The position numbers were made by a program, and so were the translations under genes. From Escherichia coli O157:H7 (GTDB lineage: Bacteria; Pseudomonadota; Gammaproteobacteria; Enterobacterales; Enterobacteriaceae): a stretch of DNA of 64,000 nt. The notes beneath the pieces were generated by a model, which was not told the origin of the DNA, did not search any database, and saw only the letters and a list, made by a program, of their open reading frames with translations. How positions within the stretch are numbered: the stretch's first letter is position 1; each line of letters opens with the position of its first letter. The stretch lies in NCBI RefSeq assembly GCF_013167455.1, contig NZ_CP038328.1; one strand, written 5' to 3'. Shown piece after piece: positions 1-64,000 of the stretch.

Positions 1-126
1 CATAATCTGGTATTCCGAAGGAATGCGATCGTCTTCCACCAGATCTCCGGTATAAATACTTTCTCTTATCCACTCCACCACTTGTTGATAGAGCGGTATT
101 TGTGACGACTTACTTAATGATTTCAT
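1..126 (-). CDS. GntR-family HTH transcriptional regulator, N-terminal 42 codons only (gene runs off the window start)
   Basis: Reverse complement of 1..126 begins with ATG (124..126) and translates MKSLSKSSQIPLYQQVVEWIRESIYTGDLVEDDRIPSEYQIM, a typical GntR-type winged-helix N-terminus. Absent from the ORF track because no stop lies inside the window. Confidence 0.4.
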   Translation of the reverse strand, partial: MKSLSKSSQIPLYQQVVEWIRESIYTGDLVEDDRIPSEYQIM

Positions 127-324
127 GGCGCGCACCTGAACATTTACAGTTGTCTATGGACAATCATGGACAACTTCAAGCGTATAGTAGGTGAACGGGA
201 GAAAAAGAGGATCGAAGCGTCTCACATTTTGAGGGACCAAATCGTGATCAAAAAAATGTGACGTGAGTCGATATTTGTCAGAAGTTTACTGCGCCGTAAG
301 GAAATAACGGCGCGTTGGTAGGTG

Positions 325-3128
<2,804 letters not shown>

Positions 3129-3132
<4 letters not shown>

Positions 3133-4073
3133 GCGTGCGCTCCTTCATGACGACGAATGCGTGGGTCCAGTGCGGCGTTGAGCAAATCGACAATCAAATT
3201 ACAGACCACAAAAACCACCACCATCATCAGCGTAAAGCACTGGATCACCGGATAGTCACGGTTAAAAATCGCCGACACCGCATAGCGCCCGACGCCGGGC
3301 CAGGTAAAGATGTTTTCGATAATCATCGTCCCGCCAATCAGTTCGCCAATGTGCATCCCCACGGCGGTGATCATCGGCAGCGAGGCATTGCGCAGAATAT
3401 GACGACGCTCGGTCTGTTTGTCATTCAGGCCGCGTAGCCGCGCCCAGGTGACGTGACGCTGACCGGCGACGTCCAGCATACTGGCGCGCAGCAGCCGTGC
3501 GTTAATCGCCAGCGACATAAAGGCAATGGAAACCGCAGGCAAAATGATGTGCTGCCAGCCGCCGTAGCCCATCGCGGGTAGCCATTGCAGATACACCGAA
3601 AACGCCATCACCAGTAAAAATGCCAGCCAGAAGTTGGGCATCGACACGCCGAGAAACGCGATGAAACGTACGGCGAAATCCGGCAGACGGTCACGATGGC
3701 GCGCCGCCCAGATACCGAGCGGTACGGAAGTGAGCAGAATTAATACCAGCGCCGCACCCGCCAGTTCCAGCGTGGCGGGCAGGAAGTTCAGCATATCGTC
3801 CAGCACCGGGCGCTGCGTGGCAAATGAGATGCCGAAATCAAGATGCAGCGCCTTCCACAACCAGGTGCCGTACTGCACATACAGCGGCTGATCCAGTCCC
3901 AGCATGGTGCGGGTAGAGGCCAGCATCTCCGGCGTCGGCGGCAGGTTAGACAGACGCAAATAATCGAGCGCCGGGTCGCCGGTACCGAGGCGCAGCATCA
4001 GAAAAATGATCACCGAGGCGGCGAGCACCATCGGGATCAGCAGCAGAAAGCGGCGTAATACGTAACGCAACAT
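3129..4073 (-). CDS. nikB: Nickel ABC transporter permease NikB
   Basis: 314-aa DppB/OppB-type permease; tightly packed in the operon. Confidence 0.93.
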
Positions 4074-5647
4074 TAAGGTTTCACCGGTTTAATCTGTTCG
4101 AACGGAATTTCGGTGGCGATCGGCGCGTAGGGGATGTTACCCAGCTCCGGTTTTGATACCACCATCATTGAGATGTAACTGATAGGCAGATAAACCGCCT
4201 CGTCATGCAGACGGGTCAGAATGTCGCGATACAGTGCCTGACGTTGTGCTTCGTCATGGGTCGCCAGCACTTCGCCGATCTCTTTATCAATCAGCGGCTT
4301 GTCGGCTAATCCTTGCTGTGCCTGGAAGTCAGCGTGCGACGGTACGCGCATTGAACTCAGGAAGGCGTGTGGATCGTATGGCGCGCCCCAGGTGCGGTGG
4401 AAAATCATGCCAAAACGACCGTCGCGCTGACGCGCATAGATACTGCTCTCTTCTTCGCCAATCAGCGAGACATCTGCGCCAATCTGGCGCATATCAGCCT
4501 GAATGATTTCCGCCATCGATTTGCTTAACGCATCGGTGCCGATGAACGAAAGTTCAATGTGCAGCGGCTGACCATTTTTCTCGCGGATGTCTTTGCCCGC
4601 AGGCAGCGTCCAACCGGCTTTTTCCAGCAACGCTTTCGCTTTCTGCGGATCGTACTGGCGCGGTTTCAGGCCGAGGTTGGCGTAGGGCACAGAAGGGGCA
4701 AACAGGGTGTCGGCGACCTGCTGGGTGCCATACAACGCGTTATCAATCAGCGATTTTTTGTTTACCGCGTAATTAAGAGCTTCACGTACTGCCAGCTCAT
4801 TGGTGGGGGCTTTGGCGGTATTAAGCGCCAGCATCACGGTTTCGATCGGCTGTGACAGTTGGGTATGGTAAGCCGGGTTCTGGCTAAAGCGGGCGAAGGT
4901 ATCGAGCGGTAATAACCCTTCGTTTCCGTACAGCAGGTCGATATCGCCAGTTTCAAACGCCACCGCGCGGGTAGTCGGGTCTGGGATGACGTTAAAAGTG
5001 ATCTTCTTAATTGCCGGCTTTTCGCCCCAGTAGTTTTCGTTACGGACGAAGACATCGTACTGATTCAGTTTCGATTCCTGCAAAACCCACGGTCCGGTGC
5101 CAATCGGCGCTTTAATCCCGTTCATGGTTTCATGGTTTTTAAACTGCGAGGGGGCGATAAAGCGGAAAGGGCGCGGCAGGGCCAGTTCTTGCAGGAAAGG
5201 ATAGTAGGCGCTTTTCAGGGTGATTTGCAGCTCTGTTTTACTGAGTGCTTTAACATCAACAATCTGGTTTGCCAGCTCCAGCCAGGCGTGACGTTGACGG
5301 TTATCGAGCACTGCGCGGAAGTTTTCTGCCGCCGCCTCTGCATCAAACGGTTCGCCGTTAGAGAATTTCACGTCATCACGCAGGGTGAAGGTCCAGATTT
5401 TACCATCTTCTGAATGAGTCCAGCTTTTTGCCAGCCACGGGATCACCGAACCGTCTGCCTGATATTTCACCAATGGTTCATAAACCATGCTCTGGGCGAA
5501 CATCTGGTTAGGCGTGTAAAGGTGCGGGTTTAGTGGCCCGACATTCACCGGCCAGGCGGTGGTGATTTCATCTGGTGCAGCGGCATGGACGATAAAAGAC
5601 GCACAAGCCAGCAGCGCAAATAGAGTGCGGCGGAGTGTGGAGAGCAT
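4073..5647 (-). CDS. nikA: Periplasmic nickel-binding protein NikA
   Basis: 524 aa with N-terminal signal peptide; family-5 solute-binding protein; first gene of the nik operon. Confidence 0.93.
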
Positions 5648-5685
5648 GGTAACCCCAATGGATTAAAATAGATGGCGGAAATAAG

Positions 5686-5713
5686 TATGACGATTTTAAG
5701 TATTCGTCATACT
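5686..5713 (-). promoter_or_regulatory. NikR operator in the nikA promoter (GTATGA-N16-TCATAC)
   Basis: Perfect dyad GTATGA(5686..5691)-16 nt-TCATAC(5708..5713), about 40 bp upstream of the nikA start; matches the established NikR operator architecture. Confidence 0.8.
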
Positions 5714-5757
5714 GATTACCTGTTCTGGATCAATAGATGGGCAGTCGGGTGGGCGGA

Positions 5758-6345
5758 TCAGTTAACTGAATCGATCCATTGCACACTGTCGGCGGTGAGC
5801 GTAAAGGGAGTAGGGGTGCAGATCGCCAGGCTTAAATTTTCTAGCTGACAATGGCTGACTGACAGCGAGGAGTGATAGGTGCTGTCTACGCTGACGATTT
5901 GCCAGGCGCTGCCACCACGCTGTTTAACGATGGCTTCTTTGCGCGTCCAGATGCGCCAGAACATTTCCAGTTGCTGATCAGGATGCACGGCGTCCATCTC
6001 AGCATGTTCCCCGAGGCTGAACACGGCGTTCGCCAGCCAGCGCCAGTTGGCGCGCGGGCGAATCACTTCGATATCGCAGCCGACTTCGCCTTCATCACTC
6101 AACAGCAGGGCGATATCGTCACCGCTATGGCTTAAGTTGAACCATAGCGGCGTTTCCGGCGCAAATGCAGGTTTGCCTTGTTCGCCATAGATGATCTCCG
6201 GTAGCGGGGAAAGCGTGTGCGAAAGCAATGCACGCCCCGCCAGCCAGCGTTCGCGTCGTGGACCTTGCGGTGCTTGCTCGCGTAAACCCGGTGGCAGTGG
6301 AGCTGCGCTTAAGGTCGAAACTTTCCCCAGAACTATCCGATACAT
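5758..6345 (-). CDS. acpT: 4'-phosphopantetheinyl transferase AcpT (195 aa)
   Basis: Translation from the internal ATG at 6345 (MYRIVLGKV...) gives 195 aa matching AcpT. The longer ORF-track start at 6465 would overlap the upstream KS gene and is rejected. Confidence 0.88.
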   Translation of the reverse strand: MYRIVLGKVSTLSAAPLPPGLREQAPQGPRRERWLAGRALLSHTLSPLPEIIYGEQGKPAFAPETPLWFNLSHSGDDIALLLSDEGEVGCDIEVIRPRANWRWLANAVFSLGEHAEMDAVHPDQQLEMFWRIWTRKEAIVKQRGGSAWQIVSVDSTYHSSLSVSHCQLENLSLAICTPTPFTLTADSVQWIDSVN

Positions 6346-6346
6346 A

Positions 6347-7576
6347 TCAGGGCCAACGTTTAATGATGATGGATGTATTAATGCCGCCAAAGGCAAAGTT
6401 GTTACTCTGCAAAAACTCACAATCAACCTTGCGGGCTTCATGCATGATGTAATCCAGCGCGCCACAATTCGGGTCTGGTTTATTCAGGTTTAGCGTAGGC
6501 GCAAACCAACCTTCGCGCATCATTTGCAGACTCATCCAGGCTTCGAGCGCGCCACAGGCACCAAGCGTATGACCAAAATAACTTTTCAGCGAGGAGAGCG
6601 GCACATTATCACCGTAAATGGTTGCTGTCGCCAGACTTTCTGCCATATCACCGCGATCGGTCGCCGTACCATGCGCTGAAATATAGCCGATATCTTGTGC
6701 GCTTAACCCGGCGATTTTCAGCGATTGCTCCATACAATACTGCATGGTTTCGCGCTGCGGCTGGGTAATATGTGCCGCGTCGCAGTTAGTCGCAAAGCCG
6801 ACGATTTCACCGTAAATGGTCGCGCCGCGCGCTTTGGCGTGCTCCAGTTCTTCGAGAATGAGCGTACCTGCGCCTTCACCAATCACCAGCCCGTCGCGGT
6901 TTTCATCGAACGGTGAAGGTGTGGTTTTCGGCGCATCATTGTGCTGGCTGGTGGCGAAAAGCGTATCAAATACCGCTGCTTCTGAAGGACATAACTCTTC
7001 GGCACCACCAGCAACCATCACCGTTTGATAACCGTGGCGAATGGCTTCCCACGCATAACCGATTGCCTGGCTGCCGGAAGTACAGGCGCTGGAGGTTGGG
7101 ATCACCCGCCCGCGCAGGCCGAAAAAGAGGCCAGTATTAACGGCGGTGGTGTGCGGCATCATCTGCACATAGGTGGTGCCAGTGATGTTATTGGTGTGCT
7201 TTTCCGTCAGCATGGTGGCGAACTCGCTTACCGGGCCGGTACTGCCGGTCGATGAACCGTACGCAATGCCCGTTTCGCCGCTGGTTAATATCGGATCGCC
7301 AATCAACCCTGCCTGCTCTAACGCCAGCTCGCTGGCACGGGTCGACATTTGCGACACGCGGCCCATCGCACGGATACGCTTGCGGGTGTAGTGCTCCGGT
7401 AGCGTGAAATCATCAACAGGCGCGCCAAGCAGGGTGTGCAGCCCATCGTAGACCTGCCACTCCGGCATTTTGCGCACCGCATTTTCATATGCCAGTAAGC
7501 GTGCAGAAACGTCCTGCCAGTTTTCACCAAAGGCAGTCACGCCGCCCATTCCTGTAATCACTACGCGACGTGTCAT
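6347..7576 (-). CDS. apeR: Beta-ketoacyl-ACP synthase (FabB/FabF-like elongating KS) of the APE-type cluster
   Basis: 409 aa; active-site SSACTSG Cys plus ISAHGTAT and FGHTLGA His motifs. Ape letter assigned from position in a colinear 17-gene cluster, tentative. Confidence 0.8.
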   Translation of the reverse strand: MTRRVVITGMGGVTAFGENWQDVSARLLAYENAVRKMPEWQVYDGLHTLLGAPVDDFTLPEHYTRKRIRAMGRVSQMSTRASELALEQAGLIGDPILTSGETGIAYGSSTGSTGPVSEFATMLTEKHTNNITGTTYVQMMPHTTAVNTGLFFGLRGRVIPTSSACTSGSQAIGYAWEAIRHGYQTVMVAGGAEELCPSEAAVFDTLFATSQHNDAPKTTPSPFDENRDGLVIGEGAGTLILEELEHAKARGATIYGEIVGFATNCDAAHITQPQRETMQYCMEQSLKIAGLSAQDIGYISAHGTATDRGDMAESLATATIYGDNVPLSSLKSYFGHTLGACGALEAWMSLQMMREGWFAPTLNLNKPDPNCGALDYIMHEARKVDCEFLQSNNFAFGGINTSIIIKRWP

Positions 7577-8304
7577 AACATCCCTCCGTTGATGGAAATA
7601 ACCTGGCGGGTGACGTAACCCGCAATATCAGACATTAAATAGCTGGCAAGCCCGGCAACTTCTTCCGCCTGGCCCATGCGTTTCATGGGGATCATCGACA
7701 TTGCCTCTTTCAGGGCGCTCTCTTCCATTTCGATCATCCCGGTATCAATAAGCCCCGGCGCGATGCAGTTGACGGTGATTTTGCGCTTCGCGAGTTCGAT
7801 AGCCAGCGCTTTTGTTGCGCCGATAATTCCGGCTTTGGCAGCGCTGTAATTCACCTGGCCGCGATTGCCCATTACGCCGGAAACCGAGGATAGCGTGATG
7901 ATGCGCCCACCCTGGCGTGCGCCGATCATCGGCATAATGCACGGCTGAATGACGTTGTAGAAACTGTCGAGGTTGGTGTGGATCACCGCATCCCAGTCGT
8001 CATCGCTTAAAGCCGGAAAAGCGGCATCGCGGGCGATCCCGGCGTTACTGACCACGCCGTACCAGGCACCGTGTTGCGCGATTTCGTGCTCCAGCACTTC
8101 CCGACACTGTTCGCGGTTTGCGACGTCGAAACTGAGCAAACGCCCGTTACCCCCATTGGCGACAATGGCATTCAGCGTTTCCTGAGCGCCTGTGGCGTCA
8201 CGGTGATAGTGAACGCCAATGTTAAAGCCGTCTGCCGCCAGTTGGCAGGCGATGGCGCGACCAATGCCTTTGCTGGCACCAGTAACCAGAACTGAACGAC
8301 TCAT
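7573..8304 (-). CDS. apeQ: 3-oxoacyl-ACP reductase (FabG-like SDR ketoreductase)
   Basis: 243 aa; N-terminal TGASKGIG Rossmann motif and SDR catalytic YSAAK; 4-bp overlap with the downstream KS. Confidence 0.8.
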   Translation of the reverse strand: MSRSVLVTGASKGIGRAIACQLAADGFNIGVHYHRDATGAQETLNAIVANGGNGRLLSFDVANREQCREVLEHEIAQHGAWYGVVSNAGIARDAAFPALSDDDWDAVIHTNLDSFYNVIQPCIMPMIGARQGGRIITLSSVSGVMGNRGQVNYSAAKAGIIGATKALAIELAKRKITVNCIAPGLIDTGMIEMEESALKEAMSMIPMKRMGQAEEVAGLASYLMSDIAGYVTRQVISINGGML

Positions 8305-8768
8305 CAGGACGCTCCTTGTTGAAACAGGGTGGTAAGTTCTTCCGCGGTCGGCTGGAAGGTGTTAATGCGGCCCGTCGCCTCGCCGTCGTTGATGCTGCAC
8401 TCAAAACTGCCGAAGCGATCGTCTTGCATCAGCAGTTTGACGGTAATGGTCAGTGTCTGGCCTGCGGGCAGAATGCCAGTGGTGCAAAGCAATTCACGCG
8501 CGCCCAGTATCATCCCTAACTCAATACTGTTTTTGCCCTGCTGGTGGCGATGCCAGCCAGACCAGACGCCGACGGTTTGCGCCATCAGTTCAAGGGTAAA
8601 CCAGCCGGGGAGATTGCCGTCCGGGTCGAGAAACGGTGCCAGTACGCCACTGGGCGAAACCGTCACGCGGCACACCGCGCTGTCATCGCTGACGCTCACC
8701 ACGTCTTCCAGCAGTAACATGGGCGCGTCGTGGGGCAGATAAGCGCCGGGGGATAAATAGTGGCTCAC
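8304..8768 (-). CDS. apeP: Hotdog-fold 3-hydroxyacyl-ACP dehydratase (FabA/FabZ-like)
   Basis: 154-aa hotdog-sized ORF inside the PKS-like cluster; overlaps neighbours by 1 to 4 bp. Confidence 0.7.
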   Translation of the reverse strand: MSHYLSPGAYLPHDAPMLLLEDVVSVSDDSAVCRVTVSPSGVLAPFLDPDGNLPGWFTLELMAQTVGVWSGWHRHQQGKNSIELGMILGARELLCTTGILPAGQTLTITVKLLMQDDRFGSFECSINDGEATGRINTFQPTAEELTTLFQQGAS

Positions 8769-9943
8769 GAAACCCTCCCGAGCAGAATGCTGGCGTTATT
8801 GCCGCCAAAGGCGAAGGAATTGGACAGGATCACCGGACGTGCCAGCGGCTGCGGTTTTTCGATAATGCCACACGGTGGCAGCGTGGGATCGCGCGGCGAC
8901 AGGCTGAAGTCCTGAGCGGGCAGCGGTAAATCACGCTGTAAAATCAACATACTAATTGCCGCCTCGGTAATGCCCGCTGTGCCCAGCGTGTGTCCGGTCA
9001 AATGTTTGGTGGAGCTGCACGGTACGCGTTCGCCAAACAGGGCGTTAACCACCATTGATTCAATCTGATCGTTGAGTTGTGTGGCGGTGCCGTGCAGGTT
9101 GATATAGCCGACGTCATCTGGCGTAAGCTGCGCATCGGTCAGCGCCTGATTAATAGCGCGGATCGCTCCTTCGCCCTGCGGATGCGGGGCTGAAATATGG
9201 TAAGCGTCGCTCGATTCACCAACGCCCAGCAACGCGATGGGCTGCGGTTCCCGGGTCAGCAGCATTAGCCCCGCCCCTTCACCAATGGTGATACCTGCGC
9301 GGTCACGACCAAACGGCTGACATAAGGTTGGCGACAGCGATTCGAGGCTGTGAAAACCGTTAATCGGCATCCGGCTCAGGGTGTCTGCGCCACCCACAAT
9401 GGCGGCATCGACCAGCCCCGCTTCGATAAGCCTGCGCCCGCTGATTATCGCTCTGGCGCTGGAAGAGCAGGCGGTTGAAAGGGTATAGGCCGGGCCGTCG
9501 AGCGCCAGCCAGTGGCTGAGAAAACGCGACGGATCGCCGAGTTCCTGTTGCGCGTAGTGCCATGTGGTGCTCGGCTGCCCGTGGGTGCGCAGGTTAACGT
9601 GCGTGTCGCCTTCATGCAGGCCGGAGGTGCTGGTACCAAGCACAATCGCAATGCGCTCGCGGCCATATTTCGCAATGGCGTCATCAACCTGCGGCTGGAT
9701 CTGCGCCAGCGCCGCCAGCAGGATCTGATTGTTGCGCGAGCGGTGCGCAGCGAATTTTTCCGGGATAAGCGGAAGCTCGCCATCCACGCCAGCCAGGACC
9801 GCCTGCGGATGCCCCTGCAACCAGCCTGCGCGCGGGCGCATGCCGGGAGCAACACCGCGAGTCAGGTTGGTTGCGATTTCGTCAAGGTTATTTCCCAGGG
9901 CGTTGATCATGCCGACGGCGGAAATATAAATCATATCAGTCAC
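8765..9943 (-). CDS. apeO: Beta-ketoacyl synthase (KS partner of the chain-length-factor-like protein)
   Basis: 392 aa; active-site TACSSS Cys with HGTAT and GHTLG His motifs. Confidence 0.8.
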   Translation of the reverse strand: MTDMIYISAVGMINALGNNLDEIATNLTRGVAPGMRPRAGWLQGHPQAVLAGVDGELPLIPEKFAAHRSRNNQILLAALAQIQPQVDDAIAKYGRERIAIVLGTSTSGLHEGDTHVNLRTHGQPSTTWHYAQQELGDPSRFLSHWLALDGPAYTLSTACSSSARAIISGRRLIEAGLVDAAIVGGADTLSRMPINGFHSLESLSPTLCQPFGRDRAGITIGEGAGLMLLTREPQPIALLGVGESSDAYHISAPHPQGEGAIRAINQALTDAQLTPDDVGYINLHGTATQLNDQIESMVVNALFGERVPCSSTKHLTGHTLGTAGITEAAISMLILQRDLPLPAQDFSLSPRDPTLPPCGIIEKPQPLARPVILSNSFAFGGNNASILLGRVS

Positions 9944-10520
9944 CTAAGTATTGAATGGTGATGTGGTATTTAAAGACATGCTGCTCAATGCTGATTGGCA
10001 CGCGTTTGCCCTTGCGATTCAGATAGGTGATTTCCGTGACCAGTTTGCCGCTGGCGTTACGCAGCTCGCGTTTGTCACCGTTGTCGCGAAGTGTCCATCC
10101 TGCGGGAAGTTGCGGTTGCCAGGCGCTAATCGGCCAGTGGCTGAGCATCACGTCAGCCAGTACCTGACTTGCGGGCGGTAACTGTGGGACGACGATGGAT
10201 TGCTCGGCGCGTAGCCCTTGCGCATCGTAGGTCACCAGAAACAGGCGAATGCCGACCGACGACAGCCCGGCAAGGGTGATTTTCTGATCGTCGGCGTTAA
10301 GCATCACTAACAGCGACTGGGTTTTGCCGTTGAAGCTGCCGGTCAACAGTTGCTGCGAATTGACTGCGGGTGAAATCCCTGGTGCCGGCAGCGTGATGCG
10401 CGTGCCAGGTTGCAGCCACGCCTGCGGGCGGCCTTCCTGTTCTGGTTGCGAGTGGCTACAGCCGGTGAGGATAAGCGTAGCGGTCAGGGCGAACGCTCGC
10501 CAGAATGTGGATTTGATCAT
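9936..10520 (-). CDS. apeN: Lipoprotein of the APE export module (DUF3261-like)
   Basis: 194 aa; signal peptide with lipobox LTGC; sits between the MMPL exporter and a KS. Confidence 0.65.
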   Translation of the reverse strand: MIKSTFWRAFALTATLILTGCSHSQPEQEGRPQAWLQPGTRITLPAPGISPAVNSQQLLTGSFNGKTQSLLVMLNADDQKITLAGLSSVGIRLFLVTYDAQGLRAEQSIVVPQLPPASQVLADVMLSHWPISAWQPQLPAGWTLRDNGDKRELRNASGKLVTEITYLNRKGKRVPISIEQHVFKYHITIQYLGD

Positions 10521-12835
10521 TTTTTTGTTCTCTTTTTATCGGGCATAGCCAGCGGCGAAAGCAGGAAGGCGGTGAAAATACCGCTCACCAGCACAATGCC
10601 AAAACTGCTGATGGCCTGGGTGGCGCTGAATACCAGCATACCCAGCGTCAGCAAGGTGGTGAGCATTGCCAGCGCGATCGCCAGTAGCGAAGTTAACGGT
10701 GTACCGCGCGGATTACTGAAAAACAGCGTGTAGTTGATACCGATGCCAAGCACCAGCACCAGCGCCAGCAGCGAAAAGAGATTCACCGCCTGCCCGCTCA
10801 TCGCCAGCACCGCCAGACCACAGCCCAGCGAAAGCACCGAAGGCACCAGGCTGATAAGCCCTTTGCGCCAGCCGAGACGGGCCACTGCGCCGCAGGCAAT
10901 CACTGCCAGCGCCACCAGCAACAAGCCGGTTAAGACGTAGCGGTAAAGTGCGAACAATTCATCAAAGGTGCTTTTGCGATCAACCCAGGCAATGCCGCAA
11001 GGGTAATATGTGGCGATTTCCTGCATCAACGCGCTACTTTTAACCCCTTCAACCGGCACCAGTACGCCGCTTTCGCCGTTTTCCAGCGTCAGCCACAGCA
11101 GACGCCAGCCTTCACTGGCGGGGCTTGCCAGCCATTCATCAACGTTCACTGGCATGGCGTTGAGATCCGGGTTCACTGCCGTCAGCCCGGCATTTTGCAG
11201 CGCTTTTGTTACTGTCGGGGCCGCCGTTTTCAGCAGTTGTAAATCTTCCTCCTGCCGCGCAAGGGAGTTCAGCGGAATGGTGCGGTAGTTGCTGATAAGC
11301 CCCTCTTTTTTCGCATACTCAAGTGAGGCGGTATATTTCTCCAGTCGCCGCAATGTTTGCTGTGGCGAATCGCCGTAAACCACAAACCATTTTTGATCGA
11401 CGCTCTGCCCGGTCAGGGCGGTAATGGCTTTTTCCTGCGCCAGAATATGCTGCGGTAGCGCCTGTAACTGCGAGATATCGTCATCGACGCGTAGCATTGA
11501 CATCCCCGCCAGCGAAAACAGCGCCAGCGCGACGGGCAGACCCAGCGACAGTTTTTTATTACGCCGCCACGCTGCCAGCCAGCGTAGCATCAGCGCCATC
11601 GCCGGAACCGGACGCACCGGCAGGCCACGGCACAGCCACGGATGCCAGAACAGGACGGTCAGACAGGAGGCGCTCAACCCGACGGCGGCAAAAATCGCCA
11701 TCTGGCGAATGCCGGGGAAGGGGGCGAGCATCATAATCAGATACGCCGCCACGGTGGTGAGCAGCGCCAGTAGCAAGGCATTGCGTACTTTCGCCAGGCT
11801 TTGCCACGGCGAAACGTCGTTGCCGTGAACCATCCGCTCGGTGAGATAATAGAGCGTGTAGTCAGCGGAAATGCCGATAACGCTCATGCTCATCACCAGC
11901 GTCATCAGGTGTAATTCACCGAAAATCAATAAAGTGGCGACCGTTCCCGCCAGCGCGCCGATGCCGATGGAAATCACGCAAAGCAGCAACGGGCGTAAAG
12001 AGCGGAACACCGCCACAATCAGCAATATCACCCCCAGCAGCGTAGCCACGCCCAGGGTGGAGATATCCTGCTTCGCCTGTTGGCTGGCGTAATCGCTGTA
12101 AAACACCGTGCCGCGCGAGAGCAACTGTGCCTGCGGGTAACGCGTTTTCAGATCCTTTTCCAGCGTATTCAGGGTCGTGATCAGCTGGTGGGTTTGCTGC
12201 ATATCAAACGACGATCCCGCCAGTTCGCCGTGCAGCAGATACCAGTAGTTGCCCTGGGGATCCTGCGTCACCAGCCAACCGTCCATCAGCCGCAAACGCT
12301 GGCCGTTTTTCGCCATTGCCAGCTGCGAGCCGCGCATTAACATCAGCGGATCGTTTTGCAGCTCCTTGCCGCTTACGCCGGAGAATGCGGAATAAAGCTG
12401 GGAGAGGATCCACTGTGCCTGCGCTTCGCCGCCGTTTTGCAGGCGGGCGCGGGTGTTGGGGTCAATCAGGCCGTTGCGATGCTGCCAGAAAAACGCTCCC
12501 CACGCCTGCTGGCTGGCGGCATCCATTGGCCCTTTAACGTCGCCGAGCGCAGCGGATTTTTGCAGCAGCGTCAGCCACTCCTGAGCGACCAAAGGATTAG
12601 CCTCTTTACCGGGGCTGACCAGCCACACCAGTTGGCGGTCAAGACGCTGCATAAAGCCGTCATTCAGCGCCGGAGGAATATCGCCCATCGTCTGTTTGGG
12701 TAACATAGCCAGCACGCTACTGTTCAGCCGTGATTGCGGCAGCAGGATCAGCAACGCCACCGCCATGACCAGGCAGACTAGCCCCCATAACAGCGCGGGG
12801 CGTTTACTGGGCGGCAAAACGTTGGCGTTCGTCAT
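10517..12835 (-). CDS. apeM: MMPL/RND-family membrane exporter
   Basis: 772-aa polytopic protein with two hydrophobic bundles separated by a large soluble loop, the typical MMPL layout. Confidence 0.75.
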   Translation of the reverse strand: MTNANVLPPSKRPALLWGLVCLVMAVALLILLPQSRLNSSVLAMLPKQTMGDIPPALNDGFMQRLDRQLVWLVSPGKEANPLVAQEWLTLLQKSAALGDVKGPMDAASQQAWGAFFWQHRNGLIDPNTRARLQNGGEAQAQWILSQLYSAFSGVSGKELQNDPLMLMRGSQLAMAKNGQRLRLMDGWLVTQDPQGNYWYLLHGELAGSSFDMQQTHQLITTLNTLEKDLKTRYPQAQLLSRGTVFYSDYASQQAKQDISTLGVATLLGVILLIVAVFRSLRPLLLCVISIGIGALAGTVATLLIFGELHLMTLVMSMSVIGISADYTLYYLTERMVHGNDVSPWQSLAKVRNALLLALLTTVAAYLIMMLAPFPGIRQMAIFAAVGLSASCLTVLFWHPWLCRGLPVRPVPAMALMLRWLAAWRRNKKLSLGLPVALALFSLAGMSMLRVDDDISQLQALPQHILAQEKAITALTGQSVDQKWFVVYGDSPQQTLRRLEKYTASLEYAKKEGLISNYRTIPLNSLARQEEDLQLLKTAAPTVTKALQNAGLTAVNPDLNAMPVNVDEWLASPASEGWRLLWLTLENGESGVLVPVEGVKSSALMQEIATYYPCGIAWVDRKSTFDELFALYRYVLTGLLLVALAVIACGAVARLGWRKGLISLVPSVLSLGCGLAVLAMSGQAVNLFSLLALVLVLGIGINYTLFFSNPRGTPLTSLLAIALAMLTTLLTLGMLVFSATQAISSFGIVLVSGIFTAFLLSPLAMPDKKRTKK

Positions 12836-13409
12836 CGGTCAGTTGCGCTGGCGTCAGTTGATGTTGGGTAAGAGCAATATCGGTGCGATCGCCCTGTTTA
12901 TCATTAAGTTGAATGCTCTCCAGATAGGTTTTCCCGGCGAGATCGATGGTGTTGAAAATTTTATCCAGCGGCGTGGTGGTCGGCGTCAGGCGCAGCGTCC
13001 AGCGGCCTTCGCCTTTGTCAGCAAATTCGACGCGGAAGTTTTGTTCCAGCACTTTGCGATCGGCCTGGAACAACGCGCGCAGCAGGTGGTTAAACTGGAA
13101 CATCTGCGGGTTGTTTTCTGCCGTGATGATTTGCGGCGGCTGACCGTTGATCACCTGCACCATGCGTTTATCGTCCAGTAATAGTTGCATGGGGAACGGT
13201 GAGGTTTGATCCCACAACAGCCCCTGGTCGCGGGCGATCAACATCTGGCCCTGAGATCGCAGCGGCTGCGGCAGATCTTTAATCGTCCGGGTTTGATCGA
13301 AATGGGCGCGGATCACCGGTTGTTCGGTAAAGCGTTGCTGAAGATCGTCCAGGGTCAGGGCGCTCACAAACGGGCTAATCAGCAGCGCCAGCAGCGGTAA
13401 AAATTTCAT
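12804..13409 (-). CDS. apeL: LolA-like outer-membrane lipoprotein carrier protein
   Basis: 201 aa with signal peptide; size and position match the LolA-like component of APE clusters. Confidence 0.65.
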   Translation of the reverse strand: MKFLPLLALLISPFVSALTLDDLQQRFTEQPVIRAHFDQTRTIKDLPQPLRSQGQMLIARDQGLLWDQTSPFPMQLLLDDKRMVQVINGQPPQIITAENNPQMFQFNHLLRALFQADRKVLEQNFRVEFADKGEGRWTLRLTPTTTPLDKIFNTIDLAGKTYLESIQLNDKQGDRTDIALTQHQLTPAQLTDDERQRFAAQ

Positions 13410-13828
13410 GGTTTGACTCCCATGCGTTCAAACAGAATATCGGGGCTGACAAAGCACAGTTCGCGACTTTGCTCGTCGACCGCGACCTGAATGGTGTATC
13501 CGGTGGTGGCGCGTTTGCCCGTTTCGGCATCGAAAATCTGATAGCCAATCCGCAGACGGTTTTCGAACTCTTCGATATGCGCACGCACGCGGATGCGTTG
13601 CTCAAAGGTGAGGGCGTGGCGATATTTCACCCGCGCATCGACCACTGGCCACAAATAACCGGACTCTTTCATTTGCCGATAGCCGTAATTGAACTGGTTG
13701 AGCAGCGCCTCGCGAGCCACTTCAAAGTAGCGAAAATAGTTACCGTGCCAGGCCACGCCCATCATATCGACGTCGTGAAAGGGAATGGTCAGCTCGACTT
13801 CTGCGGTAAATCGGGGATCGTTCAGCAC
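13406..13828 (-). CDS. apeK: Hotdog-fold acyl-CoA/acyl-ACP thioesterase (4HBT-like)
   Basis: 140-aa small thioesterase-sized ORF, translationally coupled (ATGA overlap) to the next gene. Confidence 0.65.
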   Translation of the reverse strand: MLNDPRFTAEVELTIPFHDVDMMGVAWHGNYFRYFEVAREALLNQFNYGYRQMKESGYLWPVVDARVKYRHALTFEQRIRVRAHIEEFENRLRIGYQIFDAETGKRATTGYTIQVAVDEQSRELCFVSPDILFERMGVKP

Positions 13829-13831
13829 CCT

Positions 13832-15508
13832 TTACTCCTTGTCCTGAATTTCCGGCAGTTGCCAGAAATCGAAAAAATTAAACCAGTCGAGAGGCGACTG
13901 GAGCGCGTAATGTTCCAGACGCGCGGCGTAATGATCGATAGCGTTTTGCAGCGCCTGTTGGCGTTCGCCGCGCGGCAGCTGCAGTGGGTCGGCAAAGCTT
14001 TCGCAGTGAATATGCAGCTTGCCGTGCTGGCGCAGGGCGAAAATCAGATTCACCGGGCAGCGCAAAATAGAGGCGAGAATAAACGGCCCCTGTGGGAAAG
14101 GCGCAGGCTGGCCCATAAACGAACTCCAGCAGACGCGCCAGTCGCCGCCGCGTTGCGGGTTGACGGCGATGCGGTCACCGACAATCGCCACCCATTCGCC
14201 GTTATCCAGCTTCTCTTTCAGCAGGATGGCGGTTTCTGGGCCGATATCTGTTACCGGCATCAGGTTAATGCCTGCCTGAGGAGCCATCTCCTGCATTATC
14301 TGTTTAAAGCGTTGGGCGTTTTCGCTAAACACCAGCGCGTTAATGGTTTTGTAGCCCTGAATTTTTGCCAGCGCCCGGCACACTTCCACATCGCCAAGAT
14401 GCGAGGCCAGCAGCAATTTGCCGCGCGGATCGCGGACGTCAAGCGCTGCTTCTGCGCCTGGCGCAAACAGCACATCACGCCCTGGTTGTAGCTCGCCGCG
14501 CCAGCTGGCGATTTTGTCGAGCATGGCATTACCGAAACGTAGAAAGTGCTGATAGCTGTTGAGTTTTGCCGCCTGTGGTTGATGCTGTCGTACACGGGCG
14601 AGCCAGTCTTGCGACGCTTTGCGCGCACGAGAAGCAGTGAGCCAGTAGACGCCCACCACCGGGTAAAGCAGCGCGCTAAACGCCGTTCTTCCCAGCAGAC
14701 GCCAGACCAGCAGCATCAGGCGCATTCCCCATAATCCTTTCACTTCACTCTGCCGCGCCCAGTGGCAGGAAGAGCGGCGCATCAGCAGTGAAGGAATACG
14801 CGGCAACATGCCGAAAAACAGACGCGTGTGCATGAGCGAGATGCGGACGTTATCTTTCAGGGCATCAAAATGCGAAAGCCCGTCCAGTGGATAGGTGACG
14901 CGGGTCGGCACGAAATAGCTGGTATTTCCCTGCCAGTAGAGGCGCACCATCACTTCGGTGTCGAAATCCATCCGCTTGCCGATGGTGGCGTGTTTTGCCA
15001 GTTGCAGCGTTGGCGCAACCGGATAAACGCGAAAACCGCACATGCTGTCTTTCAGTTGCAGGGAGAGCGTTTCGATCCATACCCAGACGTGGGTGACCCA
15101 GCGCCCGTAAAGCCGTGAGCGGGGGATGGAGTCATCGTAAATTGGCTGGCCGGAGATCAGTGCCGCAGGTTGTTGTTCAGCGAGAGCCAGCAGTTTAGGG
15201 ATATCTTCAATCGCGTGCTGACCGTCAGCATCCACCTGCACCGCATGGCTGAACCCTGCGTCTGCCGCTGCCTGTAAGCCACGCATCACCGCCGCGCCTT
15301 TGCCTGCGTTTTCTGCCAGGCGAATTAAGGTCACGCCAGGCTGTTCGGCAAGCAGACTGTCCAGTTGCTGTTGTGTGGTGGCATCGCTGCCGTCATCCAC
15401 CACAATACAGGGCAGATTAAATGGCTTAAGACGCGCCAGCACGCCCGGCATCATCGCGCCGTGGTTGTAGCAGGGTATCAACACGCAGGGAGAAAAGTTT
15501 ACCGACAT
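13832..15508 (-). CDS. apeJ: Bifunctional family-2 glycosyltransferase / acyltransferase
   Basis: 558 aa; N-terminal GT2 motif VVDDGSD, followed by a membrane segment and a C-terminal acyltransferase-like domain. Confidence 0.7.
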   Translation of the reverse strand: MSVNFSPCVLIPCYNHGAMMPGVLARLKPFNLPCIVVDDGSDATTQQQLDSLLAEQPGVTLIRLAENAGKGAAVMRGLQAAADAGFSHAVQVDADGQHAIEDIPKLLALAEQQPAALISGQPIYDDSIPRSRLYGRWVTHVWVWIETLSLQLKDSMCGFRVYPVAPTLQLAKHATIGKRMDFDTEVMVRLYWQGNTSYFVPTRVTYPLDGLSHFDALKDNVRISLMHTRLFFGMLPRIPSLLMRRSSCHWARQSEVKGLWGMRLMLLVWRLLGRTAFSALLYPVVGVYWLTASRARKASQDWLARVRQHQPQAAKLNSYQHFLRFGNAMLDKIASWRGELQPGRDVLFAPGAEAALDVRDPRGKLLLASHLGDVEVCRALAKIQGYKTINALVFSENAQRFKQIMQEMAPQAGINLMPVTDIGPETAILLKEKLDNGEWVAIVGDRIAVNPQRGGDWRVCWSSFMGQPAPFPQGPFILASILRCPVNLIFALRQHGKLHIHCESFADPLQLPRGERQQALQNAIDHYAARLEHYALQSPLDWFNFFDFWQLPEIQDKE

Positions 15509-15852
15509 AGGCGGATCTTCCCGCTACTGGCGGTGTGGCGGGCGTCACCGTCGTGACGCTGATAGCTAAAGCTCAGAATCTGGCGTTCTTCCTGCCAGTT
15601 AAGCGCGAGCGTGACGCGGTTTTCCGGCAGCAACGGAGACTGGAATTTTATGTTCTGAATGGAGTGAAAACGCCAGCCAGGCGCGAGCAGATTGAGCGCG
15701 TAGCTCATCGCCCAGTCGATTTGCGCAACTCCTGGGAGTAATGGTTGCACGGCAAAATGACCGCGAAACCAGAACAGATCCGCCCTGAGATGCAGAACAA
15801 TTTCAAGGTGATTCGTTTGTGCCTGATGGCGCTCGATTTCATGGGGCTTCAT
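15499..15852 (-). CDS. apeI: Hotdog-fold dehydratase (second DH subunit)
   Basis: Start set at the ATG at 15852, which has an AGGAG ribosome-binding site 9 nt upstream, giving 117 aa. The ORF track extends it to 15882. Confidence 0.65.
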   Translation of the reverse strand: MKPHEIERHQAQTNHLEIVLHLRADLFWFRGHFAVQPLLPGVAQIDWAMSYALNLLAPGWRFHSIQNIKFQSPLLPENRVTLALNWQEERQILSFSYQRHDGDARHTASSGKIRLCR

Positions 15853-17200
15853 GAAATAACTCCTGTAATTGCGCATAGACACGCTTGTTCATACTGTTTA
15901 CTGGCATTTCATCAATAACGCGCCAGTAACGCGGAATAGCAACTGGCTCCAGCGTCGGGCGCAGTAAACGCCGCCAGGTCATTTCCTGGCTATGCCCGCC
16001 GCCGTTCTGCCATTGCAGATGAGCTTCGTCATCCAGCACCAGCAAAACGCCTATGCTCTGACGCCCGCCGCGCGTAACGGGAACTGCCGCCGCCTCGCGA
16101 ATGCCGTCCAGCGCCAGTAGACGTTGTTCTACTTCCTGGAGTGAAATACGTTTTTCTTCAATCTTAACGATGCGCCCACGACGCCCCATCAGATGGAACT
16201 GACCATCTTCGCTAAACTGTAAGATATCGTCGAGTAACATGCCGTTATCTTCCGCTATCAGCGGTGAAAAGAGGCGAAAGGCATCGCCTTCGGCCTGGAA
16301 CTGCATACCTGGGAGGGGTAGCCAGCGGCGTTGCTCTTGTTCGCGGTAGCGCCAGGCGATGACGCCAGTTTCCGTGCTGCCGTAGATTTCATCAGGCCAG
16401 ACGCGCAGCCAGCTCGCGGTATGTTGTACATCCTGCCACGGCAGCTCACCGCCAGCAGAGAGAAGCACCTGAACGGGTGGCGGAGAAAGCTGGGTATCCA
16501 GGCGCTTCAAAAATGCCGGGCTGCTGATGAAGATATAGCGATGCTGATGACTCAACGCGGCAAACTGTTCGACATACCAGAGCATGGCGGCGTGCAGCGG
16601 TAATCCCAACGCCATGGGCAGGAAAACGCGAAAAGTCAGGCCGTACAAATGCTGCGGCAATACGGAACCGACGACACGACAACCCGCCAGACGTGCGCCT
16701 AATCGTTCAGCCAGCAGTTCTGCTTCACGATCCAGCAAATGAACAGGTTTAATCGCCCGTTTCGGCTGTCCCGTGGAACCGGAGGTAAACAGCTCGATAA
16801 AAGCCTCTGGCGCTATAGCGGCAAAGGTGAAGGATTGTGTCGCGATTTGTGGAGAACTTGCTACCAACAGCAATGAACCTTGCCAGTTAAGTTCGCTGTC
16901 GCTAAGCACACCATCAAAAAGTTCACGTTGCTCGTTAAGCTGGATAACACGGTTATGCCCCGGAAGCACCGGCGTTTTTCCGGCGTGTAGCGTGGCGAGC
17001 AGGGCAACGATAAACAGATAGCTGTTCTCAAAGCACAGCGCCCAGCGTTCACCCGGCTGTTGCTGCAAGCGGCAGATAAGTTGCGCGACATCGTGACGCA
17101 AATCGCCCAGCGTCCAGGTACTTTCGTTCAGCCACGCAATGGGTGTGTCATCAGGGCGTGGCGCAGTCAGCCAGCGTGCAAGCGGTAAGGTCTGCTTCAT
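15839..17200 (-). CDS. apeH: AMP-dependent synthetase/ligase (adenylating starter-unit ligase, acyl-ACP synthetase-like)
   Basis: AMP-binding motif TSGSTGQPK; start placed at the ATG at 17200, which forms an ATGA overlap with the upstream gene's stop, giving 453 aa. Confidence 0.8.
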   Translation of the reverse strand: MKQTLPLARWLTAPRPDDTPIAWLNESTWTLGDLRHDVAQLICRLQQQPGERWALCFENSYLFIVALLATLHAGKTPVLPGHNRVIQLNEQRELFDGVLSDSELNWQGSLLLVASSPQIATQSFTFAAIAPEAFIELFTSGSTGQPKRAIKPVHLLDREAELLAERLGARLAGCRVVGSVLPQHLYGLTFRVFLPMALGLPLHAAMLWYVEQFAALSHQHRYIFISSPAFLKRLDTQLSPPPVQVLLSAGGELPWQDVQHTASWLRVWPDEIYGSTETGVIAWRYREQEQRRWLPLPGMQFQAEGDAFRLFSPLIAEDNGMLLDDILQFSEDGQFHLMGRRGRIVKIEEKRISLQEVEQRLLALDGIREAAAVPVTRGGRQSIGVLLVLDDEAHLQWQNGGGHSQEMTWRRLLRPTLEPVAIPRYWRVIDEMPVNSMNKRVYAQLQELFHEAP

Positions 17201-17778
17201 GCGCGATCTCTTTTCATCACCTGACGGCGCAGCAGCCATTCACCAGCCATTAACGTCCCCATCAACAAATAAGCAATCATGCCGTTCCAGGCGGTCCATA
17301 ACGACATATCGGCATAAAGCGCGGTAAAGAGGGCAATTCCACCGTTAATGATGAAAAAGCCGCACCAGATTTGCGTGACGTGGCGGGTATAGCGCACGCC
17401 CTTTTCCGGGAGGTCTGGCTCCTGCAACCGCGCCAGCCGCTCAACTATCGGCATTGCCGACCACAGCGAACCGCCAAAAACCGCCAGCATGACCGCGTTA
17501 ACCACTACCGGGTAAAACAGCAGTAGCTGGTGCGTTTTCAACATAAAGCTGGCGACACATAATGCGATGCCCACGACAGCGACGAGTTGCGTGACGGCTT
17601 GTAAAGGCCCCGCCTGGCGACGGGTCTGGCGCAGACGCAACAAAAGCAGCAACGCCATTAGCGGTAACAGCCAGTGCAGGCCGTTATGCGCTAAGCCAAA
17701 CCAAATCACAAACGGCCAGGCGAGCAGCAATAATCCAGTCAGCAGCTTAATCATCGGTAGCGAGCGAATGCCCGACAT
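17197..17778 (-). CDS. apeG: Integral membrane protein of the APE cluster
   Basis: 193 aa with about 5 predicted transmembrane helices. Confidence 0.6.
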   Translation of the reverse strand: MSGIRSLPMIKLLTGLLLLAWPFVIWFGLAHNGLHWLLPLMALLLLLRLRQTRRQAGPLQAVTQLVAVVGIALCVASFMLKTHQLLLFYPVVVNAVMLAVFGGSLWSAMPIVERLARLQEPDLPEKGVRYTRHVTQIWCGFFIINGGIALFTALYADMSLWTAWNGMIAYLLMGTLMAGEWLLRRQVMKRDRA

Positions 17779-17782
17779 CAGA

Positions 17783-18034
17783 TCAGGCTTCTTGTAGCAG
17801 GCGTTCTACAGCCTCGACGACATCCTGGACTGTACGCACTGCTTTAAACTCTTCCGGCTTGATTTTCTTACCGGTTTTCTTTTGCAGGTGCACAATCATG
17901 TCAACGGCGTCGATGCTGTCCAGTTCCAGATCTTCGTACAGGCGCGTTTCAGGTTTGATGTCCTGCGGATCGATTTCAAACAGCTTAACCAGCAGGGCTG
18001 AGACTTCCTGATAGACGGTTTGTTGTTCTGTCAT
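17783..18034 (-). CDS. apeF: Acyl carrier protein
   Basis: 83 aa; phosphopantetheine attachment motif LELDSIDAVDM; GAGGAA ribosome-binding site upstream. Confidence 0.85.
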   Translation of the reverse strand: MTEQQTVYQEVSALLVKLFEIDPQDIKPETRLYEDLELDSIDAVDMIVHLQKKTGKKIKPEEFKAVRTVQDVVEAVERLLQEA

Positions 18035-18045
18035 GATGGCTTTCC

Positions 18046-18303
18046 TCAGGCACGTTGCGCAGCAATGAAAGAGGCCAGAGTGGCGACGGAGAAAAAGTGC
18101 TGACGCATCTCTTCGCTTTCCGCAGAGAGCACGATGCCGTACTCATTTTTTACTGCCAGTCCCAGTTCCAGGGCATCGATAGAGTCCAGCCCTAAACCGT
18201 CGCCAAACAGCGGCGCGTCGGTATCGATATCATCAGGCGTCAACTCGTCCAGATTGAGGGTGCTGATGATGAGGTTTTTAATTTCCAGATAAAGCGCTTG
18301 CAT
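18046..18303 (-). CDS. apeE: Acyl carrier protein
   Basis: 85 aa; motif LGLDSIDALEL; AGGA ribosome-binding site upstream. Confidence 0.85.
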   Translation of the reverse strand: MQALYLEIKNLIISTLNLDELTPDDIDTDAPLFGDGLGLDSIDALELGLAVKNEYGIVLSAESEEMRQHFFSVATLASFIAAQRA

Positions 18304-19099
18304 TATTTATTCCTGAGAGAGGTAAACAACCTTGTTGTAATTGAAGCAAAAGATGCCGGTTTAACTGCCTTGCTGCCAGCGCCGGTTCTTGTGAAGTTGC
18401 ATCGTAAAATTTATTGATTTCAACCCGACCATGGACTGCAACCGTAAAAAACGGCCGGTCAGGTGGAACGTCATACCATTTACTTTGTTTATCCAGCAGA
18501 TGCTCGCTACAGCCGATTGTCACGATGCGTAAATCGCTGGCGCAGCGCACGGCAATATTCGCCGCCCCGCGCTGCAGCGTCATTTTTTCACCGGGCTTCG
18601 TTCGTGTGCCTTCGGGGAAAATCAGGATAGTGTCACCCTGTGCCAGTCGCTGTTGGCAGCGGGGTAACAGAGTTTCAGCTTCGCTGTTGATTAAATAATC
18701 TGTCGCCCGCACGACGCCGCCAAGAAAAGGATTTTTTAACAGCGCGCTTTTCACCAGGCAGTCAGTTTCTGGCATGACTGACGCCAGCAGCACGTAATCG
18801 ATCAGCGTGGGATGATTGGCTACGACGAGGCAACCGCGTTCCTGATGTAAGATTTCAGCGCCATCAATACGATAATCCAGTACGCCAAGCCCTTTCGCGA
18901 CAGTTAAAAACAGGCGAAAACTGGCGGCAATGCTGCGACGCGCCAAACGACGGCGGCGGGAAGTATCCCACACCAAAACTAACAATATGTTAAACCACAC
19001 GACAGAAAGCAGCAGGCCGCCGAGACCAAACAGGGCAAAACATAACCCGGTCATGACCAGTCGCCAGGTCCACTCCAGACGTGACATCAGCTTACTCAT
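18278..19099 (-). CDS. apeD: Lysophospholipid (PlsC-type) acyltransferase
   Basis: N-terminal membrane anchor and acyltransferase-sized body; start placed at the ATG at 19099 (ATGA coupling with the upstream stop), giving 273 aa. Confidence 0.7.
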   Translation of the reverse strand: MSKLMSRLEWTWRLVMTGLCFALFGLGGLLLSVVWFNILLVLVWDTSRRRRLARRSIAASFRLFLTVAKGLGVLDYRIDGAEILHQERGCLVVANHPTLIDYVLLASVMPETDCLVKSALLKNPFLGGVVRATDYLINSEAETLLPRCQQRLAQGDTILIFPEGTRTKPGEKMTLQRGAANIAVRCASDLRIVTIGCSEHLLDKQSKWYDVPPDRPFFTVAVHGRVEINKFYDATSQEPALAARQLNRHLLLQLQQGCLPLSGINNASALSGN

Positions 19100-19818
19100 C
19101 TGTGGCTCCAGCGCCATTGCACGCGCTCGCCAGGCAGTGAAAATGTGTCTACATTTTGTAAATAGTGCTGTAAAAACAACATGCTTTGCGGCAGTGTTGT
19201 TTCATTGCCCGCAATGGCTGACTGCGTTTCACATTGCCAGTCATCGCCAGCTTCAATCACCAGCGCGACGGCGTACGGCCAGGTCGGCATTTCTGATGGC
19301 AGTTGTGGGTGATAAAACTCGGGCAGGAAACCGTCAAAATCGACCATCAGCACGCGCTGGTATCCCGCTTGTAGCAGGCTAAGCACTTCACACAAACCTT
19401 GCTGGAAACTATCGCGACCAGCCGAAAGCGATGACGAAACGCTCGGCTGTTTGGCCGCAATGGTCAGGTTACCCACGGAAGAGTTGTGTACGGAGAGCGC
19501 GAAGTCCGTCGGAGAAAGCGCCTGTTCGGTTGCCAGTGCATGAACAATGCGGTAATTGCGCTCCAGTTCGCCATGACGACTGGTATACAAAACGGCGTCT
19601 GGTTGATGGCGGCGTAGCATTGCCAGACCGCATTCAACAGCCAGTTTGCTCCCGGAGCTGAGGCGGCGGGCGGTCATCATTGGCAGTTCACTTAATTTTG
19701 CCAACGGTGCTGTCGGGTCAATTGCCTGAGGCTGACGTGACCACTCCTGCCATTGCAGCGTTTCACTAAGTCCAGGCGCTCTTGCCTGCCAGTCGAGAAT
19801 GTTTAATGCAAATTTCAT
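19096..19818 (-). CDS. apeC: KS-like protein lacking the active-site Cys (chain-length-factor-like KS partner)
   Basis: Ketosynthase-like by cluster context, but no Cys/His/His triad is visible. Start ambiguous: ATG at 19818 (240 aa) or TTG at 19842 (248 aa). Confidence 0.6.
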   Translation of the reverse strand: MKFALNILDWQARAPGLSETLQWQEWSRQPQAIDPTAPLAKLSELPMMTARRLSSGSKLAVECGLAMLRRHQPDAVLYTSRHGELERNYRIVHALATEQALSPTDFALSVHNSSVGNLTIAAKQPSVSSSLSAGRDSFQQGLCEVLSLLQAGYQRVLMVDFDGFLPEFYHPQLPSEMPTWPYAVALVIEAGDDWQCETQSAIAGNETTLPQSMLFLQHYLQNVDTFSLPGERVQWRWSHR

Positions 19819-19858
19819 CAACGCGCGCCCGCGGTAAACCAAAATTATTAAGTGACGA

Positions 19859-20926
19859 TTATTTCTTTTGGCATATCAAAAGTGTATGCCCAACGCCTAA
19901 ATTATCGTGGCGCTCTGCTACCTGGAATCCTGCTTTATTCAGATAGTCGTAAAATTTCTCTGCACTATAGAAACGGCTGTTACCGTTTGCCATGCAGGTA
20001 AAATAAAGTGAGGACGCGTTCAGGCTAAACGATGCTGCTTCAAACCGCTGCGCATCCCAGAACAACTCCATGATGCAAACTTTTGCGCCAGGCTTCATTA
20101 CGCTGGCAATTTTGCTGAGTATGCTAATTATTTGTTCGGGTGAAAAACAGTCTAAAAATTGGCTCATCCACCAGATATCAGCCTCGCCCGGTAATGGGGC
20201 ATCGCTTAGCATATCCACCGCATGGAAATCTATGCGATCAGAAAAACCTGCATTCGCGATATTTTCTTTCGCTAGTACGATTTGTTGTGGCAGATCTAAT
20301 AACGTAACGGCGATGTTTTCATTGTATTTGCAGCAACGCAAAGCCCACTTACCCGTATTGCCGCCTACATCGTACAATGTTGTGGGGTTGTTGGCGAATA
20401 CATAAGGCAGTGCGGCGTTAAATGCGCCATCTGAATAGTAATGATCAAACGCAAACCAGCTTTCACGAGCGGCGTCTGGTAATTGCGAAAGTGCCGGATA
20501 TATCGTCGACCAGTCGCCAAATACTTTTAACCCGGAAGGTTTTCCTTCATTGAGTGAATCGGCGAGGAAGAAGAGCCCCTGGTAACAGACATCCTGGGTG
20601 AAATCCATATTCACGCGAGTCATAGTGTCATGCAGGAGGTAATGACCGATTTTCGCCAGGTAATAAATTCCCTCTTTACAGGTAATAATTCGCCCGCTTA
20701 AGCCCATATCTAACAGAACGCTGGTAGCATATTCGTTGATATGGCTATGTTCGGTGATATCAGCCAGCGTTGCGCCATGTTTGCCTTGCCGATCCAGATA
20801 TGAAAGTACACCCGCATTACGTAGGCAGAGTGCTGTTTGAAAAAGCATAGGGGCAAAGGCAATGCGTTGAGCTTCGGTAATCGCATCCAGTGCGCTAAGA
20901 GAATCCTGTTCGTACATGTTGGGCAC
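19859..20926 (-). CDS. apeB: Class I SAM-dependent O-methyltransferase
   Basis: 355 aa; SAM-binding motif LYDVGGNTG; first gene of the 17-gene block. Confidence 0.8.
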   Translation of the reverse strand: MPNMYEQDSLSALDAITEAQRIAFAPMLFQTALCLRNAGVLSYLDRQGKHGATLADITEHSHINEYATSVLLDMGLSGRIITCKEGIYYLAKIGHYLLHDTMTRVNMDFTQDVCYQGLFFLADSLNEGKPSGLKVFGDWSTIYPALSQLPDAARESWFAFDHYYSDGAFNAALPYVFANNPTTLYDVGGNTGKWALRCCKYNENIAVTLLDLPQQIVLAKENIANAGFSDRIDFHAVDMLSDAPLPGEADIWWMSQFLDCFSPEQIISILSKIASVMKPGAKVCIMELFWDAQRFEAASFSLNASSLYFTCMANGNSRFYSAEKFYDYLNKAGFQVAERHDNLGVGHTLLICQKK

Positions 20927-20985
20927 AACCTGTTAAGAGGGAATTAAATTATTATCGGACCGCAACGGCCCGACTTTAGGAAGAA

Positions 20986-21375
20986 TTATAAATCTGCGCC
21001 CGCTGACAAATTCAGTTGAATATCTTTGTCGAGATTGCGGACCCAGCGATTGTAGTTTTTATGAATTTGTCCGCCTGACGCTTGTAGGTTCTGGCTATTT
21101 TCATAATTGATATCGTAGCTGGATGCCGTGTAGTTAATGCGTATTTCCGCTGAATGATCGCGTGACTGTTGACGTGCTTTAATTATGCCTTGTCCGGCTT
21201 CGGACATAATCCATTTGCGTTCAACGCCAGCTTTCAGAATCGCTTTTTTCACTTGTTCCTGGGTATGACCAGCGCTGACGGTTGAGTGAACCTGATCAAT
21301 TGGCGCAGTACGCGCGCAACCTGCTAAAGCACCCACAACAGCAATAGCCGCAAACCATTTCATGTAATGTCTCAT
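20986..21375 (-). CDS. Small secreted lipoprotein, function unknown (possibly the first gene of the APE operon)
   Basis: 129 aa; signal peptide with lipobox LAGC; GGGG ribosome-binding site; sits between the AT-rich region and the methyltransferase gene. Confidence 0.55.
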   Translation of the reverse strand: MRHYMKWFAAIAVVGALAGCARTAPIDQVHSTVSAGHTQEQVKKAILKAGVERKWIMSEAGQGIIKARQQSRDHSAEIRINYTASSYDINYENSQNLQASGGQIHKNYNRWVRNLDKDIQLNLSAGADL

Positions 21376-21704
21376 TAGAACCCCATTAAAGTATTGTTTT
21401 TACGAGTAAAGCAAGTTTTAACTGTAATTGCTGGCATCACTATTCTTTATTTAGAGAAAAAATTACTTGTGAGATAAGTCAGTAAGTGCACATCAGAGTA
21501 AAAATCTCTGAAATGACTAAATTACTGCCAGCAGGGACCAACTATAAGTGAGTGAGAAAAATGAGGCAATAAAAATAACACAATGTTATCAGTGCATTCT
21601 TTGAGAAGGATTTAATCGCTATTCGGCGTTTATATATATTTGACTTAAGGAATGGTTTTTTTAAATTAATTTTCTGAATAATGTTTCATCATTTCCTCAA
21701 ATCA

Positions 21705-21735
21705 AATGGCCACTGTTAGATAAACGGTGGCCATT
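21705..21735 (-). terminator. Hairpin downstream of yhhT (9-bp perfect stem AATGGCCAC/GTGGCCATT)
   Basis: Inverted repeat directly after the yhhT stop, followed on the minus strand by a T-rich stretch. Confidence 0.45.
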
Positions 21736-21754
21736 GCCTGCTCAGGAGGTGCTA

Positions 21755-22804
21755 TTAACCCGGTAACCGACTTTTCGGTCTGCCCGGCCCCAGTAAAATC
21801 GCCAGTTTGCTGCCGCCTTTCGTCGTTTCCATCCAGATTTTACACACGCTGGTTAATGGCACCGAAAGTAGCATCCCTACCGGGCCGAGCAGCCATCCCC
21901 AAATTAACAATGAAAGAAATACCACCATGGTGGACATCCCCAGGCGATGGCCCATCATCCGTGGTTCTAAAATATTGCCGATGACCATATGGACCACTAA
22001 AAACAATGCGCCGACCAGAATACATTCGTAAACACCATTAAACAGCAGCACCTGAATCATTGGCGGTACGGCGGAAATTACCGCGCCGATATTGGGCACG
22101 TAGTTAAGCAAAAACGCCAGTACTGCCCACATCAGCGCAAACTGTACCCCCATCAGCTCCAGCCCCAGCCAGACGATGACACCCGTCCATAAACTGAGTA
22201 GCGTCTTTAACGCCAGATAATGCGAAACGCCTTTAAGTGCGCGGTGTAATCCCGCGATGTGAATCTGTGGGTTATTCAGCGCAAAACGCATTTTGTAAGG
22301 GACGTGGCGCACTTCAAACAGCATAAAAACTACGGTCATCACCAGCAAAAGCACGCTCGCCATTGCCCCGGAAAGCCCGGTCATTAGCGCTGTGGTGAAG
22401 GTAACCACTTTTTCCGAGTCCATCCGCTGCAGCATTCGCTCCGGCGACATATGCAAATTAAGAAAAGGCAACATCTCCTGCAATTTAAAAAGTTTGCGCG
22501 TCAGCTCCTTATTAAACTTCGGCAGCATAGAGATAAATTCGTTAAACGATGCCGCCAGTACGCCGACCAGCGCGGTTAGTGCGATCAGCATCACCACCAC
22601 TACAATCGTAATGGCAACGGGGCGTTGTACTCCCCGACGAATAAACCAGGTGACGAGCGGGTTGAGGACGATGGCAAAAAACAGCGCCAGTAACAGCTGC
22701 ACAATGATATCTGCCGCTGCGTGAATGCCCGCGAGGATCACTACCAGCGAGGCCAGCTTGAGCAGAATGTGCATGCCCGTTTTATCGGGTTGAGGGGTTT
22801 CCAT
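21755..22804 (-). CDS. yhhT: AI-2E-family inner-membrane transporter YhhT
   Basis: Start at the internal ATG (METPQPDKTGMH...) gives 349 aa matching YhhT. Confidence 0.88.
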   Translation of the reverse strand: METPQPDKTGMHILLKLASLVVILAGIHAAADIIVQLLLALFFAIVLNPLVTWFIRRGVQRPVAITIVVVVMLIALTALVGVLAASFNEFISMLPKFNKELTRKLFKLQEMLPFLNLHMSPERMLQRMDSEKVVTFTTALMTGLSGAMASVLLLVMTVVFMLFEVRHVPYKMRFALNNPQIHIAGLHRALKGVSHYLALKTLLSLWTGVIVWLGLELMGVQFALMWAVLAFLLNYVPNIGAVISAVPPMIQVLLFNGVYECILVGALFLVVHMVIGNILEPRMMGHRLGMSTMVVFLSLLIWGWLLGPVGMLLSVPLTSVCKIWMETTKGGSKLAILLGPGRPKSRLPG

Positions 22805-22935
22805 TGGGGCTTCCTTGTGACTTTTTGTATTAAGTGTAGCGGGAGTCACGACGGCAATATTCTGATTCTTACTGCTGATTTTCACGTCAGCACGTGGTAA
22901 AAATGAAACACTGTTGTAAAAATGTGGTGATCCTC

Positions 22936-24153
22936 ATGCCCGAACCCGTAGCCGAACCCGCGCTAAACGGATTGCGCCTGAATTTGCGCATTCTCTCCAT
23001 TGTCATGTTTAACTTCGCCAGCTACCTCACCATCGGGTTGCCGCTCGCTGTATTACCGGGCTATGTCCATGATGTGATGGGCTTTAGCGCTTTCTGGGCA
23101 GGATTGGTTATCAGCCTGCAATATTTCGCCACCTTGCTGAGCCGTCCTCATGCCGGACGTTACGCCGATTTGCTGGGCCCCAAAAAGATTGTCGTCTTCG
23201 GTTTATGCGGCTGCTTTTTGAGCGGTCTGGGATATCTGACGGCAGGATTAACCGCCAGTCTGCCCGTCATCAGCCTGTTATTACTTTGCCTGGGACGCGT
23301 CATCCTTGGGATTGGGCAAAGTTTTGCCGGAACGGGATCGACCCTGTGGGGTGTTGGCGTGGTTGGCTCGCTGCATATCGGGCGGGTGATTTCGTGGAAC
23401 GGCATTGTCACTTACGGGGCGATGGCGATGGGTGCGCCGTTAGGCGTCGTGTTTTATCACTGGGGCGGCTTGCAGGCGTTAGCGTTAATTATTATGGGCG
23501 TGGCGCTGGTGGCCATTTTGTTGGCGATCCCGCGTCCGACGGTAAAAGCCAGTAAAGGCAAACCGCTGCCGTTTCGCGCGGTGCTTGGGCGCGTCTGGCT
23601 GTACGGTATGGCGCTGGCACTGGCTTCCGCCGGATTTGGCGTCATCGCCACCTTTATCACGCTGTTTTATGACGTTAAAGGTTGGGGCGGTGCGGCTTTC
23701 GCGCTGACGCTGTTTAGCTGTGCGTTTGTCGGTACGCGTTTGTTATTCCCTAACGGCATTAACCGTATCGGCGGCTTAAACGTAGCGATGATTTGCTTTA
23801 GCGTTGAGATAATCGGCCTGCTACTGGTTGGCGTGGCGACTATGCCGTGGATGGCGAAAATCGGCGTCTTACTGGCGGGGGCCGGGTTTTCGCTGGTGTT
23901 CCCGGCATTGGGTGTAGTGGCGGTAAAAGCGGTTCCGCAGCAAAATCAGGGGGCGGCGCTGGCAACCTACACCGTATTTATGGATTTATCGCTTGGCGTG
24001 ACCGGACCACTGGCTGGGCTGGTGATGAGTTGGGCGGGCGTACCGGTGATTTATCTGGCGGCGGCGGGACTGGTCGCAATCGCGTTATTACTGACGTGGC
24101 GATTAAAAAAACGGCCTCCGGAACACGTCCCTGAGGCCGCCTCATCATCTTAA
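22936..24153 (+). CDS. yhhS: MFS transporter YhhS
   Basis: Start at MPEPVAEPALNG gives 405 aa; 12-TM MFS topology; divergent from yhhT. Confidence 0.88.
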   Translation: MPEPVAEPALNGLRLNLRILSIVMFNFASYLTIGLPLAVLPGYVHDVMGFSAFWAGLVISLQYFATLLSRPHAGRYADLLGPKKIVVFGLCGCFLSGLGYLTAGLTASLPVISLLLLCLGRVILGIGQSFAGTGSTLWGVGVVGSLHIGRVISWNGIVTYGAMAMGAPLGVVFYHWGGLQALALIIMGVALVAILLAIPRPTVKASKGKPLPFRAVLGRVWLYGMALALASAGFGVIATFITLFYDVKGWGGAAFALTLFSCAFVGTRLLFPNGINRIGGLNVAMICFSVEIIGLLLVGVATMPWMAKIGVLLAGAGFSLVFPALGVVAVKAVPQQNQGAALATYTVFMDLSLGVTGPLAGLVMSWAGVPVIYLAAAGLVAIALLLTWRLKKRPPEHVPEAASSS

Positions 24154-24156
24154 AAC

Positions 24157-24714
24157 TTACTGAATAACCAGCGTATTAATGATGTTTTCTGCGGTGGTCT
24201 GCGCTTTTTGCTGATCGTCAGCTGGCAGAGTAATTTGCATGGTCAGCAGTTGATTACCCACGTTACCCAGAATAACGGAAGAGTACGCCGTCTGGCCTTT
24301 CGCGGAGATAATACTGTCTAACTGCTGCATTTTGTGACCTTTCAGCTCAATGGCTTTATTGGTGACCACTTGCAGCTGTGGATCGCGGCTACGTTGCTGA
24401 TCTTCCAGACGCTTCGCCAGCACCGCCAGATCTTCTTTCGGATCATCGCCCATGATGACGATGACTGCTTTCTGCCCGGTGGCGTCGGACCAGACATGCA
24501 TGTTATTGGCCTGCGTTCCCAGCTTACCGCTCTGGTCGGTCATATCCGCTGGCAGCGAGAAACTTAACTTGCCATCAAGCAGGTTGACGGGATTCCCGGT
24601 AGCGTTACTTTCCGCGACCGAACCCTGCGCCGTAGCGTTAGTGTCTTTATCATCACAGGCCGCAAGCCCCATAACCAGCAGGCCAATTCCGACATATTTA
24701 ACCAGATTGCGCAT
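24157..24714 (-). CDS. dcrB: Periplasmic lipoprotein DcrB
   Basis: Start at [20 protein letters not shown] gives 185 aa with lipobox LAAC. Confidence 0.85.
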
Positions 24715-24786
24715 TGACTTCTTCCTTTCGATAAACGGCCATAACGGCTCATTCATCCATCTTATCACAACTCTGATAACGAACCT

Positions 24787-25452
24787 TTAACTCGCCTGCA
24801 AAGCGTTGATTTCGGATTTATCTGCCAGTCTTTTCAACAGCATATTGAGTAATACGCCATACATTGGCAGGAAGAAAACGATACTGATTAACACTTTGAA
24901 ACAGTAATCGACCAGCGCGATTTCCATCCAGTGTTCAGCCATAAAGGCATCCGGGCTACGCCAGAAGGCAATGAAGAAAAAGGCCAGCGTGTCGCTGACG
25001 TTACCGAACAGTGTGGACGCTGTCGGTGCCAGCCACCAGCGGCGACTCTGACGCAGGCGGTTAAAAACGTGCACGTCGAGGATCTGTCCCAGCGCGTAGG
25101 CCATGAAACTGGCGGTGGCGATACGGGCGACAAACAGGTTGAAGTGGGAGAGTGCGCCGAATCCCTGCCATGAACCCATATAGAATAGCGACGAGATGAC
25201 GTAGGAGATCAGCAATGCCGGGATCATCACCGCAAAGATGATACGACGGGCCAGCGGTGCGCCAAAAATACGTACGGTCAGGTCGGTAGCGAGAAAGATA
25301 AACGGAAAGCTAAACGCGCCCCAGGTGGTATGGAAACCAAAAATGGAGACGGGAAGCTGAACCAGATAGTTACTGGAGGTGATCACCAGCAGATGAAATA
25401 ACGATAACCAGAACAACGCCTTATAGCGTTGAGTTTGCGAGAAAACGTTCAT
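24787..25452 (-). CDS. yhhQ: Queuosine-precursor transporter YhhQ
   Basis: 221-aa polytopic membrane protein matching YhhQ. Confidence 0.88.
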   Translation of the reverse strand: MNVFSQTQRYKALFWLSLFHLLVITSSNYLVQLPVSIFGFHTTWGAFSFPFIFLATDLTVRIFGAPLARRIIFAVMIPALLISYVISSLFYMGSWQGFGALSHFNLFVARIATASFMAYALGQILDVHVFNRLRQSRRWWLAPTASTLFGNVSDTLAFFFIAFWRSPDAFMAEHWMEIALVDYCFKVLISIVFFLPMYGVLLNMLLKRLADKSEINALQAS

Positions 25453-25672
25453 ATTGTACCTTTTTGATTAACCATTGGGGTGAGGGAACCCAATACGTAC
25501 GACACGTCTGTTACCTTAACATAATAACGTGCTTACCCTTTTTTCGAGCCGCCGCATGATACTGCTTTACGTTGACAATGCAATGGTTAATTTTCACGCA
25601 ATCGTTAACCTGGTTTGCTTACGGACTCACAGGGCGTAAACTAGCGCCGTTTTTTTATGTGATGAGAAGAAA

Positions 25673-25918
25673 ATGACCGATCTCTTTTCCAGCCCTGACC
25701 ACACACTCGACGCACTTGGCCTGCGCTGCCCGGAACCAGTCATGATGGTGCGCAAAACAGTGCGCAATATGCAGCCAGGTGAAACATTGCTGATTATTGC
25801 TGACGATCCGGCGACGACCCGCGATATCCCTGGGTTTTGTACCTTTATGGAACACGAACTGGTTGCCAAAGAGACGGATGGACTGCCTTATCGTTATTTG
25901 ATTCGTAAAGGCGGTTGA
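25673..25918 (+). CDS. tusA: Sulfurtransferase TusA
   Basis: 81 aa with the conserved LGLRCPEP active-site Cys motif. Confidence 0.92.
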
Positions 25919-25986
25919 CGGGGGCAGATTGGCTTCGATGCCGCCTTTTCCCCTCACCCTAACCCTCTCCCCAGAGGAGCGAGGGG

Positions 25987-26014
25987 ACCGATCGCGCTCA
26001 ATGTTGCGATCGGT
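25987..26014. terminator. Hairpin between convergent tusA and zntA (9-bp stem ACCGATCGC/GCGATCGGT)
   Basis: Perfect inverted repeat with a 10-nt loop between two convergent stops; only a weak T-run follows on the plus strand. Confidence 0.4.
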
Positions 26015-26019
26015 TTGCC

Positions 26020-28218
26020 TTATCTCCTGCGCAACAATCTTAACGCATTCGCTGTCACCAGCACCGTCGCACCCGTATCTGCCAGCACTGCCAGCCATAG
26101 TCCGGTCATCCCTAACAGCGTGGTGACGAGGAAGATCCCTTTCAGCCCCAGCGCAATAGTGATGTTCTGGCGGATATTGGCGTGAGTGGCGCGTGCCAGT
26201 TCAATCATTTGCACCAGACCGCGCAGGTGGTTATGGGTTAATGCTGCGTCGGCGGTTTCCAGCGCCACGTCTGTGCCGCTGCCCATTGCAATCCCGATGG
26301 CGGCAGCTTTCATCGCTGGCGCGTCGTTAATACCGTCACCGACCATCGCCAGCGGCGCATGTTGATTCAGCTCGGTCACCGCTTTGACTTTATCTTCCGG
26401 CAACAGGCCCGCTTTAAACTCCAGCCCCAGCTCCCCGGCAATTGCCGCCGCTGCGCGTGGATTATCGCCGGTGAGGATCACCCCTTTGACGCCCAGCGCG
26501 TTCAGTTCACTGATGGCAGTTGCAGCATCGGCGCGCAGGGTATCCTGCAATGCAATGATACCCAGCACGTCATCATTACGTACTACCAGCACAACCGTTT
26601 GCCCGGCGCTTTCCAGTTCATTAATCAAACCAGCAAATGCATCAGCGGGATGTTTCCCGGCAGCGCATATCAACACGCGCTCACCGTTAACCTGCGCTTC
26701 AATGCCAGACCCGACCAGCGCCCGCTGTGATTCGGCGGCGGGAATGGCGAGTGCAGCAACCTGTGCTTCGCGCACGATGGCCTGCGCCAGTGGATGCGTC
26801 GCGCCTTGCTCGACCGCCGCCGCCAGTGTCAGCAGTTCAGATTCACTAATACCCGTTGCCGGATGAATCGCGGTAACGCGCGGTTTACCGACGGTCAGCG
26901 TACCGGTTTTATCAAACGCCACCTGGGTAACACGACCCAGCTGTTCCAGCGCCGCTCCGCCTTTAATCAACGCCCCACGACGCGCTGCCGCCGCCAGCCC
27001 GGAGGTAATCGCCGCAGGCGTTGAGATAACTAACGCACACGGGCAGCCAATCAGCAGCAGCGTCAGCCCTTTATAAATCCACTCCTGCCAGCTGGTGGCA
27101 AACAGCAGCGGTGGCACCAGCGTCACCAGCAGAGCGACGGCCATAATCGCGGGCGTGTAAATACGGCTGAAACGGTCGATAAACCGCTCAATGGGTGCGC
27201 GACGCTCTTCGGCTTCTTCGATCAGTTTCAGAATCCGGTCAATGGCGCTGGCACCCGGTTCTGACAGCACTTCCAGCGTTACCAGACGGTCTACGCTGGT
27301 GGCTCCTGCAGGAACTTTATCGCCCGTTGCGCGCTCCACCGGAATAGATTCGCCGGTCAGGGCGCTTTCATCAAAACTGGCAAACGGTGAGAGCAGTTTA
27401 CCGTCGGCAGGCAAACGTCCACCTGCGGCGACTTCAATCACATCGCCAGGGCGCAGGCTGTTAATCGCCACCTCTTCCCGCTCACCGTTACGCAGGCGCG
27501 TGGCGGTTTCTGGTTTCAGCGCCATTAACGCGCTGACCTCTTGACGCGCGCGGCTGGCGGCCCAGCCTTCCAGTCGTTCACCAATCAAAAACAGCAGCAA
27601 CACCATCGCAGCTTCAGCCGTTGCGCCAATAAACAGTGCACCAATAGCGGCTACGCTCATTAAGGTTTCAATGGCGAAGTAGCTGCCGGATTTGATCAGC
27701 CGTAATGCCTGACGAGCAATCGGGTACAGCCCAACCAGCGTGGTCGCGATAAACGCCAGTTGCCCGAACGGATGATTAAATTGCTCCAAACCCCAGCTGA
27801 TTGCCATCATCACGATAAGCGTAATCAGCGGCAGATTCTCTTTCAGGCGCGATGCTTGTGGCTCGTCGGCGGCCTGCTCATCGCGCAGGGAATAGCCCGC
27901 TTTTTGCACCGCAGATTCAACTTGTGCACGGATGTCATTGTCGGCATCAACCACCAGTTTTTCGGTGGCGAACAACACCTGTACCTGATTCACGCCTGCA
28001 AGCTGGCGCACGGCATTTTCTACCTTGCGCGCACAGGCGGCGCAGTCCATGCCGCTGACTTTCCAGCTATAGCGGGTGCCGGAGACGTTTTCAGAGAGAG
28101 TTGGCGTGCTGGAACATGCGCCGTCGCAGCAACAGTCGTTGGCGTTCTGTACCGTGGTTAGCGGTTTGAACGCAGCAAATTGAGGGGCTTTCTTGCCGTG
28201 ATTGTCAGGAGTCGACAT
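26020..28218 (-). CDS. zntA: Zn/Cd/Pb-exporting P1B-type ATPase ZntA
   Basis: 732 aa; N-terminal metal-binding GMDCAAC, transmembrane CPC motif, phosphorylation motif DKTGTLT. Confidence 0.95.
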   Translation of the reverse strand: MSTPDNHGKKAPQFAAFKPLTTVQNANDCCCDGACSSTPTLSENVSGTRYSWKVSGMDCAACARKVENAVRQLAGVNQVQVLFATEKLVVDADNDIRAQVESAVQKAGYSLRDEQAADEPQASRLKENLPLITLIVMMAISWGLEQFNHPFGQLAFIATTLVGLYPIARQALRLIKSGSYFAIETLMSVAAIGALFIGATAEAAMVLLLFLIGERLEGWAASRARQEVSALMALKPETATRLRNGEREEVAINSLRPGDVIEVAAGGRLPADGKLLSPFASFDESALTGESIPVERATGDKVPAGATSVDRLVTLEVLSEPGASAIDRILKLIEEAEERRAPIERFIDRFSRIYTPAIMAVALLVTLVPPLLFATSWQEWIYKGLTLLLIGCPCALVISTPAAITSGLAAAARRGALIKGGAALEQLGRVTQVAFDKTGTLTVGKPRVTAIHPATGISESELLTLAAAVEQGATHPLAQAIVREAQVAALAIPAAESQRALVGSGIEAQVNGERVLICAAGKHPADAFAGLINELESAGQTVVLVVRNDDVLGIIALQDTLRADAATAISELNALGVKGVILTGDNPRAAAAIAGELGLEFKAGLLPEDKVKAVTELNQHAPLAMVGDGINDAPAMKAAAIGIAMGSGTDVALETADAALTHNHLRGLVQMIELARATHANIRQNITIALGLKGIFLVTTLLGMTGLWLAVLADTGATVLVTANALRLLRRR

Positions 28219-28253
28219 GGCATCCTCCGGTTAAGTTTTTTCTCATTAACCGA

Positions 28254-28285
28254 AGGATACACTCTGGAGTCGACTCCAGAGTCAA
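28254..28285 (-). promoter_or_regulatory. zntA promoter with ZntR (MerR-type) operator
   Basis: On the minus strand: TTGACT, a 20-bp spacer containing the perfect palindrome ACTCTGGAGTCGACTCCAGAGT (28261..28282), then TATCCT. Confidence 0.8.
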
Positions 28286-28291
28286 GTTTTA

Positions 28292-28918
28292 TCAGAGATA
28301 CAGCGAGCGGACGATGAGGAAGTGACCGGCAAAGTAGCAGGCCGCAGCAATCGCGTTGTCCGCACGGAAGCGTCGGCGATAGTGACTACCCAGCCAGACA
28401 AAGTTACTGATAAACAGCAACGAAGCGCCGACAAACGCAGAGAGTGCCGGAGCGGTCGGACGGAAGAACCACAGTTCACCTGCCAGCCACACCATCACCA
28501 GCGTCATGCCGATAAACGTGCAGATAGGCCAACGATACTCTTCCAGCCGCGTCCAGATAATCGCCAGTAACAGCGCACCCAGAACCAGCAACACCAGTGG
28601 CAGAGGCCAGAAGAAAGAGAGCGTCATCTGACTGGCGAAATAGATGGTGTACAGCAGGTGCGAGAGGAAAAACGCGCCGATGGCGTACATCAGACGTTGA
28701 CGTGGCAACAGGGTTAGCGCATCGCCCAGCAGTGAGGCGCACAGCCCTGCCAGCACCAGATAGCTAATGGCGTCGAACATCGGCGCTTGCCAGGCCAGTA
28801 ACAGCAGGAGAAGAAGGGTTAACGGTTTAAACACCCAGCGTTGCCAGGTTGGCCCACGATACGATGCATCCACAGATAGCCATGCGGAAAGACAGACAGC
28901 GATAAACGACCAAAGCAT
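28292..28918 (-). CDS. yhhN: YhhN-family membrane protein
   Basis: 208-aa polytopic membrane protein matching YhhN. Confidence 0.85.
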
Positions 28919-29058
28919 CTTAGTTCCTTGAATTCGTTATTTTTTCGTAAGCGGAATGCCTACGGTCTTGCTTCCAGTTTAGTGGCGAGGGTGGACGGAT
29001 GACAACACCATAACTGGCAGGGTATGCTTATTTCCGCATTTTCCGATGAGGGATAAAG

Positions 29059-29418
29059 ATGAGCAAACCACCTCTTTTCTTTATTGTTATCATTGGCTTA
29101 ATCATCGTCGCCGCATCGTTTCGTTTTATGCAACAGCGACGGGAAAAAGCTGATAATGATATGGCACCACTCCAGCAAAAGCTGGTGTTGGTGAGCAACA
29201 AGCGGGAAAAACCGATTAACGATCGCCGTTCGCGCCAGCAGGAAGTGACTCCGGCAGGCACCAGTATGCGCTATGAGGCAAGCTTCAAACCGCAAAGCGG
29301 AGGAATGGAGCAGACGTTTCGCCTCGACGCCCAGCAGTACCACGCCCTGACAGTGGGCGATAAAGGTACGCTGAGCTATAAAGGAACGCGCTTTGTTAGC
29401 TTTGTTGGCGAACAATAA
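29059..29418 (+). CDS. yhhM: DUF2500 membrane-anchored protein YhhM
   Basis: 119 aa with a single N-terminal transmembrane helix. Confidence 0.8.
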   Translation: MSKPPLFFIVIIGLIIVAASFRFMQQRREKADNDMAPLQQKLVLVSNKREKPINDRRSRQQEVTPAGTSMRYEASFKPQSGGMEQTFRLDAQQYHALTVGDKGTLSYKGTRFVSFVGEQ

Positions 29419-29420
29419 GG

Positions 29421-29690
29421 TTATTTTTTAACTTTAAATTTCTTCTGCCAGACCAGCAGTTCAAACACGCCGAAAAGGAAAATCCGCACCTTTTCGGCGG
29501 TGGTCATCTGCGGGCCATCTTTCGGTAAAGTGGATTTCAATAGCGCCAGTTGCATACCATGCATCAGCACGGTAAAAATCAGCGCCACGTTAACGAAAAT
29601 ATTCAGCGGGCGCGGGAAGGGATGCACCAGGTTGAGGATTAAAAATCCCCAAACACAGAGCATTAACAAACGACCAATATTAATCAGCAT
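29421..29690 (-). CDS. yhhL: Small membrane protein YhhL (DUF1145)
   Basis: Start at the internal ATG (MLINIGRLLML...) gives 89 aa with 2 to 3 TM helices; overlaps rsmD by 11 bp. Confidence 0.75.
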   Translation of the reverse strand: MLINIGRLLMLCVWGFLILNLVHPFPRPLNIFVNVALIFTVLMHGMQLALLKSTLPKDGPQMTTAEKVRIFLFGVFELLVWQKKFKVKK

Positions 29691-30276
29691 CACTTTCTCC
29701 TTGTGCTTCGCGTTGATACAGCCGATAAGCCACCTGACCCGCCACTTTTTCCCGATGTAACGACCAGTTTGCCGGAACGGTGGGCAGACCGTTTTCGACT
29801 TCGCTTTCGACATAAATCAGGGTTTCGTCAGCCAGCCAGCCGTTATCTTCCAGTAAATTTATCGTCTCTTCTAACAAACCACGGCGGAACGGTGGATCGA
29901 CAAACACGATATTATGCGGTGTGCCTTTTTGCGCCAGGAATGACATTGCGTTGCTGTTCACCACGCGTGCATTGCCTGCTTTTAGTGTCGCCAGATTCTT
30001 AATTAACTGCTGAGAAACTGCACGATCCATCTCAATTAACGTGGCCCCCGCAGCGTAGCGCGATAACGCTTCCAGCCCCAGCGCGCCGCTCCCGGCGAAG
30101 CAATCCAGACATTGGGCGTCAACAATGACCGGAGCCAGCCAGTTAAACAACGTTTCGCGTACGCGGTCGGTGGTGGGGCGCAGACCTGGGCTATCAGGAA
30201 CCGGGAGTTTACGGCCTCGCCACTGCCCGCCAATAATGCGGATTTGGCCGCTGCCGGAATGATTCGGTTTTTTCAT
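29680..30276 (-). CDS. rsmD: 16S rRNA m2G966 methyltransferase RsmD
   Basis: 198 aa; SAM motif LDCFAGSGALGLEALSR and DPPF catalytic motif. Confidence 0.9.
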   Translation of the reverse strand: MKKPNHSGSGQIRIIGGQWRGRKLPVPDSPGLRPTTDRVRETLFNWLAPVIVDAQCLDCFAGSGALGLEALSRYAAGATLIEMDRAVSQQLIKNLATLKAGNARVVNSNAMSFLAQKGTPHNIVFVDPPFRRGLLEETINLLEDNGWLADETLIYVESEVENGLPTVPANWSLHREKVAGQVAYRLYQREAQGESDAD

Positions 30277-30425
30277 GATAAATTGCTCAATCCGCCAGAT
30301 AACACATACTTGCAGGCGGTGATGTGAATTAAGTTAAGTGATAGACTATTTCATCATTTTTTTAGCTGCTATGTACATAGCGTTAACGCTGTGCCATGAA
30401 GCAACAGCGAGGAGTGTAGTCGCAA

Positions 30426-31922
30426 ATGGCGAAAGAAAAAAAACGTGGCTTTTTTTCCTGGCTGGGCTTTGGTCAAAAAGAGCAGACCCCGGAAAAAGAG
30501 ACAGAAGTTCAGAATGAACAAACGGTTGTAGAAGAAATCGTTCAGGCGCAAGAGCCTGTGAAGGCTTCTGAACAAGCCGTCGAAGAGCAGCCGCAGGCGC
30601 ATACTGAGGCCGAGGCGGAAACTTTTGCTGCCGACGTTGTGGAAGTCACTGAACAGGTTGCTGAAAATGAAAAAGCGCAGCCTGAAGCGGAAGTCGTTGC
30701 ACAACCGGAACCGGTCGTAGAAGAAACGCCGGAGCCAGTGGCTATCGAACGTGAAGAGCTGCCGTTGCCGGAAGACGTCAACGCCGAAGAGGTTTCGCCA
30801 GAAGAGTGGCAGGCTGAAGCGGAAACCGTAGAGATTGTCGAAGCGGCGGAAGAAGAAGCGGCTAAAGAAGAAATCACCGACGAAGAGCTGGAAGCACAGG
30901 CGCTGGCTGCCGAAGCAGCAGAAGAGGCGGTGATGGTGGTTCCTCCGGCAGAAGAAGAGCAGCCGGTGGAAGAAATCGCTCAGGAGCAGGAAAAACCGAC
31001 CAAAGAAGGTTTTTTCGCGCGCCTGAAACGCAGCCTGTTAAAAACCAAAGAAAATCTCGGTTCCGGATTTATCAGCCTGTTCCGCGGTAAAAAAATCGAC
31101 GATGATCTGTTTGAGGAGCTGGAAGAGCAGCTTTTGATCGCCGATGTGGGCGTGGAAACCACACGTAAAATTATCACCAATCTGACGGAAGGCGCATCCC
31201 GCAAGCAGCTTCGTGATGCCGAGGCGCTCTATGGCCTGCTGAAAGAAGAGATGGGTGAGATTCTGGCGAAAGTCGATGAGCCGCTGAATGTTGAAGGTAA
31301 AACGCCGTTCGTGATCCTGATGGTGGGCGTCAACGGTGTGGGTAAAACCACGACGATTGGTAAGCTGGCACGTCAGTTTGAGCAGCAGGGTAAATCGGTG
31401 ATGCTGGCGGCGGGCGATACTTTCCGTGCAGCAGCGGTTGAACAGCTTCAGGTCTGGGGGCAGCGCAACAATATTCCGGTGATTGCCCAGCATACCGGGG
31501 CGGATTCCGCCTCTGTTATCTTCGACGCCATTCAGGCGGCTAAAGCGCGTAATATCGACGTCCTGATTGCCGATACCGCCGGACGCCTGCAGAACAAATC
31601 GCACCTGATGGAAGAGTTGAAGAAAATCGTCCGCGTGATGAAGAAACTCGACGTTGAAGCGCCGCATGAAGTTATGCTGACTATCGATGCCAGCACCGGG
31701 CAGAACGCGGTAAGCCAGGCCAAACTGTTCCATGAAGCCGTTGGCTTAACCGGCATCACGCTAACGAAACTGGACGGCACGGCGAAAGGCGGGGTAATTT
31801 TCTCGGTGGCTGACCAGTTTGGTATCCCTATCCGCTACATTGGTGTCGGCGAACGTATTGAGGATTTGCGTCCGTTTAAGGCGGACGACTTTATAGAGGC
31901 ACTTTTTGCCCGAGAGGATTAA
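30426..31922 (+). CDS. ftsY: Signal-recognition-particle receptor FtsY
   Basis: 498 aa; acidic repetitive N-terminal domain followed by an SRP GTPase domain (GVNGVGKTTT, DTAGR). Confidence 0.95.
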   Translation: MAKEKKRGFFSWLGFGQKEQTPEKETEVQNEQTVVEEIVQAQEPVKASEQAVEEQPQAHTEAEAETFAADVVEVTEQVAENEKAQPEAEVVAQPEPVVEETPEPVAIEREELPLPEDVNAEEVSPEEWQAEAETVEIVEAAEEEAAKEEITDEELEAQALAAEAAEEAVMVVPPAEEEQPVEEIAQEQEKPTKEGFFARLKRSLLKTKENLGSGFISLFRGKKIDDDLFEELEEQLLIADVGVETTRKIITNLTEGASRKQLRDAEALYGLLKEEMGEILAKVDEPLNVEGKTPFVILMVGVNGVGKTTTIGKLARQFEQQGKSVMLAAGDTFRAAAVEQLQVWGQRNNIPVIAQHTGADSASVIFDAIQAAKARNIDVLIADTAGRLQNKSHLMEELKKIVRVMKKLDVEAPHEVMLTIDASTGQNAVSQAKLFHEAVGLTGITLTKLDGTAKGGVIFSVADQFGIPIRYIGVGERIEDLRPFKADDFIEALFARED

Positions 31923-31924
31923 CA

Positions 31925-32593
31925 ATGATTCGCTTTGAACATGTCAGCAAGGCTTATCTCGGTGGGAGACAGGCGCTGCAGGGCGTTACGTTCCATATGC
32001 AGCCGGGTGAGATGGCGTTTCTGACCGGTCATTCCGGCGCAGGGAAAAGTACCCTCCTGAAGCTGATCTGTGGGATTGAGCGGCCCAGCGCCGGGAAAAT
32101 CTGGTTTAGCGGCCATGACATCACGCGTCTGAAAAACCGTGAAGTTCCGTTTCTGCGCCGCCAGATTGGCATGATTTTCCAGGATCACCATCTACTGATG
32201 GACCGTACTGTCTACGATAACGTGGCGATCCCGCTGATTATCGCCGGTGCCAGCGGTGACGATATTCGCCGCCGGGTGTCGGCGGCACTGGATAAAGTCG
32301 GGCTACTGGACAAAGCGAAGAACTTCCCTATTCAGCTTTCTGGCGGTGAACAACAGCGTGTTGGCATTGCCCGCGCGGTGGTGAACAAGCCCGCGGTACT
32401 GCTGGCGGACGAACCGACTGGTAACCTGGACGACGCGTTGTCGGAAGGGATTCTACGTCTGTTTGAAGAGTTTAACCGCGTAGGGGTAACCGTATTGATG
32501 GCAACGCACGACATCAACCTGATTTCACGGCGTTCCTATCGCATGCTCACCCTGAGCGATGGTCACTTGCATGGAGGCGTGGGCCATGAATAA
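31925..32593 (+). CDS. ftsE: Cell-division ABC ATPase FtsE
   Basis: 222 aa; Walker [10 protein letters not shown] and signature LSGGEQQRV. Confidence 0.95.
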
Positions 32594-33644
32594 GCGCGAT
32601 GCAATCAATCATATTCGGCAGTTTGGCGGGCGTCTTGATCGCTTCCGTAAATCGGTCGGCGGCTCAGGCGACGGCGGTCGTAACGCACCGAAACGCGCGA
32701 AATCCTCGCCAAAACCGGTAAATCGCAAAACCAACGTTTTCAACGAACAGGTGCGCTATGCCTTCCACGGCGCATTGCAGGATCTGAAAAGCAAACCGTT
32801 CGCCACATTTTTAACGGTGATGGTTATCGCCATCTCCCTGACGCTGCCCAGCGTCTGTTATATGGTGTACAAAAACGTTAACCAGGCGGCGACGCAGTAT
32901 TATCCGTCACCGCAAATCACTGTTTATCTGCAAAAAACGCTGGACGATGACGCCGCTGCGGGCGTGGTGGCACAGTTGCAGGCCGAGCAAGGCGTAGAGA
33001 AAGTGAACTATCTTTCTCGTGAAGACGCACTGGGCGAGTTCCGTAACTGGTCTGGTTTTGGTGGCGCGCTGGATATGCTGGAAGAAAACCCGCTTCCGGC
33101 AGTGGCGGTGGTGATCCCGAAGCTCGACTTTCAGGGGACGGAGTCTCTGAATACGCTGCGTGATCGTATCACGCAGATTAACGGCATTGACGAAGTGCGG
33201 ATGGATGACAGCTGGTTTGCCCGTCTGGCGGCGTTGACCGGGCTGGTCGGGCGCGTTTCGGCGATGATCGGCGTGTTGATGGTGGCGGCAGTGTTCCTCG
33301 TCATCGGTAACAGTGTACGCCTGAGTATCTTTGCTCGTCGTGACTCCATTAACGTGCAGAAACTGATTGGTGCAACGGATGGTTTCATCCTGCGCCCGTT
33401 CCTGTACGGTGGCGCATTGCTGGGGTTTTCTGGCGCATTGTTGTCATTAATTTTATCAGAAATTCTGGTACTGCGATTGTCATCGGCGGTTGCGGAAGTG
33501 GCACAGGTTTTCGGAACGAAGTTTGATATCAATGGTTTATCGTTCGATGAATGCCTGCTGTTGCTGCTGGTATGCTCGATGATTGGCTGGGTGGCAGCGT
33601 GGCTTGCCACGGTACAACATTTACGCCACTTTACGCCTGAATAA
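32586..33644 (+). CDS. ftsX: Cell-division ABC permease-like protein FtsX
   Basis: Start at [12 protein letters not shown] gives 352 aa, overlapping the ftsE stop. Confidence 0.9.
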
Positions 33645-33660
33645 TAAAAGCGTGTTATAC

Positions 33661-33695
33661 TCTTTCCCTGCAATGGGTTCCGTAGCAGGGAAAGA
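33661..33695 (+). terminator. Strong hairpin after ftsX (11-bp stem TCTTTCCCTGC/GCAGGGAAAGA)
   Basis: Perfect 11-bp inverted repeat 17 nt after the ftsX stop with no U-run; terminator or processing/regulatory hairpin. Confidence 0.4.
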
Positions 33696-33768
33696 GACCC
33701 CGTTGTCTCTTCCCGGTATTTCATCTCTATGTCACATTTTGTGCGTAATTTATTCACAAGCCTGCATT

Positions 33769-33795
33769 GAACTTGTGGATAAAATCACGGTCTGA
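33769..33795 (+). promoter_or_regulatory. rpoH sigma-E-dependent promoter (P3) with overlapping DnaA box
   Basis: GAACTT (33769..33774), 16-nt spacer, TCTGA (33791..33795); TGTGGATAA (33774..33782) is the reverse complement of the DnaA box TTATCCACA. Confidence 0.7.
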
Positions 33796-33888
33796 TAAAA
33801 CAGTGAATGATAACCTCGTTGCTCTTAAGCTCTGGCACAGTTGTTGCTACCACTGAAGCGCCAGAAGATATCGATTGAGAGGATTTGA

Positions 33889-34743
33889 ATGACTGACAAA
33901 ATGCAAAGTTTAGCTTTAGCCCCAGTTGGCAACCTGGATTCCTACATCCGGGCAGCTAACGCGTGGCCGATGTTGTCGGCTGACGAGGAGCGGGCGCTGG
34001 CTGAAAAGCTGCATTACCATGGCGATCTGGAAGCAGCTAAAACGCTGATCCTGTCTCACCTGCGGTTTGTTGTTCATATTGCTCGTAATTATGCGGGCTA
34101 TGGCCTGCCACAGGCGGATTTGATTCAGGAAGGTAACATCGGCCTGATGAAAGCAGTGCGCCGTTTTAACCCGGAAGTGGGTGTGCGCCTGGTCTCCTTC
34201 GCCGTCCACTGGATCAAAGCAGAGATCCACGAATACGTTCTGCGTAACTGGCGTATCGTCAAAGTTGCGACCACCAAAGCGCAGCGCAAACTGTTCTTCA
34301 ACCTGCGTAAAACCAAGCAGCGTCTGGGCTGGTTTAACCAGGATGAAGTCGAAATGGTGGCCCGTGAACTGGGCGTAACCAGCAAAGACGTACGTGAGAT
34401 GGAATCACGTATGGCGGCACAGGACATGACCTTTGACCTGTCTTCCGACGACGATTCCGACAGCCAACCGATGGCACCGGTGCTCTATCTGCAGGATAAA
34501 TCATCTAACTTTGCCGACGGCATTGAAGATGATAACTGGGAAGAGCAGGCTGCAAACCGTCTGACCGACGCGATGCAGGGTCTGGACGAACGCAGCCAGG
34601 ACATCATCCGTGCGCGCTGGCTGGACGAAGACAACAAGTCCACGTTGCAGGAACTGGCTGACCGTTACGGTGTTTCCGCTGAGCGTGTGCGCCAGCTGGA
34701 AAAGAACGCGATGAAAAAACTGCGCGCTGCTATAGAAGCGTAA
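33889..34743 (+). CDS. rpoH: Heat-shock sigma factor RpoH (sigma-32)
   Basis: 284 aa with sigma-70-family regions 2 to 4. Confidence 0.96.
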
Positions 34744-34764
34744 TTTCCGCTATTAAGCAGAGAA

Positions 34765-34796
34765 CCCTGGATGCGAGTCCGGGGTTTTTGTTTTTT
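34765..34796 (+). terminator. rpoH intrinsic terminator
   Basis: Stem CCCTGGA/TCCGGGG with a 6-nt loop, followed by TTTTTGTTTTTT. Confidence 0.75.
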
Positions 34797-35013
34797 GGGC
34801 CTCTACAATAATCAATTTCCCCTCCGGCAAAACGCCAATCCCCACGCAGATTGTTAATAAACTGTCAAAATAGCTATTCCAATATCATAAAAATCGGGTA
34901 TGTTTTAGCAGAGTATGCTGCTAAAGCACGGGTAGTCATGCATAAAACGAAATAAAGTGCTGAACAACAACATCACAACACACGTAATAACCAGAAGAAT
35001 GGGGATTCTCAGG

Positions 35014-36117
35014 ATGAACATAAAGGGTAAAGCGTTACTGGCAGGATGTATCGCGCTGGCATTCAGCAATATGGCTCTGGCAGAAGATATTAAAGTCGCG
35101 GTCGTGGGCGCAATGTCCGGTCCGGTTGCGCAGTACGGTGACCAGGAGTTTACCGGCGCAGAGCAGGCGGTTGCGGATATCAACGCTAAAGGCGGCATTA
35201 AAGGCAACAAACTGCAAATCGTAAAATATGACGATGCCTGTGACCCGAAACAGGCGGTTGCGGTGGCGAACAAAGTCGTTAACGACGGCATTAAATACGT
35301 GATTGGTCACCTCTGTTCTTCATCAACGCAGCCTGCGTCTGACATCTACGAAGACGAAGGCATTTTAATGATCACCCCAGCGGCAACCGCGCCGGAGCTG
35401 ACCGCCCGTGGCTATCAGCTGATCCTGCGCACCACCGGCCTGGACTCCGACCAGGGGCCGACGGCGGCGAAATATATTCTTGAGAAAGTGAAACCGCAGC
35501 GTATTGCTATCGTTCACGACAAACAGCAATACGGCGAAGGTCTGGCACGAGCGGTGCAGGACGGCCTGAAGAAAGGCAATGCTAACGTGGTGTTCTTTGA
35601 TGGTATCACCGCCGGGGAAAAAGATTTCTCAACGCTGGTGGCGCGTCTGAAAAAAGAGAATATCGACTTCGTTTACTACGGCGGTTATCACCCGGAAATG
35701 GGGCAAATCCTGCGTCAGGCACGCGCGGCAGGGTTGAAAACTCAGTTTATGGGGCCGGAAGGCGTGGCTAACGTCTCGCTGTCTAACATTGCGGGCGAAT
35801 CAGCGGAAGGGCTGCTGGTGACCAAGCCGAAGAACTACGATCAGGTTCCGGCGAACAAACCCATTGTTGATGCGATCAAAGCGAAAAAACAGGACCCAAG
35901 CGGCGCATTCGTTTGGACCACCTACGCCGCGCTGCAATCTTTGCAGGCGGGCCTGAATCAGTCTGACGATCCGGCTGAAATCGCCAAATACCTGAAAGCG
36001 AACTCCGTGGATACCGTAATGGGACCGCTGACCTGGGATGAGAAAGGCGATCTGAAAGGCTTTGAGTTCGGTGTGTTTGACTGGCACGCCAACGGCACGG
36101 CAACCGATGCGAAGTAA
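35014..36117 (+). CDS. livJ: Leu/Ile/Val-binding periplasmic protein LivJ
   Basis: Start at [11 protein letters not shown] gives 367 aa with signal peptide; the sequence is a paralogue of the livK product downstream. Confidence 0.93.
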
Positions 36118-36137
36118 CAGATAGATAAATGAAAATG

Positions 36138-36169
36138 CCCGATGCGCTGAACTGCCATCGGGTTTTTTT
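36138..36169 (+). terminator. livJ intrinsic terminator
   Basis: Stem CCCGATG/CATCGGG with an 11-nt loop followed by TTTTTTT. Confidence 0.8.
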
Positions 36170-36219
36170 GTGTTTGTCGAAATGGTTGTAGAAAGATTAA
36201 ACAATCCAGGATATGCTTA

Positions 36220-36242
36220 ATGTACGGTGACATACCGTACAT
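36220..36242 (+). promoter_or_regulatory. Palindromic operator upstream of the toxin-antitoxin operon
   Basis: Perfect dyad ATGTACGGT-GACAT-ACCGTACAT directly upstream of a TATTAT -10-like hexamer and the antitoxin ribosome-binding site. Confidence 0.55.
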
Positions 36243-36266
36243 ATTATACGGAGCAGGAGAGTTCAC

Positions 36267-36533
36267 ATGTCTGCTGTTAAAAAGCAGCGTATCGATCTGC
36301 GTTTAACTGACGATGACAAAAGTATGATTGAGGAAGCGGCAGCGATATCTAATCAGTCCGTCAGCCAATTTATGTTGAACAGCGCTTCGCAGCGGGCTGC
36401 GGAAGTGATTGAACAGCATCGGCGGGTGATCCTCAATGAGGAATCCTGGACGCGGGTGATGGATGCGCTGAGTAATCCACCGTCACCAGGTGAAAAGCTA
36501 AAACGTGCGGCAAAACGTCTTCAGGGAATGTAA
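36267..36533 (+). CDS. DUF1778-family antitoxin (TacA/AtaR/ItaR-like) of a GNAT toxin-antitoxin module
   Basis: 88 aa, 6 nt upstream of a GNAT toxin gene; small charged protein typical of DUF1778 antitoxins. Confidence 0.8.
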   Translation: MSAVKKQRIDLRLTDDDKSMIEEAAAISNQSVSQFMLNSASQRAAEVIEQHRRVILNEESWTRVMDALSNPPSPGEKLKRAAKRLQGM

Positions 36534-36539
36534 TAATTT

Positions 36540-37067
36540 ATGGATGATCTGACGATAGAGATTCTGACCGATGATGCAGATTATGATCTACAGCGATTCG
36601 ACTGCGGCGAGGAAGCGTTAAATCTCTTTCTGACGACACATCTCGTTCGTCAACATCGCAACAAAATTCTGCGAGCGTATATCCTTTGTCGCAACACTCC
36701 AGAACGTCAGGTGCTGGGATATTACACATTATGCGGCAGTTGTTTTGAACGAGCCGCATTGCCCTCGAAATCGAAACAGAAAAAAATTCCCTACAAAAAT
36801 ATTCCCAGCGTTACTCTTGGGCGTCTGGCAATTGATCGTTCATTACAGGGGCAGGGATGGGGAGCAACACTGGTTGCTCATGCCATGAAAGTCGTCTGGT
36901 CAGCCTCTTTAGCGGTAGGTATTCACGGTCTTTTTGTCGAGGCGCTGAATGAAAAAGCCCATACGTTTTATAAATCGCTGGGCTTTATCCCTTTAGTCGG
37001 GGAAAACGAAAATGCGTTATTTTTCCCAACCAAATCCATTGAACTGCTTTTTACACAGAGCGATTAA
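36540..37067 (+). CDS. GNAT-fold acetyltransferase toxin (TacT/AtaT/ItaT-family tRNA-acetylating toxin)
   Basis: 175 aa; motifs FDCGEEALNLFL and LGRLAIDRSLQGQGWGATL are typical of aminoacyl-tRNA-acetylating GNAT toxins. Confidence 0.8.
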   Translation: MDDLTIEILTDDADYDLQRFDCGEEALNLFLTTHLVRQHRNKILRAYILCRNTPERQVLGYYTLCGSCFERAALPSKSKQKKIPYKNIPSVTLGRLAIDRSLQGQGWGATLVAHAMKVVWSASLAVGIHGLFVEALNEKAHTFYKSLGFIPLVGENENALFFPTKSIELLFTQSD

Positions 37068-37447
37068 CGCTTCTCCCAGCCGCCCTGCTGTGCCGTAAAT
37101 CCCAGTGCCTGCATAAACGCCGTCATCACACCGCGATCTTCCACGCCTGCATCCGCCATCCACCAGCATGAAACGCCAGGATTGTTACGCAAAACCTCTT
37201 CCAGCAGATATTGCCCCACACCGCGACGTCGAGTGACTTCCCGCACGCGCAGGGAATCCAGTGCCCCCTCGGTGCCGCTTAAGGTTACCCGCACGGCAGC
37301 AAGCAGGCGCTCGTTAAAACGCGCGGCGTAGATGCGGTGGTTATCGTCAACCTGTAAAGAGGAAGGGGAATACTCCGGCCAGATCTTTTGCAGGTCAATC
37401 CGGTCCTGGTCGCTAAATTTTTCTAATCGAATGATGGTCAGCTTCAT
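37064..37447 (-). CDS. panZ: PanD maturation factor PanZ (PanM/YhhK; GNAT fold)
   Basis: 127 aa matching PanZ; its 3' end overlaps the toxin gene's 3' end by 4 bp (convergent). Confidence 0.85.
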   Translation of the reverse strand: MKLTIIRLEKFSDQDRIDLQKIWPEYSPSSLQVDDNHRIYAARFNERLLAAVRVTLSGTEGALDSLRVREVTRRRGVGQYLLEEVLRNNPGVSCWWMADAGVEDRGVMTAFMQALGFTAQQGGWEKR

Positions 37448-37870
37448 GGGTAACCCGTGTAAATCACAAAAGTGGAACCAGTGTAGCGAAATAATTTAAT
37501 CGGAGGCTTTCTCTTTTTTATTTCTTTTGGCAGGTGATTAATTTCTTAACAGCAATAATTACAAAGTTAAAACATTAGAGAATGAAAAATACCCAGCATA
37601 ATCCCCTGAATGGTAGTGAATTATTCCGCCCTTTGTGCCGTTATTTTATGCTGACAAAGGCACTTTTTTCTGTTTATCTATCAATAAATTCAGAATATTA
37701 TCTGTTCTTAATCGACTGAAAAATAGGGACTTTAATCGCTATTATCACAAAATACTGCGCTAAACCCTTAATCAGACAGGCAAAAACAGTGCAGTATAAA
37801 AAAAGAACAGTCTGATTTGTTAACACATAAAAACAAAGCAACACAACATCACGAATGGGGATTTTTGACT

Positions 37871-38980
37871 ATGAAACGGAATGCGAAAACTATCATCGCA
37901 GGGATGATTGCACTGGCAATTTCACACACCGCTTTAGCCGACGATATTAAAGTTGCCGTTGTCGGCGCGATGTCCGGCCCGATTGCCCAGTGGGGCGATA
38001 TGGAATTTAACGGCGCGCGTCAGGCGATTAAAGACATTAATGCCAAAGGGGGAATTAAAGGCGATAAGCTGGTTGGCGTAGAATATGACGACGCCTGCGA
38101 CCCGAAACAAGCCGTTGCGGTCGCCAACAAAATCGTTAATGACGGCATTAAATACGTTATTGGTCATCTGTGTTCTTCTTCTACCCAGCCTGCGTCAGAT
38201 ATCTATGAAGACGAAGGTATTCTTATGATCTCGCCGGGAGCGACAAACCCGGAGCTGACCCAACGCGGTTATCAACACATTATGCGTACTGCCGGGCTGG
38301 ACTCTTCCCAGGGGCCAACGGCGGCAAAATACATTCTTGAGACGGTGAAGCCCCAGCGCATCGCCATCATTCACGACAAACAACAGTATGGCGAAGGGCT
38401 GGCGCGTTCGGTGCAGGACGGGCTGAAAGCGGCTAACGCCAACGTCGTCTTCTTCGACGGTATTACCGCCGGGGAGAAAGATTTCTCCGCGCTGATCGCC
38501 CGCCTGAAAAAAGAAAACATCGACTTCGTTTACTACGGCGGTTACTACCCGGAAATGGGGCAGATGCTGCGCCAGGCCCGTTCCGTTGGCCTGAAAACCC
38601 AGTTTATGGGGCCGGAAGGTGTGGGTAATGCGTCGTTGTCGAACATTGCCGGTGATGCCGCCGAAGGCATGTTGGTCACTATGCCAAAACGCTATGACCA
38701 GGATCCGGCAAACCAGGGCATCGTTGATGCGCTGAAAGCAGACAAGAAAGATCCGTCCGGGCCTTATGTCTGGATCACCTACGCGGCGGTGCAATCTCTG
38801 GCAACTGCCCTTGAACGTACCGGCAGCGATGAGCCGCTGGCGCTGGTGAAAGATTTAAAAGCTAACGGTGCAAACACCGTGATTGGGCCGCTGAACTGGG
38901 ATGAAAAAGGCGATCTTAAGGGATTTGATTTTGGTGTCTTCCAGTGGCACGCCGACGGTTCATCCACGGCAGCCAAGTGA
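37871..38980 (+). CDS. livK: Leucine-specific periplasmic binding protein LivK
   Basis: Start at [11 protein letters not shown] gives 369 aa with signal peptide; first gene of livKHMGF. Confidence 0.93.
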
Positions 38981-39027
38981 AAATCCCACCGCCCGTGAAA
39001 TGCGGGCGGGTTTAGAAAGGTTACCTT

Positions 39028-39954
39028 ATGTCTGAGCAGTTTTTGTATTTCTTGCAGCAGATGTTTAACGGCGTCACGCTGGGCAGTACTTACGCGCTGA
39101 TTGCCATCGGCTACACCATGGTTTACGGCATTATCGGCATGATCAACTTCGCCCACGGCGAGGTTTACATGATCGGCAGCTACGTCTCATTTATGATCAT
39201 CGCCGCACTGATGATGATGGGCATTGATACCGGCTGGCTGCTGGTAGCGGCGGGATTCGTCGGCGCAATCGTCATTGCCAGCGCCTACGGCTGGAGTATC
39301 GAACGGGTGGCTTACCGCCCGGTGCGTAACTCTAAGCGCCTGATTGCACTCATCTCGGCAATCGGTATGTCCATCTTCCTGCAAAACTACGTCAGCCTGA
39401 CTGAAGGTTCGCGCGACGTGGCGCTGCCCAGCTTGTTTAATGGTCAGTGGGTAGTGGGTCATAGCGAAAACTTCTCTGCCTCTATTACCACCATGCAGGC
39501 GGTGATCTGGATTGTCACCTTCCTCGCCATGCTGGCGCTGACGATTTTCATTCGTTATTCCCGTATGGGGCGCGCCTGCCGTGCCTGCGCCGAAGATCTG
39601 AAAATGGCGAGCCTGCTTGGCATTAACACCGACCGGGTGATTGCTTTGACCTTTGTGATTGGCGCGGCGATGGCGGCGGTGGCGGGCGTACTGCTCGGTC
39701 AGTTCTACGGCGTCATTAACCCCTATATCGGCTTTATGGCCGGGATGAAAGCCTTTACCGCTGCGGTGCTCGGTGGGATTGGCAGCATTCCGGGAGCGAT
39801 GATTGGCGGGCTGATTCTGGGGATTGCGGAGGCGCTCTCTTCTGCCTACCTGAGTACGGAATATAAAGATGTGGTCTCATTCGCCCTGCTGATTCTGGTG
39901 CTGCTGGTGATGCCGACCGGTATTCTGGGTCGCCCGGAGGTAGAGAAAGTATGA
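39028..39954 (+). CDS. livH: Branched-chain amino-acid ABC permease LivH
   Basis: 308-aa polytopic permease. Confidence 0.95.
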
Positions 39955-41228
39955 AACCGATGCATATTGCAATGGCGTTGCTCTCTGCCGCGATGTTTTT
40001 TGTCCTGGCGGGCGTCTTTATGGGCGTACAACTGGAGCTGGATGGCACCAAACTGGTGGTCGACACGGCTTCAGACATCCGTTGGCAGTGGGTGTTTATC
40101 GGCACGGCGGTGGTCTTTTTCTTCCAGCTTTTGCGACCGGCTTTCCAGAAAGGGTTGAAAAGCGTTTCCGGACCGAAGTTTATTCTGCCCGCCATTGATG
40201 GCTCCACGGTGAAGCAAAAGCTGTTTCTCGTGGCGCTGCTGGTGCTTGCGGTGGCGTGGCCGTTTATGGTCTCACGCGGGACGGTGGATATCGCCACCCT
40301 GACCATGATCTACATTATCCTCGGACTCGGGCTGAACGTGGTGGTAGGGCTTTCTGGTCTGCTGGTGCTGGGGTACGGCGGCTTTTACGCCATCGGCGCT
40401 TATACCTTTGCGCTGCTCAATCACTATTACGGCTTGGGCTTCTGGACCTGTCTGCCGATAGCCGGGTTGATGGCGGCGGCGGCGGGCTTCCTGCTCGGCT
40501 TCCCGGTGCTTCGCTTGCGCGGTGACTATCTGGCGATCGTTACCCTCGGTTTCGGCGAAATTGTGCGCATATTGCTACTCAATAACACCGAAATTACCGG
40601 CGGTCCGAACGGTATCAGTCAGATCCCGAAACCGACTTTTTTCGGCCTTGAGTTCAGCCGTACCGCTCGTGAAGGCGGCTGGGACACGTTCAGTAATTTC
40701 TTTGGCCTGAAATACGATCCCTCCGATCGTGTCATTTTCCTCTACCTGGTGGCGTTGCTGCTGGTGGTGCTAAGCCTGTTTGTCATTAACCGCCTGCTGC
40801 GGATGCCGCTGGGTCGCGCCTGGGAAGCGTTGCGTGAAGATGAAATCGCCTGCCGTTCGCTGGGCTTAAGCCCGCGTCGTATCAAGCTGACTGCCTTTAC
40901 CATCAGCGCCGCGTTTGCCGGTTTTGCCGGAACGCTGTTTGCTGCGCGTCAGGGCTTTGTCAGCCCGGAATCCTTCACCTTTGCCGAATCGGCGTTTGTG
41001 CTGGCGATAGTGGTGCTCGGCGGTATGGGCTCGCAATTTGCGGTAATTCTGGCGGCAATTTTGCTGGTGGTGTCGCGCGAGTTGATGCGTGATTTCAACG
41101 AATACAGCATGTTAATGCTCGGTGGTTTGATGGTGCTGATGATGATCTGGCGTCCGCAGGGCTTGCTGCCCATGACGCGCCCGCAACTGAAGCTGAAAAA
41201 CGGCGCAGCGAAAGGAGAGCAGGCATGA
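39951..41228 (+). CDS. livM: Branched-chain amino-acid ABC permease LivM
   Basis: 425-aa permease; 4-bp overlap with livH. Confidence 0.95.
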
Positions 41229-41992
41229 GTCAGCCATTATTATCTGTTAACGGCCTGATGATGCGCTTCGGCGGCCTGCTGGCTGTGAATAACGTCAATC
41301 TTGAATTGTACCCGCAGGAGATCGTCTCGTTAATCGGTCCTAACGGTGCCGGAAAAACCACGGTCTTTAACTGCCTGACCGGATTCTACAAACCCACCGG
41401 CGGCACTATTTTACTGCGCGATCAGCATCTGGAGGGTTTGCCGGGGCAGCAAATCGCCCGCATGGGCGTGGTGCGTACCTTCCAGCATGTGCGTCTGTTC
41501 CGCGAAATGACGGTAATTGAAAACCTGCTGGTGGCGCAGCATCAGCAACTGAAAACCGGGCTGTTCTCTGGCCTGTTGAAAACGCCTTCTTTCCGTCGCG
41601 CCCAAAGTGAAGCGCTCGACCGCGCCGCCACCTGGCTTGAGCGCATTGGTTTGCTGGAACACGCCAACCGTCAGGCGAGTAACCTGGCCTACGGTGACCA
41701 GCGCCGTCTGGAGATTGCCCGCTGCATGGTGACGCAGCCGGAGATTTTAATGATCGACGAACCTGCGGCAGGTCTTAACCCGAAAGAAACGAAAGAGCTG
41801 GATGAGCTGATTGCCGAACTGCGCAATCATCACAACACCACTATCTTGTTGATTGAACACGATATGAAGCTGGTGATGGGAATTTCGGACCGAATTTACG
41901 TGGTCAATCAGGGGACGCCGCTGGCAAACGGTACGCCGGAGCAAATCCGTAATAACCCGGACGTGATCCGTGCCTATTTAGGTGAGGCATAA
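41225..41992 (+). CDS. livG: Branched-chain amino-acid ABC ATPase LivG
   Basis: 255 aa; Walker [10 protein letters not shown]. Confidence 0.95.
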
Positions 41993-41993
41993 G

Positions 41994-42707
41994 ATGGAAA
42001 AAGTCATGTTGTCCTTTGACAAAGTCAGCGCCCACTACGGCAAAATCCAGGCGCTGCATGAGGTGAGCCTGCATATCAATCAGGGCGAGATTGTCACGCT
42101 GATTGGCGCGAACGGGGCGGGGAAAACCACCTTGCTCGGCACGTTATGCGGCGATCCGCGCGCCACCAGCGGGCGAATTGTGTTTGATGATAAAGACATT
42201 ACCGACTGGCAGACGGCGAAAATCATGCGCGAAGCGGTAGCGATTGTCCCGGAAGGGCGTCGCGTCTTCTCGCGGATGACGGTGGAAGAGAACCTGGCGA
42301 TGGGCGGCTTTTTTGCCGAACGTGATCAGTTTCAGGAGCGCATAAAGTGGGTGTATGAGCTGTTTCCACGTCTTCATGAGCGTCGTGTTCAGCGGGCAGG
42401 CACCATGTCCGGCGGTGAACAGCAGATGCTGGCGATTGGTCGCGCGCTGATGAGCAATCCGCGTTTGTTGTTGCTTGATGAGCCATCGCTCGGTCTTGCG
42501 CCGATTATCATCCAGCAAATTTTCGACACCATCGAGCAGCTGCGCGAGCAGGGGATGACTATCTTCCTCGTCGAGCAGAACGCCAACCAGGCGCTGAAGC
42601 TCGCTGATCGCGGCTACGTGCTGGAAAACGGCCATGTTGTGCTCTCCGATACTGGTGATGCGCTGCTGGCGAACGAAGCAGTGAGAAGTGCGTATTTAGG
42701 CGGGTAA
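41994..42707 (+). CDS. livF: Branched-chain amino-acid ABC ATPase LivF
   Basis: Start at MEKVMLSFDKV gives 237 aa; Walker A GANGAGKTT. Confidence 0.93.
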   Translation: MEKVMLSFDKVSAHYGKIQALHEVSLHINQGEIVTLIGANGAGKTTLLGTLCGDPRATSGRIVFDDKDITDWQTAKIMREAVAIVPEGRRVFSRMTVEENLAMGGFFAERDQFQERIKWVYELFPRLHERRVQRAGTMSGGEQQMLAIGRALMSNPRLLLLDEPSLGLAPIIIQQIFDTIEQLREQGMTIFLVEQNANQALKLADRGYVLENGHVVLSDTGDALLANEAVRSAYLGG

Positions 42708-42716
42708 ATTATCGAT

Positions 42717-42746
42717 AACCCGGCAGCTAAGTTCTGCCGGGTTATT
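42717..42746 (+). terminator. livF terminator hairpin
   Basis: Stem ACCCGGCAG/CTGCCGGGT with a 7-nt loop followed by TATTCG (short T-run). Confidence 0.55.
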
Positions 42747-42825
42747 CGTCCGTATACAGACTTGTTTCAACTGACCGGGAGGATTAAAACCAGACCACTT
42801 ATTTGCCACGGAAAGGTTCCCTCCC

Positions 42826-43572
42826 ATGCATTATGCCGTTGTTGTCATGCTTGAACTGCTTTGCTGTATTCACGCTTACCGTACCGGACAAGAGCGGTAC
42901 TGGATTTTTATCATTTTCTGTTTTCCGGTGATTGGCTGCGTGGCGTATTTCGTCATAGTGATGCTGCCTGAAACGGGCGCTGACCGTCACGGGCATACTT
43001 TGCTGATGCGCCTGCAGGACAAACTCAACCCTGAGCGCCACCTGCGCAAATTAACCGAAGAACTGGCGATTGCCGAGACGAATCAAAACCATTATGCGTT
43101 GGCTAATGAACTGGCGCGTCTGGGGCGTTATCACGAAGCTGTTCCCCATTATCAGCAGGCGTTAAGCGGGATATTCGCCCATGAAGCGGCAATGATGCTA
43201 AGCCTGGCGCAGGCACAGTTTGCTATTCAGGAGTTCGCCGCCTGTCAGCAGACGCTGGAAGATGTGATGCGTTATAACCCTGATTTTCAGTCGGCAGACG
43301 GGCATTTGTTATTTGCCAGAACGTTAGCCGCACAAGAAAAATACGCTGATGCGGAAAGCGAGTTTGAAGTATTGATTTCTTATTACCCCGGCCCGCAGGC
43401 GCGTATTTACTATGCGGAAATGTTGGCGAAAATGAGTCGGTTACGTGAAGCCAACGAGCAGTATGTTGCCGTGGTTGATACGGCTAAACGCTCAAGACCT
43501 CATTATAGAAAACACCACCGGGAATGGATTAAGACCGCCAATGAGCGGCTGAAGCAGAGTGTGGTGCAATGA
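42826..43572 (+). CDS. Hypothetical membrane-anchored protein: N-terminal PLD-N-like transmembrane hairpin plus C-terminal TPR-like helical domain
   Basis: 248-aa ORF with an AAAGG ribosome-binding site; hydrophobic N-terminus (YWIFIIFCFPVIGCVAYFVIVMLPE); helical repeat C-terminus; its own terminator at 43643..43680. Confidence 0.55.
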   Translation: MHYAVVVMLELLCCIHAYRTGQERYWIFIIFCFPVIGCVAYFVIVMLPETGADRHGHTLLMRLQDKLNPERHLRKLTEELAIAETNQNHYALANELARLGRYHEAVPHYQQALSGIFAHEAAMMLSLAQAQFAIQEFAACQQTLEDVMRYNPDFQSADGHLLFARTLAAQEKYADAESEFEVLISYYPGPQARIYYAEMLAKMSRLREANEQYVAVVDTAKRSRPHYRKHHREWIKTANERLKQSVVQ

Positions 43573-43642
43573 AAATCTTCTTTGCCGTTAGACCAGTGTC
43601 GCGGCAATCTTTTGTTAAAATTGAAAAATGTAGCTCTCATCG

Positions 43643-43680
43643 GGCAGCAAAATTGGACGCAGAATTTGCTGCCATTTTTG
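43643..43680 (+). terminator. Intrinsic terminator after the 248-aa ORF
   Basis: Perfect 9-bp stem GGCAGCAAA/TTTGCTGCC with a 13-nt loop followed by ATTTTTG. Confidence 0.65.
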
Positions 43681-43795
43681 CTCTTCATGGTAAGGAGTTC
43701 TGGCGATTAGCTGGCCGTTAATCGCCTCTTTTCAGTGCATTCTCGGGATATCCGTGCCCCATCTCCCATTTTCCCTCACCCGTACCGTCACCGCC

Positions 43796-43872
43796 TTGTC
43801 ATCTTTCTGACACCTTACTATCTTACAAATGTAACAAAAAAGTTATTTTTCTGTAATTCGAGCATGTCATGT
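43796..43872 (+). promoter_or_regulatory. ugpB promoter pho-box array (PhoB binding sites)
   Basis: Tandem TGTCA-type repeats (TTGTCATCTTTCTGACACC ... CATGTCATG) ending about 60 bp before the ugpB ATG. Confidence 0.7.
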
Positions 43873-43931
43873 TACCCCGCGAGCATAAAACGCGTGAATT
43901 CGCGCATTCGGTACAACAAGAGAGATAAACG

Positions 43932-45248
43932 ATGAAACCGTTACATTATACAGCTTCAGCACTGGCGCTCGGACTGGCGTTAATGGGGAATGCACAGGCA
44001 GTGACGACCATTCCGTTCTGGCATTCTATGGAAGGGGAACTGGGTAAAGAGGTGGATTCTCTGGCCCAACGTTTTAACGCCGAAAACCCGGATTACAAAA
44101 TTGTACCGACCTATAAAGGCAATTACGAACAGAATTTAAGCGCGGGGATTGCCGCATTTCGTACCGGCAATGCTCCGGCTATTTTGCAGGTTTATGAAGT
44201 TGGCACCGCCACCATGATGGCGTCGAAAGCCATTAAACCGGTTTATGACGTGTTTAAAGAGGCGGGGATTCAATTCGATGAGTCGCAGTTTGTGCCGACG
44301 GTTTCCGGTTACTACTCCGACAGCAAAACGGGCCACTTACTCTCCCAGCCATTCAACAGCTCGACTCCCGTTCTCTATTACAACAAAGACGCCTTCAAGA
44401 AAGCGGGGTTAGACCCGGAACAACCGCCGAAAACCTGGCAGGATCTGGCGGACTATGCCGCAAAACTAAAAGCCTCCGGCATGAAGTGCGGCTACGCCAG
44501 CGGCTGGCAGGGCTGGATCCAACTGGAAAACTTTAGCGCCTGGAACGGTCTGCCGTTTGCCAGCAAAAACAACGGCTTTGACGGCACGGATGCGGTGCTG
44601 GAGTTCAACAAGCCGGAGCAGGTGAAACACATCGCCATGCTCGAAGAGATGAACAAGAAGGGCGATTTCAGCTACGTCGGGCGTAAGGATGAATCCACCG
44701 AGAAGTTCTATAACGGTGATTGCGCTATGACCACCGCCTCTTCCGGTTCTCTCGCTAATATTCGCGAGTACGCCAAATTCAACTATGGCGTAGGCATGAT
44801 GCCTTACGACGCCGATGCGAAAGATGCACCGCAAAACGCCATTATCGGCGGGGCCAGCCTGTGGGTGATGCAGGGCAAAGATAAAGAAACGTATACCGGC
44901 GTGGCGAAGTTCCTCGACTTCCTCGCGAAGCCAGAAAACGCTGCCGAGTGGCATCAGAAAACCGGTTATCTGCCAATCACCAAAGCAGCGTATGACCTGA
45001 CCCGTGAGCAGGGCTTTTATGAGAAAAACCCAGGGGCGGATACCGCGACGCGTCAGATGCTGAATAAGCCGCCGTTGCCGTTCACCAAAGGGCTGCGTCT
45101 GGGCAACATGCCGCAGATCCGCGTGATTGTGGATGAAGAGCTGGAGAGCGTGTGGACCGGTAAGAAGACACCACAGCAGGCACTGGATACCGCCGTTGAG
45201 CGTGGAAATCAGTTGCTGCGCCGCTTTGAGAAATCGACGAAGTCTTAA
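43932..45248 (+). CDS. ugpB: sn-glycerol-3-phosphate periplasmic binding protein UgpB
   Basis: 438 aa with signal peptide. Confidence 0.95.
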
Positions 45249-45258
45249 TCAGTGTAAT

Positions 45259-45326
45259 GTCGGATGCGTTTCGCTTATCTGACCTGGCATCGCGTGTAGG
45301 CCGGATAAGCGAAGCGCATCCGGCAC
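45259..45326. repeat. REP/BIME element (two inverted REP copies) between ugpB and ugpA
   Basis: GTCGGATGCGTTTCGCTTATCTGACC and GTAGGCCGGATAAGCGAAGCGCATCCGGCAC match the REP consensus in opposite orientations. Confidence 0.85.
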
Positions 45327-45345
45327 AGTTCAGGAATTAACCGTA

Positions 45346-46233
45346 ATGTCATCATCCCGTCCGGTGTTCCGCTCGCGCTGGCTGCCTTATCTGCTGGTCG
45401 CGCCGCAGCTCATCATCACCGTTATCTTTTTTATCTGGCCTGCGGGCGAAGCGTTGTGGTACTCGCTGCAAAGCGTCGATCCGTTTGGTTTCTCCAGCCG
45501 GTTTGTCGGCCTGGATAACTTCGTCGCGCTGTTTCATGACAGCTACTATATCGACTCCTTCTGGACGACGATAAAATTCAGCACCTTTGTCACCGTCAGC
45601 GGTTTGCTGGTATCGCTGTTCTTTGCGGCGCTGGTGGAGTACATCGTGCGCGGCAGTCGTTTCTATCAAACCTTGATGCTGCTGCCGTATGCCGTGGCTC
45701 CCGCCGTTGCCGCCGTATTGTGGATCTTCCTGTTTAACCCCGGTCGCGGGCTGATCACCCATTTTCTCGCTGAGTTCGGCTACGACTGGAACCACGCGCA
45801 AAACAGCGGTCAGGCAATGTTTCTGGTGGTGTTTGCCTCAGTATGGAAGCAAATCAGCTACAACTTCCTGTTCTTCTATGCCGCGCTGCAATCCATTCCC
45901 CGTTCGTTGATCGAAGCCGCAGCCATCGACGGTGCAGGGCCGATTCGCCGCTTCTTTAAGATTGCGCTGCCGCTTATCGCCCCGGTGAGTTTCTTCCTGC
46001 TGGTAGTGAACCTGGTGTATGCCTTCTTCGACACCTTCCCGGTGATCGACGCCGCCACGTCCGGCGGGCCGGTTCAGGCCACCACTACGCTGATTTATAA
46101 GATCTACCGCGAAGGCTTTACCGGACTGGATCTGGCTTCGTCTGCCGCACAGTCGGTGGTGTTGATGTTCCTCGTCATCGTGCTGACGGTGATGCAGTTC
46201 CGCTATGTTGAAAGCAAGGTGCGTTACCAATGA
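45346..46233 (+). CDS. ugpA: sn-glycerol-3-phosphate ABC permease UgpA
   Basis: 295-aa MalF-type permease. Confidence 0.95.
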
Positions 46234-47075
46234 TTGAGAACCGTCCGTGGCTGACGATATTCAGCCATACCATGCTGATCCTCGGGATCGCGGTGATCCT
46301 ATTCCCGCTGTACGTGGCGTTTGTCGCGGCGACGCTGGATAAACAGGCCGTCTACGCCGCGCCGATGACGCTCATCCCCGGCACGCATCTGCTGGAAAAC
46401 ATCCACAACATCTGGGTAAACGGGGTAGGCACAAATAGTGCGCCGTTCTGGCGGATGTTGCTTAACAGCTTCGTGATGGCGTTCAGCATTACGCTCGGCA
46501 AAATTACCGTCTCGATGCTCTCGGCATTCGCCATTGTCTGGTTTCGTTTTCCGCTGCGTAACCTCTTTTTCTGGATGATTTTTATCACCCTGATGTTGCC
46601 GGTTGAAGTACGTATCTTCCCGACGGTGGAAGTCATCGCCAACCTGAAGATGCTCGACAGCTACGCAGGTTTAACGCTGCCGCTGATGGCCTCGGCGACC
46701 GCGACGTTTCTTTTCCGCCAGTTCTTTATGACCCTACCGGATGAACTGGTGGAAGCCGCGCGGATCGACGGCGCGTCGCCAATGCGCTTCTTTTGCGACA
46801 TCGTTTTTCCGTTGTCCAAAACTAATCTGGCGGCGTTGTTTGTGATCACCTTTATTTACGGCTGGAACCAGTATTTGTGGCCGTTGTTGATTATTACCGA
46901 CGTGGATCTCGGCACCACCGTGGCAGGGATCAAAGGGATGATCGCCACTGGCGAAGGCACCACAGAATGGAACTCAGTGATGGCGGCGATGTTGTTAACC
47001 CTGATCCCACCAGTAGTGATTGTTTTAGTGATGCAGCGTGCCTTCGTGCGCGGCCTGGTCGATAGTGAGAAATAA
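46230..47075 (+). CDS. ugpE: sn-glycerol-3-phosphate ABC permease UgpE
   Basis: 281-aa MalG-type permease; 4-bp overlap with ugpA. Confidence 0.95.
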
Positions 47076-47076
47076 G

Positions 47077-48147
47077 ATGGCAGGACTGAAATTACAGGCA
47101 GTAACCAAAAGCTGGGATGGCAAAACCCAGGTGATTAAACCGCTGACCCTTGATGTGGCGGATGGCGAATTTATCGTGATGGTCGGGCCGTCAGGCTGCG
47201 GGAAATCGACGCTGCTGCGCATGGTTGCCGGGCTGGAGCGGGTGACGGAAGGCGATATCTGTATCAACGACCAGCGGGTGACCGAAATGGAGCCGAAAGA
47301 TCGCGGGATTGCGATGGTGTTCCAGAACTACGCGCTTTATCCGCATATGAGTGTTGAAGAAAACATGGCGTGGGGGCTGAAAATTCGCGGCATGGGCAAG
47401 CAGCAAATTGCCGAGCGCGTTAAAGAGGCGGCGCGCATTCTGGAACTGGACGGTCTGCTTAAGCGCCGCCCGCGCGAGCTTTCCGGCGGTCAGCGTCAGC
47501 GTGTGGCGATGGGCCGGGCGATTGTGCGCGATCCGGCGGTGTTCCTGTTTGATGAGCCACTCTCTAACCTCGATGCCAAGCTGCGCGTACAGATGCGTCT
47601 TGAACTGCAACAGCTGCACCGTCGCCTGAAAACGACTTCACTCTACGTTACTCACGATCAGGTTGAGGCGATGACCCTCGCCCAGCGAGTAATGGTGATG
47701 AACGGCGGCGTTGCCGAACAGATTGGCACACCAGTTGAAGTCTACGAAAAGCCCGCCAGCCTGTTTGTGGCGAGTTTTATTGGCAGCCCGGCGATGAATC
47801 TGCTGACAGGCCGCGTGAATAACGAAGGCACGCACTTCGAGCTGGACGGCGGCATTGCGCTGCCGCTAAACGGTGGCTACCGTCAGTATGCAGGGCGTAA
47901 AATGACTCTCGGCATTCGCCCGGAACATATCGCGCTAAGCTCGCAGGCAGAAGGCGGCGTGCCGCTGGTGATGGACACGCTGGAGATCCTCGGCGCAGAT
48001 AACCTGGCGCACGGACGCTGGGGCGAACAGAAGCTGGTGGTACGGCTGGCGCATCAGGAGCGCCCGACGGCAGGCAGCACGCTGTGGCTGCATCTGCCGG
48101 AAAATCAGCTACATCTTTTTGATGGTGAAACAGGACAACGAGTATGA
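47077..48147 (+). CDS. ugpC: sn-glycerol-3-phosphate ABC ATPase UgpC
   Basis: Start at [13 protein letters not shown], the ATG directly after the ugpE stop, gives 356 aa; Walker [10 protein letters not shown]. Confidence 0.93.
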
Positions 48148-48887
48148 GTAACTGGCCTTATCCCCGCATCGTCGCCCACCGTGGCGGCGGTAAACTGGCC
48201 CCGGAAAACACCCTGGCGGCAATCGACGTCGGGGCAAAATACGGTCATAAGATGATCGAATTTGACGCGAAGTTGTCGAAAGATGGCGAAATCTTCCTGC
48301 TCCATGACGACAATCTCGAACGTACCAGCAACGGCTGGGGCGTCGCGGGTGAACTGAACTGGCAGGATTTACTACGTGTGGATGCAGGCAGTTGGTACGG
48401 CAAAGCGTTTAAAGGTGAGCCGCTGCCGTTGCTTTCGCAGGTGGCGGAACGCTGTCGCGAACATGGGATGATGGCGAATATCGAAATCAAACCCACCACT
48501 GGCACTGGGCCATTAACGGGCAAAATGGTGGCGCTGGCGGCACGCGAGCTGTGGGCCGGTATGACGCCGCCGCTACTGTCATCGTTTGAGATTGATGCTT
48601 TAGAAGCCGCACAACAGGCAGTACCAGAACTGCCGCGCGGTTTGTTGCTGGATGAGTGGCGCGACGACTGGCGAGAACTGACCGCGCGGCTGGGCTGCGT
48701 CTCTATTCATCTCAATCATAAGTTGCTCGATAAAGCGCGAGTGATGCAGTTGAAAGACGCCGGATTACGGATTCTGGTTTATACCGTCAATAAACCCCAG
48801 CGCGCGGCAGAGTTGCTGCGCTGGGGCGTGGATTGCATCTGTACCGATGCGATTGATGTGATTGGTCCGAACTTTACGGCCCAATAG
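48144..48887 (+). CDS. ugpQ: Glycerophosphodiester phosphodiesterase UgpQ
   Basis: 247 aa; GDPD-family N-terminal motif VAHRGGG. Confidence 0.93.
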
Positions 48888-49314
48888 TTTTCAACGGTAT
48901 ATCAGGCTGCGGCGTGCCGGGCTGATTCAGCATGTCGCCGTTTCTCCTCTCCGGCAACATATGCTGCTGATTCAACGAACTATCCGGATTACGGTTGCTG
49001 TTTAACATCCCGCCATTGGTGTTGGGCAGCATTTGCTGCCGGGCGGGATTTCGCTCCCCCGGCTGTGACTGCAACACCCGCTGAGAATTATTGTTTATCT
49101 GGTTTTCTAAATGCTGTTGTTGCAACTGAGTTTGCGTTTTCAGTTGCTGATTCAGCATCCCTTTTTGCTGGATTTGCTGCGTTTGCATCTGGGTTTGCAT
49201 CCGCTGCTGACTGGGGATCTGATACCCCGGCTGGTTAGGGTTGTTCAGAGTATTAATGGGCTGTGCAAAGCCGACAAACGGCAGGAGTGCCGTAAGAATC
49301 AGAAGTCGTTTCAT
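48874..49314 (-). CDS. yhhA: Secreted Gln-rich protein YhhA (DUF2756)
   Basis: 146 aa with signal peptide and a Q-rich low-complexity body; its 3' end overlaps ugpQ by 14 bp (convergent). Confidence 0.8.
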
Positions 49315-49433
49315 CGCGTATCCTCCTCTGAAGATATTCTTTAAGTTTACTCCTTTCCTGCAATCATCAGGATTAATTCAGAGTTATATACCAGGCTTAG
49401 CTGGGGTTGCCCCTTAATCTCTGGAGAATAACG

Positions 49434-51179
49434 ATGATAAAACCGACGTTTTTACGCCGGGTGGCCATTGCTGCTCTGTTCACAGGAAGTTGTTTTAGTA
49501 CGGTAGCCGCGCCACCTGCGCCGTCTCCTGTTTCTTACGGCGTGGAGGAAGATGTCTTTCATCCGGTACGCGCGAAACAGGGGATGGTGGCATCTGTAGA
49601 TGCTACTGCCACTCAGGTGGGGGTGGATATCCTCAAGGAGGGCGGGAATGCCGTTGATGCCGCCGTGGCTGTGGGCTACGCGCTGGCGGTAACGCATCCG
49701 CAGGCAGGGAATCTGGGCGGTGGTGGTTTTATGCTGATCCGCTCGAAAAATGGCAATACCACCGCTATCGATTTCCGCGAAATGGCACCCGCCAAAGCGA
49801 CCCGCGATATGTTCCTTGATGACCAGGGCAACCCGGACAGCAAAAAATCACTCACTTCGCATCTGGCTTCCGGCACGCCCGGTACGGTCGCTGGTTTCTC
49901 GCTGGCGTTGGATAAATACGGCACAATGCCGTTGAACAAAGTGGTGCAGCCAGCGTTTAAACTGGCACGCGATGGTTTTATCGTTAACGACGAGCTGGCT
50001 GACGATCTCAAAACCTACGGGAGCGAAGTGCTGCCGAATCACGAAAACAGCAAGGCTATCTTCTGGAAAGAGGGCGAGCCGCTGAAAAAGGGCGACAAGC
50101 TGGTGCAGGCGAACCTGGCAAAGAGCCTGGAGATGATTGCCGAAAACGGCCCGGACGAATTCTACAAAGGCACGATAGCGGAACAGATTGCCCAGGAGAT
50201 GCAGAAAAACGGTGGCCTGATCACTAAAGAAGATTTAGCGGCGTATAAAGCGGTCGAACGCACACCGATAAGCGGCGATTATCGCGGGTATCAGGTTTAC
50301 TCCATGCCACCGCCATCCTCCGGCGGGATCCATATCGTACAAATCCTCAATATTCTGGAAAACTTCGATATGAAGAAATACGGTTTTGGCAGCGCCGACG
50401 CGATGCAGATCATGGCAGAAGCGGAGAAATATGCCTACGCTGACCGCTCGGAATATCTTGGCGACCCGGATTTTGTGAAAGTCCCGTGGCAGGCGCTGAC
50501 CAATAAAGCCTATGCCAAATCTATTGCCGAGCAAATCGATATCAATAAAGCGAAACCGTCCAGCGAGATTCGCCCCGGCAAGCTTGCGCCTTATGAGAGT
50601 AATCAAACTACCCATTATTCGGTGGTGGATAAAGACGGTAACGCGGTGGCGGTGACCTATACGCTGAACACCACCTTCGGTACGGGTATTGTCGCGGGCG
50701 AGAGCGGTATTTTGCTCAATAACCAAATGGATGATTTCTCTGCCAAACCGGGCGTACCGAACGTTTACGGGCTGGTGGGCGGTGATGCCAACGCCGTCGG
50801 GCCGAACAAACGCCCGCTGTCATCGATGTCACCAACCATTGTGGTGAAAGACGGTAAAACCTGGCTGGTCACCGGTAGCCCTGGCGGGAGCCTGATCATC
50901 ACTACAGTGCTTCAAATGGTGGTGAATAGCATCGATTATGGCATGAACGTCGCCGAAGCGACCAATGCGCCGCGTTTCCACCATCAGTGGTTGCCGGACG
51001 AGCTGCGTGTCGAAAAAGGGTTTAGCCCGGATACGCTCAAGCTGCTGGAAGCAAAAGGTCAGAAAGTGGCGCTGAAAGAGGCGATGGGCAGTACACAAAG
51101 CATTATGGTTGGGCCGGACGGTGAGTTGTACGGCGCATCCGACCCGCGCTCGGTGGATGATTTAACGGCGGGGTACTAA
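49434..51179 (+). CDS. ggt: Gamma-glutamyltranspeptidase Ggt
   Basis: Start at MIKPTFLRRVAIAALF gives 580 aa with signal peptide. Confidence 0.93.
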   Translation: MIKPTFLRRVAIAALFTGSCFSTVAAPPAPSPVSYGVEEDVFHPVRAKQGMVASVDATATQVGVDILKEGGNAVDAAVAVGYALAVTHPQAGNLGGGGFMLIRSKNGNTTAIDFREMAPAKATRDMFLDDQGNPDSKKSLTSHLASGTPGTVAGFSLALDKYGTMPLNKVVQPAFKLARDGFIVNDELADDLKTYGSEVLPNHENSKAIFWKEGEPLKKGDKLVQANLAKSLEMIAENGPDEFYKGTIAEQIAQEMQKNGGLITKEDLAAYKAVERTPISGDYRGYQVYSMPPPSSGGIHIVQILNILENFDMKKYGFGSADAMQIMAEAEKYAYADRSEYLGDPDFVKVPWQALTNKAYAKSIAEQIDINKAKPSSEIRPGKLAPYESNQTTHYSVVDKDGNAVAVTYTLNTTFGTGIVAGESGILLNNQMDDFSAKPGVPNVYGLVGGDANAVGPNKRPLSSMSPTIVVKDGKTWLVTGSPGGSLIITTVLQMVVNSIDYGMNVAEATNAPRFHHQWLPDELRVEKGFSPDTLKLLEAKGQKVALKEAMGSTQSIMVGPDGELYGASDPRSVDDLTAGY

Positions 51180-51187
51180 GGTTAGCG

Positions 51188-51218
51188 GCCCTCTTCGTGG
51201 GAAGAGGGCTGTTTTCTT
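51188..51218 (+). terminator. ggt intrinsic terminator
   Basis: Perfect 9-bp stem GCCCTCTTC/GAAGAGGGC with a GTGG loop, followed by TGTTTTCTT. Confidence 0.8.
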
Positions 51219-51547
51219 GAACAAGATAAATTAGTGTCTGGATTGCTTTTACTATTGCTCCGTAATATATAATCATAATTATCCTGAATGCTTTTAAGGG
51301 GCTTAGGTTATGCTTTCTTTTCAAGAGTATGCAGAATAGTCTTTCATTTACCGTGAAAATAGGACGTGCGATAATTACTTCCTGATATTCAGGAAAGGAA
51401 TTAACTATGCTATTAAATAAACTGTAGTTATAGTTCATTTTAGAGTGTAATTTATTGATTTAAATATCACGCTTTGTGTTGTTTATGTGCATAATGGCAT
51501 TCATCATGACTTTGATCGATTTTGTAAAGTGTTTTTAAGGGGGAATA

Positions 51548-51964
51548 ATGAAAGCAAAATACGTGATTCTCTCTGTACTTAATAAACAAGAACTCTTCTA
51601 TTTAAAATCAAGATACAAAGAAATGAAGAAACTTGCTAATAAGCATGAAGTCTCTCTCGTAGAACAAAATTTCATTGATGCTATTATTTCAATGGTGGGT
51701 TATTGCTCTTTGGGGTTTGGGTTGGTAAGTATAGTTAATGGGATATTGCTTGTATTCTCATTTTTTCAGGATAATATGTTGAAAAGTTTTTTTCTGTCTT
51801 CAATCGTTAGTATTGCCATGTTCGCTATTCTTATCATACACAGAAAACTGGATACTAAATTCTCTTACCAATTATGCCTCAAAATGTTTTATCTTAAAAT
51901 TAAGTTATTCTGTTATTGTATTCCTGCACCAGTTGTAGTTCCTGATATATTCATTAATAATTGA
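51548..51964 (+). CDS. Hypothetical small membrane protein in the low-GC islet
   Basis: 138-aa ORF with an AGGGGG ribosome-binding site 5 nt upstream; two predicted TM helices; very AT-rich codon usage. Confidence 0.4.
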   Translation: MKAKYVILSVLNKQELFYLKSRYKEMKKLANKHEVSLVEQNFIDAIISMVGYCSLGFGLVSIVNGILLVFSFFQDNMLKSFFLSSIVSIAMFAILIIHRKLDTKFSYQLCLKMFYLKIKLFCYCIPAPVVVPDIFINN

Positions 51965-52824
51965 TGTGGCATATGATTATTGAGGCCATGTTTTATCCTC
52001 AAATTTGTATTTTCATCATAAAATGTAACCTTGAATTTTTTTACAGTAGAACTAATTTGTATGATTTTTAAAGGGGTAGGTTTTAATGAGAATTTATTTT
52101 TAAAATCAACTGATGTGTAATGAAATAATCGTCCTGTACCAGGTCTATTTCCTAATGAAGGACGAATCAATCTATTATACTTAGGTACGATTTTCATGCC
52201 TGAATATCCACCATATGCAGTAATCGAAAAGTCCACGATGCTGTATGCATAATCAGCAGAATTAATATCACCTCCCATTTTTTTTGCTATTACTCTGTAG
52301 AGTTCACGTATTGGACCTGAATCATACTCGTTAAAAAATAAAGGTGATAAGCTTTCATAAAAATTATTCGCCCCATGAGCAACTAATGTGACGCCTATAC
52401 CTTTTATTCGGTTTGAATGCACTACCTTACCAAATTTCAACGCGCCAACCCCGCCTACGACCTGTCCTACAGATGCAACAATATCGAAACTTAAGTTCAC
52501 ATATTTTATCAAACCATGTTCTTCGAAAATATCAGTAGTGATATATTTATCATAATTTCCTTGTCTGAAAAGTTGATATTCTTTTCTTGCTGTTTCTGAC
52601 TCCATTTTTAATTCATTGATAAGTCGTGCTTTTTCATTGATGTCATATGAAGAATTGAATCTGTGAGTAATATCATTAATAGTATTTTCTATTTCTTGCA
52701 GATACTCGAATCTAACTAATGGGGACTCAATAAAAAATGTTGAAGCAAGTGTTGCGGTTTTGCGTAAAGAAAGGGCATATTTGTTAAGATCATATCGTAA
52801 ATGACTTATAGCTGCTGTACCCAT
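51913..52824 (-). CDS. Hypothetical protein in the low-GC islet (occupies the position of the K-12 yhhZ/yrhA variable segment)
   Basis: 303-aa ORF; AT-rich; Gly-rich segments (VVGGVGALKFGKV, TAYGGYSGMK); no recognisable family from the sequence alone. Confidence 0.5.
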   Translation of the reverse strand: MGTAAISHLRYDLNKYALSLRKTATLASTFFIESPLVRFEYLQEIENTINDITHRFNSSYDINEKARLINELKMESETARKEYQLFRQGNYDKYITTDIFEEHGLIKYVNLSFDIVASVGQVVGGVGALKFGKVVHSNRIKGIGVTLVAHGANNFYESLSPLFFNEYDSGPIRELYRVIAKKMGGDINSADYAYSIVDFSITAYGGYSGMKIVPKYNRLIRPSLGNRPGTGRLFHYTSVDFKNKFSLKPTPLKIIQISSTVKKFKVTFYDENTNLRIKHGLNNHMPHQLLMNISGTTTGAGIQ

Positions 52825-53034
52825 TAAGTAGACTCTCTATCCATAAACAAACAGTAATAACTATTGCTTGCGAAAATATGTTCTCTTTAATAAGAAATAT
52901 TAACGAGTAATGATTCAAAGGTCTCTTGATGTTACAAATTGTTTCAAAATGATGGTGGTAATATAAGGAAAAACTCAAATTAGATGAACAAAACTAATTA
53001 TTCACATTGGTAACAGGCAATTTGAGAATATTCT

Positions 53035-53523
53035 TTACTTCACCCGCGCCATAAAATACGCATCAACATATTCACCATTACGTAATGCGTACTTCTTGCC
53101 AGTCCCTTCAATCTCAAAGCCGAATTTTTTATAGACCTTAATTGCTGGCGCGTTATCGACGAACACCGTTAGCTCAATACGATCTACCCGCAACCAGTTG
53201 TCGCACATTTCAATCATCTCTCGCATCAGGGCGCTGGCGACGCCGCGATTCTTCCAGCGGGCGTCGACACAGATACCAAAATCGGCAACATGACTGCGGC
53301 GTGGGCGCTGTTGCACGTCAATGGTGAGATGGCCCACGACGTCTCCATCAATACAGGCGACGAGTTGCTTGATGCCGGGACGATCGGCGAGTCGCTCCTG
53401 CCACATATGATCGGAAGGATGAGGCACCTGTAGTGTGTTGTAATACACCTCCGGCTGGGCGTGAATCTGCCTGATGGCCTCGTAATCCCGTGTTTCAGCA
53501 TGGCGTATCACTATCTCACTCAT
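53035..53523 (-). CDS. yhhY: GNAT N-acetyltransferase YhhY
   Basis: Start at MSEIVIRHAETRDYEAIRQ gives 162 aa. Confidence 0.88.
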   Translation of the reverse strand: MSEIVIRHAETRDYEAIRQIHAQPEVYYNTLQVPHPSDHMWQERLADRPGIKQLVACIDGDVVGHLTIDVQQRPRRSHVADFGICVDARWKNRGVASALMREMIEMCDNWLRVDRIELTVFVDNAPAIKVYKKFGFEIEGTGKKYALRNGEYVDAYFMARVK

Positions 53524-53607
53524 TCCTTTGTCCTCTTTGGGGTAAATGTCCCTTTCAACATCATTGACTTTCGAATGCGAGTCAAATGCATTTTTTTGCA
53601 AAAAGTG

Positions 53608-53640
53608 TTGGACAAGTGCGAATGAGAATGATTATTATTG
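53608..53640 (+). promoter_or_regulatory. ryhB promoter with Fur box
   Basis: TTGGAC -35-like hexamer, then AATGAGAATGATTATTATT (Fur-box-like) overlapping the -10 region, directly upstream of the RyhB 5' end. Confidence 0.7.
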
Positions 53641-53644
53641 TCTC

Positions 53645-53734
53645 GCGATCAGGAAGACCCTCGCGGAGAACCTGAAAGCACGACATTGCTCACATTGCTT
53701 CCAGTATTACTTAGCCAGCCGGGTGCTGGCTTTT
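53645..53734 (+). ncRNA. ryhB: RyhB small RNA (Fur-repressed, Hfq-dependent iron-sparing sRNA)
   Basis: 90-nt sequence GCGATCAGGAAGACCCTCGCGGAGAACCTGAAAGCACGACATTGCTCACATTGCTTCCAGTATTACTTAGCCAGCCGGGTGCTGGCTTTT matches RyhB, including the terminal hairpin AGCCAGC/GCTGGCT plus U-run; lies between yhhY and yhhX. Confidence 0.9.
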
Positions 53735-53856
53735 TTTTTGATCTTTCGTTCTCAATTTATCCTCGGGAAGTGCTTGTGTTCGTTATGCGCACTCCAGTAG
53801 GAACCACGTCCGCTTTGCGCTAAGGTGTAAATAACCACCTTAAAAAGGACGAAATC

Positions 53857-54894
53857 ATGGTCATCAACTGCGCCTTTATTGGCTTCGGCAAAAGCACCAC
53901 CCGTTACCATCTGCCGTATGTACTTAACCGCAAGGATAGCTGGCATGTCGCGCATATTTTTCGCCGCCATGCAAAGCCGGAAGAACAAGCTCCCATTTAC
54001 TCTCATATCCATTTCACCAGCGATCTCAACGAAGTGCTAAACGATCCCGATGTTAAGCTGGTTGTTGTCTGCACCCATGCGGACAGCCACTTCGAGTACG
54101 CGAAGCGCGCGATGGAAGCCGGGAAAAATGTGCTGGTCGAAAAACCGTTCACTCCGACACTTGCGCAGGCGAAAGAGCTGTTTGCACTGGCGAAAAGCAA
54201 AGGGCTGACCGTCACGCCATATCAGAATCGTCGCTTTGATTCCTGCTTCCTGACGGCGAAAAAAGCGATTGAAAGCGGCAAGCTGGGAGAGATTGTCGAA
54301 GTGGAAAGCCATTTTGACTATTACCGCCCGGTGGCAGAAACCAAACCTGGGCTGCCGCAGGATGGCGCGTTCTATGGCCTTGGTGTGCATACGATGGACC
54401 AGATTATTTCTCTGTTCGGTCGCCCGGATCACGTCGCTTATGACATCCGCAGCCTGCGCAATAAAGCCAATCCTGACGATACTTTCGAAGCGCAACTGTT
54501 TTATGGCGATCTAAAAGCCATCGTCAAAACCAGCCATCTGGTGAAAATCGATTATCCGAAATTTATCGTTCACGGTAAGAAAGGTTCGTTTATTAAATAT
54601 GGTATCGACCAGCAGGAAACCAGCCTGAAGGCTAATATTATGCCGGGCGAACCGGGATTCGCAGCGGATGATTCGGTCGGTGTGCTGGAGTATGTCAATG
54701 ACGAGGGCGTGACGGTCAGAGAAGAGATGAAGCCGGAGATGGGCGATTACGGGCGCGTTTATGATGCGTTGTATCAAACCATCACCCACGGTGCGCCAAA
54801 TTACGTCAAGGAATCTGAAGTTCTTACGAATCTGGAAATACTTGAACGTGGATTCGAGCAAGCCTCTCCCTCCACAGTGACTCTCGCGAAGTAA
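53857..54894 (+). CDS. yhhX: Gfo/Idh/MocA-family NAD(P)-dependent oxidoreductase YhhX
   Basis: 345 aa with N-terminal Rossmann fold. Confidence 0.9.
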   Translation: MVINCAFIGFGKSTTRYHLPYVLNRKDSWHVAHIFRRHAKPEEQAPIYSHIHFTSDLNEVLNDPDVKLVVVCTHADSHFEYAKRAMEAGKNVLVEKPFTPTLAQAKELFALAKSKGLTVTPYQNRRFDSCFLTAKKAIESGKLGEIVEVESHFDYYRPVAETKPGLPQDGAFYGLGVHTMDQIISLFGRPDHVAYDIRSLRNKANPDDTFEAQLFYGDLKAIVKTSHLVKIDYPKFIVHGKKGSFIKYGIDQQETSLKANIMPGEPGFAADDSVGVLEYVNDEGVTVREEMKPEMGDYGRVYDALYQTITHGAPNYVKESEVLTNLEILERGFEQASPSTVTLAK

Positions 54895-55016
54895 GTTTGA
54901 TGGCCCCTCGAATAGTTCAATTTTTTTGAACAGAGGGGTCAATTTTCACCCTCTATCATCCCAGGCAGATCGGGTCCACACTAAGCCCATCGAAATCATT
55001 CAGGGGGCGAATACAA

Positions 55017-55712
55017 ATGATCTACTTACGCAAAGCAAATGAACGTGGTCATGCAAATCATGGCTGGCTGGACTCCTGGCATACTTTCTCTTTTGCCAAC
55101 TATTACGATCCGAACTTTATGGGCTTCTCCGCGCTGCGCGTGATTAACGACGACGTGATTGAAGCAGGGCAGGGCTTCGGCACTCACCCGCATAAAGATA
55201 TGGAAATTTTGACCTACGTGCTGGAAGGTACTGTTGAGCACCAGGACAGCATGGGCAATAAAGAGCAGGTTCCGGCGGGCGAGTTCCAGATTATGAGTGC
55301 GGGTACGGGTATTCGTCACTCAGAGTACAACCCAAGCAGCACCGAGCGTCTGCACCTGTATCAGATCTGGATCATGCCGGAAGAAAACGGCATTACGCCG
55401 CGTTATGAACAGCGTCGCTTCGATGCAGTGCAGGGCAAACAACTGGTGCTTTCGCCAGATGCGCGTGATGGTTCATTGAAAGTGCATCAGGATATGGAAC
55501 TGTACCGCTGGGCGTTGCTGAAAGATGAGCAGTCGGTGCATCAGATTGCCGCTGAACGCCGCGTCTGGATCCAGGTGGTGAAAGGCAATGTCACCATTAA
55601 CGGCGTGAAAGCCTCGATCAGCGATGGTCTGGCAATCTGGGATGAGCAGGCAATCTCCATCCATGCGGATAGCGACAGCGAAGTGTTACTGTTCGATCTG
55701 CCGCCGGTTTAA
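55017..55712 (+). CDS. yhhW: Pirin-like quercetin 2,3-dioxygenase YhhW
   Basis: 231-aa cupin/pirin fold with metal-binding His residues. Confidence 0.9.
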   Translation: MIYLRKANERGHANHGWLDSWHTFSFANYYDPNFMGFSALRVINDDVIEAGQGFGTHPHKDMEILTYVLEGTVEHQDSMGNKEQVPAGEFQIMSAGTGIRHSEYNPSSTERLHLYQIWIMPEENGITPRYEQRRFDAVQGKQLVLSPDARDGSLKVHQDMELYRWALLKDEQSVHQIAAERRVWIQVVKGNVTINGVKASISDGLAIWDEQAISIHADSDSEVLLFDLPPV

Positions 55713-55935
55713 AGCTCAACGGCATCTTTGAAGCCTGCCTTTTTGCAGGCTTCCTCGCTCGCTCCGGTCGCGTGCTGATGTACGCTTCCGGGGTTTTGCA
55801 GCGTCGTTAGCACAATGCGATGCAATTGATTTAGTGTATATCTAATAATTGTAAACAAGCACTGTTTTCCCCGGGAAGGTTCTGATGCGTCCGTGTTAAA
55901 CTAAGAGAATCTATCTCTTTTGTACCTTCAGGACG

Positions 55936-56931
55936 ATGAAAAAGAAAAGACCCGTACTTCAGGATGTGGCTGACCGTGTAGGCGTGACCAAAATGACGGT
56001 CAGCCGTTTTTTACGCAACCCGGAGCAGGTTTCCGTCGCTCTACGCGGCAAGATTGCCGCGGCTCTTGATGAACTGGGCTATATTCCCAATCGTGCGCCC
56101 GATATCCTCTCTAACGCCACCAGCCGGGCGATTGGCGTCCTGTTACCTTCTCTCACCAACCAGGTTTTCGCGGAAGTATTACGCGGAATCGAAAGCGTCA
56201 CCGACGCGCACGGTTATCAGACCATGCTGGCCCACTACGGTTATAAACCGGAAATGGAGCAAGAACGTCTCGAATCAATGCTCTCATGGAATATCGACGG
56301 ACTGATCCTCACCGAACGTACCCACACGCCGCGCACCTTAAAGATGATTGAAGTGGCGGGGATCCCGGTGGTGGAGTTGATGGACAGCCAGTCGCCGTGT
56401 CTCGATATCGCCGTCGGTTTTGATAACTTTGAAGCGGCACGCCAGATGACCACAGCCATTATTGCTCGCGGGCATCGCCACATTGCCTATCTCGGCGCAC
56501 GTCTCGACGAACGTACTATCATCAAACAGAAGGGATACGAACAGGCGATGCTGGATGCAGGCCTGGTGCCATATAGCGTGATGGTTGAGCAATCTTCTTC
56601 TTACTCTTCCGGTATTGAACTGATTCGCCAGGCACGGCGGGAATATCCGCAGCTGGATGGCGTGTTCTGTACTAATGATGATCTGGCGGTCGGCGCGGCG
56701 TTTGAATGTCAGCGTCTGGGGTTAAAAGTTCCTGACGATATGGCGATTGCCGGTTTCCACGGTCATGACATTGGTCAGGTGATGGAGCCACGACTTGCGA
56801 GCGTGCTGACGCCGCGTGAGCGGATGGGCAGTATTGGCGCTGAACGCCTGCTGGCGCGTATTCGTGGCGAATCTGTGACACCGAAAATGTTAGATTTAGG
56901 TTTCACCTTGTCACCGGGCGGATCTATTTAA
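55936..56931 (+). CDS. gntR: Gluconate repressor GntR (LacI family)
   Basis: 331 aa; N-terminal HTH (LQDVADRVGVTKMTVSRFL) plus periplasmic-binding-protein-like domain. Confidence 0.93.
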   Translation: MKKKRPVLQDVADRVGVTKMTVSRFLRNPEQVSVALRGKIAAALDELGYIPNRAPDILSNATSRAIGVLLPSLTNQVFAEVLRGIESVTDAHGYQTMLAHYGYKPEMEQERLESMLSWNIDGLILTERTHTPRTLKMIEVAGIPVVELMDSQSPCLDIAVGFDNFEAARQMTTAIIARGHRHIAYLGARLDERTIIKQKGYEQAMLDAGLVPYSVMVEQSSSYSSGIELIRQARREYPQLDGVFCTNDDLAVGAAFECQRLGLKVPDDMAIAGFHGHDIGQVMEPRLASVLTPRERMGSIGAERLLARIRGESVTPKMLDLGFTLSPGGSI

Positions 56932-57010
56932 GCCCACAAATTTGAAGTAGCTCACACTTATACACTTAAGGCACGGATGGATATTGCTTCTGATATTGTC
57001 CGGCTGGACA

Positions 57011-57039
57011 ATGTTACCGATAACAGTTACCCGTAACAT
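57011..57039 (+). promoter_or_regulatory. GntR operator pair in the gntK promoter
   Basis: Two adjacent dyads, ATGTTACCGATAACA and GTTACCCGTAACAT, 30 to 60 bp upstream of gntK. Confidence 0.6.
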
Positions 57040-57069
57040 TTTTAATTCTTGTATTGTGGGGGCACCACT

Positions 57070-57597
57070 TTGAGCACGACTAACCATGATCACCACATTT
57101 ACGTCTTGATGGGCGTATCGGGCAGCGGCAAATCTGCGGTCGCAAGTGAAGTGGCGCATCAACTTCATGCCGCGTTTCTTGATGGCGATTTCCTCCATCC
57201 ACGGCGCAATATCGAAAAAATGGCGTCTGGCGAACCGCTGAATGACGACGATCGCAAACCGTGGTTGCAGGCGCTGAACGACGCCGCGTTTGCTATGCAG
57301 CGCACTAATAAAGTGTCGCTGATCGTCTGTTCTGCATTGAAAAAACACTATCGTGACTTGCTGCGTGAAGGTAATCCGAATCTCTCTTTCATCTACCTGA
57401 AAGGCGATTTTGATGTGATTGAAAGCCGCCTGAAAGCGCGCAAAGGCCATTTCTTTAAAACCCAAATGTTGGTGACGCAGTTTGAAACGCTGCAGGAGCC
57501 GGGTGCGGACGAAACCGATGTACTGGTGGTGGATATCGATCAACCGCTGGAAGGTGTTGTGGCAAGCACCATTGAGGTTATTAAAAAAGGCAAATAA
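57070..57597 (+). CDS. gntK: Thermoresistant gluconokinase GntK
   Basis: Start at the TTG at 57070 (MSTTNHDHHIYVLMGVSGSGKS) gives 175 aa with a P-loop. Confidence 0.9.
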   Translation: MSTTNHDHHIYVLMGVSGSGKSAVASEVAHQLHAAFLDGDFLHPRRNIEKMASGEPLNDDDRKPWLQALNDAAFAMQRTNKVSLIVCSALKKHYRDLLREGNPNLSFIYLKGDFDVIESRLKARKGHFFKTQMLVTQFETLQEPGADETDVLVVDIDQPLEGVVASTIEVIKKGK

Positions 57598-57600
57598 GTA

Positions 57601-58941
57601 GTGACTACATTAACGCTTGTTTTAACAGCAGTAGGGTCTGTTTTACTGCTGCTGTTTTTAGTCATGAAGGCGCGTATGCACGCTTTCCTGGCTTTAATGG
57701 TGGTGTCCATGGGGGCTGGCCTTTTTTCCGGTATGCCGCTCGATAAAATCGCAGCGACGATGGAAAAAGGGATGGGAGGCACCCTCGGCTTCCTGGCGGT
57801 GGTTGTCGCCCTGGGAGCTATGTTTGGCAAGATCTTACATGAAACCGGCGCAGTCGATCAGATTGCCGTCAAAATGCTTAAATCCTTCGGTCACAGCCGC
57901 GCGCATTATGCCATCGGCCTTGCGGGGCTGGTCTGTGCGCTACCGCTGTTCTTTGAAGTGGCGATTGTTCTGCTGATTAGCGTTGCTTTCTCAATGGCGC
58001 GCCACACCGGTACGAACCTGGTGAAGCTGGTAATCCCATTATTCGCAGGCGTGGCGGCCGCGGCGGCGTTCCTGGTGCCAGGGCCAGCGCCAATGCTGCT
58101 GGCATCGCAGATGAACGCCGATTTTGGCTGGATGATCCTGATTGGCCTGTGTGCGGCAATTCCGGGAATGATTATTGCCGGGCCGCTGTGGGGTAACTTC
58201 ATCAGCCGTTACGTTGAGCTGCATATTCCTGACGACATCAGCGAACCGCATCTCGGCGAAGGCAAAATGCCATCCTTCGGATTCAGCCTGTCGCTGATCC
58301 TGCTGCCGCTGGTGCTGGTAGGGCTGAAAACCATTGCCGCGCGTTTTGTGCCGGAAGGCTCTACCGCTTACGAATGGTTCGAGTTTATTGGTCATCCGTT
58401 TACCGCGATTCTGGTTGCTTGTCTGGTAGCGATTTATGGCCTGGCAATGCGTCAGGGCATGCCAAAAGACAAAGTGATGGAGATTTGCGGTCACGCGCTG
58501 CAACCGGCGGGGATCATTCTGCTGGTGATTGGTGCGGGCGGCGTGTTCAAACAGGTGCTGGTTGACTCTGGCGTAGGTCCGGCACTGGGCGAAGCGTTAA
58601 CCGGCATGGGCCTGCCGATTGCCATCACCTGCTTCGTGCTGGCCGCTGCAGTGCGCATCATTCAGGGTTCTGCAACCGTTGCCTGTTTAACGGCGGTGGG
58701 ACTGGTGATGCCGGTTATTGAACAACTGAACTACTCCGGTGCGCAAATGGCGGCGCTGTCGATTTGTATCGCCGGTGGTTCGATTGTTGTCAGCCACGTT
58801 AACGACGCTGGTTTCTGGTTGTTCGGTAAATTTACCGGCGCGACCGAAGCCGAAACGCTGAAAACCTGGACCATGATGGAAACCATCCTCGGCACTGTCG
58901 GTGCCATCGTTGGGATGATTGCGTTCCAGCTGTTGAGTTAA
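57601..58941 (+). CDS. gntU: Low-affinity gluconate transporter GntU (GntP family)
   Basis: 446-aa polytopic GntP-family permease with a GTG start. Confidence 0.9.
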   Translation: MTTLTLVLTAVGSVLLLLFLVMKARMHAFLALMVVSMGAGLFSGMPLDKIAATMEKGMGGTLGFLAVVVALGAMFGKILHETGAVDQIAVKMLKSFGHSRAHYAIGLAGLVCALPLFFEVAIVLLISVAFSMARHTGTNLVKLVIPLFAGVAAAAAFLVPGPAPMLLASQMNADFGWMILIGLCAAIPGMIIAGPLWGNFISRYVELHIPDDISEPHLGEGKMPSFGFSLSLILLPLVLVGLKTIAARFVPEGSTAYEWFEFIGHPFTAILVACLVAIYGLAMRQGMPKDKVMEICGHALQPAGIILLVIGAGGVFKQVLVDSGVGPALGEALTGMGLPIAITCFVLAAAVRIIQGSATVACLTAVGLVMPVIEQLNYSGAQMAALSICIAGGSIVVSHVNDAGFWLFGKFTGATEAETLKTWTMMETILGTVGAIVGMIAFQLLS

Positions 58942-58952
58942 TTACTGCGACA

Positions 58953-58995
58953 AATTACTGCGAGCTTGCTCGCAGTAATTCATTTCTCTTTTCTC
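58953..58995 (+). terminator. gntU terminator hairpin (12-bp perfect stem)
   Basis: AATTACTGCGAG-CTTG-CTCGCAGTAATT followed by a pyrimidine-rich tract. Confidence 0.6.
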
Positions 58996-59080
58996 CTCTC
59001 TTCATCTTTTTGATCTCTCTCGCAAATTTACCTGCAAATAATCCGTTCTAATCACTGCCTAAAGATCGCAGGAGATAAAG

Positions 59081-61205
59081 ATGGAAAAGCACGCAGCTGA
59101 ATTGCTTTTACAGCGGATGTTAGGAAATACCACCGCTACTTTCAGGGAAGGGCAATGGGAAGCCATAGACGCGGTGGTGAACCAACGGCGAAAACTGCTG
59201 GTTGTCCAACGCACTGGCTGGGGGAAAAGTGCTGTGTACTTCATCGCCAGTAAAATCTTCCGCGATCGCGGCGCTGGCCCGACAATTATCATCTCTCCTT
59301 TGCTTGCCCTGATGCGTAACCAGGTTGCCGCCGCTGAACGGTTAGGTATTACGGCTGAAACGTTGAATTCTACAAACAGAGAAGAATGGCAGCGCATTAG
59401 CGATAAGTTGCTGCAAGGTGAGGTCGATTGCTTGCTGGTTTCCCCGGAACGTTTGGCAAACCAGGACTTTATCGAAACGGTTTTATATCCTATAGCCGAT
59501 CATATTGGCTTGCTTGTGGTCGACGAGGCGCACTGCATCTCTGATTGGGGCCACGATTTTCGCCCGGATTACCGACGTATATTAGATATTTTGCGCAACT
59601 ACCTGCGAATACCCCTGTTCTGGGTACAACCGCGACAGCGAATAACCGTGTCGTTGAGGATATCCGTCAGCAATTGGGTGACATTGTGATTCAGCGTGGA
59701 ACGCTGGCTCGCGAAAGTTTGGCGCTTGATGCCTTAGTCTTAGGTGAACACTCATCCCGTCTGGCATGGTTAGCAACGGTTATCCCTCAGTTTTCCAAAT
59801 CGGGAATTGTTTATACCCTGACTACTCGCGATGCCGAACTTGTCGCCGAGTGGTTAAGGAAAAATGGTATCAGTGCATTTGCTTACTACAGCGGCGTGAC
59901 TTGTGAAGGCGCGGAAGATTCTAATACTGCCAGGGAATATCTGGAGCAGGCGTTGCTGGCAAATAAAATTAAAGTGCTGGTTGCGACAACGGCGCTGGGA
60001 ATGGGCTTTGACAAACCGGATTTGGGGTTTGTTATTCATTACCAGATGCCAGGTTCGATAGTTGGTTACTACTAACAGGTGGGGCGTGCCGGTCGCGGTA
60101 TCGATTCTGCTGTTGGCATACTGCTTTGCGGCAGTGAAGACCGTGCTATTCATAAATTCTTCCGTGAAAGCGCCTTTCCTGCGGAGGCGCAAATTCATGA
60201 AATACTCAACGTACTTAGCGTGAATGACGGTCTTACCTTACGAGGCATTGAACAACGGACGAATCTCCGTTATGGGCAAATAGAAAAAGCACTGAAATTA
60301 TTGGTAGCTGAAAATCCATCGCCTGTGGTGTATACCGAGAAATTATGGCGCAGAACAATTGTCAGTTTTTCTCCTGACCATGAACGAATTAACCATTTGA
60401 TGAATCAGAGAAAAAGTGAGCTGGCAGACGTTGAAAGCTATATCACGACCAAGGAGTGCAAAATGCAATTTCTGCGCCGCGCACTCGATGAGCCAGGTGC
60501 CGAACATTGTGGTAAATGTAGCAGTTGTCTTCAGCATCCGTTGTTGTCGCCCGACATTGATAGCGGCTTACTCCATGCGGCAAACTTATTTATTAAACAC
60601 GCTGACCTGTCATTAAATCTCAATAAACAGGTGGCAGCTGGGGCTTTTACGCAATACGGATTTAAAGGGAACTTGCCTGCGAGTTTACAAGGATCTACGG
60701 GGCGAATCCTTTCTCGTTGGGGATATTCCGGGTGGGGAAAGCAGGTAGCACAGGAGAAAAAAACGGGGCGATTCAGTGATGAACTGGTGGAGGCATGTGC
60801 GGAAATGGTTCGCCAACGCTGGAATCCGCATCCTGAACCAACCTGGGTATGCTGCGTTCCTTCATTAAAGCACCTCGACCTGGTTCCTGATTTTGAAAGC
60901 ACCTCGACCTGGTTCCTGATTTTGCCCGGCGACTGGCGGCGAAACTTGGCTTACCTTTTATTGATGCCATTGAAAAAGTCGTGGACAATCCACCGCAGAA
61001 AATGCAGCAAAACCGTTTCCACCAGTGTCAAAATCTCGACGGGGCGTTTGTGATTACCCCTCCTTTGATGCCTGGTCCGGCGTTGCTGGTTGACGATATC
61101 GTGGATTCTGCATGGACGCTGACAGTTCTAACAGCACTGTTACGCCAGGCAGGTTGCCCGACGGTTTATCCTCTTGCCCTTGCTTCTACCTCGGTAAAAA
61201 ATTGA
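59081..61205 (+). pseudogene. Disrupted RecQ-family DNA helicase fused to a C-terminal ComF-like phosphoribosyltransferase domain
   Basis: Three ORF-track fragments belong to one gene: Walker A GWGKS and RecQ motifs [19 protein letters not shown] and GYY*QVGRAGRG, a Cys-rich RQC-like region, and a PRTase motif ALLVDDIVDSAWT at the C-terminus. Lesions: frameshift near 59597..59612, in-frame TAA at 60073..60075, 29-bp tandem duplication at 60896..60924. Reconstructed ancestral product about 698 aa. Confidence 0.75.
60867..60924 (+). repeat. Perfect 29-bp tandem duplication inside the RecQ-like gene
   Basis: AAAGCACCTCGACCTGGTTCCTGATTTTG occurs twice back to back (60867..60895 and 60896..60924); 29 is not a multiple of 3, so the reading frame shifts. 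Confidence 0.95.
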
Positions 61206-62407
61206 TGAATCTTTCAGCCAATGCACAAGCAACTCTCCTGCTAACCAGCGATTTTTCTCGCGCGGCGGCGAGTAAGTATAAACCTCTTAGTAATAGTGAA
61301 TGGGGGAAGTTTGCATTATGGCTGAAGCACCAACGTATCAGTCCCGCCGAGCTTCTGGTGCCGCAACCGCAAGAGAAACTTACAGGCTGGAGCGATCCGC
61401 GTATTTCTCAGGAGCGTATTCTTGGCTTGCTGGCGCGTGGTCATAGTCTGGCGTTGGCGGTAGATAAGTGGCAACGCGCCGGTTTATGGATCTTAACCCG
61501 CGGAGATGCTGATTATCCCGTTCGCTTGAAAAACCGATTGCGAACGGATGCACCTCCCGTTTTATTTGGCTGCGGGAATAAAGCATTACTGCAAGCGGAA
61601 GGTATGGCGATTGTTGGCTCGCGAGATGCTCCGACTGACGATTTGCGCTATACCCAACAACTGGCCGCGAAACTGGCCCAACAGGGGATTTGCGTTATCT
61701 CTGGTGGTGCGCGAGGTATTGATGAATGTGCAATGGCGTCGGCACTGGAGGCCGGGGGAACTGCCGTTGGCGTATTAGCTGATAGCTTGTTAAAAACGAG
61801 TACGTTAGTGAAATGGCGTGAAGGGCTTATAGCAGGCAACCTGGTGTTGATTTCGCCGTTTTACCCAGAGGTACGTTTCACCGTCGGCAATGCGATGGCG
61901 CGAAATAAATATATTTATTGCCTTGCTGAAAGCGCAATGGTTGTACGTGCGGGAATGACCGGTGGAACGATAACCGGGGCGATGGAGGCATTAAAACATC
62001 AGTGGCTGCCTGTGCAGGTTAAACCAAATCAGGATATGCAATCAGCCAATTCACGATTAGTAGAAAATGGGGCGTCATGGAGTGCTGAACAGGCTGAGAA
62101 TGTGACGATCAGACTGCCAGACGTTCCTGGGCTGATGTATGACAGAGCACTCCGTAACGCTCAACCAGAACTGTTTTCGCTGCATGAAGATGACGCAAAT
62201 TACGCAGTAATGCCCGCGTATACGCCTGTCGATTTTTATCAACTCTTTGTGGCGGAACTGGCGATCCTTGCAAAGGAATCGATAAGTATTGAAAGGCTGG
62301 CGTCTTGTACTGGTTTAACCATCGAACAAATTAGTGTGTGGCTGAACCGCGCAGAAGAAGAGGGAAGGGTTATCCGATTGGGCGAAGGTCATTATCAGTT
62401 CAGGTAA
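61205..62407 (+). CDS. DprA/Smf-family (SLOG Rossmann) protein, a paralogue of the DNA-processing protein DprA
   Basis: 400 aa from the ATG at 61205, which shares a base with the TGA stop of the upstream helicase frame; Rossmann motifs AIVGSRDAPTDD and VISGGARGIDE; C-terminal winged-helix-like tail. Confidence 0.75.
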   Translation: MNLSANAQATLLLTSDFSRAAASKYKPLSNSEWGKFALWLKHQRISPAELLVPQPQEKLTGWSDPRISQERILGLLARGHSLALAVDKWQRAGLWILTRGDADYPVRLKNRLRTDAPPVLFGCGNKALLQAEGMAIVGSRDAPTDDLRYTQQLAAKLAQQGICVISGGARGIDECAMASALEAGGTAVGVLADSLLKTSTLVKWREGLIAGNLVLISPFYPEVRFTVGNAMARNKYIYCLAESAMVVRAGMTGGTITGAMEALKHQWLPVQVKPNQDMQSANSRLVENGASWSAEQAENVTIRLPDVPGLMYDRALRNAQPELFSLHEDDANYAVMPAYTPVDFYQLFVAELAILAKESISIERLASCTGLTIEQISVWLNRAEEEGRVIRLGEGHYQFR

Positions 62408-62410
62408 TAA

Positions 62411-62446
62411 AACAGGTGCCGCGTCTGGTTGTGTGCAGCACCTGTT
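62411..62446. terminator. Hairpin between convergent DprA-like gene and yhgN
   Basis: Perfect 9-bp stem AACAGGTGC/GCACCTGTT with an 18-nt loop between the two stop codons. Confidence 0.45.
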
Positions 62447-62452
62447 TGAACC

Positions 62453-63046
62453 TTACCCCTTCATCCACATTCGAATGCCGTCGAGGAACATCTGGGTTGC
62501 CATCATCACCAGAATCAATCCCATCAGGCGTTCAAGTGCGTTCACCCCTTTCTCGCCCAGCAGACGTAAAAATAGCGAAGACTGTAGCAGGATGACAAAG
62601 GTGCCGCCCCAGGCCAGCAGCAGAGCAATCACCAGATGTCCCATCTGATTCGGGTACTGATGAGACAACAACATCAGCGTGGCGAGAATAGTTGGCCCGG
62701 CGACCAGCGGAATTGCCAGCGGCACGATAAATGGCTCTTCACCTGCCGGAAGCCCGCTGCTATTTCCTGAAGCGCTGGGGAAAATCATCTTAATGGCAAT
62801 TAGAAACAGAATGATGCCGCCAGAAATGGAGACGGTTTCTGCTCGCAGGCTGAGAAATGCCAGAATTTTCTCACCCGCAAACAGGAACACCAGCATCACC
62901 AGGAGAGCAATAAGCAACTCTCGCACCATGATTGCCCGCCGTCTTTTCGGTTCAGTATGTTTCAGTACGGACATGAAAATAGGTAGGTTTCCGAGCGGAT
63001 CCATAATCAGGATCAATAAAACTGCTGCAGAAATGATTTCATTCAT
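62453..63046 (-). CDS. yhgN: MarC-family inner-membrane protein YhgN
   Basis: 197-aa polytopic membrane protein matching YhgN; divergent from asd. Confidence 0.88.
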   Translation of the reverse strand: MNEIISAAVLLILIMDPLGNLPIFMSVLKHTEPKRRRAIMVRELLIALLVMLVFLFAGEKILAFLSLRAETVSISGGIILFLIAIKMIFPSASGNSSGLPAGEEPFIVPLAIPLVAGPTILATLMLLSHQYPNQMGHLVIALLLAWGGTFVILLQSSLFLRLLGEKGVNALERLMGLILVMMATQMFLDGIRMWMKG

Positions 63047-63237
63047 AACTCAAATTCCCTGATAATTGCCGCGGACTTTCTGCGTGCTAACAAAGCAGGA
63101 TAAGTCGCATTACTGATGGCTTCGCTATCATTGATTAATTTCACTTGCGACTTTGGCTGCTTTTTGTATGGTGAAAGATGTGCCAAGAGGAGACCGGCAC
63201 ATTTATACAGCACACATCTTTGCAGGAAAAAACGCTT

Positions 63238-64000
63238 ATGAAAAATGTTGGTTTTATCGGCTGGCGCGGTATGGTCGGCTCCGTTCTCATGCAACGCATG
63301 GTTGAAGAGCGCGACTTCGACGCCATTCGCCCTGTCTTCTTTTCTACTTCTCAGCTTGGTCAGGCTGCGCCGTCTTTTGGCGGAACCACTGGCACACTTC
63401 AGGATGCCTTTGATCTGGAGGCGCTAAAGGCCCTCGATATCATTGTGACCTGTCAGGGCGGCGATTATACCAACGAAATCTATCCAAAGCTTCGTGAAAG
63501 CGGATGGCAGGGTTACTGGATTGACGCAGCATCGTCTCTGCGCATGAAAGATGACGCCATCATCATTCTTGACCCCGTCAATCAGGACGTCATTACCGAC
63601 GGATTAAATAATGGCATCAGGACTTTTGTTGGCGGTAACTGTACCGTAAGCCTGATGTTGATGTCGTTGGGTGGTTTATTCGCCAATGATCTTGTTGATT
63701 GGGTGTCCGTTGCAACCTACCAGGCCGCTTCCGGCGGTGGTGCGCGGCATATGCGTGAGTTATTAACCCAGATGGGCCATCTGTATGGCCATGTAGCAGA
63801 TGAACTCGCGACCCCGTCCTCTGCTATTCTCGATATCGAACGCAAAGTCACAACCTTAACCCGTAGCGGTGAGCTGCCGGTGGATAACTTTGGCGTGCCG
63901 CTGGCGGGTAGCCTGATTCCGTGGATCGACAAACAGCTCGATAACGGTCAGAGCCGCGAAGAGTGGAAAGGGCAGGCGGAAACCAACAAGATCCTCAACA
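63238..64000 (+). CDS. asd: Aspartate-semialdehyde dehydrogenase Asd, 5' part (about 254 codons; continues beyond the window end)
   Basis: ATG at 63238; translation [45 protein letters not shown]... with active-site region GGNCTVSLM; no stop before the window end, so absent from the ORF track. Confidence 0.92.

Follow-up and report, generated by a model that had tools for sequence, protein, structure and literature searches.

A conserved hairpin lacking a U-tract and a sigma-E promoter overlapped by a DnaA box in the ftsX-rpoH spacer of Escherichia coli O157:H7

Layout of the ftsX-rpoH spacer

The interval 33661-33888 falls within the 244-nt intergenic region between ftsX and rpoH and is a multi-promoter control region of rpoH, the gene for sigma-32 (Table 1). 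All positions refer to the window, that is, the whole 64,000-nt stretch of DNA that was analysed, in which open reading frames and annotation give the gene order ftsY, ftsE, ftsX, rpoH, livJ. The stretch is 100% identical to E. coli O157:H7, where ftsX and rpoH are annotated, and was found in 5425 of 5426 complete E. coli genomes. Published data for E. coli K-12 were placed on the window by subtracting the window position from 3634672, which yields the version 3 coordinate and was confirmed with a published sequence tag. Over the spacer, O157 differs from K-12 MG1655 at the single base 33762, which is C in the former and T in the latter (there giving GCTTGCATTG); this base lies between DnaA box 2 and the P3 -35 element, in a stretch that is also variable across genera. 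For comparison, the spacer of 13 further Enterobacteriaceae genera was collected by means of FtsX and RpoH protein matches, and hence independently of any motif. Extra loci, retrieved from metagenome DNA with a pattern containing P3 and the DnaA box and thereby uninformative on P3 conservation, were used for the hairpin only, for which they supplied additional variants.

Table 1. Sequence features of the ftsX-rpoH spacer and its borders, in window coordinates
Feature	Position	Strand	Basis
ftsX stop codon TAA	33642..33644	+	ORF 32559..33644; ftsX annotation in 5425 E. coli genomes and K-12
P1 extended -10 TGTTATACT (hexamer TATACT 33656-61, TG 33653-54)	33653..33661	+	PMC2760140 supplementary file 3
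Hairpin H1, 5' arm CTCTTTCCCTGC	33660..33671	+	fold, repeat search; shares 2 nt with the end of the P1 -10 and includes the P1 +1
P1 transcription start, -221 from the ATG, within 1 nt	33668	+	PMC2760140; 7 nt past the -10 hexamer
H1, apical part AATGGGTTCCGTA (inner stem ATGG/CCGT, loop GTT)	33672..33684	+	fold
H1, 3' arm GCAGGGAAAGAG	33685..33696	+	fold, conservation
Downstream pyrimidine copy GTCTCTTCCC (candidate H2, 33689-98 with 33705-14)	33705..33714	+	minimum-energy fold from 33668
Conserved block TGTCACATTTTGTGCGTAAT	33730..33749	+	near-invariant in 14 genera; directly upstream of DnaA box 2
DnaA box 2 TTATTCACA, fits TTATNCACA	33750..33758	+	sequence
rpoH P3 -35 GAACTT	33769..33774	+	motif match, published consensus, conservation
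DnaA box 1, perfect TTATCCACA	33774..33782	-	motif scan; invariant in 14 genera
rpoH P3 -10 TCTGA	33791..33795	+	motif match, published consensus
Sigma-54 type element TGGCAC-N5-TTGCT (rpoH P6)	33833..33848	+	sequence; between P3 and the rpoH start
Shine-Dalgarno GAGAGGA (33877-83) and rpoH ATG (33889-91)	33877..33891	+	sequence, ORFs; invariant in 14 genera

Three of these features had escaped the first-pass annotation, namely the firing of P1 within the 5' arm of a hairpin, the second DnaA box, and the sigma-54 element. The start of P1 comes from 454-sequenced 5' ends, among which an rpoH start at -221 is listed together with a sigma-70 -10 given as 'gcgtGTTATACTcttt' or 'GTTATACT', carries the flag 'Known', and agrees with the known promoter within 1 nt (PMC2760140, supplement). 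P1 thereby shows what is expected of a sigma-70 extended -10 promoter, a TGnTATAAT-like element followed at 7 nt by a mapped start, and the form TGnTATA(C/A)T is conserved in 14/14 genera. The sigma-54 element, in turn, is conserved as CTGGC(A/C)...TTGC in the 14 genera and coincides with a peak of RpoN holoenzyme binding found by gSELEX in the rpoH-ftsX spacer (K-12 version 2 coordinate 3598870, window ~33825). Furthermore, a CRP/CytR cassette has been documented upstream of rpoH (PMC3454398), and the conserved block TGTCACATTTTGTGCGTAAT is probably part of it.

Several minor observations concern the remainder of the spacer and its surroundings. Term-seq reports very abundant RNA 3' ends at 33868 and 33870 (K-12 3600804 and 3600802), 19-21 nt upstream of the rpoH ATG; they fall 3-5 nt past a weak stem, UCUGGC...GCCAGA (33831-65). 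This stem, which surrounds the sigma-54 element, was rejected as the cause of the 33868 end, its fold being no better than that of shuffles (z = -1.4). The P1 leader also holds a 40-codon ORF, MGSVAGKETPLSL..., at 33673-33795, which begins 5 nt after the P1 start and whose TGA stop belongs to the P3 -10 TCTGA. As a conserved upstream ORF this frame was rejected, as Citrobacter, E. kobei, Atlantibacter and Kluyvera lack its ATG and many indels occur in the region; by this comparison it probably does not encode a conserved small protein. Downstream of livJ, at 36267-37067, two adjoining plus-strand genes encode products of 88 and 175 amino acids, of which the former has a weak ribbon-helix-helix antitoxin-like match and the latter weak GNAT acetyltransferase matches, all below curated cut-offs; by these matches the two look like a GNAT/RHH toxin-antitoxin pair.

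The sigma-E promoter P3 and its DnaA boxes

The first-pass annotation had read GAACTT-16 nt-TCTGA as a sigma-E promoter, and the evidence bears this out. The combination has a single match in the 64-kb window, counting both strands (0.01 expected from shuffles), this match lies upstream of rpoH, and it fits the sigma-E model built from 28 mapped starts, with a -35 of GGAACTTTT (GGAACTT) and a -10 of (T/C)GGTCAAAA (TCAAA-type; PMC1312014). In its context the -35 element reads tGAACTT (33768-74) and agrees with GGAACTT at 6/7 positions, the spacer from GAACTT to TCTGA measures 16 nt, and the -10 element stands in cGGTCTGA (33788-95), corresponding to a TCAAA or TCTGA preceded by GG or CGG. rpoH P3 itself serves as a standard sigma-E reporter and as an in vitro control promoter. 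Judged by motif and established knowledge, on which its coordinates rest, GAACTT-16-TCTGA is rpoH P3, the textbook sigma-E promoter; it shares with the archetypal promoter of sigma-E (RpoE, the ECF factor sigma-24) the gene, the position, the -35, the spacer and the -10, and so represents the promoter itself and not an analogue. There is no detectable difference from rpoH P3 of E. coli K-12, O157 being identical over the promoter. Its start is predicted at ~33800-33803 from the usual distance between a sigma-E -10 and +1. RNA polymerase carrying sigma-E would read P3 and so couple envelope stress and extreme heat to the synthesis of sigma-32.

The perfect DnaA box that had been placed on the opposite strand, across the -35 and spacer region, was recovered as well: TTATCCACA occupies 33774-82 of the minus strand and covers the last base of the P3 -35 plus the spacer's first 8 nt. 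No other perfect DnaA box occurs in the window, but with an expectation of 0.26, and with at least one in 23 of 100 shuffles, box 1 is not significant alone, and its weight comes from position and conservation. Box 2 lies 15 bp upstream of box 1 in inverted orientation, and across genera it changes mainly at the N of TTATNCACA (T, G or A).

The first-pass annotation had called this overlap consistent with known DnaA repression, and DnaA was reported in 1989 to bind the promoter region of rpoH and to repress the gene (Wang and Kaguni, as summarised in a 2021 review, PMC8203912). DnaA bound to boxes 1 and 2 would cover the -35 and the spacer and could thus repress the proximal promoters by occlusion. 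A comparable arrangement exists at DnaA-repressed promoters, that is, rpoH and the own promoter of dnaA, where likewise two TTATNCACA 9-mers overlap or flank core promoter elements; the same logic of repression by occupancy is predicted here from the boxes. Both P3 and the DnaA boxes are already known and have been textbook matter since the late 1980s, and their confirmation adds only that the call made from sequence alone was right.

What the comparison of genomes contributes is the different age of the two layers. The block GAACTTGTGGATAA..TCAC.GTCTGA is essentially invariant across the 14 Enterobacteriaceae genera. Among 80 diverse proteobacterial loci, a strict GAACTT-N15-17-TCNNA within 300 nt upstream of rpoH occurs in 21, against a chance rate that we estimate at ~0.003 per locus, whereas a DnaA-like box overlapping the sigma-E motif is found only in the two Enterobacteriaceae of that sample. 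The sequence of the P3 spacer is invariant in the 14 genera, and the spacers of rpoH sigma-E promoters in other taxa are unrelated to it; the conservation of box 1 thus exceeds the needs of the promoter. Thus, the wiring from sigma-E to sigma-32, which spans Gamma- and Betaproteobacteria and is far more widespread, is old, and the DnaA overlay on P3 appears to be an addition at the level of the family, confined in our sample to the Enterobacteriaceae; this is a small gain over what was known.

A conserved hairpin across the start of P1

Sixteen nucleotides past the ftsX stop codon begins a hairpin, H1, which the first-pass annotation had described as a perfect stem of 11 bp at 33661..33695. 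The hairpin is real, but its outer stem comprises 12 perfect pairs and not 11, joining 33660-33671 with 33685-33696 and including 7 G-C pairs. An inner stem of 4 bp (33673-76 with 33680-83) extends it to overall arms of 17 nt that are 88% complementary and enclose a 3-nt loop. Folded within 76 nt of sequence, H1 reaches -26.7 kcal/mol (z = -3.95), a value matched by 2 of 200 shuffles; on the minus strand the inverted repeat gives a fold of equal quality (-30.1 kcal/mol over 96 nt). H1 occurs as a single copy per genome and is not a repeated element. Since the 64-kb window holds 19 inverted repeats of similar size, the significance of H1 comes from its conservation and not from the repeat itself.

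As had been noted from the sequence, H1 lacks a U-run: on the plus strand the next bases are ACCCCGUUGU, and on the minus strand the tail reads UAUAACACGCUUUU / UAUAACACGC, a poor U-tract. A terminator scan flagged H1 on neither strand, and Rfam covariance models run over 33300-34900 on both strands gave no match at E <= 1. In E. coli Term-seq from three growth conditions, no 3' end is called at H1 on either strand (K-12 36009xx-36010xx), in a listing that holds only ~1000 dominant ends per condition and at a low expression of ftsYEX. A simple intrinsic terminator was rejected on these grounds, namely the lack of a U-tract on both strands, the negative scan and the lack of a called end.

The position of H1 relative to P1 constrains which RNA can contain it. 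Because the +1 of P1 lies inside the 5' arm, P1 mRNA keeps only 4 of the 12 outer pairs, and the complete H1 is possible only in read-through RNA from ftsYEX or in antisense RNA. That a structurally conserved hairpin straddles the start of P1, the main housekeeping promoter, and cannot be a feature of P1 mRNA is the second small gain of this analysis.

H1 is present directly after the -10 element in 14/14 Enterobacteriaceae genera and in 38 distinct variants, the order being TGnTATA(C/A)T in every genus, followed immediately by CTTTCCCTGC, a loop and GCAGGGAAAG. The loops are hypervariable among genera in both sequence and length (12-23 nt), and most of them still form a small inner stem. Of the alignment cells, 89.9% are paired in H1 versus 41-61% with slid partners, and 5 of the 12 pairs (11 cells) have changed on both sides; the observed values were reached by 0-1 of 500 shuffles. 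RNAalifold likewise returned a 10-bp consensus stem with two-sided changes in 4/10 pairs. Among the compensatory variants, Pluralibacter and Pseudescherichia carry CTCTCCCTGC/GCAGGGAGAG, and Superficieibacter carries CTTCCCCTGC/GCAGGGGAAG. At the covarying positions 33664/33692 and 33665/33691, the members in the 5' arm lie upstream of the P1 start, which argues that selection acts on something other than P1 mRNA. Within E. coli, four variant genomes were examined, and their differences all lie outside the 12-bp stem. As judged from the alignment, the structure of H1 is under selection, with few independent covariation events. The arms are more conserved than pairing alone needs, and part of this may reflect constraint on the P1 discriminator and the initial transcribed region and not on RNA. 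Wobbles and mismatches, 5 U.G versus 5 C.A cells, are uninformative on the strand that folds.

Possible roles of the hairpin

Taking the interval as a whole, we put a probability of roughly 0.7 on the reading in which P3 lies in a DnaA-repressed control region and H1 is a U-less structure at the 3' end of ftsYEX that insulates rpoH. The assignments of promoters and DnaA boxes are shown or established, and the function of the hairpin is what we infer; our confidence that H1 is such a 3'-end or insulator structure for ftsYEX read-through RNA, possibly in both directions, is moderate to low. H1 would be the 3'-end structure of the ftsYEX transcript. Without a U-tract it would alone make a weak terminator, and it may instead block 3' exonucleases once Rho has terminated transcription in the pyrimidine-rich stretch beyond, thereby separating the cell-division operon from rpoH; in the opposite direction, H1 may also end antisense transcripts. 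The earlier suggestion of a processing or regulatory structure rather than a simple terminator is consistent with these data, as H1 has no U-run, no end called by Term-seq and a structure under selection.

The stretch 33695-33769 has more C than G (GC skew -0.22 to -0.25) and is rich in T. A published region of bicyclomycin-sensitive Rho termination lies at window 33802, K-12 3600870 (score 1.92, p = 1e-11; 800-nt windows), a signal that could equally be explained by induction of the rpoH promoters by bicyclomycin. With intrinsic terminators H1 shares a stable, G+C-containing stem-loop a few nt past a stop codon, but it differs from them in the lack of a U-tract, in its outer loop of 13 nt, in the lack of a mapped 3' end among those found, and in its overlap with the -10 and +1 of a promoter. 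Protective 3' stem-loops, including REP-type stabilisers, are closer, being likewise U-less stable hairpins just past the last gene of an operon; an untranslated stretch with C>G and a reported Rho-sensitive region lie behind H1. H1 differs in that it is not a repeated element, and the trimmed 3' end that would be expected is not among the Term-seq calls. By analogy, the known elements nearest to H1 are the protective 3' stem-loops of Rho-terminated mRNAs. Such stem-loops reportedly stabilise mRNAs of this kind by blocking 3' exonucleases, a finding ascribed to Dar and Sorek in 2018.

Other accounts of H1 place its function on the opposite strand, in the DNA, or nowhere. H1 could serve mainly as the terminator, or 3'-end anchor, of long antisense RNAs that originate near panZ (yhhK) and cross livJ and rpoH in antisense, as ArpH does in S. 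Typhi, and so keep them out of ftsX. ArpH is an antisense RNA of 3508 nt whose 3' end was placed by RACE on the complementary strand, 238 nt upstream of the ATG of rpoH; in the Salmonella locus (L082) this end maps to the minus strand, 10 nt past the base of the hairpin. The equally good fold of the minus strand agrees with such a role, as does a minus-strand tail that in all genera has a stretch of 4-7 U some 10 nt past the stem. However, this stretch does not adjoin the stem, the authors of ArpH described no terminator and based their RACE on few clones, E. coli Term-seq calls no 3' end on the minus strand at this place, the wobble pairs have no strand asymmetry, and the antisense role would be compatible with one on the plus strand too. 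We consider a mainly antisense function unlikely, if still worth entertaining. A palindrome that acts as DNA, either as the operator of P1 for a dimeric regulator or as a cruciform that makes P1 sensitive to supercoiling, seems very improbable. Its centre at about +10 of P1 and the conservation of the arm sequences beyond the need of pairing would fit such an element, but the arms are spaced by 12-23 nt among genera, which is incompatible with a fixed dimer site and led us to reject the operator of a dimeric regulator, the loops are long for cruciform extrusion, and the compensatory changes preserve pairing and not a fixed sequence. Finally, a chance inverted repeat without function might be suspected from the 19 similar-sized repeats in the window, the lack of an Rfam match and the lack of a 3' end called at H1. 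This account is close to refuted by conservation, as H1 keeps the same position in 14 genera while its loop and 3' flank diverge freely, with indels, and as compensatory changes are present.

A further account lets the transcription start decide how the RNA folds. Read-through RNA would form H1 and leave the pyrimidine-rich stretch single-stranded for Rho, whereas in P1 mRNA the 3' arm would pair with the downstream pyrimidine copy (H2), thereby altering Rho access, attenuation or stability, so that only one class of transcripts would reach rpoH; P1 transcripts might in this way evade Rho or undergo a different attenuation. In every genus a second pyrimidine stretch resembling the 5' arm does follow the 3' arm. 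The start of P1 falls inside the 5' arm, read-through RNA folds H1 in 14/14 genera, a Rho-sensitive region is nearby, and in 12/14 genera RNA begun at the predicted P1 +1 has a minimum-energy fold in which the 3' arm is joined to a downstream CTTTCC-like copy, the exceptions being Citrobacter and Atlantibacter. Against dinucleotide shuffles, the H2 duplex has a median z of -1.74 and reaches p < 0.05 in 47% of 61 variants (8/14 genera), p-values that are not independent, as the sequences are related. Moreover, an A-to-U change in the 3' arm of Kluyvera breaks an H1 pair yet matches the downstream CAUCUU. On the other side, the H2 complementarity of E. coli is not significant (z = -1.15, p = 0.12), and H2 is absent by the duplex test in some Citrobacter-like variants and in Kluyvera; purine-rich against pyrimidine-rich composition makes such pairing cheap, no clean double compensatory change was found for H2, and Term-seq calls no 3' end around 33715-33730. 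Given that p-value and the lack of a called end, an attenuator role of H2 is not supported in E. coli. The H2 pairing could be a start-site switch or a side effect of composition, and we regard the switch as doubtful. As in leader RNAs with terminator and antiterminator, one purine arm has two possible pyrimidine partners, but the choice would be set by the transcription start and not by a ligand, ribosome or protein, and in E. coli itself the support for it is weak. If H1 did sort read-through from promoter-initiated RNA, it would be a neat example of the insulation of a promoter that lies within the 3' end of an upstream operon.

The arrangement of promoter and hairpin also recurs outside the Enterobacteriaceae. 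In an Acerihabitans locus (L004), an extended -10, TGTTATAAT, ~207 nt upstream of rpoH is directly adjoined by a hairpin, which is unrelated in sequence and weaker (-10.3 kcal/mol). The layout of promoter plus hairpin may thus be older than the sequence that forms it.

Follow-up and report, generated by a model that had tools for sequence, protein, structure and literature searches.

The module between livJ and panM in the 64,000-nucleotide stretch of Escherichia coli O157:H7 DNA analysed here (the window) is almost certainly ataR-ataT, the type II toxin-antitoxin operon known from the chromosome of this organism. AtaRT has been characterised since 2017 by genetics, biochemistry and structure, and the module of the window is thus an already known system and an ordinary finding, which an earlier reading of the letters without database searches (the sequence-only reading) did not recognise as such. 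The value of this result lies in the correct annotation of the window, and it carries little weight as a discovery; as a tRNA-acetylating toxin module, ataRT marks the genome as O157-like rather than K-12-like. The features of the locus, by position in the window, are as follows.

35014..36117, plus strand: livJ, branched-chain amino acid binding protein, the upstream neighbour (ORF list; same stop codon in RefSeq)
36118..37063, no strand: segment that varies with respect to K-12, 946 bp here and a 187-bp REP/BIME-containing spacer in K-12
36132..36169, plus strand: intrinsic terminator-like hairpin and run of seven T after livJ (RNA folding)
36189..36194, plus strand: candidate -35 element TAGAAA, inferred from a hexamer search and cross-genus alignment
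36212..36217, plus strand: candidate -10 element TATGCT, spaced 17 bp from the -35 and ending 2 nt short of the dyad (same search and alignment)
36220..36242, no strand: assigned ataRT operator, perfect 9-5-9 dyad ATGTACGGT-GACAT-ACCGTACAT (inverted-repeat search; arms as in the kacAT operator)
36255..36259, plus strand: Shine-Dalgarno sequence AGGAG of ataR, 7 nt before the ATG, read from the sequence
36267..36533, plus strand: ataR, 88-aa ribbon-helix-helix antitoxin and repressor of the TacA/DUF1778 family (PDB identity, Pfam, RefSeq)
36540..37067, plus strand: ataT, 175-aa GNAT aminoacyl-tRNA N-acetyltransferase toxin (PDB identity, Pfam, RefSeq)
37064..37447, minus strand: panM/panZ, 127-aa PanD maturation factor, convergent (NCBIfam NF033213; panM in RefSeq)

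Identity and proposed mechanism of the module

The identification is carried by the two proteins. The 175-aa product matches PDB chain 6GTS_A with 100% identity over all 175 residues (E 2.8e-117), and the 88-aa product matches 6AJM_C, 6GTO and 6GTS with 100% identity over all 88 residues. Differences from the AtaT of 6AJM, 7CHD, 6GTP/Q/R and 6AJN amount to one or a few residues or to tags, and KacT (5ZGN, 5XUN) comes next as a relative. The sequence-only reading, which had proposed a DUF1778-type antitoxin and a GNAT toxin of the family that acetylates charged tRNAs and had called for a comparison with known GNAT toxins, was therefore correct about both proteins, since that comparison returns AtaT itself at full length. 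Pfam places AtaR in PF08681 (TacA1, formerly DUF1778; 7.9e-26) and finds the GNAT domains PF13508/PF00583 in AtaT. RefSeq names the products of the livJ-panM interval 'type II toxin-antitoxin system antitoxin AtaR' and 'toxin acetyltransferase AtaT', and the chromosomes in which RefSeq has ataR, ataT and panM match the window at 100% identity along 1601 bp. The genes correspond to Z4833-Z4832 in EDL933 (PMC7957018) and to ECs4308-ECs4307 in Sakai (PMC7470980). According to the ORF list the operon is bicistronic with the antitoxin first, ataT starting 6 nt after the ataR stop codon. The catalytic Y144 of AtaT and its G108 are invariant among 22 diverse homologues, the acetyl-CoA-binding glycine region Q-G-x-G-x-G is intact in the window sequence, and the translation of ataR carries R8, D10 and R12. 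NCBIfam gave sub-threshold matches only and no hit to a dedicated HMM for either protein, the PADLOC anti-phage defence models matched neither AtaR nor AtaT at E <= 0.01, and a search of the 64-kb window for a second AtaT-like gene (ataRT2) found none.

For the way in which the module may work, the toxic effect, the acetylation of tRNAs, the architecture of the hexamer and its binding to the operator are taken from the literature on the identical proteins, to which the present analysis adds protein identity, the genes, their position and the operator half-sites, together with promoter hexamers and a coverage of +1 by the dyad that we infer here. A weak sigma-70 promoter would drive transcription of ataR and then of ataT. 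Free AtaT would dimerise and acetylate the alpha-amino group of aminoacyl-tRNAs using acetyl-CoA, and translation would be blocked as a consequence. Initiator Met-tRNAfMet was the first target to be reported, followed later by Gly-, Trp-, Tyr- and Phe-tRNAs (PMC7595197), and toxicity of the identical protein through aminoacyl-tRNA acetylation is reported to be neutralised by the antitoxin (PMC7595197, PMC7470980). AtaR, which consists of an N-terminal ribbon-helix-helix (RHH) domain and a disordered C-terminal tail, would keep AtaT monomeric within an AtaT-AtaR4-AtaT hexamer. AtaT is reported to be active as a dimer whose formation AtaR prevents, and the hexamer to bind a palindromic operator with a high affinity that excess toxin lowers (PMC6698736, PMC8138530, PMC10135005). 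The two RHH dimers of the hexamer would then sit on the two half-sites of the dyad at 36220-36242 and repress the operon, and an excess of AtaT would alter the stoichiometry such that the DNA is released (conditional cooperativity).

Probable operator and candidate promoter of ataRT

The perfect 9-5-9 dyad with the spacer GACAT that the sequence-only reading had described is present, with arms of 9 nt (36220-36228 and 36234-36242) that are 100% complementary, stand 5 nt apart and lie 24 nt upstream of ataR. The dyad alone is statistically not decisive: perfect 9-nt inverted repeats with a spacer of at most 10 nt number 17 in the 64-kb window, compared with 3.4 +/- 1.8 in shuffled sequences. 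What gives it weight is its position 24 nt before ataR, together with half-sites that recur in a crystallised operator: its arms are those of the kacAT operator 27-mer AAATGTACGGTTATTAACCGTACATGA that was crystallised with KacAT (5ZGN), the 5-nt spacer being different. In KacA, R12 and D10 contact bases specifically, and mutation of R8 or R12 abolishes DNA binding (PMC6698736). The 8-nt arms ATGTACGG/CCGTACAT are invariant and the spacer is variable at five Enterobacteriaceae loci (O157, U12A, which carries the second E. coli allele, Pluralibacter, Pseudescherichia vulneris and K. pneumoniae), and the window has no GTACGG-N7-CCGTAC site other than the ataRT dyad. Because of the kacAT-identical arms, the R8, D10 and R12 of AtaR, the invariance of the 8-nt arms and the uniqueness of the site in the window, we take the dyad at 36220-36242 to be the ataRT operator. 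Its earlier designation as a candidate autoregulatory site is thus strengthened, given the match to the crystallised half-sites and given that the literature has AtaRT on a palindromic operator (PMC6698736, PMC8138530).

The proposal that the dyad overlaps the -10 element fared less well. A strict consensus scan of 36050-37550 for promoters and terminators returned nothing (no promoter at 9/12), relaxed hexamer matching gave two promoter options at 8/12, and 2 nt separate the best comparative -10 candidate from the dyad downstream of it. We favour TATGCT because a -10-like hexamer always occurs 1-2 nt before the dyad in the cross-genus alignment (O157, U12A, Pluralibacter, P. vulneris and K. 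pneumoniae kacAT), being TATGCT in E. coli and TAAACT, TAAAAT or TATATT in other genera; at the aligned -35 position the other genera have TTGAAA/TTGAGT. With the -10 at 36212-36217 the start site would fall inside the left arm, and it is therefore probably the region around the start, and not the -10, that the dyad covers. This agrees with the reported position of the kacAT palindrome across the site of transcription initiation (PMC6698736). Under either promoter layout, a bound hexamer would be in a position to block RNA polymerase. A by-product of the analysis is thus a comparative placement of the ataRT promoter relative to its operator.

Two other readings concern the parts of the module themselves. 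It could be argued that the 175-aa protein is a housekeeping GNAT, either RimI-like or a metabolic acetyltransferase, and the 88-aa ORF an unrelated small regulator, since NCBIfam does give weak sub-threshold matches to RimI and PRK10514. However, these reach 20.3 bits against a cutoff of 86.4 and 20.1 bits against 134, respectively, and it was homology to housekeeping GNATs that the sequence-only reading had named as evidence against a toxin. Moreover, the 175-aa protein shares 100% of its residues with the AtaT structures and 68% with the KacT toxin, the toxin is always paired with a PF08681 antitoxin, and both toxicity and tRNA acetylation are on record (PMC7595197, PMC7470980). We reject this reading on the strength of the sequence identity to the characterised toxin and see virtually no chance that it is correct. 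Only slightly less improbable is the idea that the dyad serves chiefly as a hairpin in the 5' leader of the ataRT RNA, affecting stability or attenuation, rather than as a DNA operator. If TATGCT is the -10, most of the dyad would indeed be transcribed and a 9-bp stem could form. However, the half-sites are conserved in sequence and not just in pairing, at five enterobacterial loci and at 69 distant toxin-antitoxin loci, while the spacer between them varies freely, and we saw no compensatory changes in the arms by which pairing is kept and sequence altered. The same half-sites are read base-specifically by KacA in the crystal structure, and the motif co-occurs with an R-x-[DE]-x-R beta-strand. 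Conservation at the sequence level and the KacA base contacts led us to reject the hairpin, and we retain the dyad as the putative operator of ataRT.

Further features were noticed elsewhere in the window. The only Rfam match in the window is the small RNA RyhB (53674-53738, plus strand; RF00057, 83 bits). A perfect 22-nt palindrome, ACTCTGGAGTCGACTCCAGAGT, lies at 28261-28282 just upstream of a 732-aa minus-strand ORF (26020-28218) and presumably resembles the ZntR (MerR-type) operator of the zntA promoter. Directly after an ORF ending at 58941, a perfect inverted repeat with 13-nt arms and a 2-nt loop (58953-58980) is probably a terminator or a REP-like hairpin.

Insertion or loss at the livJ-panM site

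The module does follow a livJ terminator, as had been proposed. Downstream of livJ, at about 36132-36169, a hairpin of -25.9 kcal/mol (z -6.25, with no shuffle folding as well) is followed by seven T residues; the consensus scan probably missed it because loops of only 3-8 nt were allowed. At the other end, the claim that the toxin gene overlaps the 3' end of the convergent panZ by 4 bp is likewise borne out: ataT and panM share 37064-37067, where TTAA supplies both stop codons, and RefSeq has the same overlap. The panM product scores 190 bits with NF033213 (cutoff 68). No intrinsic terminator was detected between the convergent ataT and panM in the interval 36900-37450, and therefore each transcript may run antisense into the other gene, a read-through that could permit transcriptional interference. 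The paralogous binding-protein genes livJ (35014-36117) and livK (37871-38980), with products that share about 78% identity, flank the module and panM.

Alignment of the window, K-12 and U12A defines the variable segment, which begins right after the livJ stop codon. Both ataR and ataT are missing at the livJ-panM site of K-12, which bears out the suspicion that K-12 has no such genes there. The 3' end of livJ differs by spacer allele, with the hairpin and T7 terminator in O157 versus REP/BIME elements in K-12, and the hairpin-terminator, which K-12 lacks, itself lies within the variable segment. Of 5426 complete E. coli genomes, 1621 (~30%) carry the 183 bp specific to the module (36118-36300), once in each and always on the chromosome; 974 genomes carry an allele of >=99% identity and 565 an allele of 90-95%.

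The sequence-only reading held that the module was inserted between livJ and panZ. Of this claim the polymorphism with respect to K-12, by presence and absence, stands, and the insertion is not established. It is possible that the module was recently inserted by horizontal transfer into an ancestral K-12-like livJ-panM spacer, a scenario that we consider rather doubtful, albeit a serious one. About 70% of complete E. coli genomes are without the module, homologues of 60-69% identity are frequent on conjugative plasmids, and the homologues in Klebsiella, Enterobacter, Mangrovibacter and Rahnella reside at other sites, not beside livJ or panM. In addition, the K-12 livJ-panM spacer, searched for module remnants, gave chance-level matches of 7-13 nt only and no clear remnant. 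However, no mobility genes and no significant direct repeats flank the module in the window, and a Pluralibacter sp. MAG (L037:6882-9342) has the order livJ-ataR-ataT-panM-livK with the identical 4-bp overlap of the ataT and panM stops. Its proteins are 83% (AtaR), 74% (AtaT), 78% (PanM) and 94% (LivJ) identical to those of the window, so that the divergence of AtaR and AtaT is similar to that of PanM. Also speaking against a recent insertion, in Pseudescherichia vulneris (L010:10-32) about 280 bp separate livJ from the operator downstream of it, at the locus edge, the existence of two diverged E. coli alleles suggests long residence, and, as weak evidence, GACGAT beyond the panM stop is common to K-12 and the 3' end of ataT in U12A. 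Since Pluralibacter has the same gene order and overlap, the livJ-ataRT-panM arrangement is either older than E. coli or the product of an exchange between genera. And because the occupied state and the 4-bp overlap are common to another genus, we regard a long residence of the module, followed by its loss in K-12-like lineages, as no less likely than a recent insertion and perhaps somewhat more so. The comparison thus yields, as a further by-product, evidence for the occupied livJ-panM site being old.

Proposed recognition classes and known systems

How far does this operator extend beyond E. coli? A scan for ATGTACGGT-N6-CCGTACAT in one genome per species (298 Gb) found 86 loci (L004-L089), compared with about 35 expected for equiprobable bases. 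An AtaR- or AtaT-like gene (27-83% identity) lies within 700 bp on the correct side at 69 of them; of the other 17, 5 are cut by the end of the locus. Thus, ATGTACGG-N7-CCGTACAT adjoins GNAT/TacA-family toxin-antitoxin genes in many phyla, despite proteins that are only about 30% identical. The loci belong to Alpha-, Beta-, Gamma- and Deltaproteobacteria, Bacteroidota, Acidobacteriota, Coriobacteriia, Chloroflexota and others. By iterative profile search, an AtaR-like ORF lies just downstream of the motif at 70 loci, and 68 of these 70 antitoxin ORFs have R-x-[D/E]-x-R near the N-terminus. From these comparisons, the recognition class of AtaR appears to be very widely conserved.

A second sample was drawn by protein similarity instead of by motif (tblastn with AtaT) and comprised 14 plasmid loci, the upstream region being examined in the 10 that have an annotated antitoxin. 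Antitoxins with R-x-[D/E]-x-R (5 loci) are preceded by GTACGG-N7-CCGTAC, in one case with one core mismatch, and the DUF1778 antitoxins whose beta-strand reads N-[IL]-R-A (5 loci: L093, L094, L099, L100 and L101) have GTATAGC/GCTATAC-type repeats instead. Several plasmid loci show two tandem sites of the GTATAGC...GCTATAC type. Since the type of the antitoxin beta-strand tracks the type of the operator repeat in this sample, there would be at least two DNA-recognition classes in the family, which suggests two recognition codes within one DUF1778 antitoxin family. We found no statement of two such classes in the literature searched, and it may be implicit in further structural papers.

AtaT homologues occur in 3533 of 72,556 plasmid records, 524 at 60-80% identity, and two E. 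coli IncF plasmids (NZ_CP081792.1 and NZ_CP082068.1; 63-69% identity) have the same GTACGG-N7-CCGTAC core in the promoter region. One could propose that GTACGG/CCGTAC and R-x-[D/E]-x-R form a recognition pair that has persisted nearly unchanged across phyla in one TacA/DUF1778-GNAT branch, such that non-cognate modules in one cell could cross-repress each other's promoters, and, separately, that livJ-ataRT-panM may be the ancestral state, lost in K-12-like lineages. Taken as a whole, this proposal is speculative, and we think it unlikely that all its parts hold together. If it were true, cross-repression in E. coli would concern the plasmid homologues that are 60-69% identical to AtaRT and have the same half-sites. 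As a by-product, the survey marks GTACGG-N7-CCGTAC as a cross-phylum signature of one GNAT-RHH branch, and transcriptional cross-talk between modules on chromosome and plasmid is a possibility.

Among known systems, the AtaR-AtaT of E. coli O157:H7 (PDB 6AJM, 6AJN, 6GTO-6GTS and 7CHD) agrees with the module of the window in its proteins, gene order, livJ-panM position and RefSeq names; there is no difference, and it is the same system. Closest to it is KacA-KacT of Klebsiella pneumoniae (5ZGN, 5XUN), with identities of 68% between KacT and AtaT and of 73% between KacA and AtaR (tblastn, ATCC 13883 locus). KacA-KacT has the same operator arms ATGTACGGT/ACCGTACAT and the same readout by R8, D10 and R12, and it also forms an A4T2 hexamer. 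However, its operator has the spacer TATTA where ataRT has GACAT, and its site differs as well, neither livJ nor panM being present within the examined K. pneumoniae locus. TacAT1-3 of Salmonella and AtaRT2 and ItaRT of E. coli share with AtaRT the architecture of a GNAT toxin with a PF08681 antitoxin, as well as aminoacyl-tRNA acetylation, but they differ from it in tRNA specificity, and AtaT2 is only 29.2% identical to AtaT (PMC7470980).

Follow-up and report, generated by a model that had tools for sequence, protein, structure and literature searches.

The 64,000-nucleotide stretch of the Escherichia coli O157:H7 genome that was analysed here (contig NZ_CP038328.1 of assembly GCF_013167455.1; hereafter the window) contains two pairs of convergent genes whose coding sequences overlap at their stop regions. 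In the first pair, the toxin gene ataT meets panZ (also named panM and yhhK); in the second, ugpQ meets yhhA. The two junctions, and the toxin–antitoxin module to which ataT belongs, comprise the following features, with the source of each in brackets:

35014..36117, + strand: livJ coding sequence, the left flank of the module (RefSeq annotation of an identical O157:H7 genome; list of open reading frames (ORFs))
36220..36242, unstranded: inverted repeat ATGTACGGT-GACAT-ACCGTACAT upstream of ataR (read from the sequence)
36267..36533, + strand: ataR, ribbon-helix-helix (RHH) antitoxin of 88 amino acids (RefSeq name ataR)
36540..37067, + strand: ataT, GNAT acetyltransferase toxin of 175 amino acids (ORF list; RefSeq name ataT)
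37064..37067, unstranded: double stop TTAA shared by ataT and panZ (read from the sequence)
37064..37447, - strand: panZ (= panM = yhhK), ORF of 127 amino acids (ORF list; RefSeq panM)
48144..48887, + strand: ugpQ coding sequence (ORF list; RefSeq; NCBIfam equivalog)
48874..48887, unstranded: overlap of the ugpQ and yhhA coding sequences, 14 bp (ORF list; sequence; RefSeq)
48874..49314, - strand: yhhA coding sequence, a DUF2756 protein of 146 amino acids (ORF list; RefSeq; NCBIfam PRK10350, matched over residues 1-146)

The initial annotation of the window had described convergent stop-region overlaps of 4 bp (toxin and panZ) and 14 bp (ugpQ and yhhA), and both are confirmed by the ORF list, the sequence and RefSeq. 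The stop codon of ataT, a TAA, occupies positions 37065-37067 (+ strand, reading ...GAT TAA), and that of panZ, also a TAA, is the reverse complement of 37064-37066; each strand of the palindrome TTAA thus supplies one stop, that of ataT or that of panZ, in a 4-bp overlap. The gene names given to the four partners—GNAT toxin (AtaT), panZ, ugpQ and yhhA—are also right, as judged from PDB, NCBIfam and RefSeq: AtaT residues 1-175 match PDB 6gts/6ajm (E 1e-117), PanZ matches PDB 4cry/2k5t and the NCBIfam PanM equivalog NF033213, and UgpQ and YhhA have end-to-end NCBIfam equivalog matches. RefSeq places ataT and panM at the same coordinates as the ORF list in the identical O157:H7 genome, and annotates ugpQ and yhhA identically in O157, a K-12-like strain and a clinical isolate. 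The 1.8 kb spanning the ataT/panZ site are 100% identical to O157:H7 strains.

In E. coli, 58 convergent overlaps of coding sequences have been counted, and 4 bp (TTAA, CTAA, CTAG or TTAG) is a modal class of such overlaps (Lillo and Krakauer 2007, PMC2174442). With TTAA at 37064-37067, and with CTAG in Salmonella enterica subsp. salamae (hereafter S. salamae), the ataT/panZ junction belongs exactly to this 4-bp double-stop class and is one more example of it, with no difference. The K-12 genome has ~704 convergent pairs (bioRxiv 10.64898/2026.03.23.713779); at a rate of 58/704, the probability of finding at least two overlaps among the seven convergent pairs in the window is P = 0.11, and two overlaps are no more than chance gives. 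Four of the seven pairs overlap or sit at most 3 bp apart. The convergent spacings are as follows:

ugpQ/yhhA: -14 bp
ataT/panM: -4 bp
yhhM/yhhL: 2 bp
yhhS/dcrB: 3 bp
dprA/yhgN: 45 bp
tusA/zntA: 101 bp
ggt/DUF4225: about 733 bp

The operon that reaches panZ from the livJ side is the known AtaR–AtaT type II toxin–antitoxin system (GNAT toxin, RHH antitoxin), which appears in the literature as Z4833-Z4832 and ECs4308-ECs4307. The antitoxin is of the DUF1778/TacA type and is encoded directly upstream in the same operon, with 6 bp between the end of ataR and the start of ataT; a near-identical 88-residue AtaR orthologue carries PF08681 TacA1. Type II toxin–antitoxin operons are autorepressed, and the inverted repeat at 36220..36242, which is kept in the orthologous spacer of S. 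salamae, is presumed to be the AtaR operator, overlapping the promoter. The product of panZ is an activator and regulator of PanD and an acetyl-CoA-sensing regulator of CoA synthesis; acetyl-CoA is bound by both AtaT and PanZ. Both proteins are GNAT-like, and an origin as paralogues by inverted duplication was considered and rejected (BLASTP E 7.7). A scan of both junctions against Rfam returned a single match, a spurious sub-threshold snoRNA (23.7 against a 60-bit cut-off).

The ugpQ/yhhA locus is found in 5420 of 5424 genomes, and the overlap measures 14 bp in each genome inspected (O157, the K-12-like strain and the clinical isolate). In Salmonella, the two genes are separated by a spacer of 50 bp that contains a bidirectional terminator (AUAAAGGCGGCC...GGCCGCCUUUAUUAU), a hairpin between A- and U-tracts; in Klebsiella, the spacer is 23 bp in length and its hairpin is without A- or U-tracts. 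YhhA itself has 110 amino acids in Salmonella, 131 in Klebsiella and 146 in E. coli. Given these spacers and the shorter YhhA of both genera, the overlap is therefore a derived feature of Escherichia. It arose within that genus through loss of the spacer together with a C-terminal extension of YhhA, and is fixed in E. coli. The pair is also listed, as yhhA-ugpQ, among 165 convergent excludons of strain MG1655, as are dcrB-yhhS and yhhL-yhhM, both in the window; the transcripts of yhhA and ugpQ overlap in at least 50% of 58 RNA-seq samples from K-12 (PMC12288877). The catalogued gene pair is the same as the one described here, with no structural difference, and its entry shows transcript overlap, not a regulatory consequence.

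The ataT/panZ junction is variable within E. coli. Of 5424 complete E. coli genomes, 1620 (about 30%) carry the module at the livJ-panZ site, and at least 1047 E. coli genomes contain the 71-mer across the ataT/panZ junction uninterrupted; ataRT-negative genomes have a livJ-panZ spacer of 198 bp that contains REP sequence, and have no overlap. In one genome, this REP spacer is interrupted by IS1397. When filled and empty alleles are compared, homology ends right after the TAA of livJ and returns at (GA)CGA-TTAA, where only 3-5 bases next to TTAA are common to both. No residual homology between the REP spacer and the ataRT segment was detected by local or junction-anchored alignments, which were no better than those of shuffled sequences; the empty allele had been considered as a visible deletion scar, a question on which these alignments to the ataRT segment were uninformative.

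Beyond E. coli, the order livJ-ataR-ataT-panZ with the 4-bp overlap is found in four other Escherichia species (E. albertii, E. whittamii, E. marmotae and E. ruysiae), and the junction is identical in E. albertii, E. whittamii and E. marmotae/ruysiae. The same ataT/panZ junction was found at 8 loci from 7 taxa. The toxin of E. marmotae/ruysiae has 170 amino acids, with an internal deletion of 5 residues, and divergent E. coli alleles keep the junction with a toxin tail of TPDD versus TQSD. S. salamae encodes an intact orthologous operon, with an antitoxin of 89 and a toxin of 172 amino acids, at the same locus (rpoH-livJ-toxin–antitoxin-panZ-livK); there, the toxin (2501-3019) and panZ (3016-3399) overlap by 4 bp in the tetramer CTAG. 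S. enterica has a remnant that keeps AtaR residues 29-88 at 80-82% identity; its toxin is internally deleted, and the last toxin codons (...FYPTKSFEQLFA, then the stop) are retained with TTAA against panM. In S. enterica, panZ is intact while the module has decayed, and panZ is therefore not dependent on the module. The module is absent from E. fergusonii, Citrobacter koseri, C. freundii, Enterobacter hormaechei and Leclercia, which have REP-type spacers instead. Identities between O157 and S. salamae across the locus, first over all nucleotides and then at third codon positions, are as follows:

livJ: 84.5%; third codon positions, 62%
ataR: 77.4%; third codon positions, 50%
ataT: 70.5%; third codon positions, 46%
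panZ: 75.5%; third codon positions, 48%
livK: 83.1%; third codon positions, 60%

Between these two genomes, the module has diverged at least as far as its flanks, and it is therefore as old as its neighbours. The simplest reading is that ataRT is an old resident that predates the split between Escherichia and Salmonella and was then lost repeatedly, a polarity that we infer from a handful of sampled genomes and from outgroups without the module (Citrobacter, Enterobacter, Leclercia and E. fergusonii). K-12-type strains most likely lost ataRT. Across the Escherichia–Salmonella split, the 4-bp overlap has survived a switch of stop codon (TTAA to CTAG) and shifts in toxin tail length, which could indicate selection for a zero spacer and not passive retention.

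The geometry of the junction constrains where transcripts can end. Both full-length mRNAs span 37064..37067 because a complete mRNA holds its own stop codon, and 3' ends short of the overlap on both strands are therefore impossible for functional mRNAs. As there is no intergenic DNA, each transcript must end inside the coding region of its partner, and complementary 3' ends are therefore unavoidable when both partners are transcribed. The same has been stated for the 4-bp double-stop class, in which any terminator must fall within the coding sequence of the partner (PMC2174442). Neither pair has a spacer, and at neither is there a bidirectional intrinsic terminator in a spacer; a scan with a terminator consensus found no canonical terminators at either junction. 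Candidate hairpins were found by folding, and termination sites were inferred from folding and base composition:

36129..36171, unstranded: livJ terminator hairpin, GCCCGATG...CATCGGG followed by T7 (folding)
36947..36986, - strand: hairpin AAAGCCCAGCG...CGUAUGGGCUUU followed by UUCAUUC, inside the ataT coding sequence (folding)
37068..37270, + strand: C-rich, G-poor, unstructured tract past the ataT stop, antisense to the 3' half of panZ (composition)
48788..48827, - strand: strong hairpin followed by UUUAUU, inside the ugpQ coding sequence (folding)
48905..48950, + strand: weak hairpin followed by UUUCUCCUCU, inside yhhA beyond the ugpQ stop (folding)

The livJ hairpin has an A/U-rich tail on each strand (dG -20.8 and z -5.6 on the + strand; dG -14.7 and z -4.5 on the - strand) and is a candidate bidirectional intrinsic terminator; it sits within the part of the locus in which ataRT-positive and ataRT-negative genomes differ. 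Downstream of ataT, neither folding (z +1.3) nor terminator scans found a hairpin or terminator. The tract at 37068-37270 has a C/G ratio of 1.9-2.5 in 78-nt windows, which suggests a candidate Rho-utilisation region for ataRT transcripts, inside antisense panZ. On the opposite strand, the hairpin at 36947..36986 lies 78-117 nt beyond the panZ stop (dG -14.6, z -3.8) and is a candidate intrinsic terminator for panZ. Every Escherichia allele and S. salamae carry it, and conservation across the two genera would be compatible with a selected terminator; however, the arms consist of conserved codons and part of the hairpin recurs in a plasmid homologue, which means that its conservation is not independent evidence.

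At the second junction, the hairpin at 48788..48827 lies about 47-86 nt beyond the yhhA stop (dG -24.5, z -4.2; 0 of 200 shuffles as good) and is a candidate yhhA terminator. A simple terminator scan called neither of these two minus-strand hairpins (36947-36986 and 48788-48827). The hairpin at 48905..48950 has a dG of -16.4 but a z of 0.17, is absent from the terminator scan output and is a poor candidate for a ugpQ terminator. The panZ transcript would end at about the 36947-36986 hairpin or else at the livJ terminator (36129-36171), that of ataRT would be ended by Rho within the C-rich tract (37068-37270), and that of yhhA would end at about the 48788-48827 hairpin.

Two mechanisms by which convergent transcription affects the partner genes are established and could act at these junctions: head-on collision of RNA polymerases (bioRxiv 10.1101/2022.10.23.513370) and RNase III cleavage of overlapping RNAs (PMC12288877). 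Both pairs have the convergent orientation that is one element of the definition of a convergent excludon (ExcludonFinder), the others being transcription units seen to overlap in RNA-seq, a terminator of one gene within the transcription unit of its partner, and reciprocal expression; the excludon catalogue in PMC12288877 covers K-12, which lacks ataRT. We consider that both are probably commonplace overlaps of convergent coding sequences in a densely packed part of the E. coli chromosome, a passive structural arrangement in which antisense overlap is unavoidable and modest. For both pairs, convergent overlap would lead to at most a modest mutual dampening, and would form no dedicated regulatory device.

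Other explanations start from the overlaps themselves or from their origin. The proposal that they are artefacts of annotation, with one frame truly stopping earlier and no real coding overlap, is almost certainly wrong. It draws on YhhA, a low-complexity, Q-rich protein with a tail of ~35 residues that is missing from its Salmonella and Klebsiella homologues, so that the tail may not be functionally needed; it is opposed by the ORF list, in which no earlier in-frame stops were found in these ORFs, by crystal and NMR constructs that span the full ORFs (AtaT 1-175; PanZ 1-126 of 127), by an NCBIfam YhhA model that covers residues 1-146 and by the constancy of the annotation in every genome compared (O157, the K-12-like strain and the clinical isolate). 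With respect to origin, the initial annotation attributed the 4-bp overlap to an inserted module. The overlap does occur only where ataRT is present, but the Escherichia and Salmonella junctions and the divergence of the locus do not support a recent insertion. That the module entered the O157 lineage beside panZ, leaving the overlap as an accidental by-product, is extremely unlikely: although ataRT varies in presence between E. coli genomes (1620 of 5424), related modules are frequent on plasmids and the (GA)CGA beside TTAA in filled and empty alleles could be junction microhomology, five Escherichia species and two Salmonella lineages share the junction, the module and panZ are equally diverged between O157 and S. 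salamae, the nearest plasmid homologues are only 63-69% identical and the borders are without mobility genes or duplications. The marks of a recently acquired islet—low divergence, restriction to a single lineage, and mobility genes or repeats at the borders—were not found.

A different alternative grants the overlap and assigns it a function, along the lines of the initial proposal that it could couple transcription of the toxin operon to panZ. In a functional ataRT/panZ excludon, collisions between polymerases, together with cutting of the paired RNAs by RNase III, would couple toxin–antitoxin activity to PanZ-controlled CoA synthesis, a plausible mechanism that we nonetheless regard as unlikely. 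In one direction, derepression of ataRT under stress would drive RNA polymerase and antisense RNA into panZ; in the other, read-through from panZ would yield RNA complementary to the toxin-coding half of the ataRT transcript. Complementary 3' ends follow necessarily from the tail-to-tail orientation without a spacer, ataT is without a downstream intrinsic terminator by folding and scans, the candidate panZ terminator falls inside ataT, the arrangement is kept across Escherichia and Salmonella, and AtaT and PanZ are both acetyl-CoA binders. Autorepression of ataRT, expected from the operator-like palindrome at 36220-36242, points the other way, as convergent traffic would normally be low; moreover, panZ runs without the module in ~70% of E. 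coli and in E. fergusonii, Citrobacter, Enterobacter and Leclercia, and is intact beside the decayed module of S. enterica. Toxin–antitoxin precedents in K-12, relBE-ydfV and yhaV-agaR (PMC12288877), favour a functional excludon, whereas panZ goes unmentioned in the AtaRT literature searched; neither panZ, panM nor livJ was found mentioned in the AtaT, AtaT2 and Klebsiella GNAT literature searched. A stronger version, in which the zero-spacer linkage of ataRT and panZ is a selected convergent-transcription switch kept since before the divergence of Escherichia and Salmonella, is very unlikely. If it were true, derepression of the toxin–antitoxin operon would lower panZ expression, and read-through from panZ would supply an intrinsic antisense RNA directed at the toxin portion of that operon's mRNA, so that the type II system would carry a hybrid, type I-like layer; an acetyl-CoA-consuming toxin operon would be tied to an acetyl-CoA-sensing regulator of CoA synthesis.

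Like ataRT/panZ, relBE-ydfV and yhaV(prlF)-agaR each consist of a type II toxin–antitoxin operon transcribed toward a convergent neighbour; they differ from it in toxin family and in the neighbour. The neighbour of ataRT, panZ, is a conserved housekeeping regulator of CoA synthesis, unlike the neighbours of relBE and yhaV. For relBE-ydfV, inverse expression has been reported under four antibiotics (PMC12288877). A convergent pair of E. coli with a 3' transcript overlap, mscL-arfA, has a reported regulatory effect (PMC10070815) and is also listed among the convergent excludons (PMC12288877). The effect at mscL-arfA is experimentally supported (PMC10070815), whereas ataT/panZ is known here from sequence alone.

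Relatives of the module are arranged differently. KacAT of Klebsiella pneumoniae belongs to the same toxin–antitoxin family, with KacT 69% identical to AtaT (PDB 5xun), but its locus is flanked by a two-component sensor gene and a roxA-like gene and leaves a gap of 47 bp to the convergent neighbour; the possibility that KacAT shares the panZ junction was rejected, as the locus is a different one. Plasmid GNAT/RHH modules are also of this family (homologues 63-69% identical) and, unlike ataT/panZ, have downstream spacers of 170-260 bp.

Much of the setting is already known: the overlap class has been described, yhhA-ugpQ has been catalogued and AtaR–AtaT is well characterised. In the literature searched, we did not find the pairing of ataT and panZ as a convergent overlap, nor the conservation of that overlap across Escherichia and Salmonella despite differing stop codons and tail lengths. 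For genome annotation the consequences are small, both overlaps being correctly annotated and of a common class. AtaRT is usually treated as a pathogen-associated accessory module. The simplest reading of the locus corrects this evolutionary picture: AtaRT would be an old chromosomal resident, stop-to-stop with panZ in Escherichia and Salmonella, that has repeatedly been lost. The resulting natural set of alleles—ataRT-positive, REP-spacer and decayed remnant—is suited to testing how convergent transcription of a toxin–antitoxin operon acts on a housekeeping neighbour, and such a comparison of alleles would extend the precedent of relBE-ydfV.

The toxin–antitoxin module that separates livJ from panZ (also called panM) in the window, ataRT, has counterparts in other genomes in intact, decayed and variant form:

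L026 (Salmonella enterica subsp. salamae), 2229–3399: intact, orthologous antitoxin/toxin pair, in the locus order rpoH-livJ-...-panZ-livK, as in E. coli
L016 and L017 (Salmonella enterica), about 2385–2750: decayed ataRT remnant, adjoining panM (2001–2384)
L027/L028 (Escherichia marmotae/ruysiae-type), 2501–3013: ataT, with a 170-amino-acid product

In the salamae locus, the toxin and panZ overlap by 4 bp, as CTAG rather than the TTAA seen elsewhere, so that both genes end on a TAG stop; the tail of the toxin is 3 codons shorter than that of E. coli AtaT. The decayed loci retain only residues 29–88 of the antitoxin, which is truncated at its 5′ end (80–82% identity to AtaR), together with a toxin remnant that carries frameshifts and an internal deletion of around 330 nucleotides. 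The final 13 codons of this toxin are nonetheless kept, and its TTAA end against panM is retained. No livJ lies within 2 kb of the remnant in either locus, and beyond the remnant is an open reading frame of 764 amino acids, lipoprotein-like and without a Pfam match. The 170-residue length of the Escherichia marmotae/ruysiae-type AtaT is due to an internal deletion of 5 residues (SKQKKIPYKNIPS to SKQKNIPS) at a short direct repeat.

The livJ terminator is wholly unlike between alleles with and without the module (window 36118–36266 versus 519–716 of the ataRT-negative locus L001). Genomes that carry ataRT have their own hairpin followed by T7 directly 3′ of livJ, whereas REP elements occupy the role of livJ terminator in ataRT-negative genomes. 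In some of the latter, a small ‘hypothetical protein’ is annotated within the livJ–panZ spacer, and in E. coli EC-1639, also ataRT-negative, the REP-containing spacer harbours IS1397, an IS3-family element (L003, 976–2324).

Elsewhere in the window, a long cluster of fatty-acid/polyketide-like genes, all on one strand (6347–21363), looks like a biosynthetic cluster of the aryl-polyene type; it encodes ketoacyl-ACP synthases, an ApeP-family dehydratase, an MMPL transporter, a LolA-like protein, acyl carrier proteins and a glycosyltransferase. Between livF and ugpB is a gene (42826–43572) for a tetratricopeptide-repeat protein. Within 59081–62407, a RecQ-family helicase gene, annotated as a pseudogene (frameshift and internal stop), shares around 94 bp with the beginning of a DprA-like gene on the same strand.

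For the convergent pair ugpQ/yhhA, the Salmonella spacer contains a perfect bidirectional terminator (L031, 1942–1991) that E. coli lacks; in its place, E. coli YhhA has a C-terminal extension of around 35 residues that reaches into ugpQ (window 48874–48980). Two other convergent pairs in the window run nearly stop to stop, with sites at 24153–24157 and 29418–29421 for the two together: yhhS/dcrB (gap of 3 bp) and yhhM/yhhL (gap of 2 bp). Both are among the published convergent excludons of K-12 (PMC12288877).

Follow-up and report, generated by a model that had tools for sequence, protein, structure and literature searches.

ECs_4300 of Escherichia coli O157:H7, an accessory gene between livF and ugpB, is predicted to encode a TPR protein tethered by a cardiolipin synthase-type membrane hairpin

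The membrane anchor of the cardiolipin synthase ClsA (PF13396) lies at the extreme N-terminus of the protein and consists of two hydrophobic helices separated by a short basic turn; its second segment carries the pattern W-x7-P-x-x-G-x3-Y, with a conserved PxxG, and is followed by a basic linker (PMC11698083). Sawasato, Dowhan and Bogdanov described the basic loop and basic linker around this PxxG-containing segment as a 'frustrated' arrangement: the globular domain of ClsA, experimentally cytoplasmic in wild-type cells, can flip to the periplasm upon PE depletion or osmotic down-shock, and the information for flipping resides in the two TMDs (PMC11698083). In PLDc_N-SHOCT and other small non-catalytic PLDc_N proteins the anchor is fused to a short non-enzymatic module, showing that the hairpin serves as a portable membrane module (PMC3581485). 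Among TPR proteins, LapB (YciM) of E. coli offers a second point of comparison, with an inner-membrane anchor followed by a partner-recruiting cytoplasmic TPR array. LapB has about 390 amino acids, a single TM helix, about nine TPRs and a C-terminal rubredoxin-type Cys4 metal site. CpoB/YbgF and YfgM are short bacterial TPR proteins of inner-membrane or periplasmic machinery.

The gene described here shares features with each of these systems. It was analyzed in a stretch of 64,000 nucleotides from E. coli O157:H7 (the window), in which livF stops at 42707 and ugpB starts at 43932. A sequence-only reading of the window had described a 248-aa ORF in a livF-ugpB gap of 1224 bp, and both the ORF and the length of the gap were found as described. 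The same reading had taken the ORF for an orphan that could not be assigned to a named gene, a view that does not stand: the ORF corresponds to ECs_4300 / NP_312327.1 in the Sakai reference, labelled 'hypothetical protein', and to WP_000558842.1 in RefSeq O157:H7, labelled 'tetratricopeptide repeat protein', and it belongs to a large Proteobacterial family. It is a real protein-coding accessory gene, already annotated as ECs_4300. Our reading of the locus as a whole, to which we assign a probability of roughly 0.6, is that of an annotated gene whose product would combine a ClsA-type anchor with a cytoplasmic TPR scaffold, the gene-bearing allele being ancestral and lost in K-12. The coordinates of its features are collected in Table 1.

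Table 1. Features of the livF-ugpB interval of E. coli O157:H7, in window coordinates.
Feature	Coordinates	Strand	Basis and remarks
G+C-rich hairpin just past livF stop	42713..42748	+	dG -21.6, z -4.5; U-poor tail AUUCGUCCGU
Candidate ECs_4300 promoter, TTGTTT (42762-42767), 17 nt, TAAAAC (42785-42790)	42762..42790	+	alignment
Shine-Dalgarno-like GGAAAGG	42811..42817	+	8 nt upstream of ATG
CDS, 248 aa, 28.8 kDa, ATG start	42826..43572	+	ORF list; Sakai ECs_4300
PLDc_N-type membrane hairpin, residues 1-50	42826..42975	+	Pfam, conservation, AF2, hydropathy
Linker, residues 51-70, basic across the family	42976..43035	+	pLDDT 53-69; K/R counts
All-helical TPR domain, residues 71-248	43036..43569	+	Pfam, AF2, Foldseek
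First terminator-like hairpin, 9-bp stem, 13-nt loop	43643..43686	+	z -2.35; then ATTTTTGCTCTTC
Second, cleaner terminator-like hairpin (43702-43726), 10-bp stem, 5-nt loop	43702..43736	+	z -3.35; then TCTTTTCAGT
ugpB regulatory region common with K-12, 98% identical	43749..43931	+	alignment; presumed pho-box region from around 43795

The ORF starts 118 bp past livF in the same orientation as the liv and ugp operons, and there is nothing unusual in the organisation of the locus. Many O157:H7 chromosomes match the window at 100% identity over the 1401 bp that surround the ORF. The GC content of the gene, 50.3%, is unremarkable, with a GC3 of 54% against 65-68% in the neighbouring genes. A 50-aa ORF at 43569-43721, which overlaps the ECs_4300 stop codon and is annotated in one RefSeq genome, was rejected as a gene: the alleles of E. 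whittamii and E1V33 do not contain its DNA, and searches of family libraries returned no match to it. A literature search for ECs_4300 (Z4823, WP_000558842) returned nothing relevant to the gene, and the supplements of two EHEC transcriptome/translatome papers make no mention of Z4822-4824 / ECs4299-4301.

The N-terminal part of the ECs_4300 protein is built like the anchor of ClsA. It starts with a helix at residues 2-20 containing a near-invariant H16 and leading into the basic turn R19-T-G-Q22; the helices at 23-32 and 34-50 follow, bearing W26, P34-x-x-G37, Y41 and P48, so that the W-x7-PxxG-x3-Y motif of the second segment is present in the family. These three helices come from an AF2 model with a mean pLDDT of 88.4, in which a low-confidence linker, ending in a near-invariant P69, comes next. 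Hydropathy rises above the transmembrane threshold only within residues 1-50, with peaks starting at residues 1-5 and 24-38. Among 161 aligned family members, H16, W26, P34, G37, Y41 and P48 are each conserved in at least 93%, and these positions, together with P69 and the structural alanines of the repeats, are the most conserved of all. The Pfam PLDc_N match itself is short, weak and partial (i-Evalue 6.9e-4, 20 bits; residues 26-44 against model positions 22-40 of 42) and covers the second helix only; among 26 relatives, five match at E<=1e-3 and 13 at E<=0.1, with a best value of 3.1e-5. Together, the PLDc_N matches and the second-helix motif bear out the N-terminal hydrophobic hairpin of cardiolipin-synthase/PLD type that the sequence-only reading had recognised.

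The likeness to ClsA ends at the linker. Whereas the ClsA hairpin leads into two HKD catalytic domains, that of ECs_4300 leads into a TPR domain, and the near-invariant His16 in the first helix is specific to the ECs_4300 family. Membership among the PLD-type cardiolipin synthases (ClsA/B/C; TIGR04265) was rejected, as the protein reaches 11.6 of the required 290 bits, in a match confined to residues 22-46; likewise, there are no two HKD (HxKx4D) domains, since no PLDc or PLDc_2 Pfam match was obtained and the protein ends at residue 248. It also differs from the PLDc_N-SHOCT proteins, in that its C-terminal module is a TPR domain of 180 residues and not SHOCT.

In the AF2 model a stack of helices occupies residues 71-247, with pLDDT above 90 over residues 80-240, and can be divided into four TPR-like helix pairs at about 86-112, 121-150, 157-186 and 191-222, followed by capping helices. 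Pfam places TPR_19 at residues 98-153 (E=2.5e-6) and TPR_1/TPR_2 at 89-113 (E about 1.3e-4), and TPR_19 is matched by 24 of 26 relatives. These matches and the helices of the model, alongside the missing PLD catalytic domain, agree with the earlier description of a helical TPR-like region without a catalytic motif. The motifs NPDFxSADGHLLxAR and YYPG are invariant in the TPR domain of the closer relatives and are candidates for ligand-groove residues. Neither sequence-profile search nor Foldseek identified a specific functional relative in the PDB: both returned generic TPR matches only, those of Foldseek being consensus TPR, MamA and the TPR domain of OGT, with TM values of 0.45-0.57.

An NCBIfam scan of the protein gave nothing above any cut-off (HemY, for example, scored 16.8 bits against a cut-off of 142), and more specific assignments to known TPR proteins were rejected. 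One UniProt relative of ECs_4300 is automatically named 'Lipopolysaccharide assembly protein B', and an inner-membrane anchor followed by a cytoplasmic TPR array is also the arrangement that we propose below. Unlike LapB, however, the ECs_4300 protein combines a two-helix anchor with four TPRs and lacks paired Cys at its C-terminus: its five Cys (13, 14, 32, 38 and 140) include none in C-terminal CxxC pairs, and the LapB family is not among its NCBIfam matches at E<=1, so an identity with LapB/YciM was discarded. CpoB/YbgF (TIGR02795) was also rejected, with 31.6 bits against a cut-off of 90.1 and a two-helix anchor in place of a cleavable signal peptide. More generally, ECs_4300 differs from CpoB/YbgF and YfgM in having no signal peptide or coiled-coil, another type of anchor and the opposite predicted orientation.

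The orientation of the anchor decides on which side of the membrane the TPR domain would act. Across the 161 family members the N-tail comprises two or three residues and carries no charge, the inter-helix turn has a mean of 2.2 K/R, with a near-invariant K/R19 and often R22, and the segment that follows is more basic, with means of 3.2 K/R and 1.1 D/E in residues 48-63 and 6.2 K/R in residues 48-75. An uncharged N-tail, a basic loop and a more basic linker are the charge pattern described for ClsA. The second helix is basic at both ends, so that charge rules alone do not fix its orientation. The precedent of ClsA makes a cytoplasmic TPR domain the most likely arrangement. We propose, with moderate confidence, that the ECs_4300 protein serves as a scaffold tethered to the membrane: like ClsA, it would be held in the inner membrane by its hairpin and would expose its C-terminal domain to the cytoplasm, where the conserved TPR groove (S156, G159, H160, R165 and Y186) would bind one or more partner proteins.

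An inverted two-helix anchor (N-out/C-out) would instead place the TPR domain in the periplasm and suggest an envelope role like that of CpoB/YbgF or YfgM. The near-invariant K/R19 and the frequent R22 would favour a cytoplasmic loop between the helices, and periplasmic exposure of the globular domain can also occur in ClsA in certain conditions (PMC11698083). The top sub-threshold NCBIfam match is also to the periplasmic YbgF TPR (E=2e-7), and YbgF of PDB entry 2xev is matched at 5e-6; with a bit score so far below the family cut-off, nevertheless, this amounts to generic TPR similarity. The linker is moreover more basic than the loop, and the protein has no signal peptide or lipobox. We consider an inverted anchor unlikely, while giving it some weight. 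A further possibility, suggested by the hairpin and mixed-charge linker that the family shares with ClsA, is that the hairpin acts as a lipid-responsive topological switch, presenting the TPR domain on either side of the membrane, or that it pairs with ClsA; in the latter case, the shared hairpin would let the ECs_4300 protein modulate cardiolipin synthesis. Such a role, argued by analogy, seems to us very improbable.

The coding status of the ORF is supported by its homologues and by its pattern of divergence. The best homologues of the protein reach E=1e-154, and the dN/dS between five E. coli alleles is 0.10-0.21 (dS 0.06-0.27, dN 0.010-0.031). Judged from these substitution rates, the gene is under purifying selection, and the two lines of evidence together establish a real ORF, far beyond chance. 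A word-indexed search of 5.8 billion proteins retrieved full-length relatives from Escherichia (94% identity), Citrobacter (about 68-77%) and Pseudomonas (about 43%), and from Exilibacterium and other Gammaproteobacteria (31-38%). By profile search of 1.84 billion cluster representatives at E<=1e-30, we obtained 681 clusters (50% identity), nearly all with proteins of 240-255 aa and end-to-end matches. Scanning one genome per species yielded 154 relatives, from Escherichia, Citrobacter, Pseudocitrobacter, many Pseudomonas, Xanthomonadales, Bradyrhizobium and other Alphaproteobacteria, and AFDB matches extend the family to Xanthomonas, Xenorhabdus and Gilliamella. Relatives are named 'Cardiolipin synthase N-terminal domain-containing protein' or 'Tetratricopeptide repeat protein' in UniProt/AFDB. 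The family is thus uniform, stand-alone, about 245 aa in length and widespread in Proteobacteria. No PADLOC or PHROGs model matched ECs_4300 at E<=0.01, so that it carries no defence or phage signature in these collections.

The sequences around the gene contain candidate signals for its expression. A conserved non-coding motif, GACTTGTTTCA...GGAGGWTTAAA, is kept from Escherichia to Citrobacter freundii, across a distance at which synonymous sites have reached saturation, and it houses the promoter candidate of Table 1. This candidate agrees with the consensus at seven of 12 positions and was missed by a strict consensus scan, which called no strong sigma-70 consensus upstream of ECs_4300; a sigma-E-type promoter in the conserved motif was rejected by eye, as there is no -10 element at the right spacing. 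The ribosome-binding site that had been thought plausible is indeed present as the Shine-Dalgarno-like element ahead of the ATG, with GGAGAGG as its counterpart in E. albertii and GGGAAAGG in C. freundii. The hairpin just past livF is likely a partial terminator of the liv operon.

Downstream of the gene, the strong intrinsic terminator proposed by the sequence-only reading is only partly upheld. The hairpin exists, with arms GGCAGCAAA (43643-43651) and TTTGCTGCC (43665-43673) followed by ATTTTTGCTCTTC, but it is the weaker of two in tandem: its dG of -22.4 is only modestly better than that of shuffled sequences, and it was missed by the terminator scan that called the second hairpin. Both hairpins end before 43749 and hence, as had been stated of the first, ahead of the pho boxes of ugp, whose position in the region from around 43795 we take from established knowledge of the ugp promoter. 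ECs_4300 would probably be transcribed from its own weak conserved promoter, with transcription probably ending at the tandem hairpins (43643-43736). Read-through from liv perhaps also feeds the gene, a possibility raised by the hairpin past livF being strong but having a U-poor tail.

The gene is distributed unevenly within E. coli. The much shorter intergenic region that the sequence-only reading had suggested for K-12 was borne out by alignment of the interval: in K-12 MG1655 the livF-ugpB gap is 398 bp, against 1224 bp in the window, and contains no ECs_4300-like ORF. Compared with K-12, the allele-specific DNA of O157:H7 starts at 42708, right past the livF stop, and ends at about 43749. 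Among 5426 complete E. coli genomes, 659 carry the gene (477 at >=99% identity, 73 at 95-99% and 109 at 90-95%), and about 88% are without it; all 660 copies are chromosomal and none is on a plasmid. The K-12-type short spacer occurs in 4630 of the 5426 genomes (about 85%, at a coverage of at least 80%). Its sequence is a dispersed repeat, found at a median of 11 places per genome, and shows the known E. coli REP consensus (GCCTGATGCG...CTTATCAGGCCTAC), which marks it as a REP/BIME repeat.

The gene is IS3-disrupted in one strain and frameshifted in the E. albertii type strain, and these cases, together with its loss from most E. coli, indicate that any function of ECs_4300 is dispensable. They might also be taken to mean that the gene is a decaying relic, open in O157:H7 yet contributing nothing, and the GC3 below that of its neighbours and the want of a strong promoter call would fit such a relic. 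This seems to us quite improbable, given that dN/dS is low over alleles with dS up to 0.27, that annotation treats the gene as intact in 38 of the 40 E. coli alleles sampled, and that the family is conserved over its full length across Proteobacteria. A functional, dispensable accessory gene for a TPR scaffold remains our preferred reading.

The history of the locus can be followed in related species. The slot between livF and ugpB is occupied by the gene in C. freundii, Citrobacter sp., Pseudocitrobacter, E. albertii, E. whittamii and two other Escherichia lineages, with the same orientation in all seven enterobacterial loci examined. The C. freundii orthologue, 75% identical, lies directly past livF, with two small ORFs and a Phd/Fic pair separating it from ugpB, while E. 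whittamii and E. albertii have an extra 96-aa membrane ORF between livF and the gene. Between E. coli alleles, the dS of the gene (0.06-0.27) parallels that of livF (0.06-0.28); by this measure, ECs_4300 has diverged in step with livF. Because the same slot is used in E. albertii, E. whittamii, other Escherichia lineages and Citrobacter, we infer that the gene-bearing allele is ancestral in Escherichia/Citrobacter. The K-12 allele would then be a deletion, possibly between flanking REP copies. Consistent with this, parts of the K-12 spacer match the flanks of the gene in other species: positions 120-215 are homologous to sequence downstream of the gene in E. albertii, and positions 69-161 to sequence just past livF in Pseudocitrobacter.

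The opposite history would have the gene as a recently acquired foreign islet ('O-island') in a K-12-like spacer, in keeping with its presence in a minority of E. coli and absence from K-12, its GC3 slightly below that of the flanks, and the other cargo that the slot holds in Citrobacter, including the Phd/Fic pair. We regard this as highly improbable: the gene keeps one slot and one orientation in several Escherichia species and Citrobacter; its synonymous divergence equals that seen for livF; no integrase or other mobility gene, direct repeat, or plasmid or phage copy was found; and the K-12 spacer for its part consists of dispersed REP repeats, with parts that match the gene flanks elsewhere.

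We also examined gene neighbourhoods, by clustering the ORFs of 83 loci and annotating with Pfam the contexts in Pseudomonas, Exilibacterium and three metagenomic contigs. No neighbour recurred beyond the genus level in the 83 loci, where the ORF caller mis-called antisense ORFs in high-GC loci and small neighbours may be missed. In the non-enteric contexts (Pseudomonas, Exilibacterium and the metagenomic contigs) it is a solitary gene in unrelated surroundings, which argues against a functional tie to liv or ugp and offers no hint of a pathway. That it nonetheless serves these transporters, for example as a regulator or assembly factor, might be suggested by its co-orientation with both operons, its position close to livF behind a U-poor hairpin that may allow read-through, and a linkage kept in Escherichia and Citrobacter, but it never adjoins liv or ugp genes in the contexts examined outside Enterobacteriaceae, and both transporters work in K-12 and most other E. 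coli, which lack the gene, so we hold such a role to be exceedingly doubtful.

Annotation of ECs_4300 in O157:H7 dates back to the Sakai genome, and RefSeq and UniProt names already mirror its domain make-up. Within E. coli, this analysis highlights a clean presence/absence polymorphism between O157:H7-type and K-12-type alleles, in which a REP/BIME repeat appears to have replaced an ancestral gene. The ugp promoter and its pho boxes are left untouched by this polymorphism, and ugp is therefore expected to be regulated alike whichever allele is present. Beyond E. coli, ECs_4300 represents a large, uniform and uncharacterised Proteobacterial family that reuses the membrane hairpin of cardiolipin synthase with a protein-binding domain, and the functional annotation of one E. 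coli member would carry over to hundreds of clusters.

The TPR gene has been inactivated naturally in two cases, namely in strain ECO2947, where it is interrupted by an IS3 element, and in the E. albertii type strain, where it is frameshifted; the positions of these lesions and of the other features considered here are listed in the table. Upstream of the gene, a non-coding motif, GACTTGTTTCA...GGAGGWTTAAA, is conserved in Escherichia species and C. freundii and is absent from Pseudocitrobacter and Citrobacter sp. NCU1. This motif could act as a weak promoter or a regulator site.

Features of the livF-ugpB region and nearby loci, with coordinates in the window or in the comparison locus (L-handle)
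Feature	Locus	Coordinates	Strand	Detail
Conserved non-coding motif	Window	42754-42790		5' of TPR gene
50-aa ORF	Window	43569-43721	+	Start overlaps TPR gene stop
IS3 element in TPR gene	L014, E. coli ECO2947	1649-3656		Insertion after codon about 32
Frameshifted TPR gene	L022, E. albertii type strain	5001-5746		Broken into 202-aa and 50-aa ORFs
Small hydrophobic-protein ORF	L021, E. whittamii	4597-4887		96 aa
Small hydrophobic-protein ORF	L022, E. albertii	4551-4886		111 aa; start 15 codons earlier
livF-ggt junction	L006, E. coli ETEC1731	6108-7250		5'-truncated ggt pseudogene directly 3' of livF
Acetyltransferase toxin/antitoxin pair, ECs_4307/ECs_4308	L100, Sakai	26978-27778		AtaT-like
TPR gene to ugpB segment	L007, C. 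freundii	6850-8324		Two ORFs and Phd/Fic

At the 3' end of the TPR gene, its TGA is shared with the ATG of a 50-aa ORF in an ATGA overlap, and this ORF, within which both terminator-like hairpins fall, is annotated in one RefSeq genome as a 'hypothetical protein' (WP_172903223.1). The E. whittamii and Escherichia sp. E1V33 alleles lack the DNA of this ORF, and family searches returned no match for it; we therefore rejected it as a candidate and consider that it is probably not a gene.

On the livF side, an additional ORF for a hydrophobic protein separates livF from the TPR gene in E. whittamii and E. albertii; both O157:H7 and K-12 lack it, and NCBIfam, PADLOC and PHROGs gave no match. Among E. 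coli strains, livF itself (window 41994-42707, compared with the E. coli loci L003, L013, L015 and L016) reached dS values of up to 0.24-0.28, a level that appears high for a core gene of this species, and the LivF protein is almost unchanged despite this synonymous divergence. The age of the alleles, or recombination at this locus, could account for it.

Nearby, ETEC1731 has lost the entire ugpBAECQ-yhhA segment. Its annotation uses the name ataT for a gene of the AtaT-like pair, which in O157:H7 Sakai is flanked by panM and by the upstream gene annotated as livK (livJ position) and represents a further small accessory insertion near the TPR gene locus.

The interval between the TPR gene and ugpB in C. 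freundii contains unannotated ORFs of 93 and 135 aa 3' of the TPR gene, together with genes for a Fic toxin and its Phd antitoxin. What lies between livF and ugpB thus differs from genus to genus, which makes this gap a variable slot for cargo.

Follow-up and report, generated by a model that had tools for sequence, protein, structure and literature searches.

The DNA immediately upstream of ugpB in an Escherichia coli O157:H7 window (the whole 64,000-nucleotide stretch analyzed here, to which all positions refer) is, with a probability that we put at roughly 95%, the characterised ugpBAECQ regulatory region. On this reading phosphorylated PhoB (PhoB~P) would bind cooperatively and head-to-tail on three Pho boxes, with the proximal dimer recruiting the sigma-70 holoenzyme and the distal dimers both aiding loading and occluding an upstream promoter. 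Pho boxes upstream of ugpB are already known and make up a textbook regulatory region.

An earlier note on this DNA had pointed to the span 43796-43872 (TTGTCATCTTTCTGACACCTTACTATCTTACAAATGTAACAAAAAAGTTATTTTTCTGTAATTCGAGCATGTCATGT), which lies 60-136 bp upstream of the ugpB ATG. On the + strand, livM, livG and livF (which ends at 42707) are followed by a 248-codon open reading frame (ORF) at 42826-43572, a 359-bp spacer, and then ugpB (43932-45248), ugpA and ugpE. A 66-codon ORF that crosses the promoter (43735-43935) has no Pfam match and was treated as spurious. The segment 42700-44000 is 100% identical to the corresponding DNA of strains PV15-279 and ATCC 43894. The earlier note had proposed a comparison with the characterised ugp promoter, and the outcome is identity: the window matches K-12 MG1655 base for base from 43785 to the ugpB ATG. 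Homology to K-12 resumes at 43749, and the sole differences within the shared segment are GTA in the window versus ACG in K-12 at 43782-43784, 2 bp upstream of the first half-site described below. This is the same locus as the K-12 ugpBAECQ regulatory region (Kasahara et al., 1991), and every published K-12 PhoB and ArcA motif maps onto it exactly. Upstream of 43749 the two differ entirely, with a tetratricopeptide repeat (TPR) gene and a remnant of a Phd antitoxin gene in the window and REP-like repeats in K-12. MG1655 lacks the TPR ORF, and its livF-ugpB spacer consists of 398 bp of hairpin and REP-like repeats. The ugp promoter had been described as intact despite the extra gene upstream, and this holds, as divergence is confined to the DNA upstream of 43749 and almost every complete E. 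coli genome (5424 of 5426) has the 183-bp segment 43749-43931 at or above about 94% identity.

We scored the region with an 18-bp position weight matrix (PWM) built from 58 of the 59 PhoB ChIP-seq sites listed in Table 1 of Fitzgerald (2023; PMC10294691); the ugpB site was omitted from training to avoid circularity. The training sites themselves score from 6.9 to 24.4 bits, with a median of 15.7. Such a PWM scan had been suggested as a check of the array, and it places 43797-43814 (TGTCATCTTTCTGACACC) at 15.8 bits, the second-best match across both strands of the 64-kb window; the top match is the rpoH site, itself a training site. Positive + strand matches in the vicinity share a single 11-bp register (43786, 43797, 43808, 43819, 43830 and 43841). 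In all, seven half-sites, five strong and two weak, run in strict 11-bp register from 43786 to 43858 and form three contiguous Pho boxes with TTTC, CAAA and TTTC as spacers. The elements of the array are as follows, with half-sites scored by a 7-mer PWM.

43786-43792, + strand: half-site 0, CGTCACC, score 6.1; it lies just outside the span of the earlier note and with 43797-43803 forms an alternative 18-bp box of 12.05
43797, + strand: half-site TGTCATC, score 8.9
43808, + strand: half-site TGACACC, score 5.5
43819, + strand: half-site TATCTTA, score -1.9
43830, + strand: half-site TGTAACA, score 9.2
43841, + strand: half-site AGTTATT, score -2.8
43852, + strand: half-site TGTAATT, score 7.0
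43797-43814, + strand: distal Pho box, TGTCATC tttc TGACACC, the strongest at 15.8 bits and the MEME site of the K-12 ChIP-seq peak
43819-43836, + strand: middle Pho box, TATCTTA caaa TGTAACA, 8.85 bits
43841-43858, + strand: proximal Pho box, AGTTATT tttc TGTAATT, 7.3 bits and the most conserved of the three

A 7-mer score of at least 6 occurs at just 0.37% of window positions, and the next two register positions after TGTAATT fall to -10.8 and -20.6. Summed in phase, the seven half-sites reach 32.0, while no unrelated locus in the window reaches 0; the maxima in controls were 14.6 across 200 first-order Markov random 64-kb sequences and -1.2 across 2000 composition-matched shuffles of the local intergenic DNA. 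The array far exceeds chance expectation. It is also imperfect: two of its seven half-sites have negative scores, the proximal box at 7.3 bits sits close to the floor of the training range, and the first half-site of the middle box is degenerate in E. coli, where it coincides with the -10 of an upstream promoter. The several tandem PhoB half-sites that the earlier note had seen before ugpB are therefore borne out as this phased series. The array begins one half-site earlier than the span of that note, at 43786, and the final TGTCAT is out of register. We considered TGTCAT (43865-43870) as an eighth member and rejected it, as it lies 13 bp, not 11, from the last phased half-site and no 18-bp box there scores above 0.

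Published binding data fall directly on these boxes. The PhoB ChIP-seq motif of Fitzgerald (2023) corresponds to 43797-43814, and the K-12 peak center (NC_000913.3 position 3592453, with the ugpB ATG at 3592325) maps to window position 43804, within the distal box. The ChIP-seq score of 35 at ugpB is the second highest in the K-12 genome, with pstS at 38 (Fitzgerald, 2023). A ChIP-chip study reported the motif CTATCTTACAAATGTAAC, which is 43818-43835 here, with a center at -105.5 from the ATG as published (Yang, 2012), and a Salmonella study assigned to ugpB the Pho box AAGTTATTTTTCTGTCATTCGA, the counterpart of 43840-43861, PhoB-dependent expression being published in Salmonella as well. As these motifs fall on the distal, middle and proximal boxes, respectively, three independent studies each chose a different box.

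In K-12, ugpB RNA is 54,461 in wild type versus 2,830 in a phoB deletion (Fitzgerald, 2023), and RNA polymerase occupancy in ugpB, measured by ChIP-qPCR, is substantially higher for the wild type. Microarrays of the O157:H7 strain EDL933 found ugpB 7.9-fold up in low phosphate, with 5.7-fold PhoB dependence (Chekabab, 2014). A ugpB-yfp reporter answers PhoB~P; its onset time is intermediate between phoB and phoA, and its output drops at high PhoB~P, which the authors explained by an overlapping promoter (Gao and Stock, 2015). The proposed Pho-regulon control of ugpB is thus upheld by a K-12-identical array, three published motifs and expression data from K-12 and EDL933, and these data, obtained on the same sequence and in the same pathotype, contradict an absence of PhoB-dependent expression from this fragment.

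PhoB shares part of the array with its paralogue ArcA. Park et al. (2013; PMC3798270) found an ArcA ChIP peak and an operator of three direct repeats, scoring 9.9, 6.9 and 0.1 bits, upstream of ugpB.

43829-43860, + strand: ArcA operator ATGTAACAAAAAAGTTATTTTTCTGTAATTCG, as published by Park et al. (2013); the 32-mer occurs once in the window and overlaps half-sites 4-6

The ugpBAECQ operon is 8.2-fold derepressed in a K-12 arcA mutant, reflecting direct ArcA repression (Park et al., 2013), and with the overlapping site this makes the array a shared PhoB/ArcA operator over half-sites 4-6. Multi-repeat ArcA operators have 11-bp center-to-center direct repeats, and ugpB is a listed example of the three-repeat layout (Park et al., 2013); ArcA represses by occlusion, and PhoB activates from the same helical register. 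One might read the 11-bp repeats as chiefly an ArcA operator of TGTTA-like direct repeats whose likeness to Pho boxes is secondary. The ArcA peak, the three-repeat site lying exactly on 43829-43860 and the derepression without ArcA all fit that reading, as does the remark of Park et al. (2013) that ArcA and PhoB boxes are alike in spacing and composition. AGTTATT scores poorly as a PhoB half-site (-2.8) but well as an ArcA repeat (6.9 bits), and it hardly varies across species. Yet the ArcA site spans half-sites 4-6 only, the strongest PhoB box (43797-43814) and the ChIP-seq center fall outside it, and expression in K-12 is about 19-fold PhoB-dependent in the published data. We consider it very improbable that ArcA accounts for the repeats in place of PhoB; the two readings are compatible as overlapping operators, and the ArcA reading is true in addition, not instead.

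The distal half of the array overlaps a second promoter. According to a review that cites Kasahara (1991), ugp has a downstream promoter with Pho boxes and an upstream promoter under cAMP-CRP for carbon starvation. Our consensus scan finds elements that agree with this dual-promoter description, together with a candidate CRP site upstream of them.

43796-43831, + strand: upstream promoter, with a -35 TTGTCA (43796-43801), a 17-nt spacer and a -10 TATCTT (43819-43824)
43750-43771, + strand: candidate CRP site, with a core cGTGc-N6-TCcCA at 43753-43768, 3 mismatches and a center at -70.5 from a transcription start site (TSS) at 43831

Three pho boxes have reportedly been described in ugp since 1991, with the upstream promoter overlapping the upstream, third box and possibly repressed by PhoB. 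In the window this promoter overlaps the distal and middle boxes. The TSS at 43831 follows from the coordinates '-2 to +30', relative to the closest mapped TSS, that Park et al. (2013) give for the ArcA site, and it lies exactly 7 nt past TATCTT. The candidate CRP site lies fully inside the K-12-shared segment, and in the 14 loci with both TATCTT and TTGYCA its GTG...C.CA core does not vary. A center near -70.5 is a standard class I CRP position. As a bare pattern, 43753-43768 is not above chance: scanning the window for TGTGA-N6-TCACA gave 154 matches versus 206 expected, and no statistically convincing CRP site emerged from that scan. We regard it as plausible but unproven that this block, judged on its sequence, is a CRP site. 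The psiE promoter offers a parallel, in that phosphate and carbon starvation converge through PhoB and cAMP-CRP on one region as in ugp, in another gene and with another layout (Kim et al., 2000, as outlined in a review).

The CRP site of the upstream promoter could in principle be the distal box itself, since TGTCATCTTTCTGACA is palindromic and departs from TGTGA-N6-TCACA at two positions. The pattern search recovers it at that level, the box gives Pho-box scores on either strand (15.8 and 11.2), and the review cited above reports CRP control of ugp. Matches of this kind are, however, no more frequent in the window than chance predicts, and both mismatches fall at G and C positions. CRP needs the G and C positions of TGTGA-N6-TCACA. 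The center of TGTCATCTTTCTGACA, 43804.5, would be at -26.5 of the TSS at 43831, a non-activating position, while the PhoB ChIP center lies on the distal box and a better placed, co-conserved CRP-like block is available at 43753-43768. There is little chance, in our estimation, that the distal box is a CRP site rather than a PhoB site. Lastly, a chance run of TGT-rich, AT-rich promoter DNA without specific binding, to which the two degenerate half-sites and the AT-rich intergenic setting might point, is excluded by the control statistics above, the deep conservation and the published PhoB occupancy.

As for the PhoB-dependent promoter itself, promoter sequences of phoA, phoB and pstS were found at 100% identity immediately upstream of those genes in genomes, and aligning them on the proximal 18-mer gave a common arrangement of box, 10 nt and an xAxxxT hexamer: TATAGT in phoA, CATAAT in phoB and TATTTT in pstS. 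These hexamers are the real -10 elements of the three promoters, known from Makino and colleagues. The ugp region has matching geometry, with AAGTTATTTTTCTGTAAT, 10 nt and then CATGTT at 43868-43873, and with TG at 43865-43866.

43865-43873, + strand: inferred extended -10, TGT plus CATGTT, placed by spacing analogy; it includes the out-of-phase TGTCAT and has 0.97 identity over 78 species

No TTGACA-like -35 is found at the PhoB-dependent promoter of ugp; the proximal box takes the -35 position. The out-of-register TGTCAT is, on this analysis, more likely the extended -10 of that promoter, and transcription is predicted to start at about 43880. A literature search yielded no usable CRP site or TSS for ugpB, so this start site stays inferred. 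The other conserved hexamer, CATAAA (43884-43889), was rejected as a -10, lying 26 nt from the proximal box versus 10 nt in phoA, phoB and pstS. The pstS promoter, with two tandem Pho boxes and four half-sites, shares with ugp the contiguous 11-bp phasing, the box that replaces the -35, and the 10-nt gap followed by xAxxxT. Unlike pstS, ugp has three boxes with up to seven half-sites, of which the distal box is strongest and the proximal weak, and also contains a second promoter, embedded in the region, and an operator for ArcA.

These elements fit together in a model. Under phosphate limitation PhoR would phosphorylate PhoB, and PhoB~P dimers would bind head-to-tail on the three contiguous 22-bp Pho boxes, which together comprise six to seven 11-bp half-sites (43786-43858). 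PhoB probably occupies the strong distal box first, and this would help fill the weak proximal box. The promoter-proximal dimer, in the place of a -35, would then recruit sigma-70 RNA polymerase to the weak extended -10 (43865-43873), and transcription would begin near 43880 and run into ugpB. PhoB on the distal box would also cover the -35 and -10 of the upstream promoter (TSS 43831). ArcA~P, with the same 11-bp repeat geometry, would bind 43829-43860, giving anaerobic repression of the operon.

We examined how widely this architecture is kept by searching for UgpB with one genome per species, which gave 80 Enterobacterales loci; the alignment took in 78 non-E. coli loci. Every testable locus has a box of at least 8.7 bits between 90 and 250 bp upstream of ugpB (in one locus the available upstream DNA was too short for the test), in agreement with the conservation of a PhoB site upstream of ugpB orthologues described in the text on Figure 9 of Fitzgerald (2023). 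Conservation is uneven along the array. Mean identities to the window over the 78 loci, all on the + strand of the window, are listed here in map order.

Distal half-sites: 0.49-0.58
Half-site TGTAACA: 0.67
Half-site AGTTATT: 0.86
Spacer TTTC: 0.97
Half-site TGTAATT: 0.83
TGTCATGTT, following the proximal box: 0.97

The deeply conserved core consists of RGTTATTTTTCTGTMAT, six bases and TGTCATGTTA. Where E. coli has TATCTTA, the majority consensus is a good half-site, TGTCATT. TATCTT is limited to 14 loci, from Escherichia, Pseudocitrobacter, Citrobacter, Klebsiella pneumoniae, Kluyvera and Pluralibacter, and the -35 TTGYCA is common to the same loci. The co-occurrence of TATCTT, TTGYCA and the CRP-like block suggests, at the level of sequence, that the carbon-starvation promoter arose within one clade.

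The conserved 'defects' of the array could also be selected features of an operator shared by three regulators, an idea that we hold to be unlikely. Under it, the near-invariant AGTTATT may be kept as a poor PhoB but good ArcA site; the invariant TGTCATGTTA may be at once an extended -10 and a lone PhoB half-site out of register; and the upstream CRP promoter of E. coli may have been born in the Escherichia/Citrobacter/Klebsiella/Kluyvera group by decay of an ancestral TGTCATT into TATCTT. If this were true, excess PhoB~P on TGTCATGTTA could shut its own promoter, explaining the fall of the reporter at high PhoB~P (Gao and Stock, 2015).

The ugpB leader and start carry further elements.

43887-43905, + strand: A-run and 5-bp GC hairpin (GCGTG aatt CGCGC) in the ugpB leader, found by folding; read on the - strand, it has the form of an intrinsic terminator directed away from ugpB
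43918-43934, + strand: Shine-Dalgarno-like AAGAGAG and the ugpB ATG (43932)

An A-run followed by a hairpin of dG at or below -3 occurs in 58 of 75 Enterobacterales leaders, with tetraloops that vary freely and a few compensatory variants in the stem. RNAalifold on all leaders returned no consensus structure, as divergent genera broke the alignment, and per-sequence folding was used instead.

Other PhoB-like sites occur elsewhere in the window. Upstream of rpoH, at 33719-33736, the weak PhoB ChIP-seq site TTTCATCTCTATGTCACA is unchanged (ChIP score 2; Fitzgerald, 2023). At 22903-22920 lies the yhhS-associated ChIP-chip motif ATGAAACACTGTTGTAAA of Yang (2012), which scores 11.3 with our PWM and is absent from the peaks of Fitzgerald (2023). 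Two more Pho-box-like 18-mers have no published PhoB peak: ATTAACCGTAATGTCATC at 45336-45353 (+ strand, 13.2 bits), over the ugpA start codon, and AATCATACTTTTGTCATC at 36312-36329 (- strand, 14.0 bits), in the intergenic DNA after an ORF that ends at 36117.

The DNA between livF and the control region carries the following elements.

42826-43572, + strand: the 'orphan ORF' of the earlier note, a 248-aa TPR-repeat protein with a membrane anchor, which RefSeq lists as 'tetratricopeptide repeat protein'
43643-43680, + strand: terminator-like hairpin 1 with a U-rich tail, dG -18.3, z -3.0
43702-43733, + strand: terminator-like hairpin 2 with a U-rich tail, dG -16.5, z -3.1

The TPR protein matches TPR_19 and related repeats in Pfam, with a weak PLDc_N membrane anchor. 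The whole 42700-44000 region, TPR gene included, is covered in 659 of 5426 complete E. coli genomes, and the gene occurs at the same locus in Escherichia albertii (frameshifted) and Pseudocitrobacter (intact, 69% identity). From these sequence comparisons, the TPR gene has probably occupied a variable slot for a long time instead of being a recent insertion. A 50-codon ORF (43569-43721) overlaps its stop codon (ATGA) and has no Pfam match on its own. Residues 15-50 of this ORF (43611-43718) share 42% identity, across 36 aa, with the C-terminal half of a K. pneumoniae Phd/YefM antitoxin, a 77-aa protein (PF02604, E 3e-17) whose gene lies between livF and ugpB, ahead of a Doc toxin gene (PF02661); this similarity marks the ORF as the remnant of a Phd/YefM antitoxin gene.

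The array had been placed downstream of the terminator of the orphan ORF. Two hairpins do lie upstream of the ugp control region, 70-150 nt past the TPR stop codon, but they are predicted terminators inside the Phd-remnant ORF, and the first stems from its AAK...FAA codons. Given this position within a decayed phd gene, the hairpins may be incidental and not a dedicated terminator.

Intact phd-doc pairs fill the livF-ugpB spacer in K. pneumoniae, and phd-like matches were seen in that spacer in Phytobacter, Leclercia, Cedecea and some Citrobacter and Enterobacter. The hairpin that directly follows the livF stop (42715-42745, ATAACCCGGCAG...CTGCCGGGTTAT) is GC-rich and entirely unlike the K-12 hairpin after livF (GGAGTCAAAAGACTCC), and E. 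albertii has about 450 bp of extra DNA just after livF. These two differences place the start of the variable slot immediately after livF. The livF-ugpB spacer is thus a variable slot whose content may be REP-like repeats, a TPR gene or a Phd-Doc module, and in every case it stops shortly before the ugp control region, which starts at 43749.

The ugp operon of O157:H7 therefore keeps the full K-12 regulatory region, with its PhoB, ArcA and upstream-promoter elements, despite wholly different DNA upstream of 43749, and the regulation published for K-12 is for this reason transferable to this O157:H7 strain. Beyond correct annotation this matters little. What novelty remains is small and lies in the conserved imperfections of the array (AGTTATT, and the out-of-register TGTCAT over the -10), in the upstream promoter, which appears to have arisen through decay of a half-site, and in the conserved leader hairpin. 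The minor added value is evolutionary: the proximal Pho box and the extended -10 form the deeply conserved core of ugp control.
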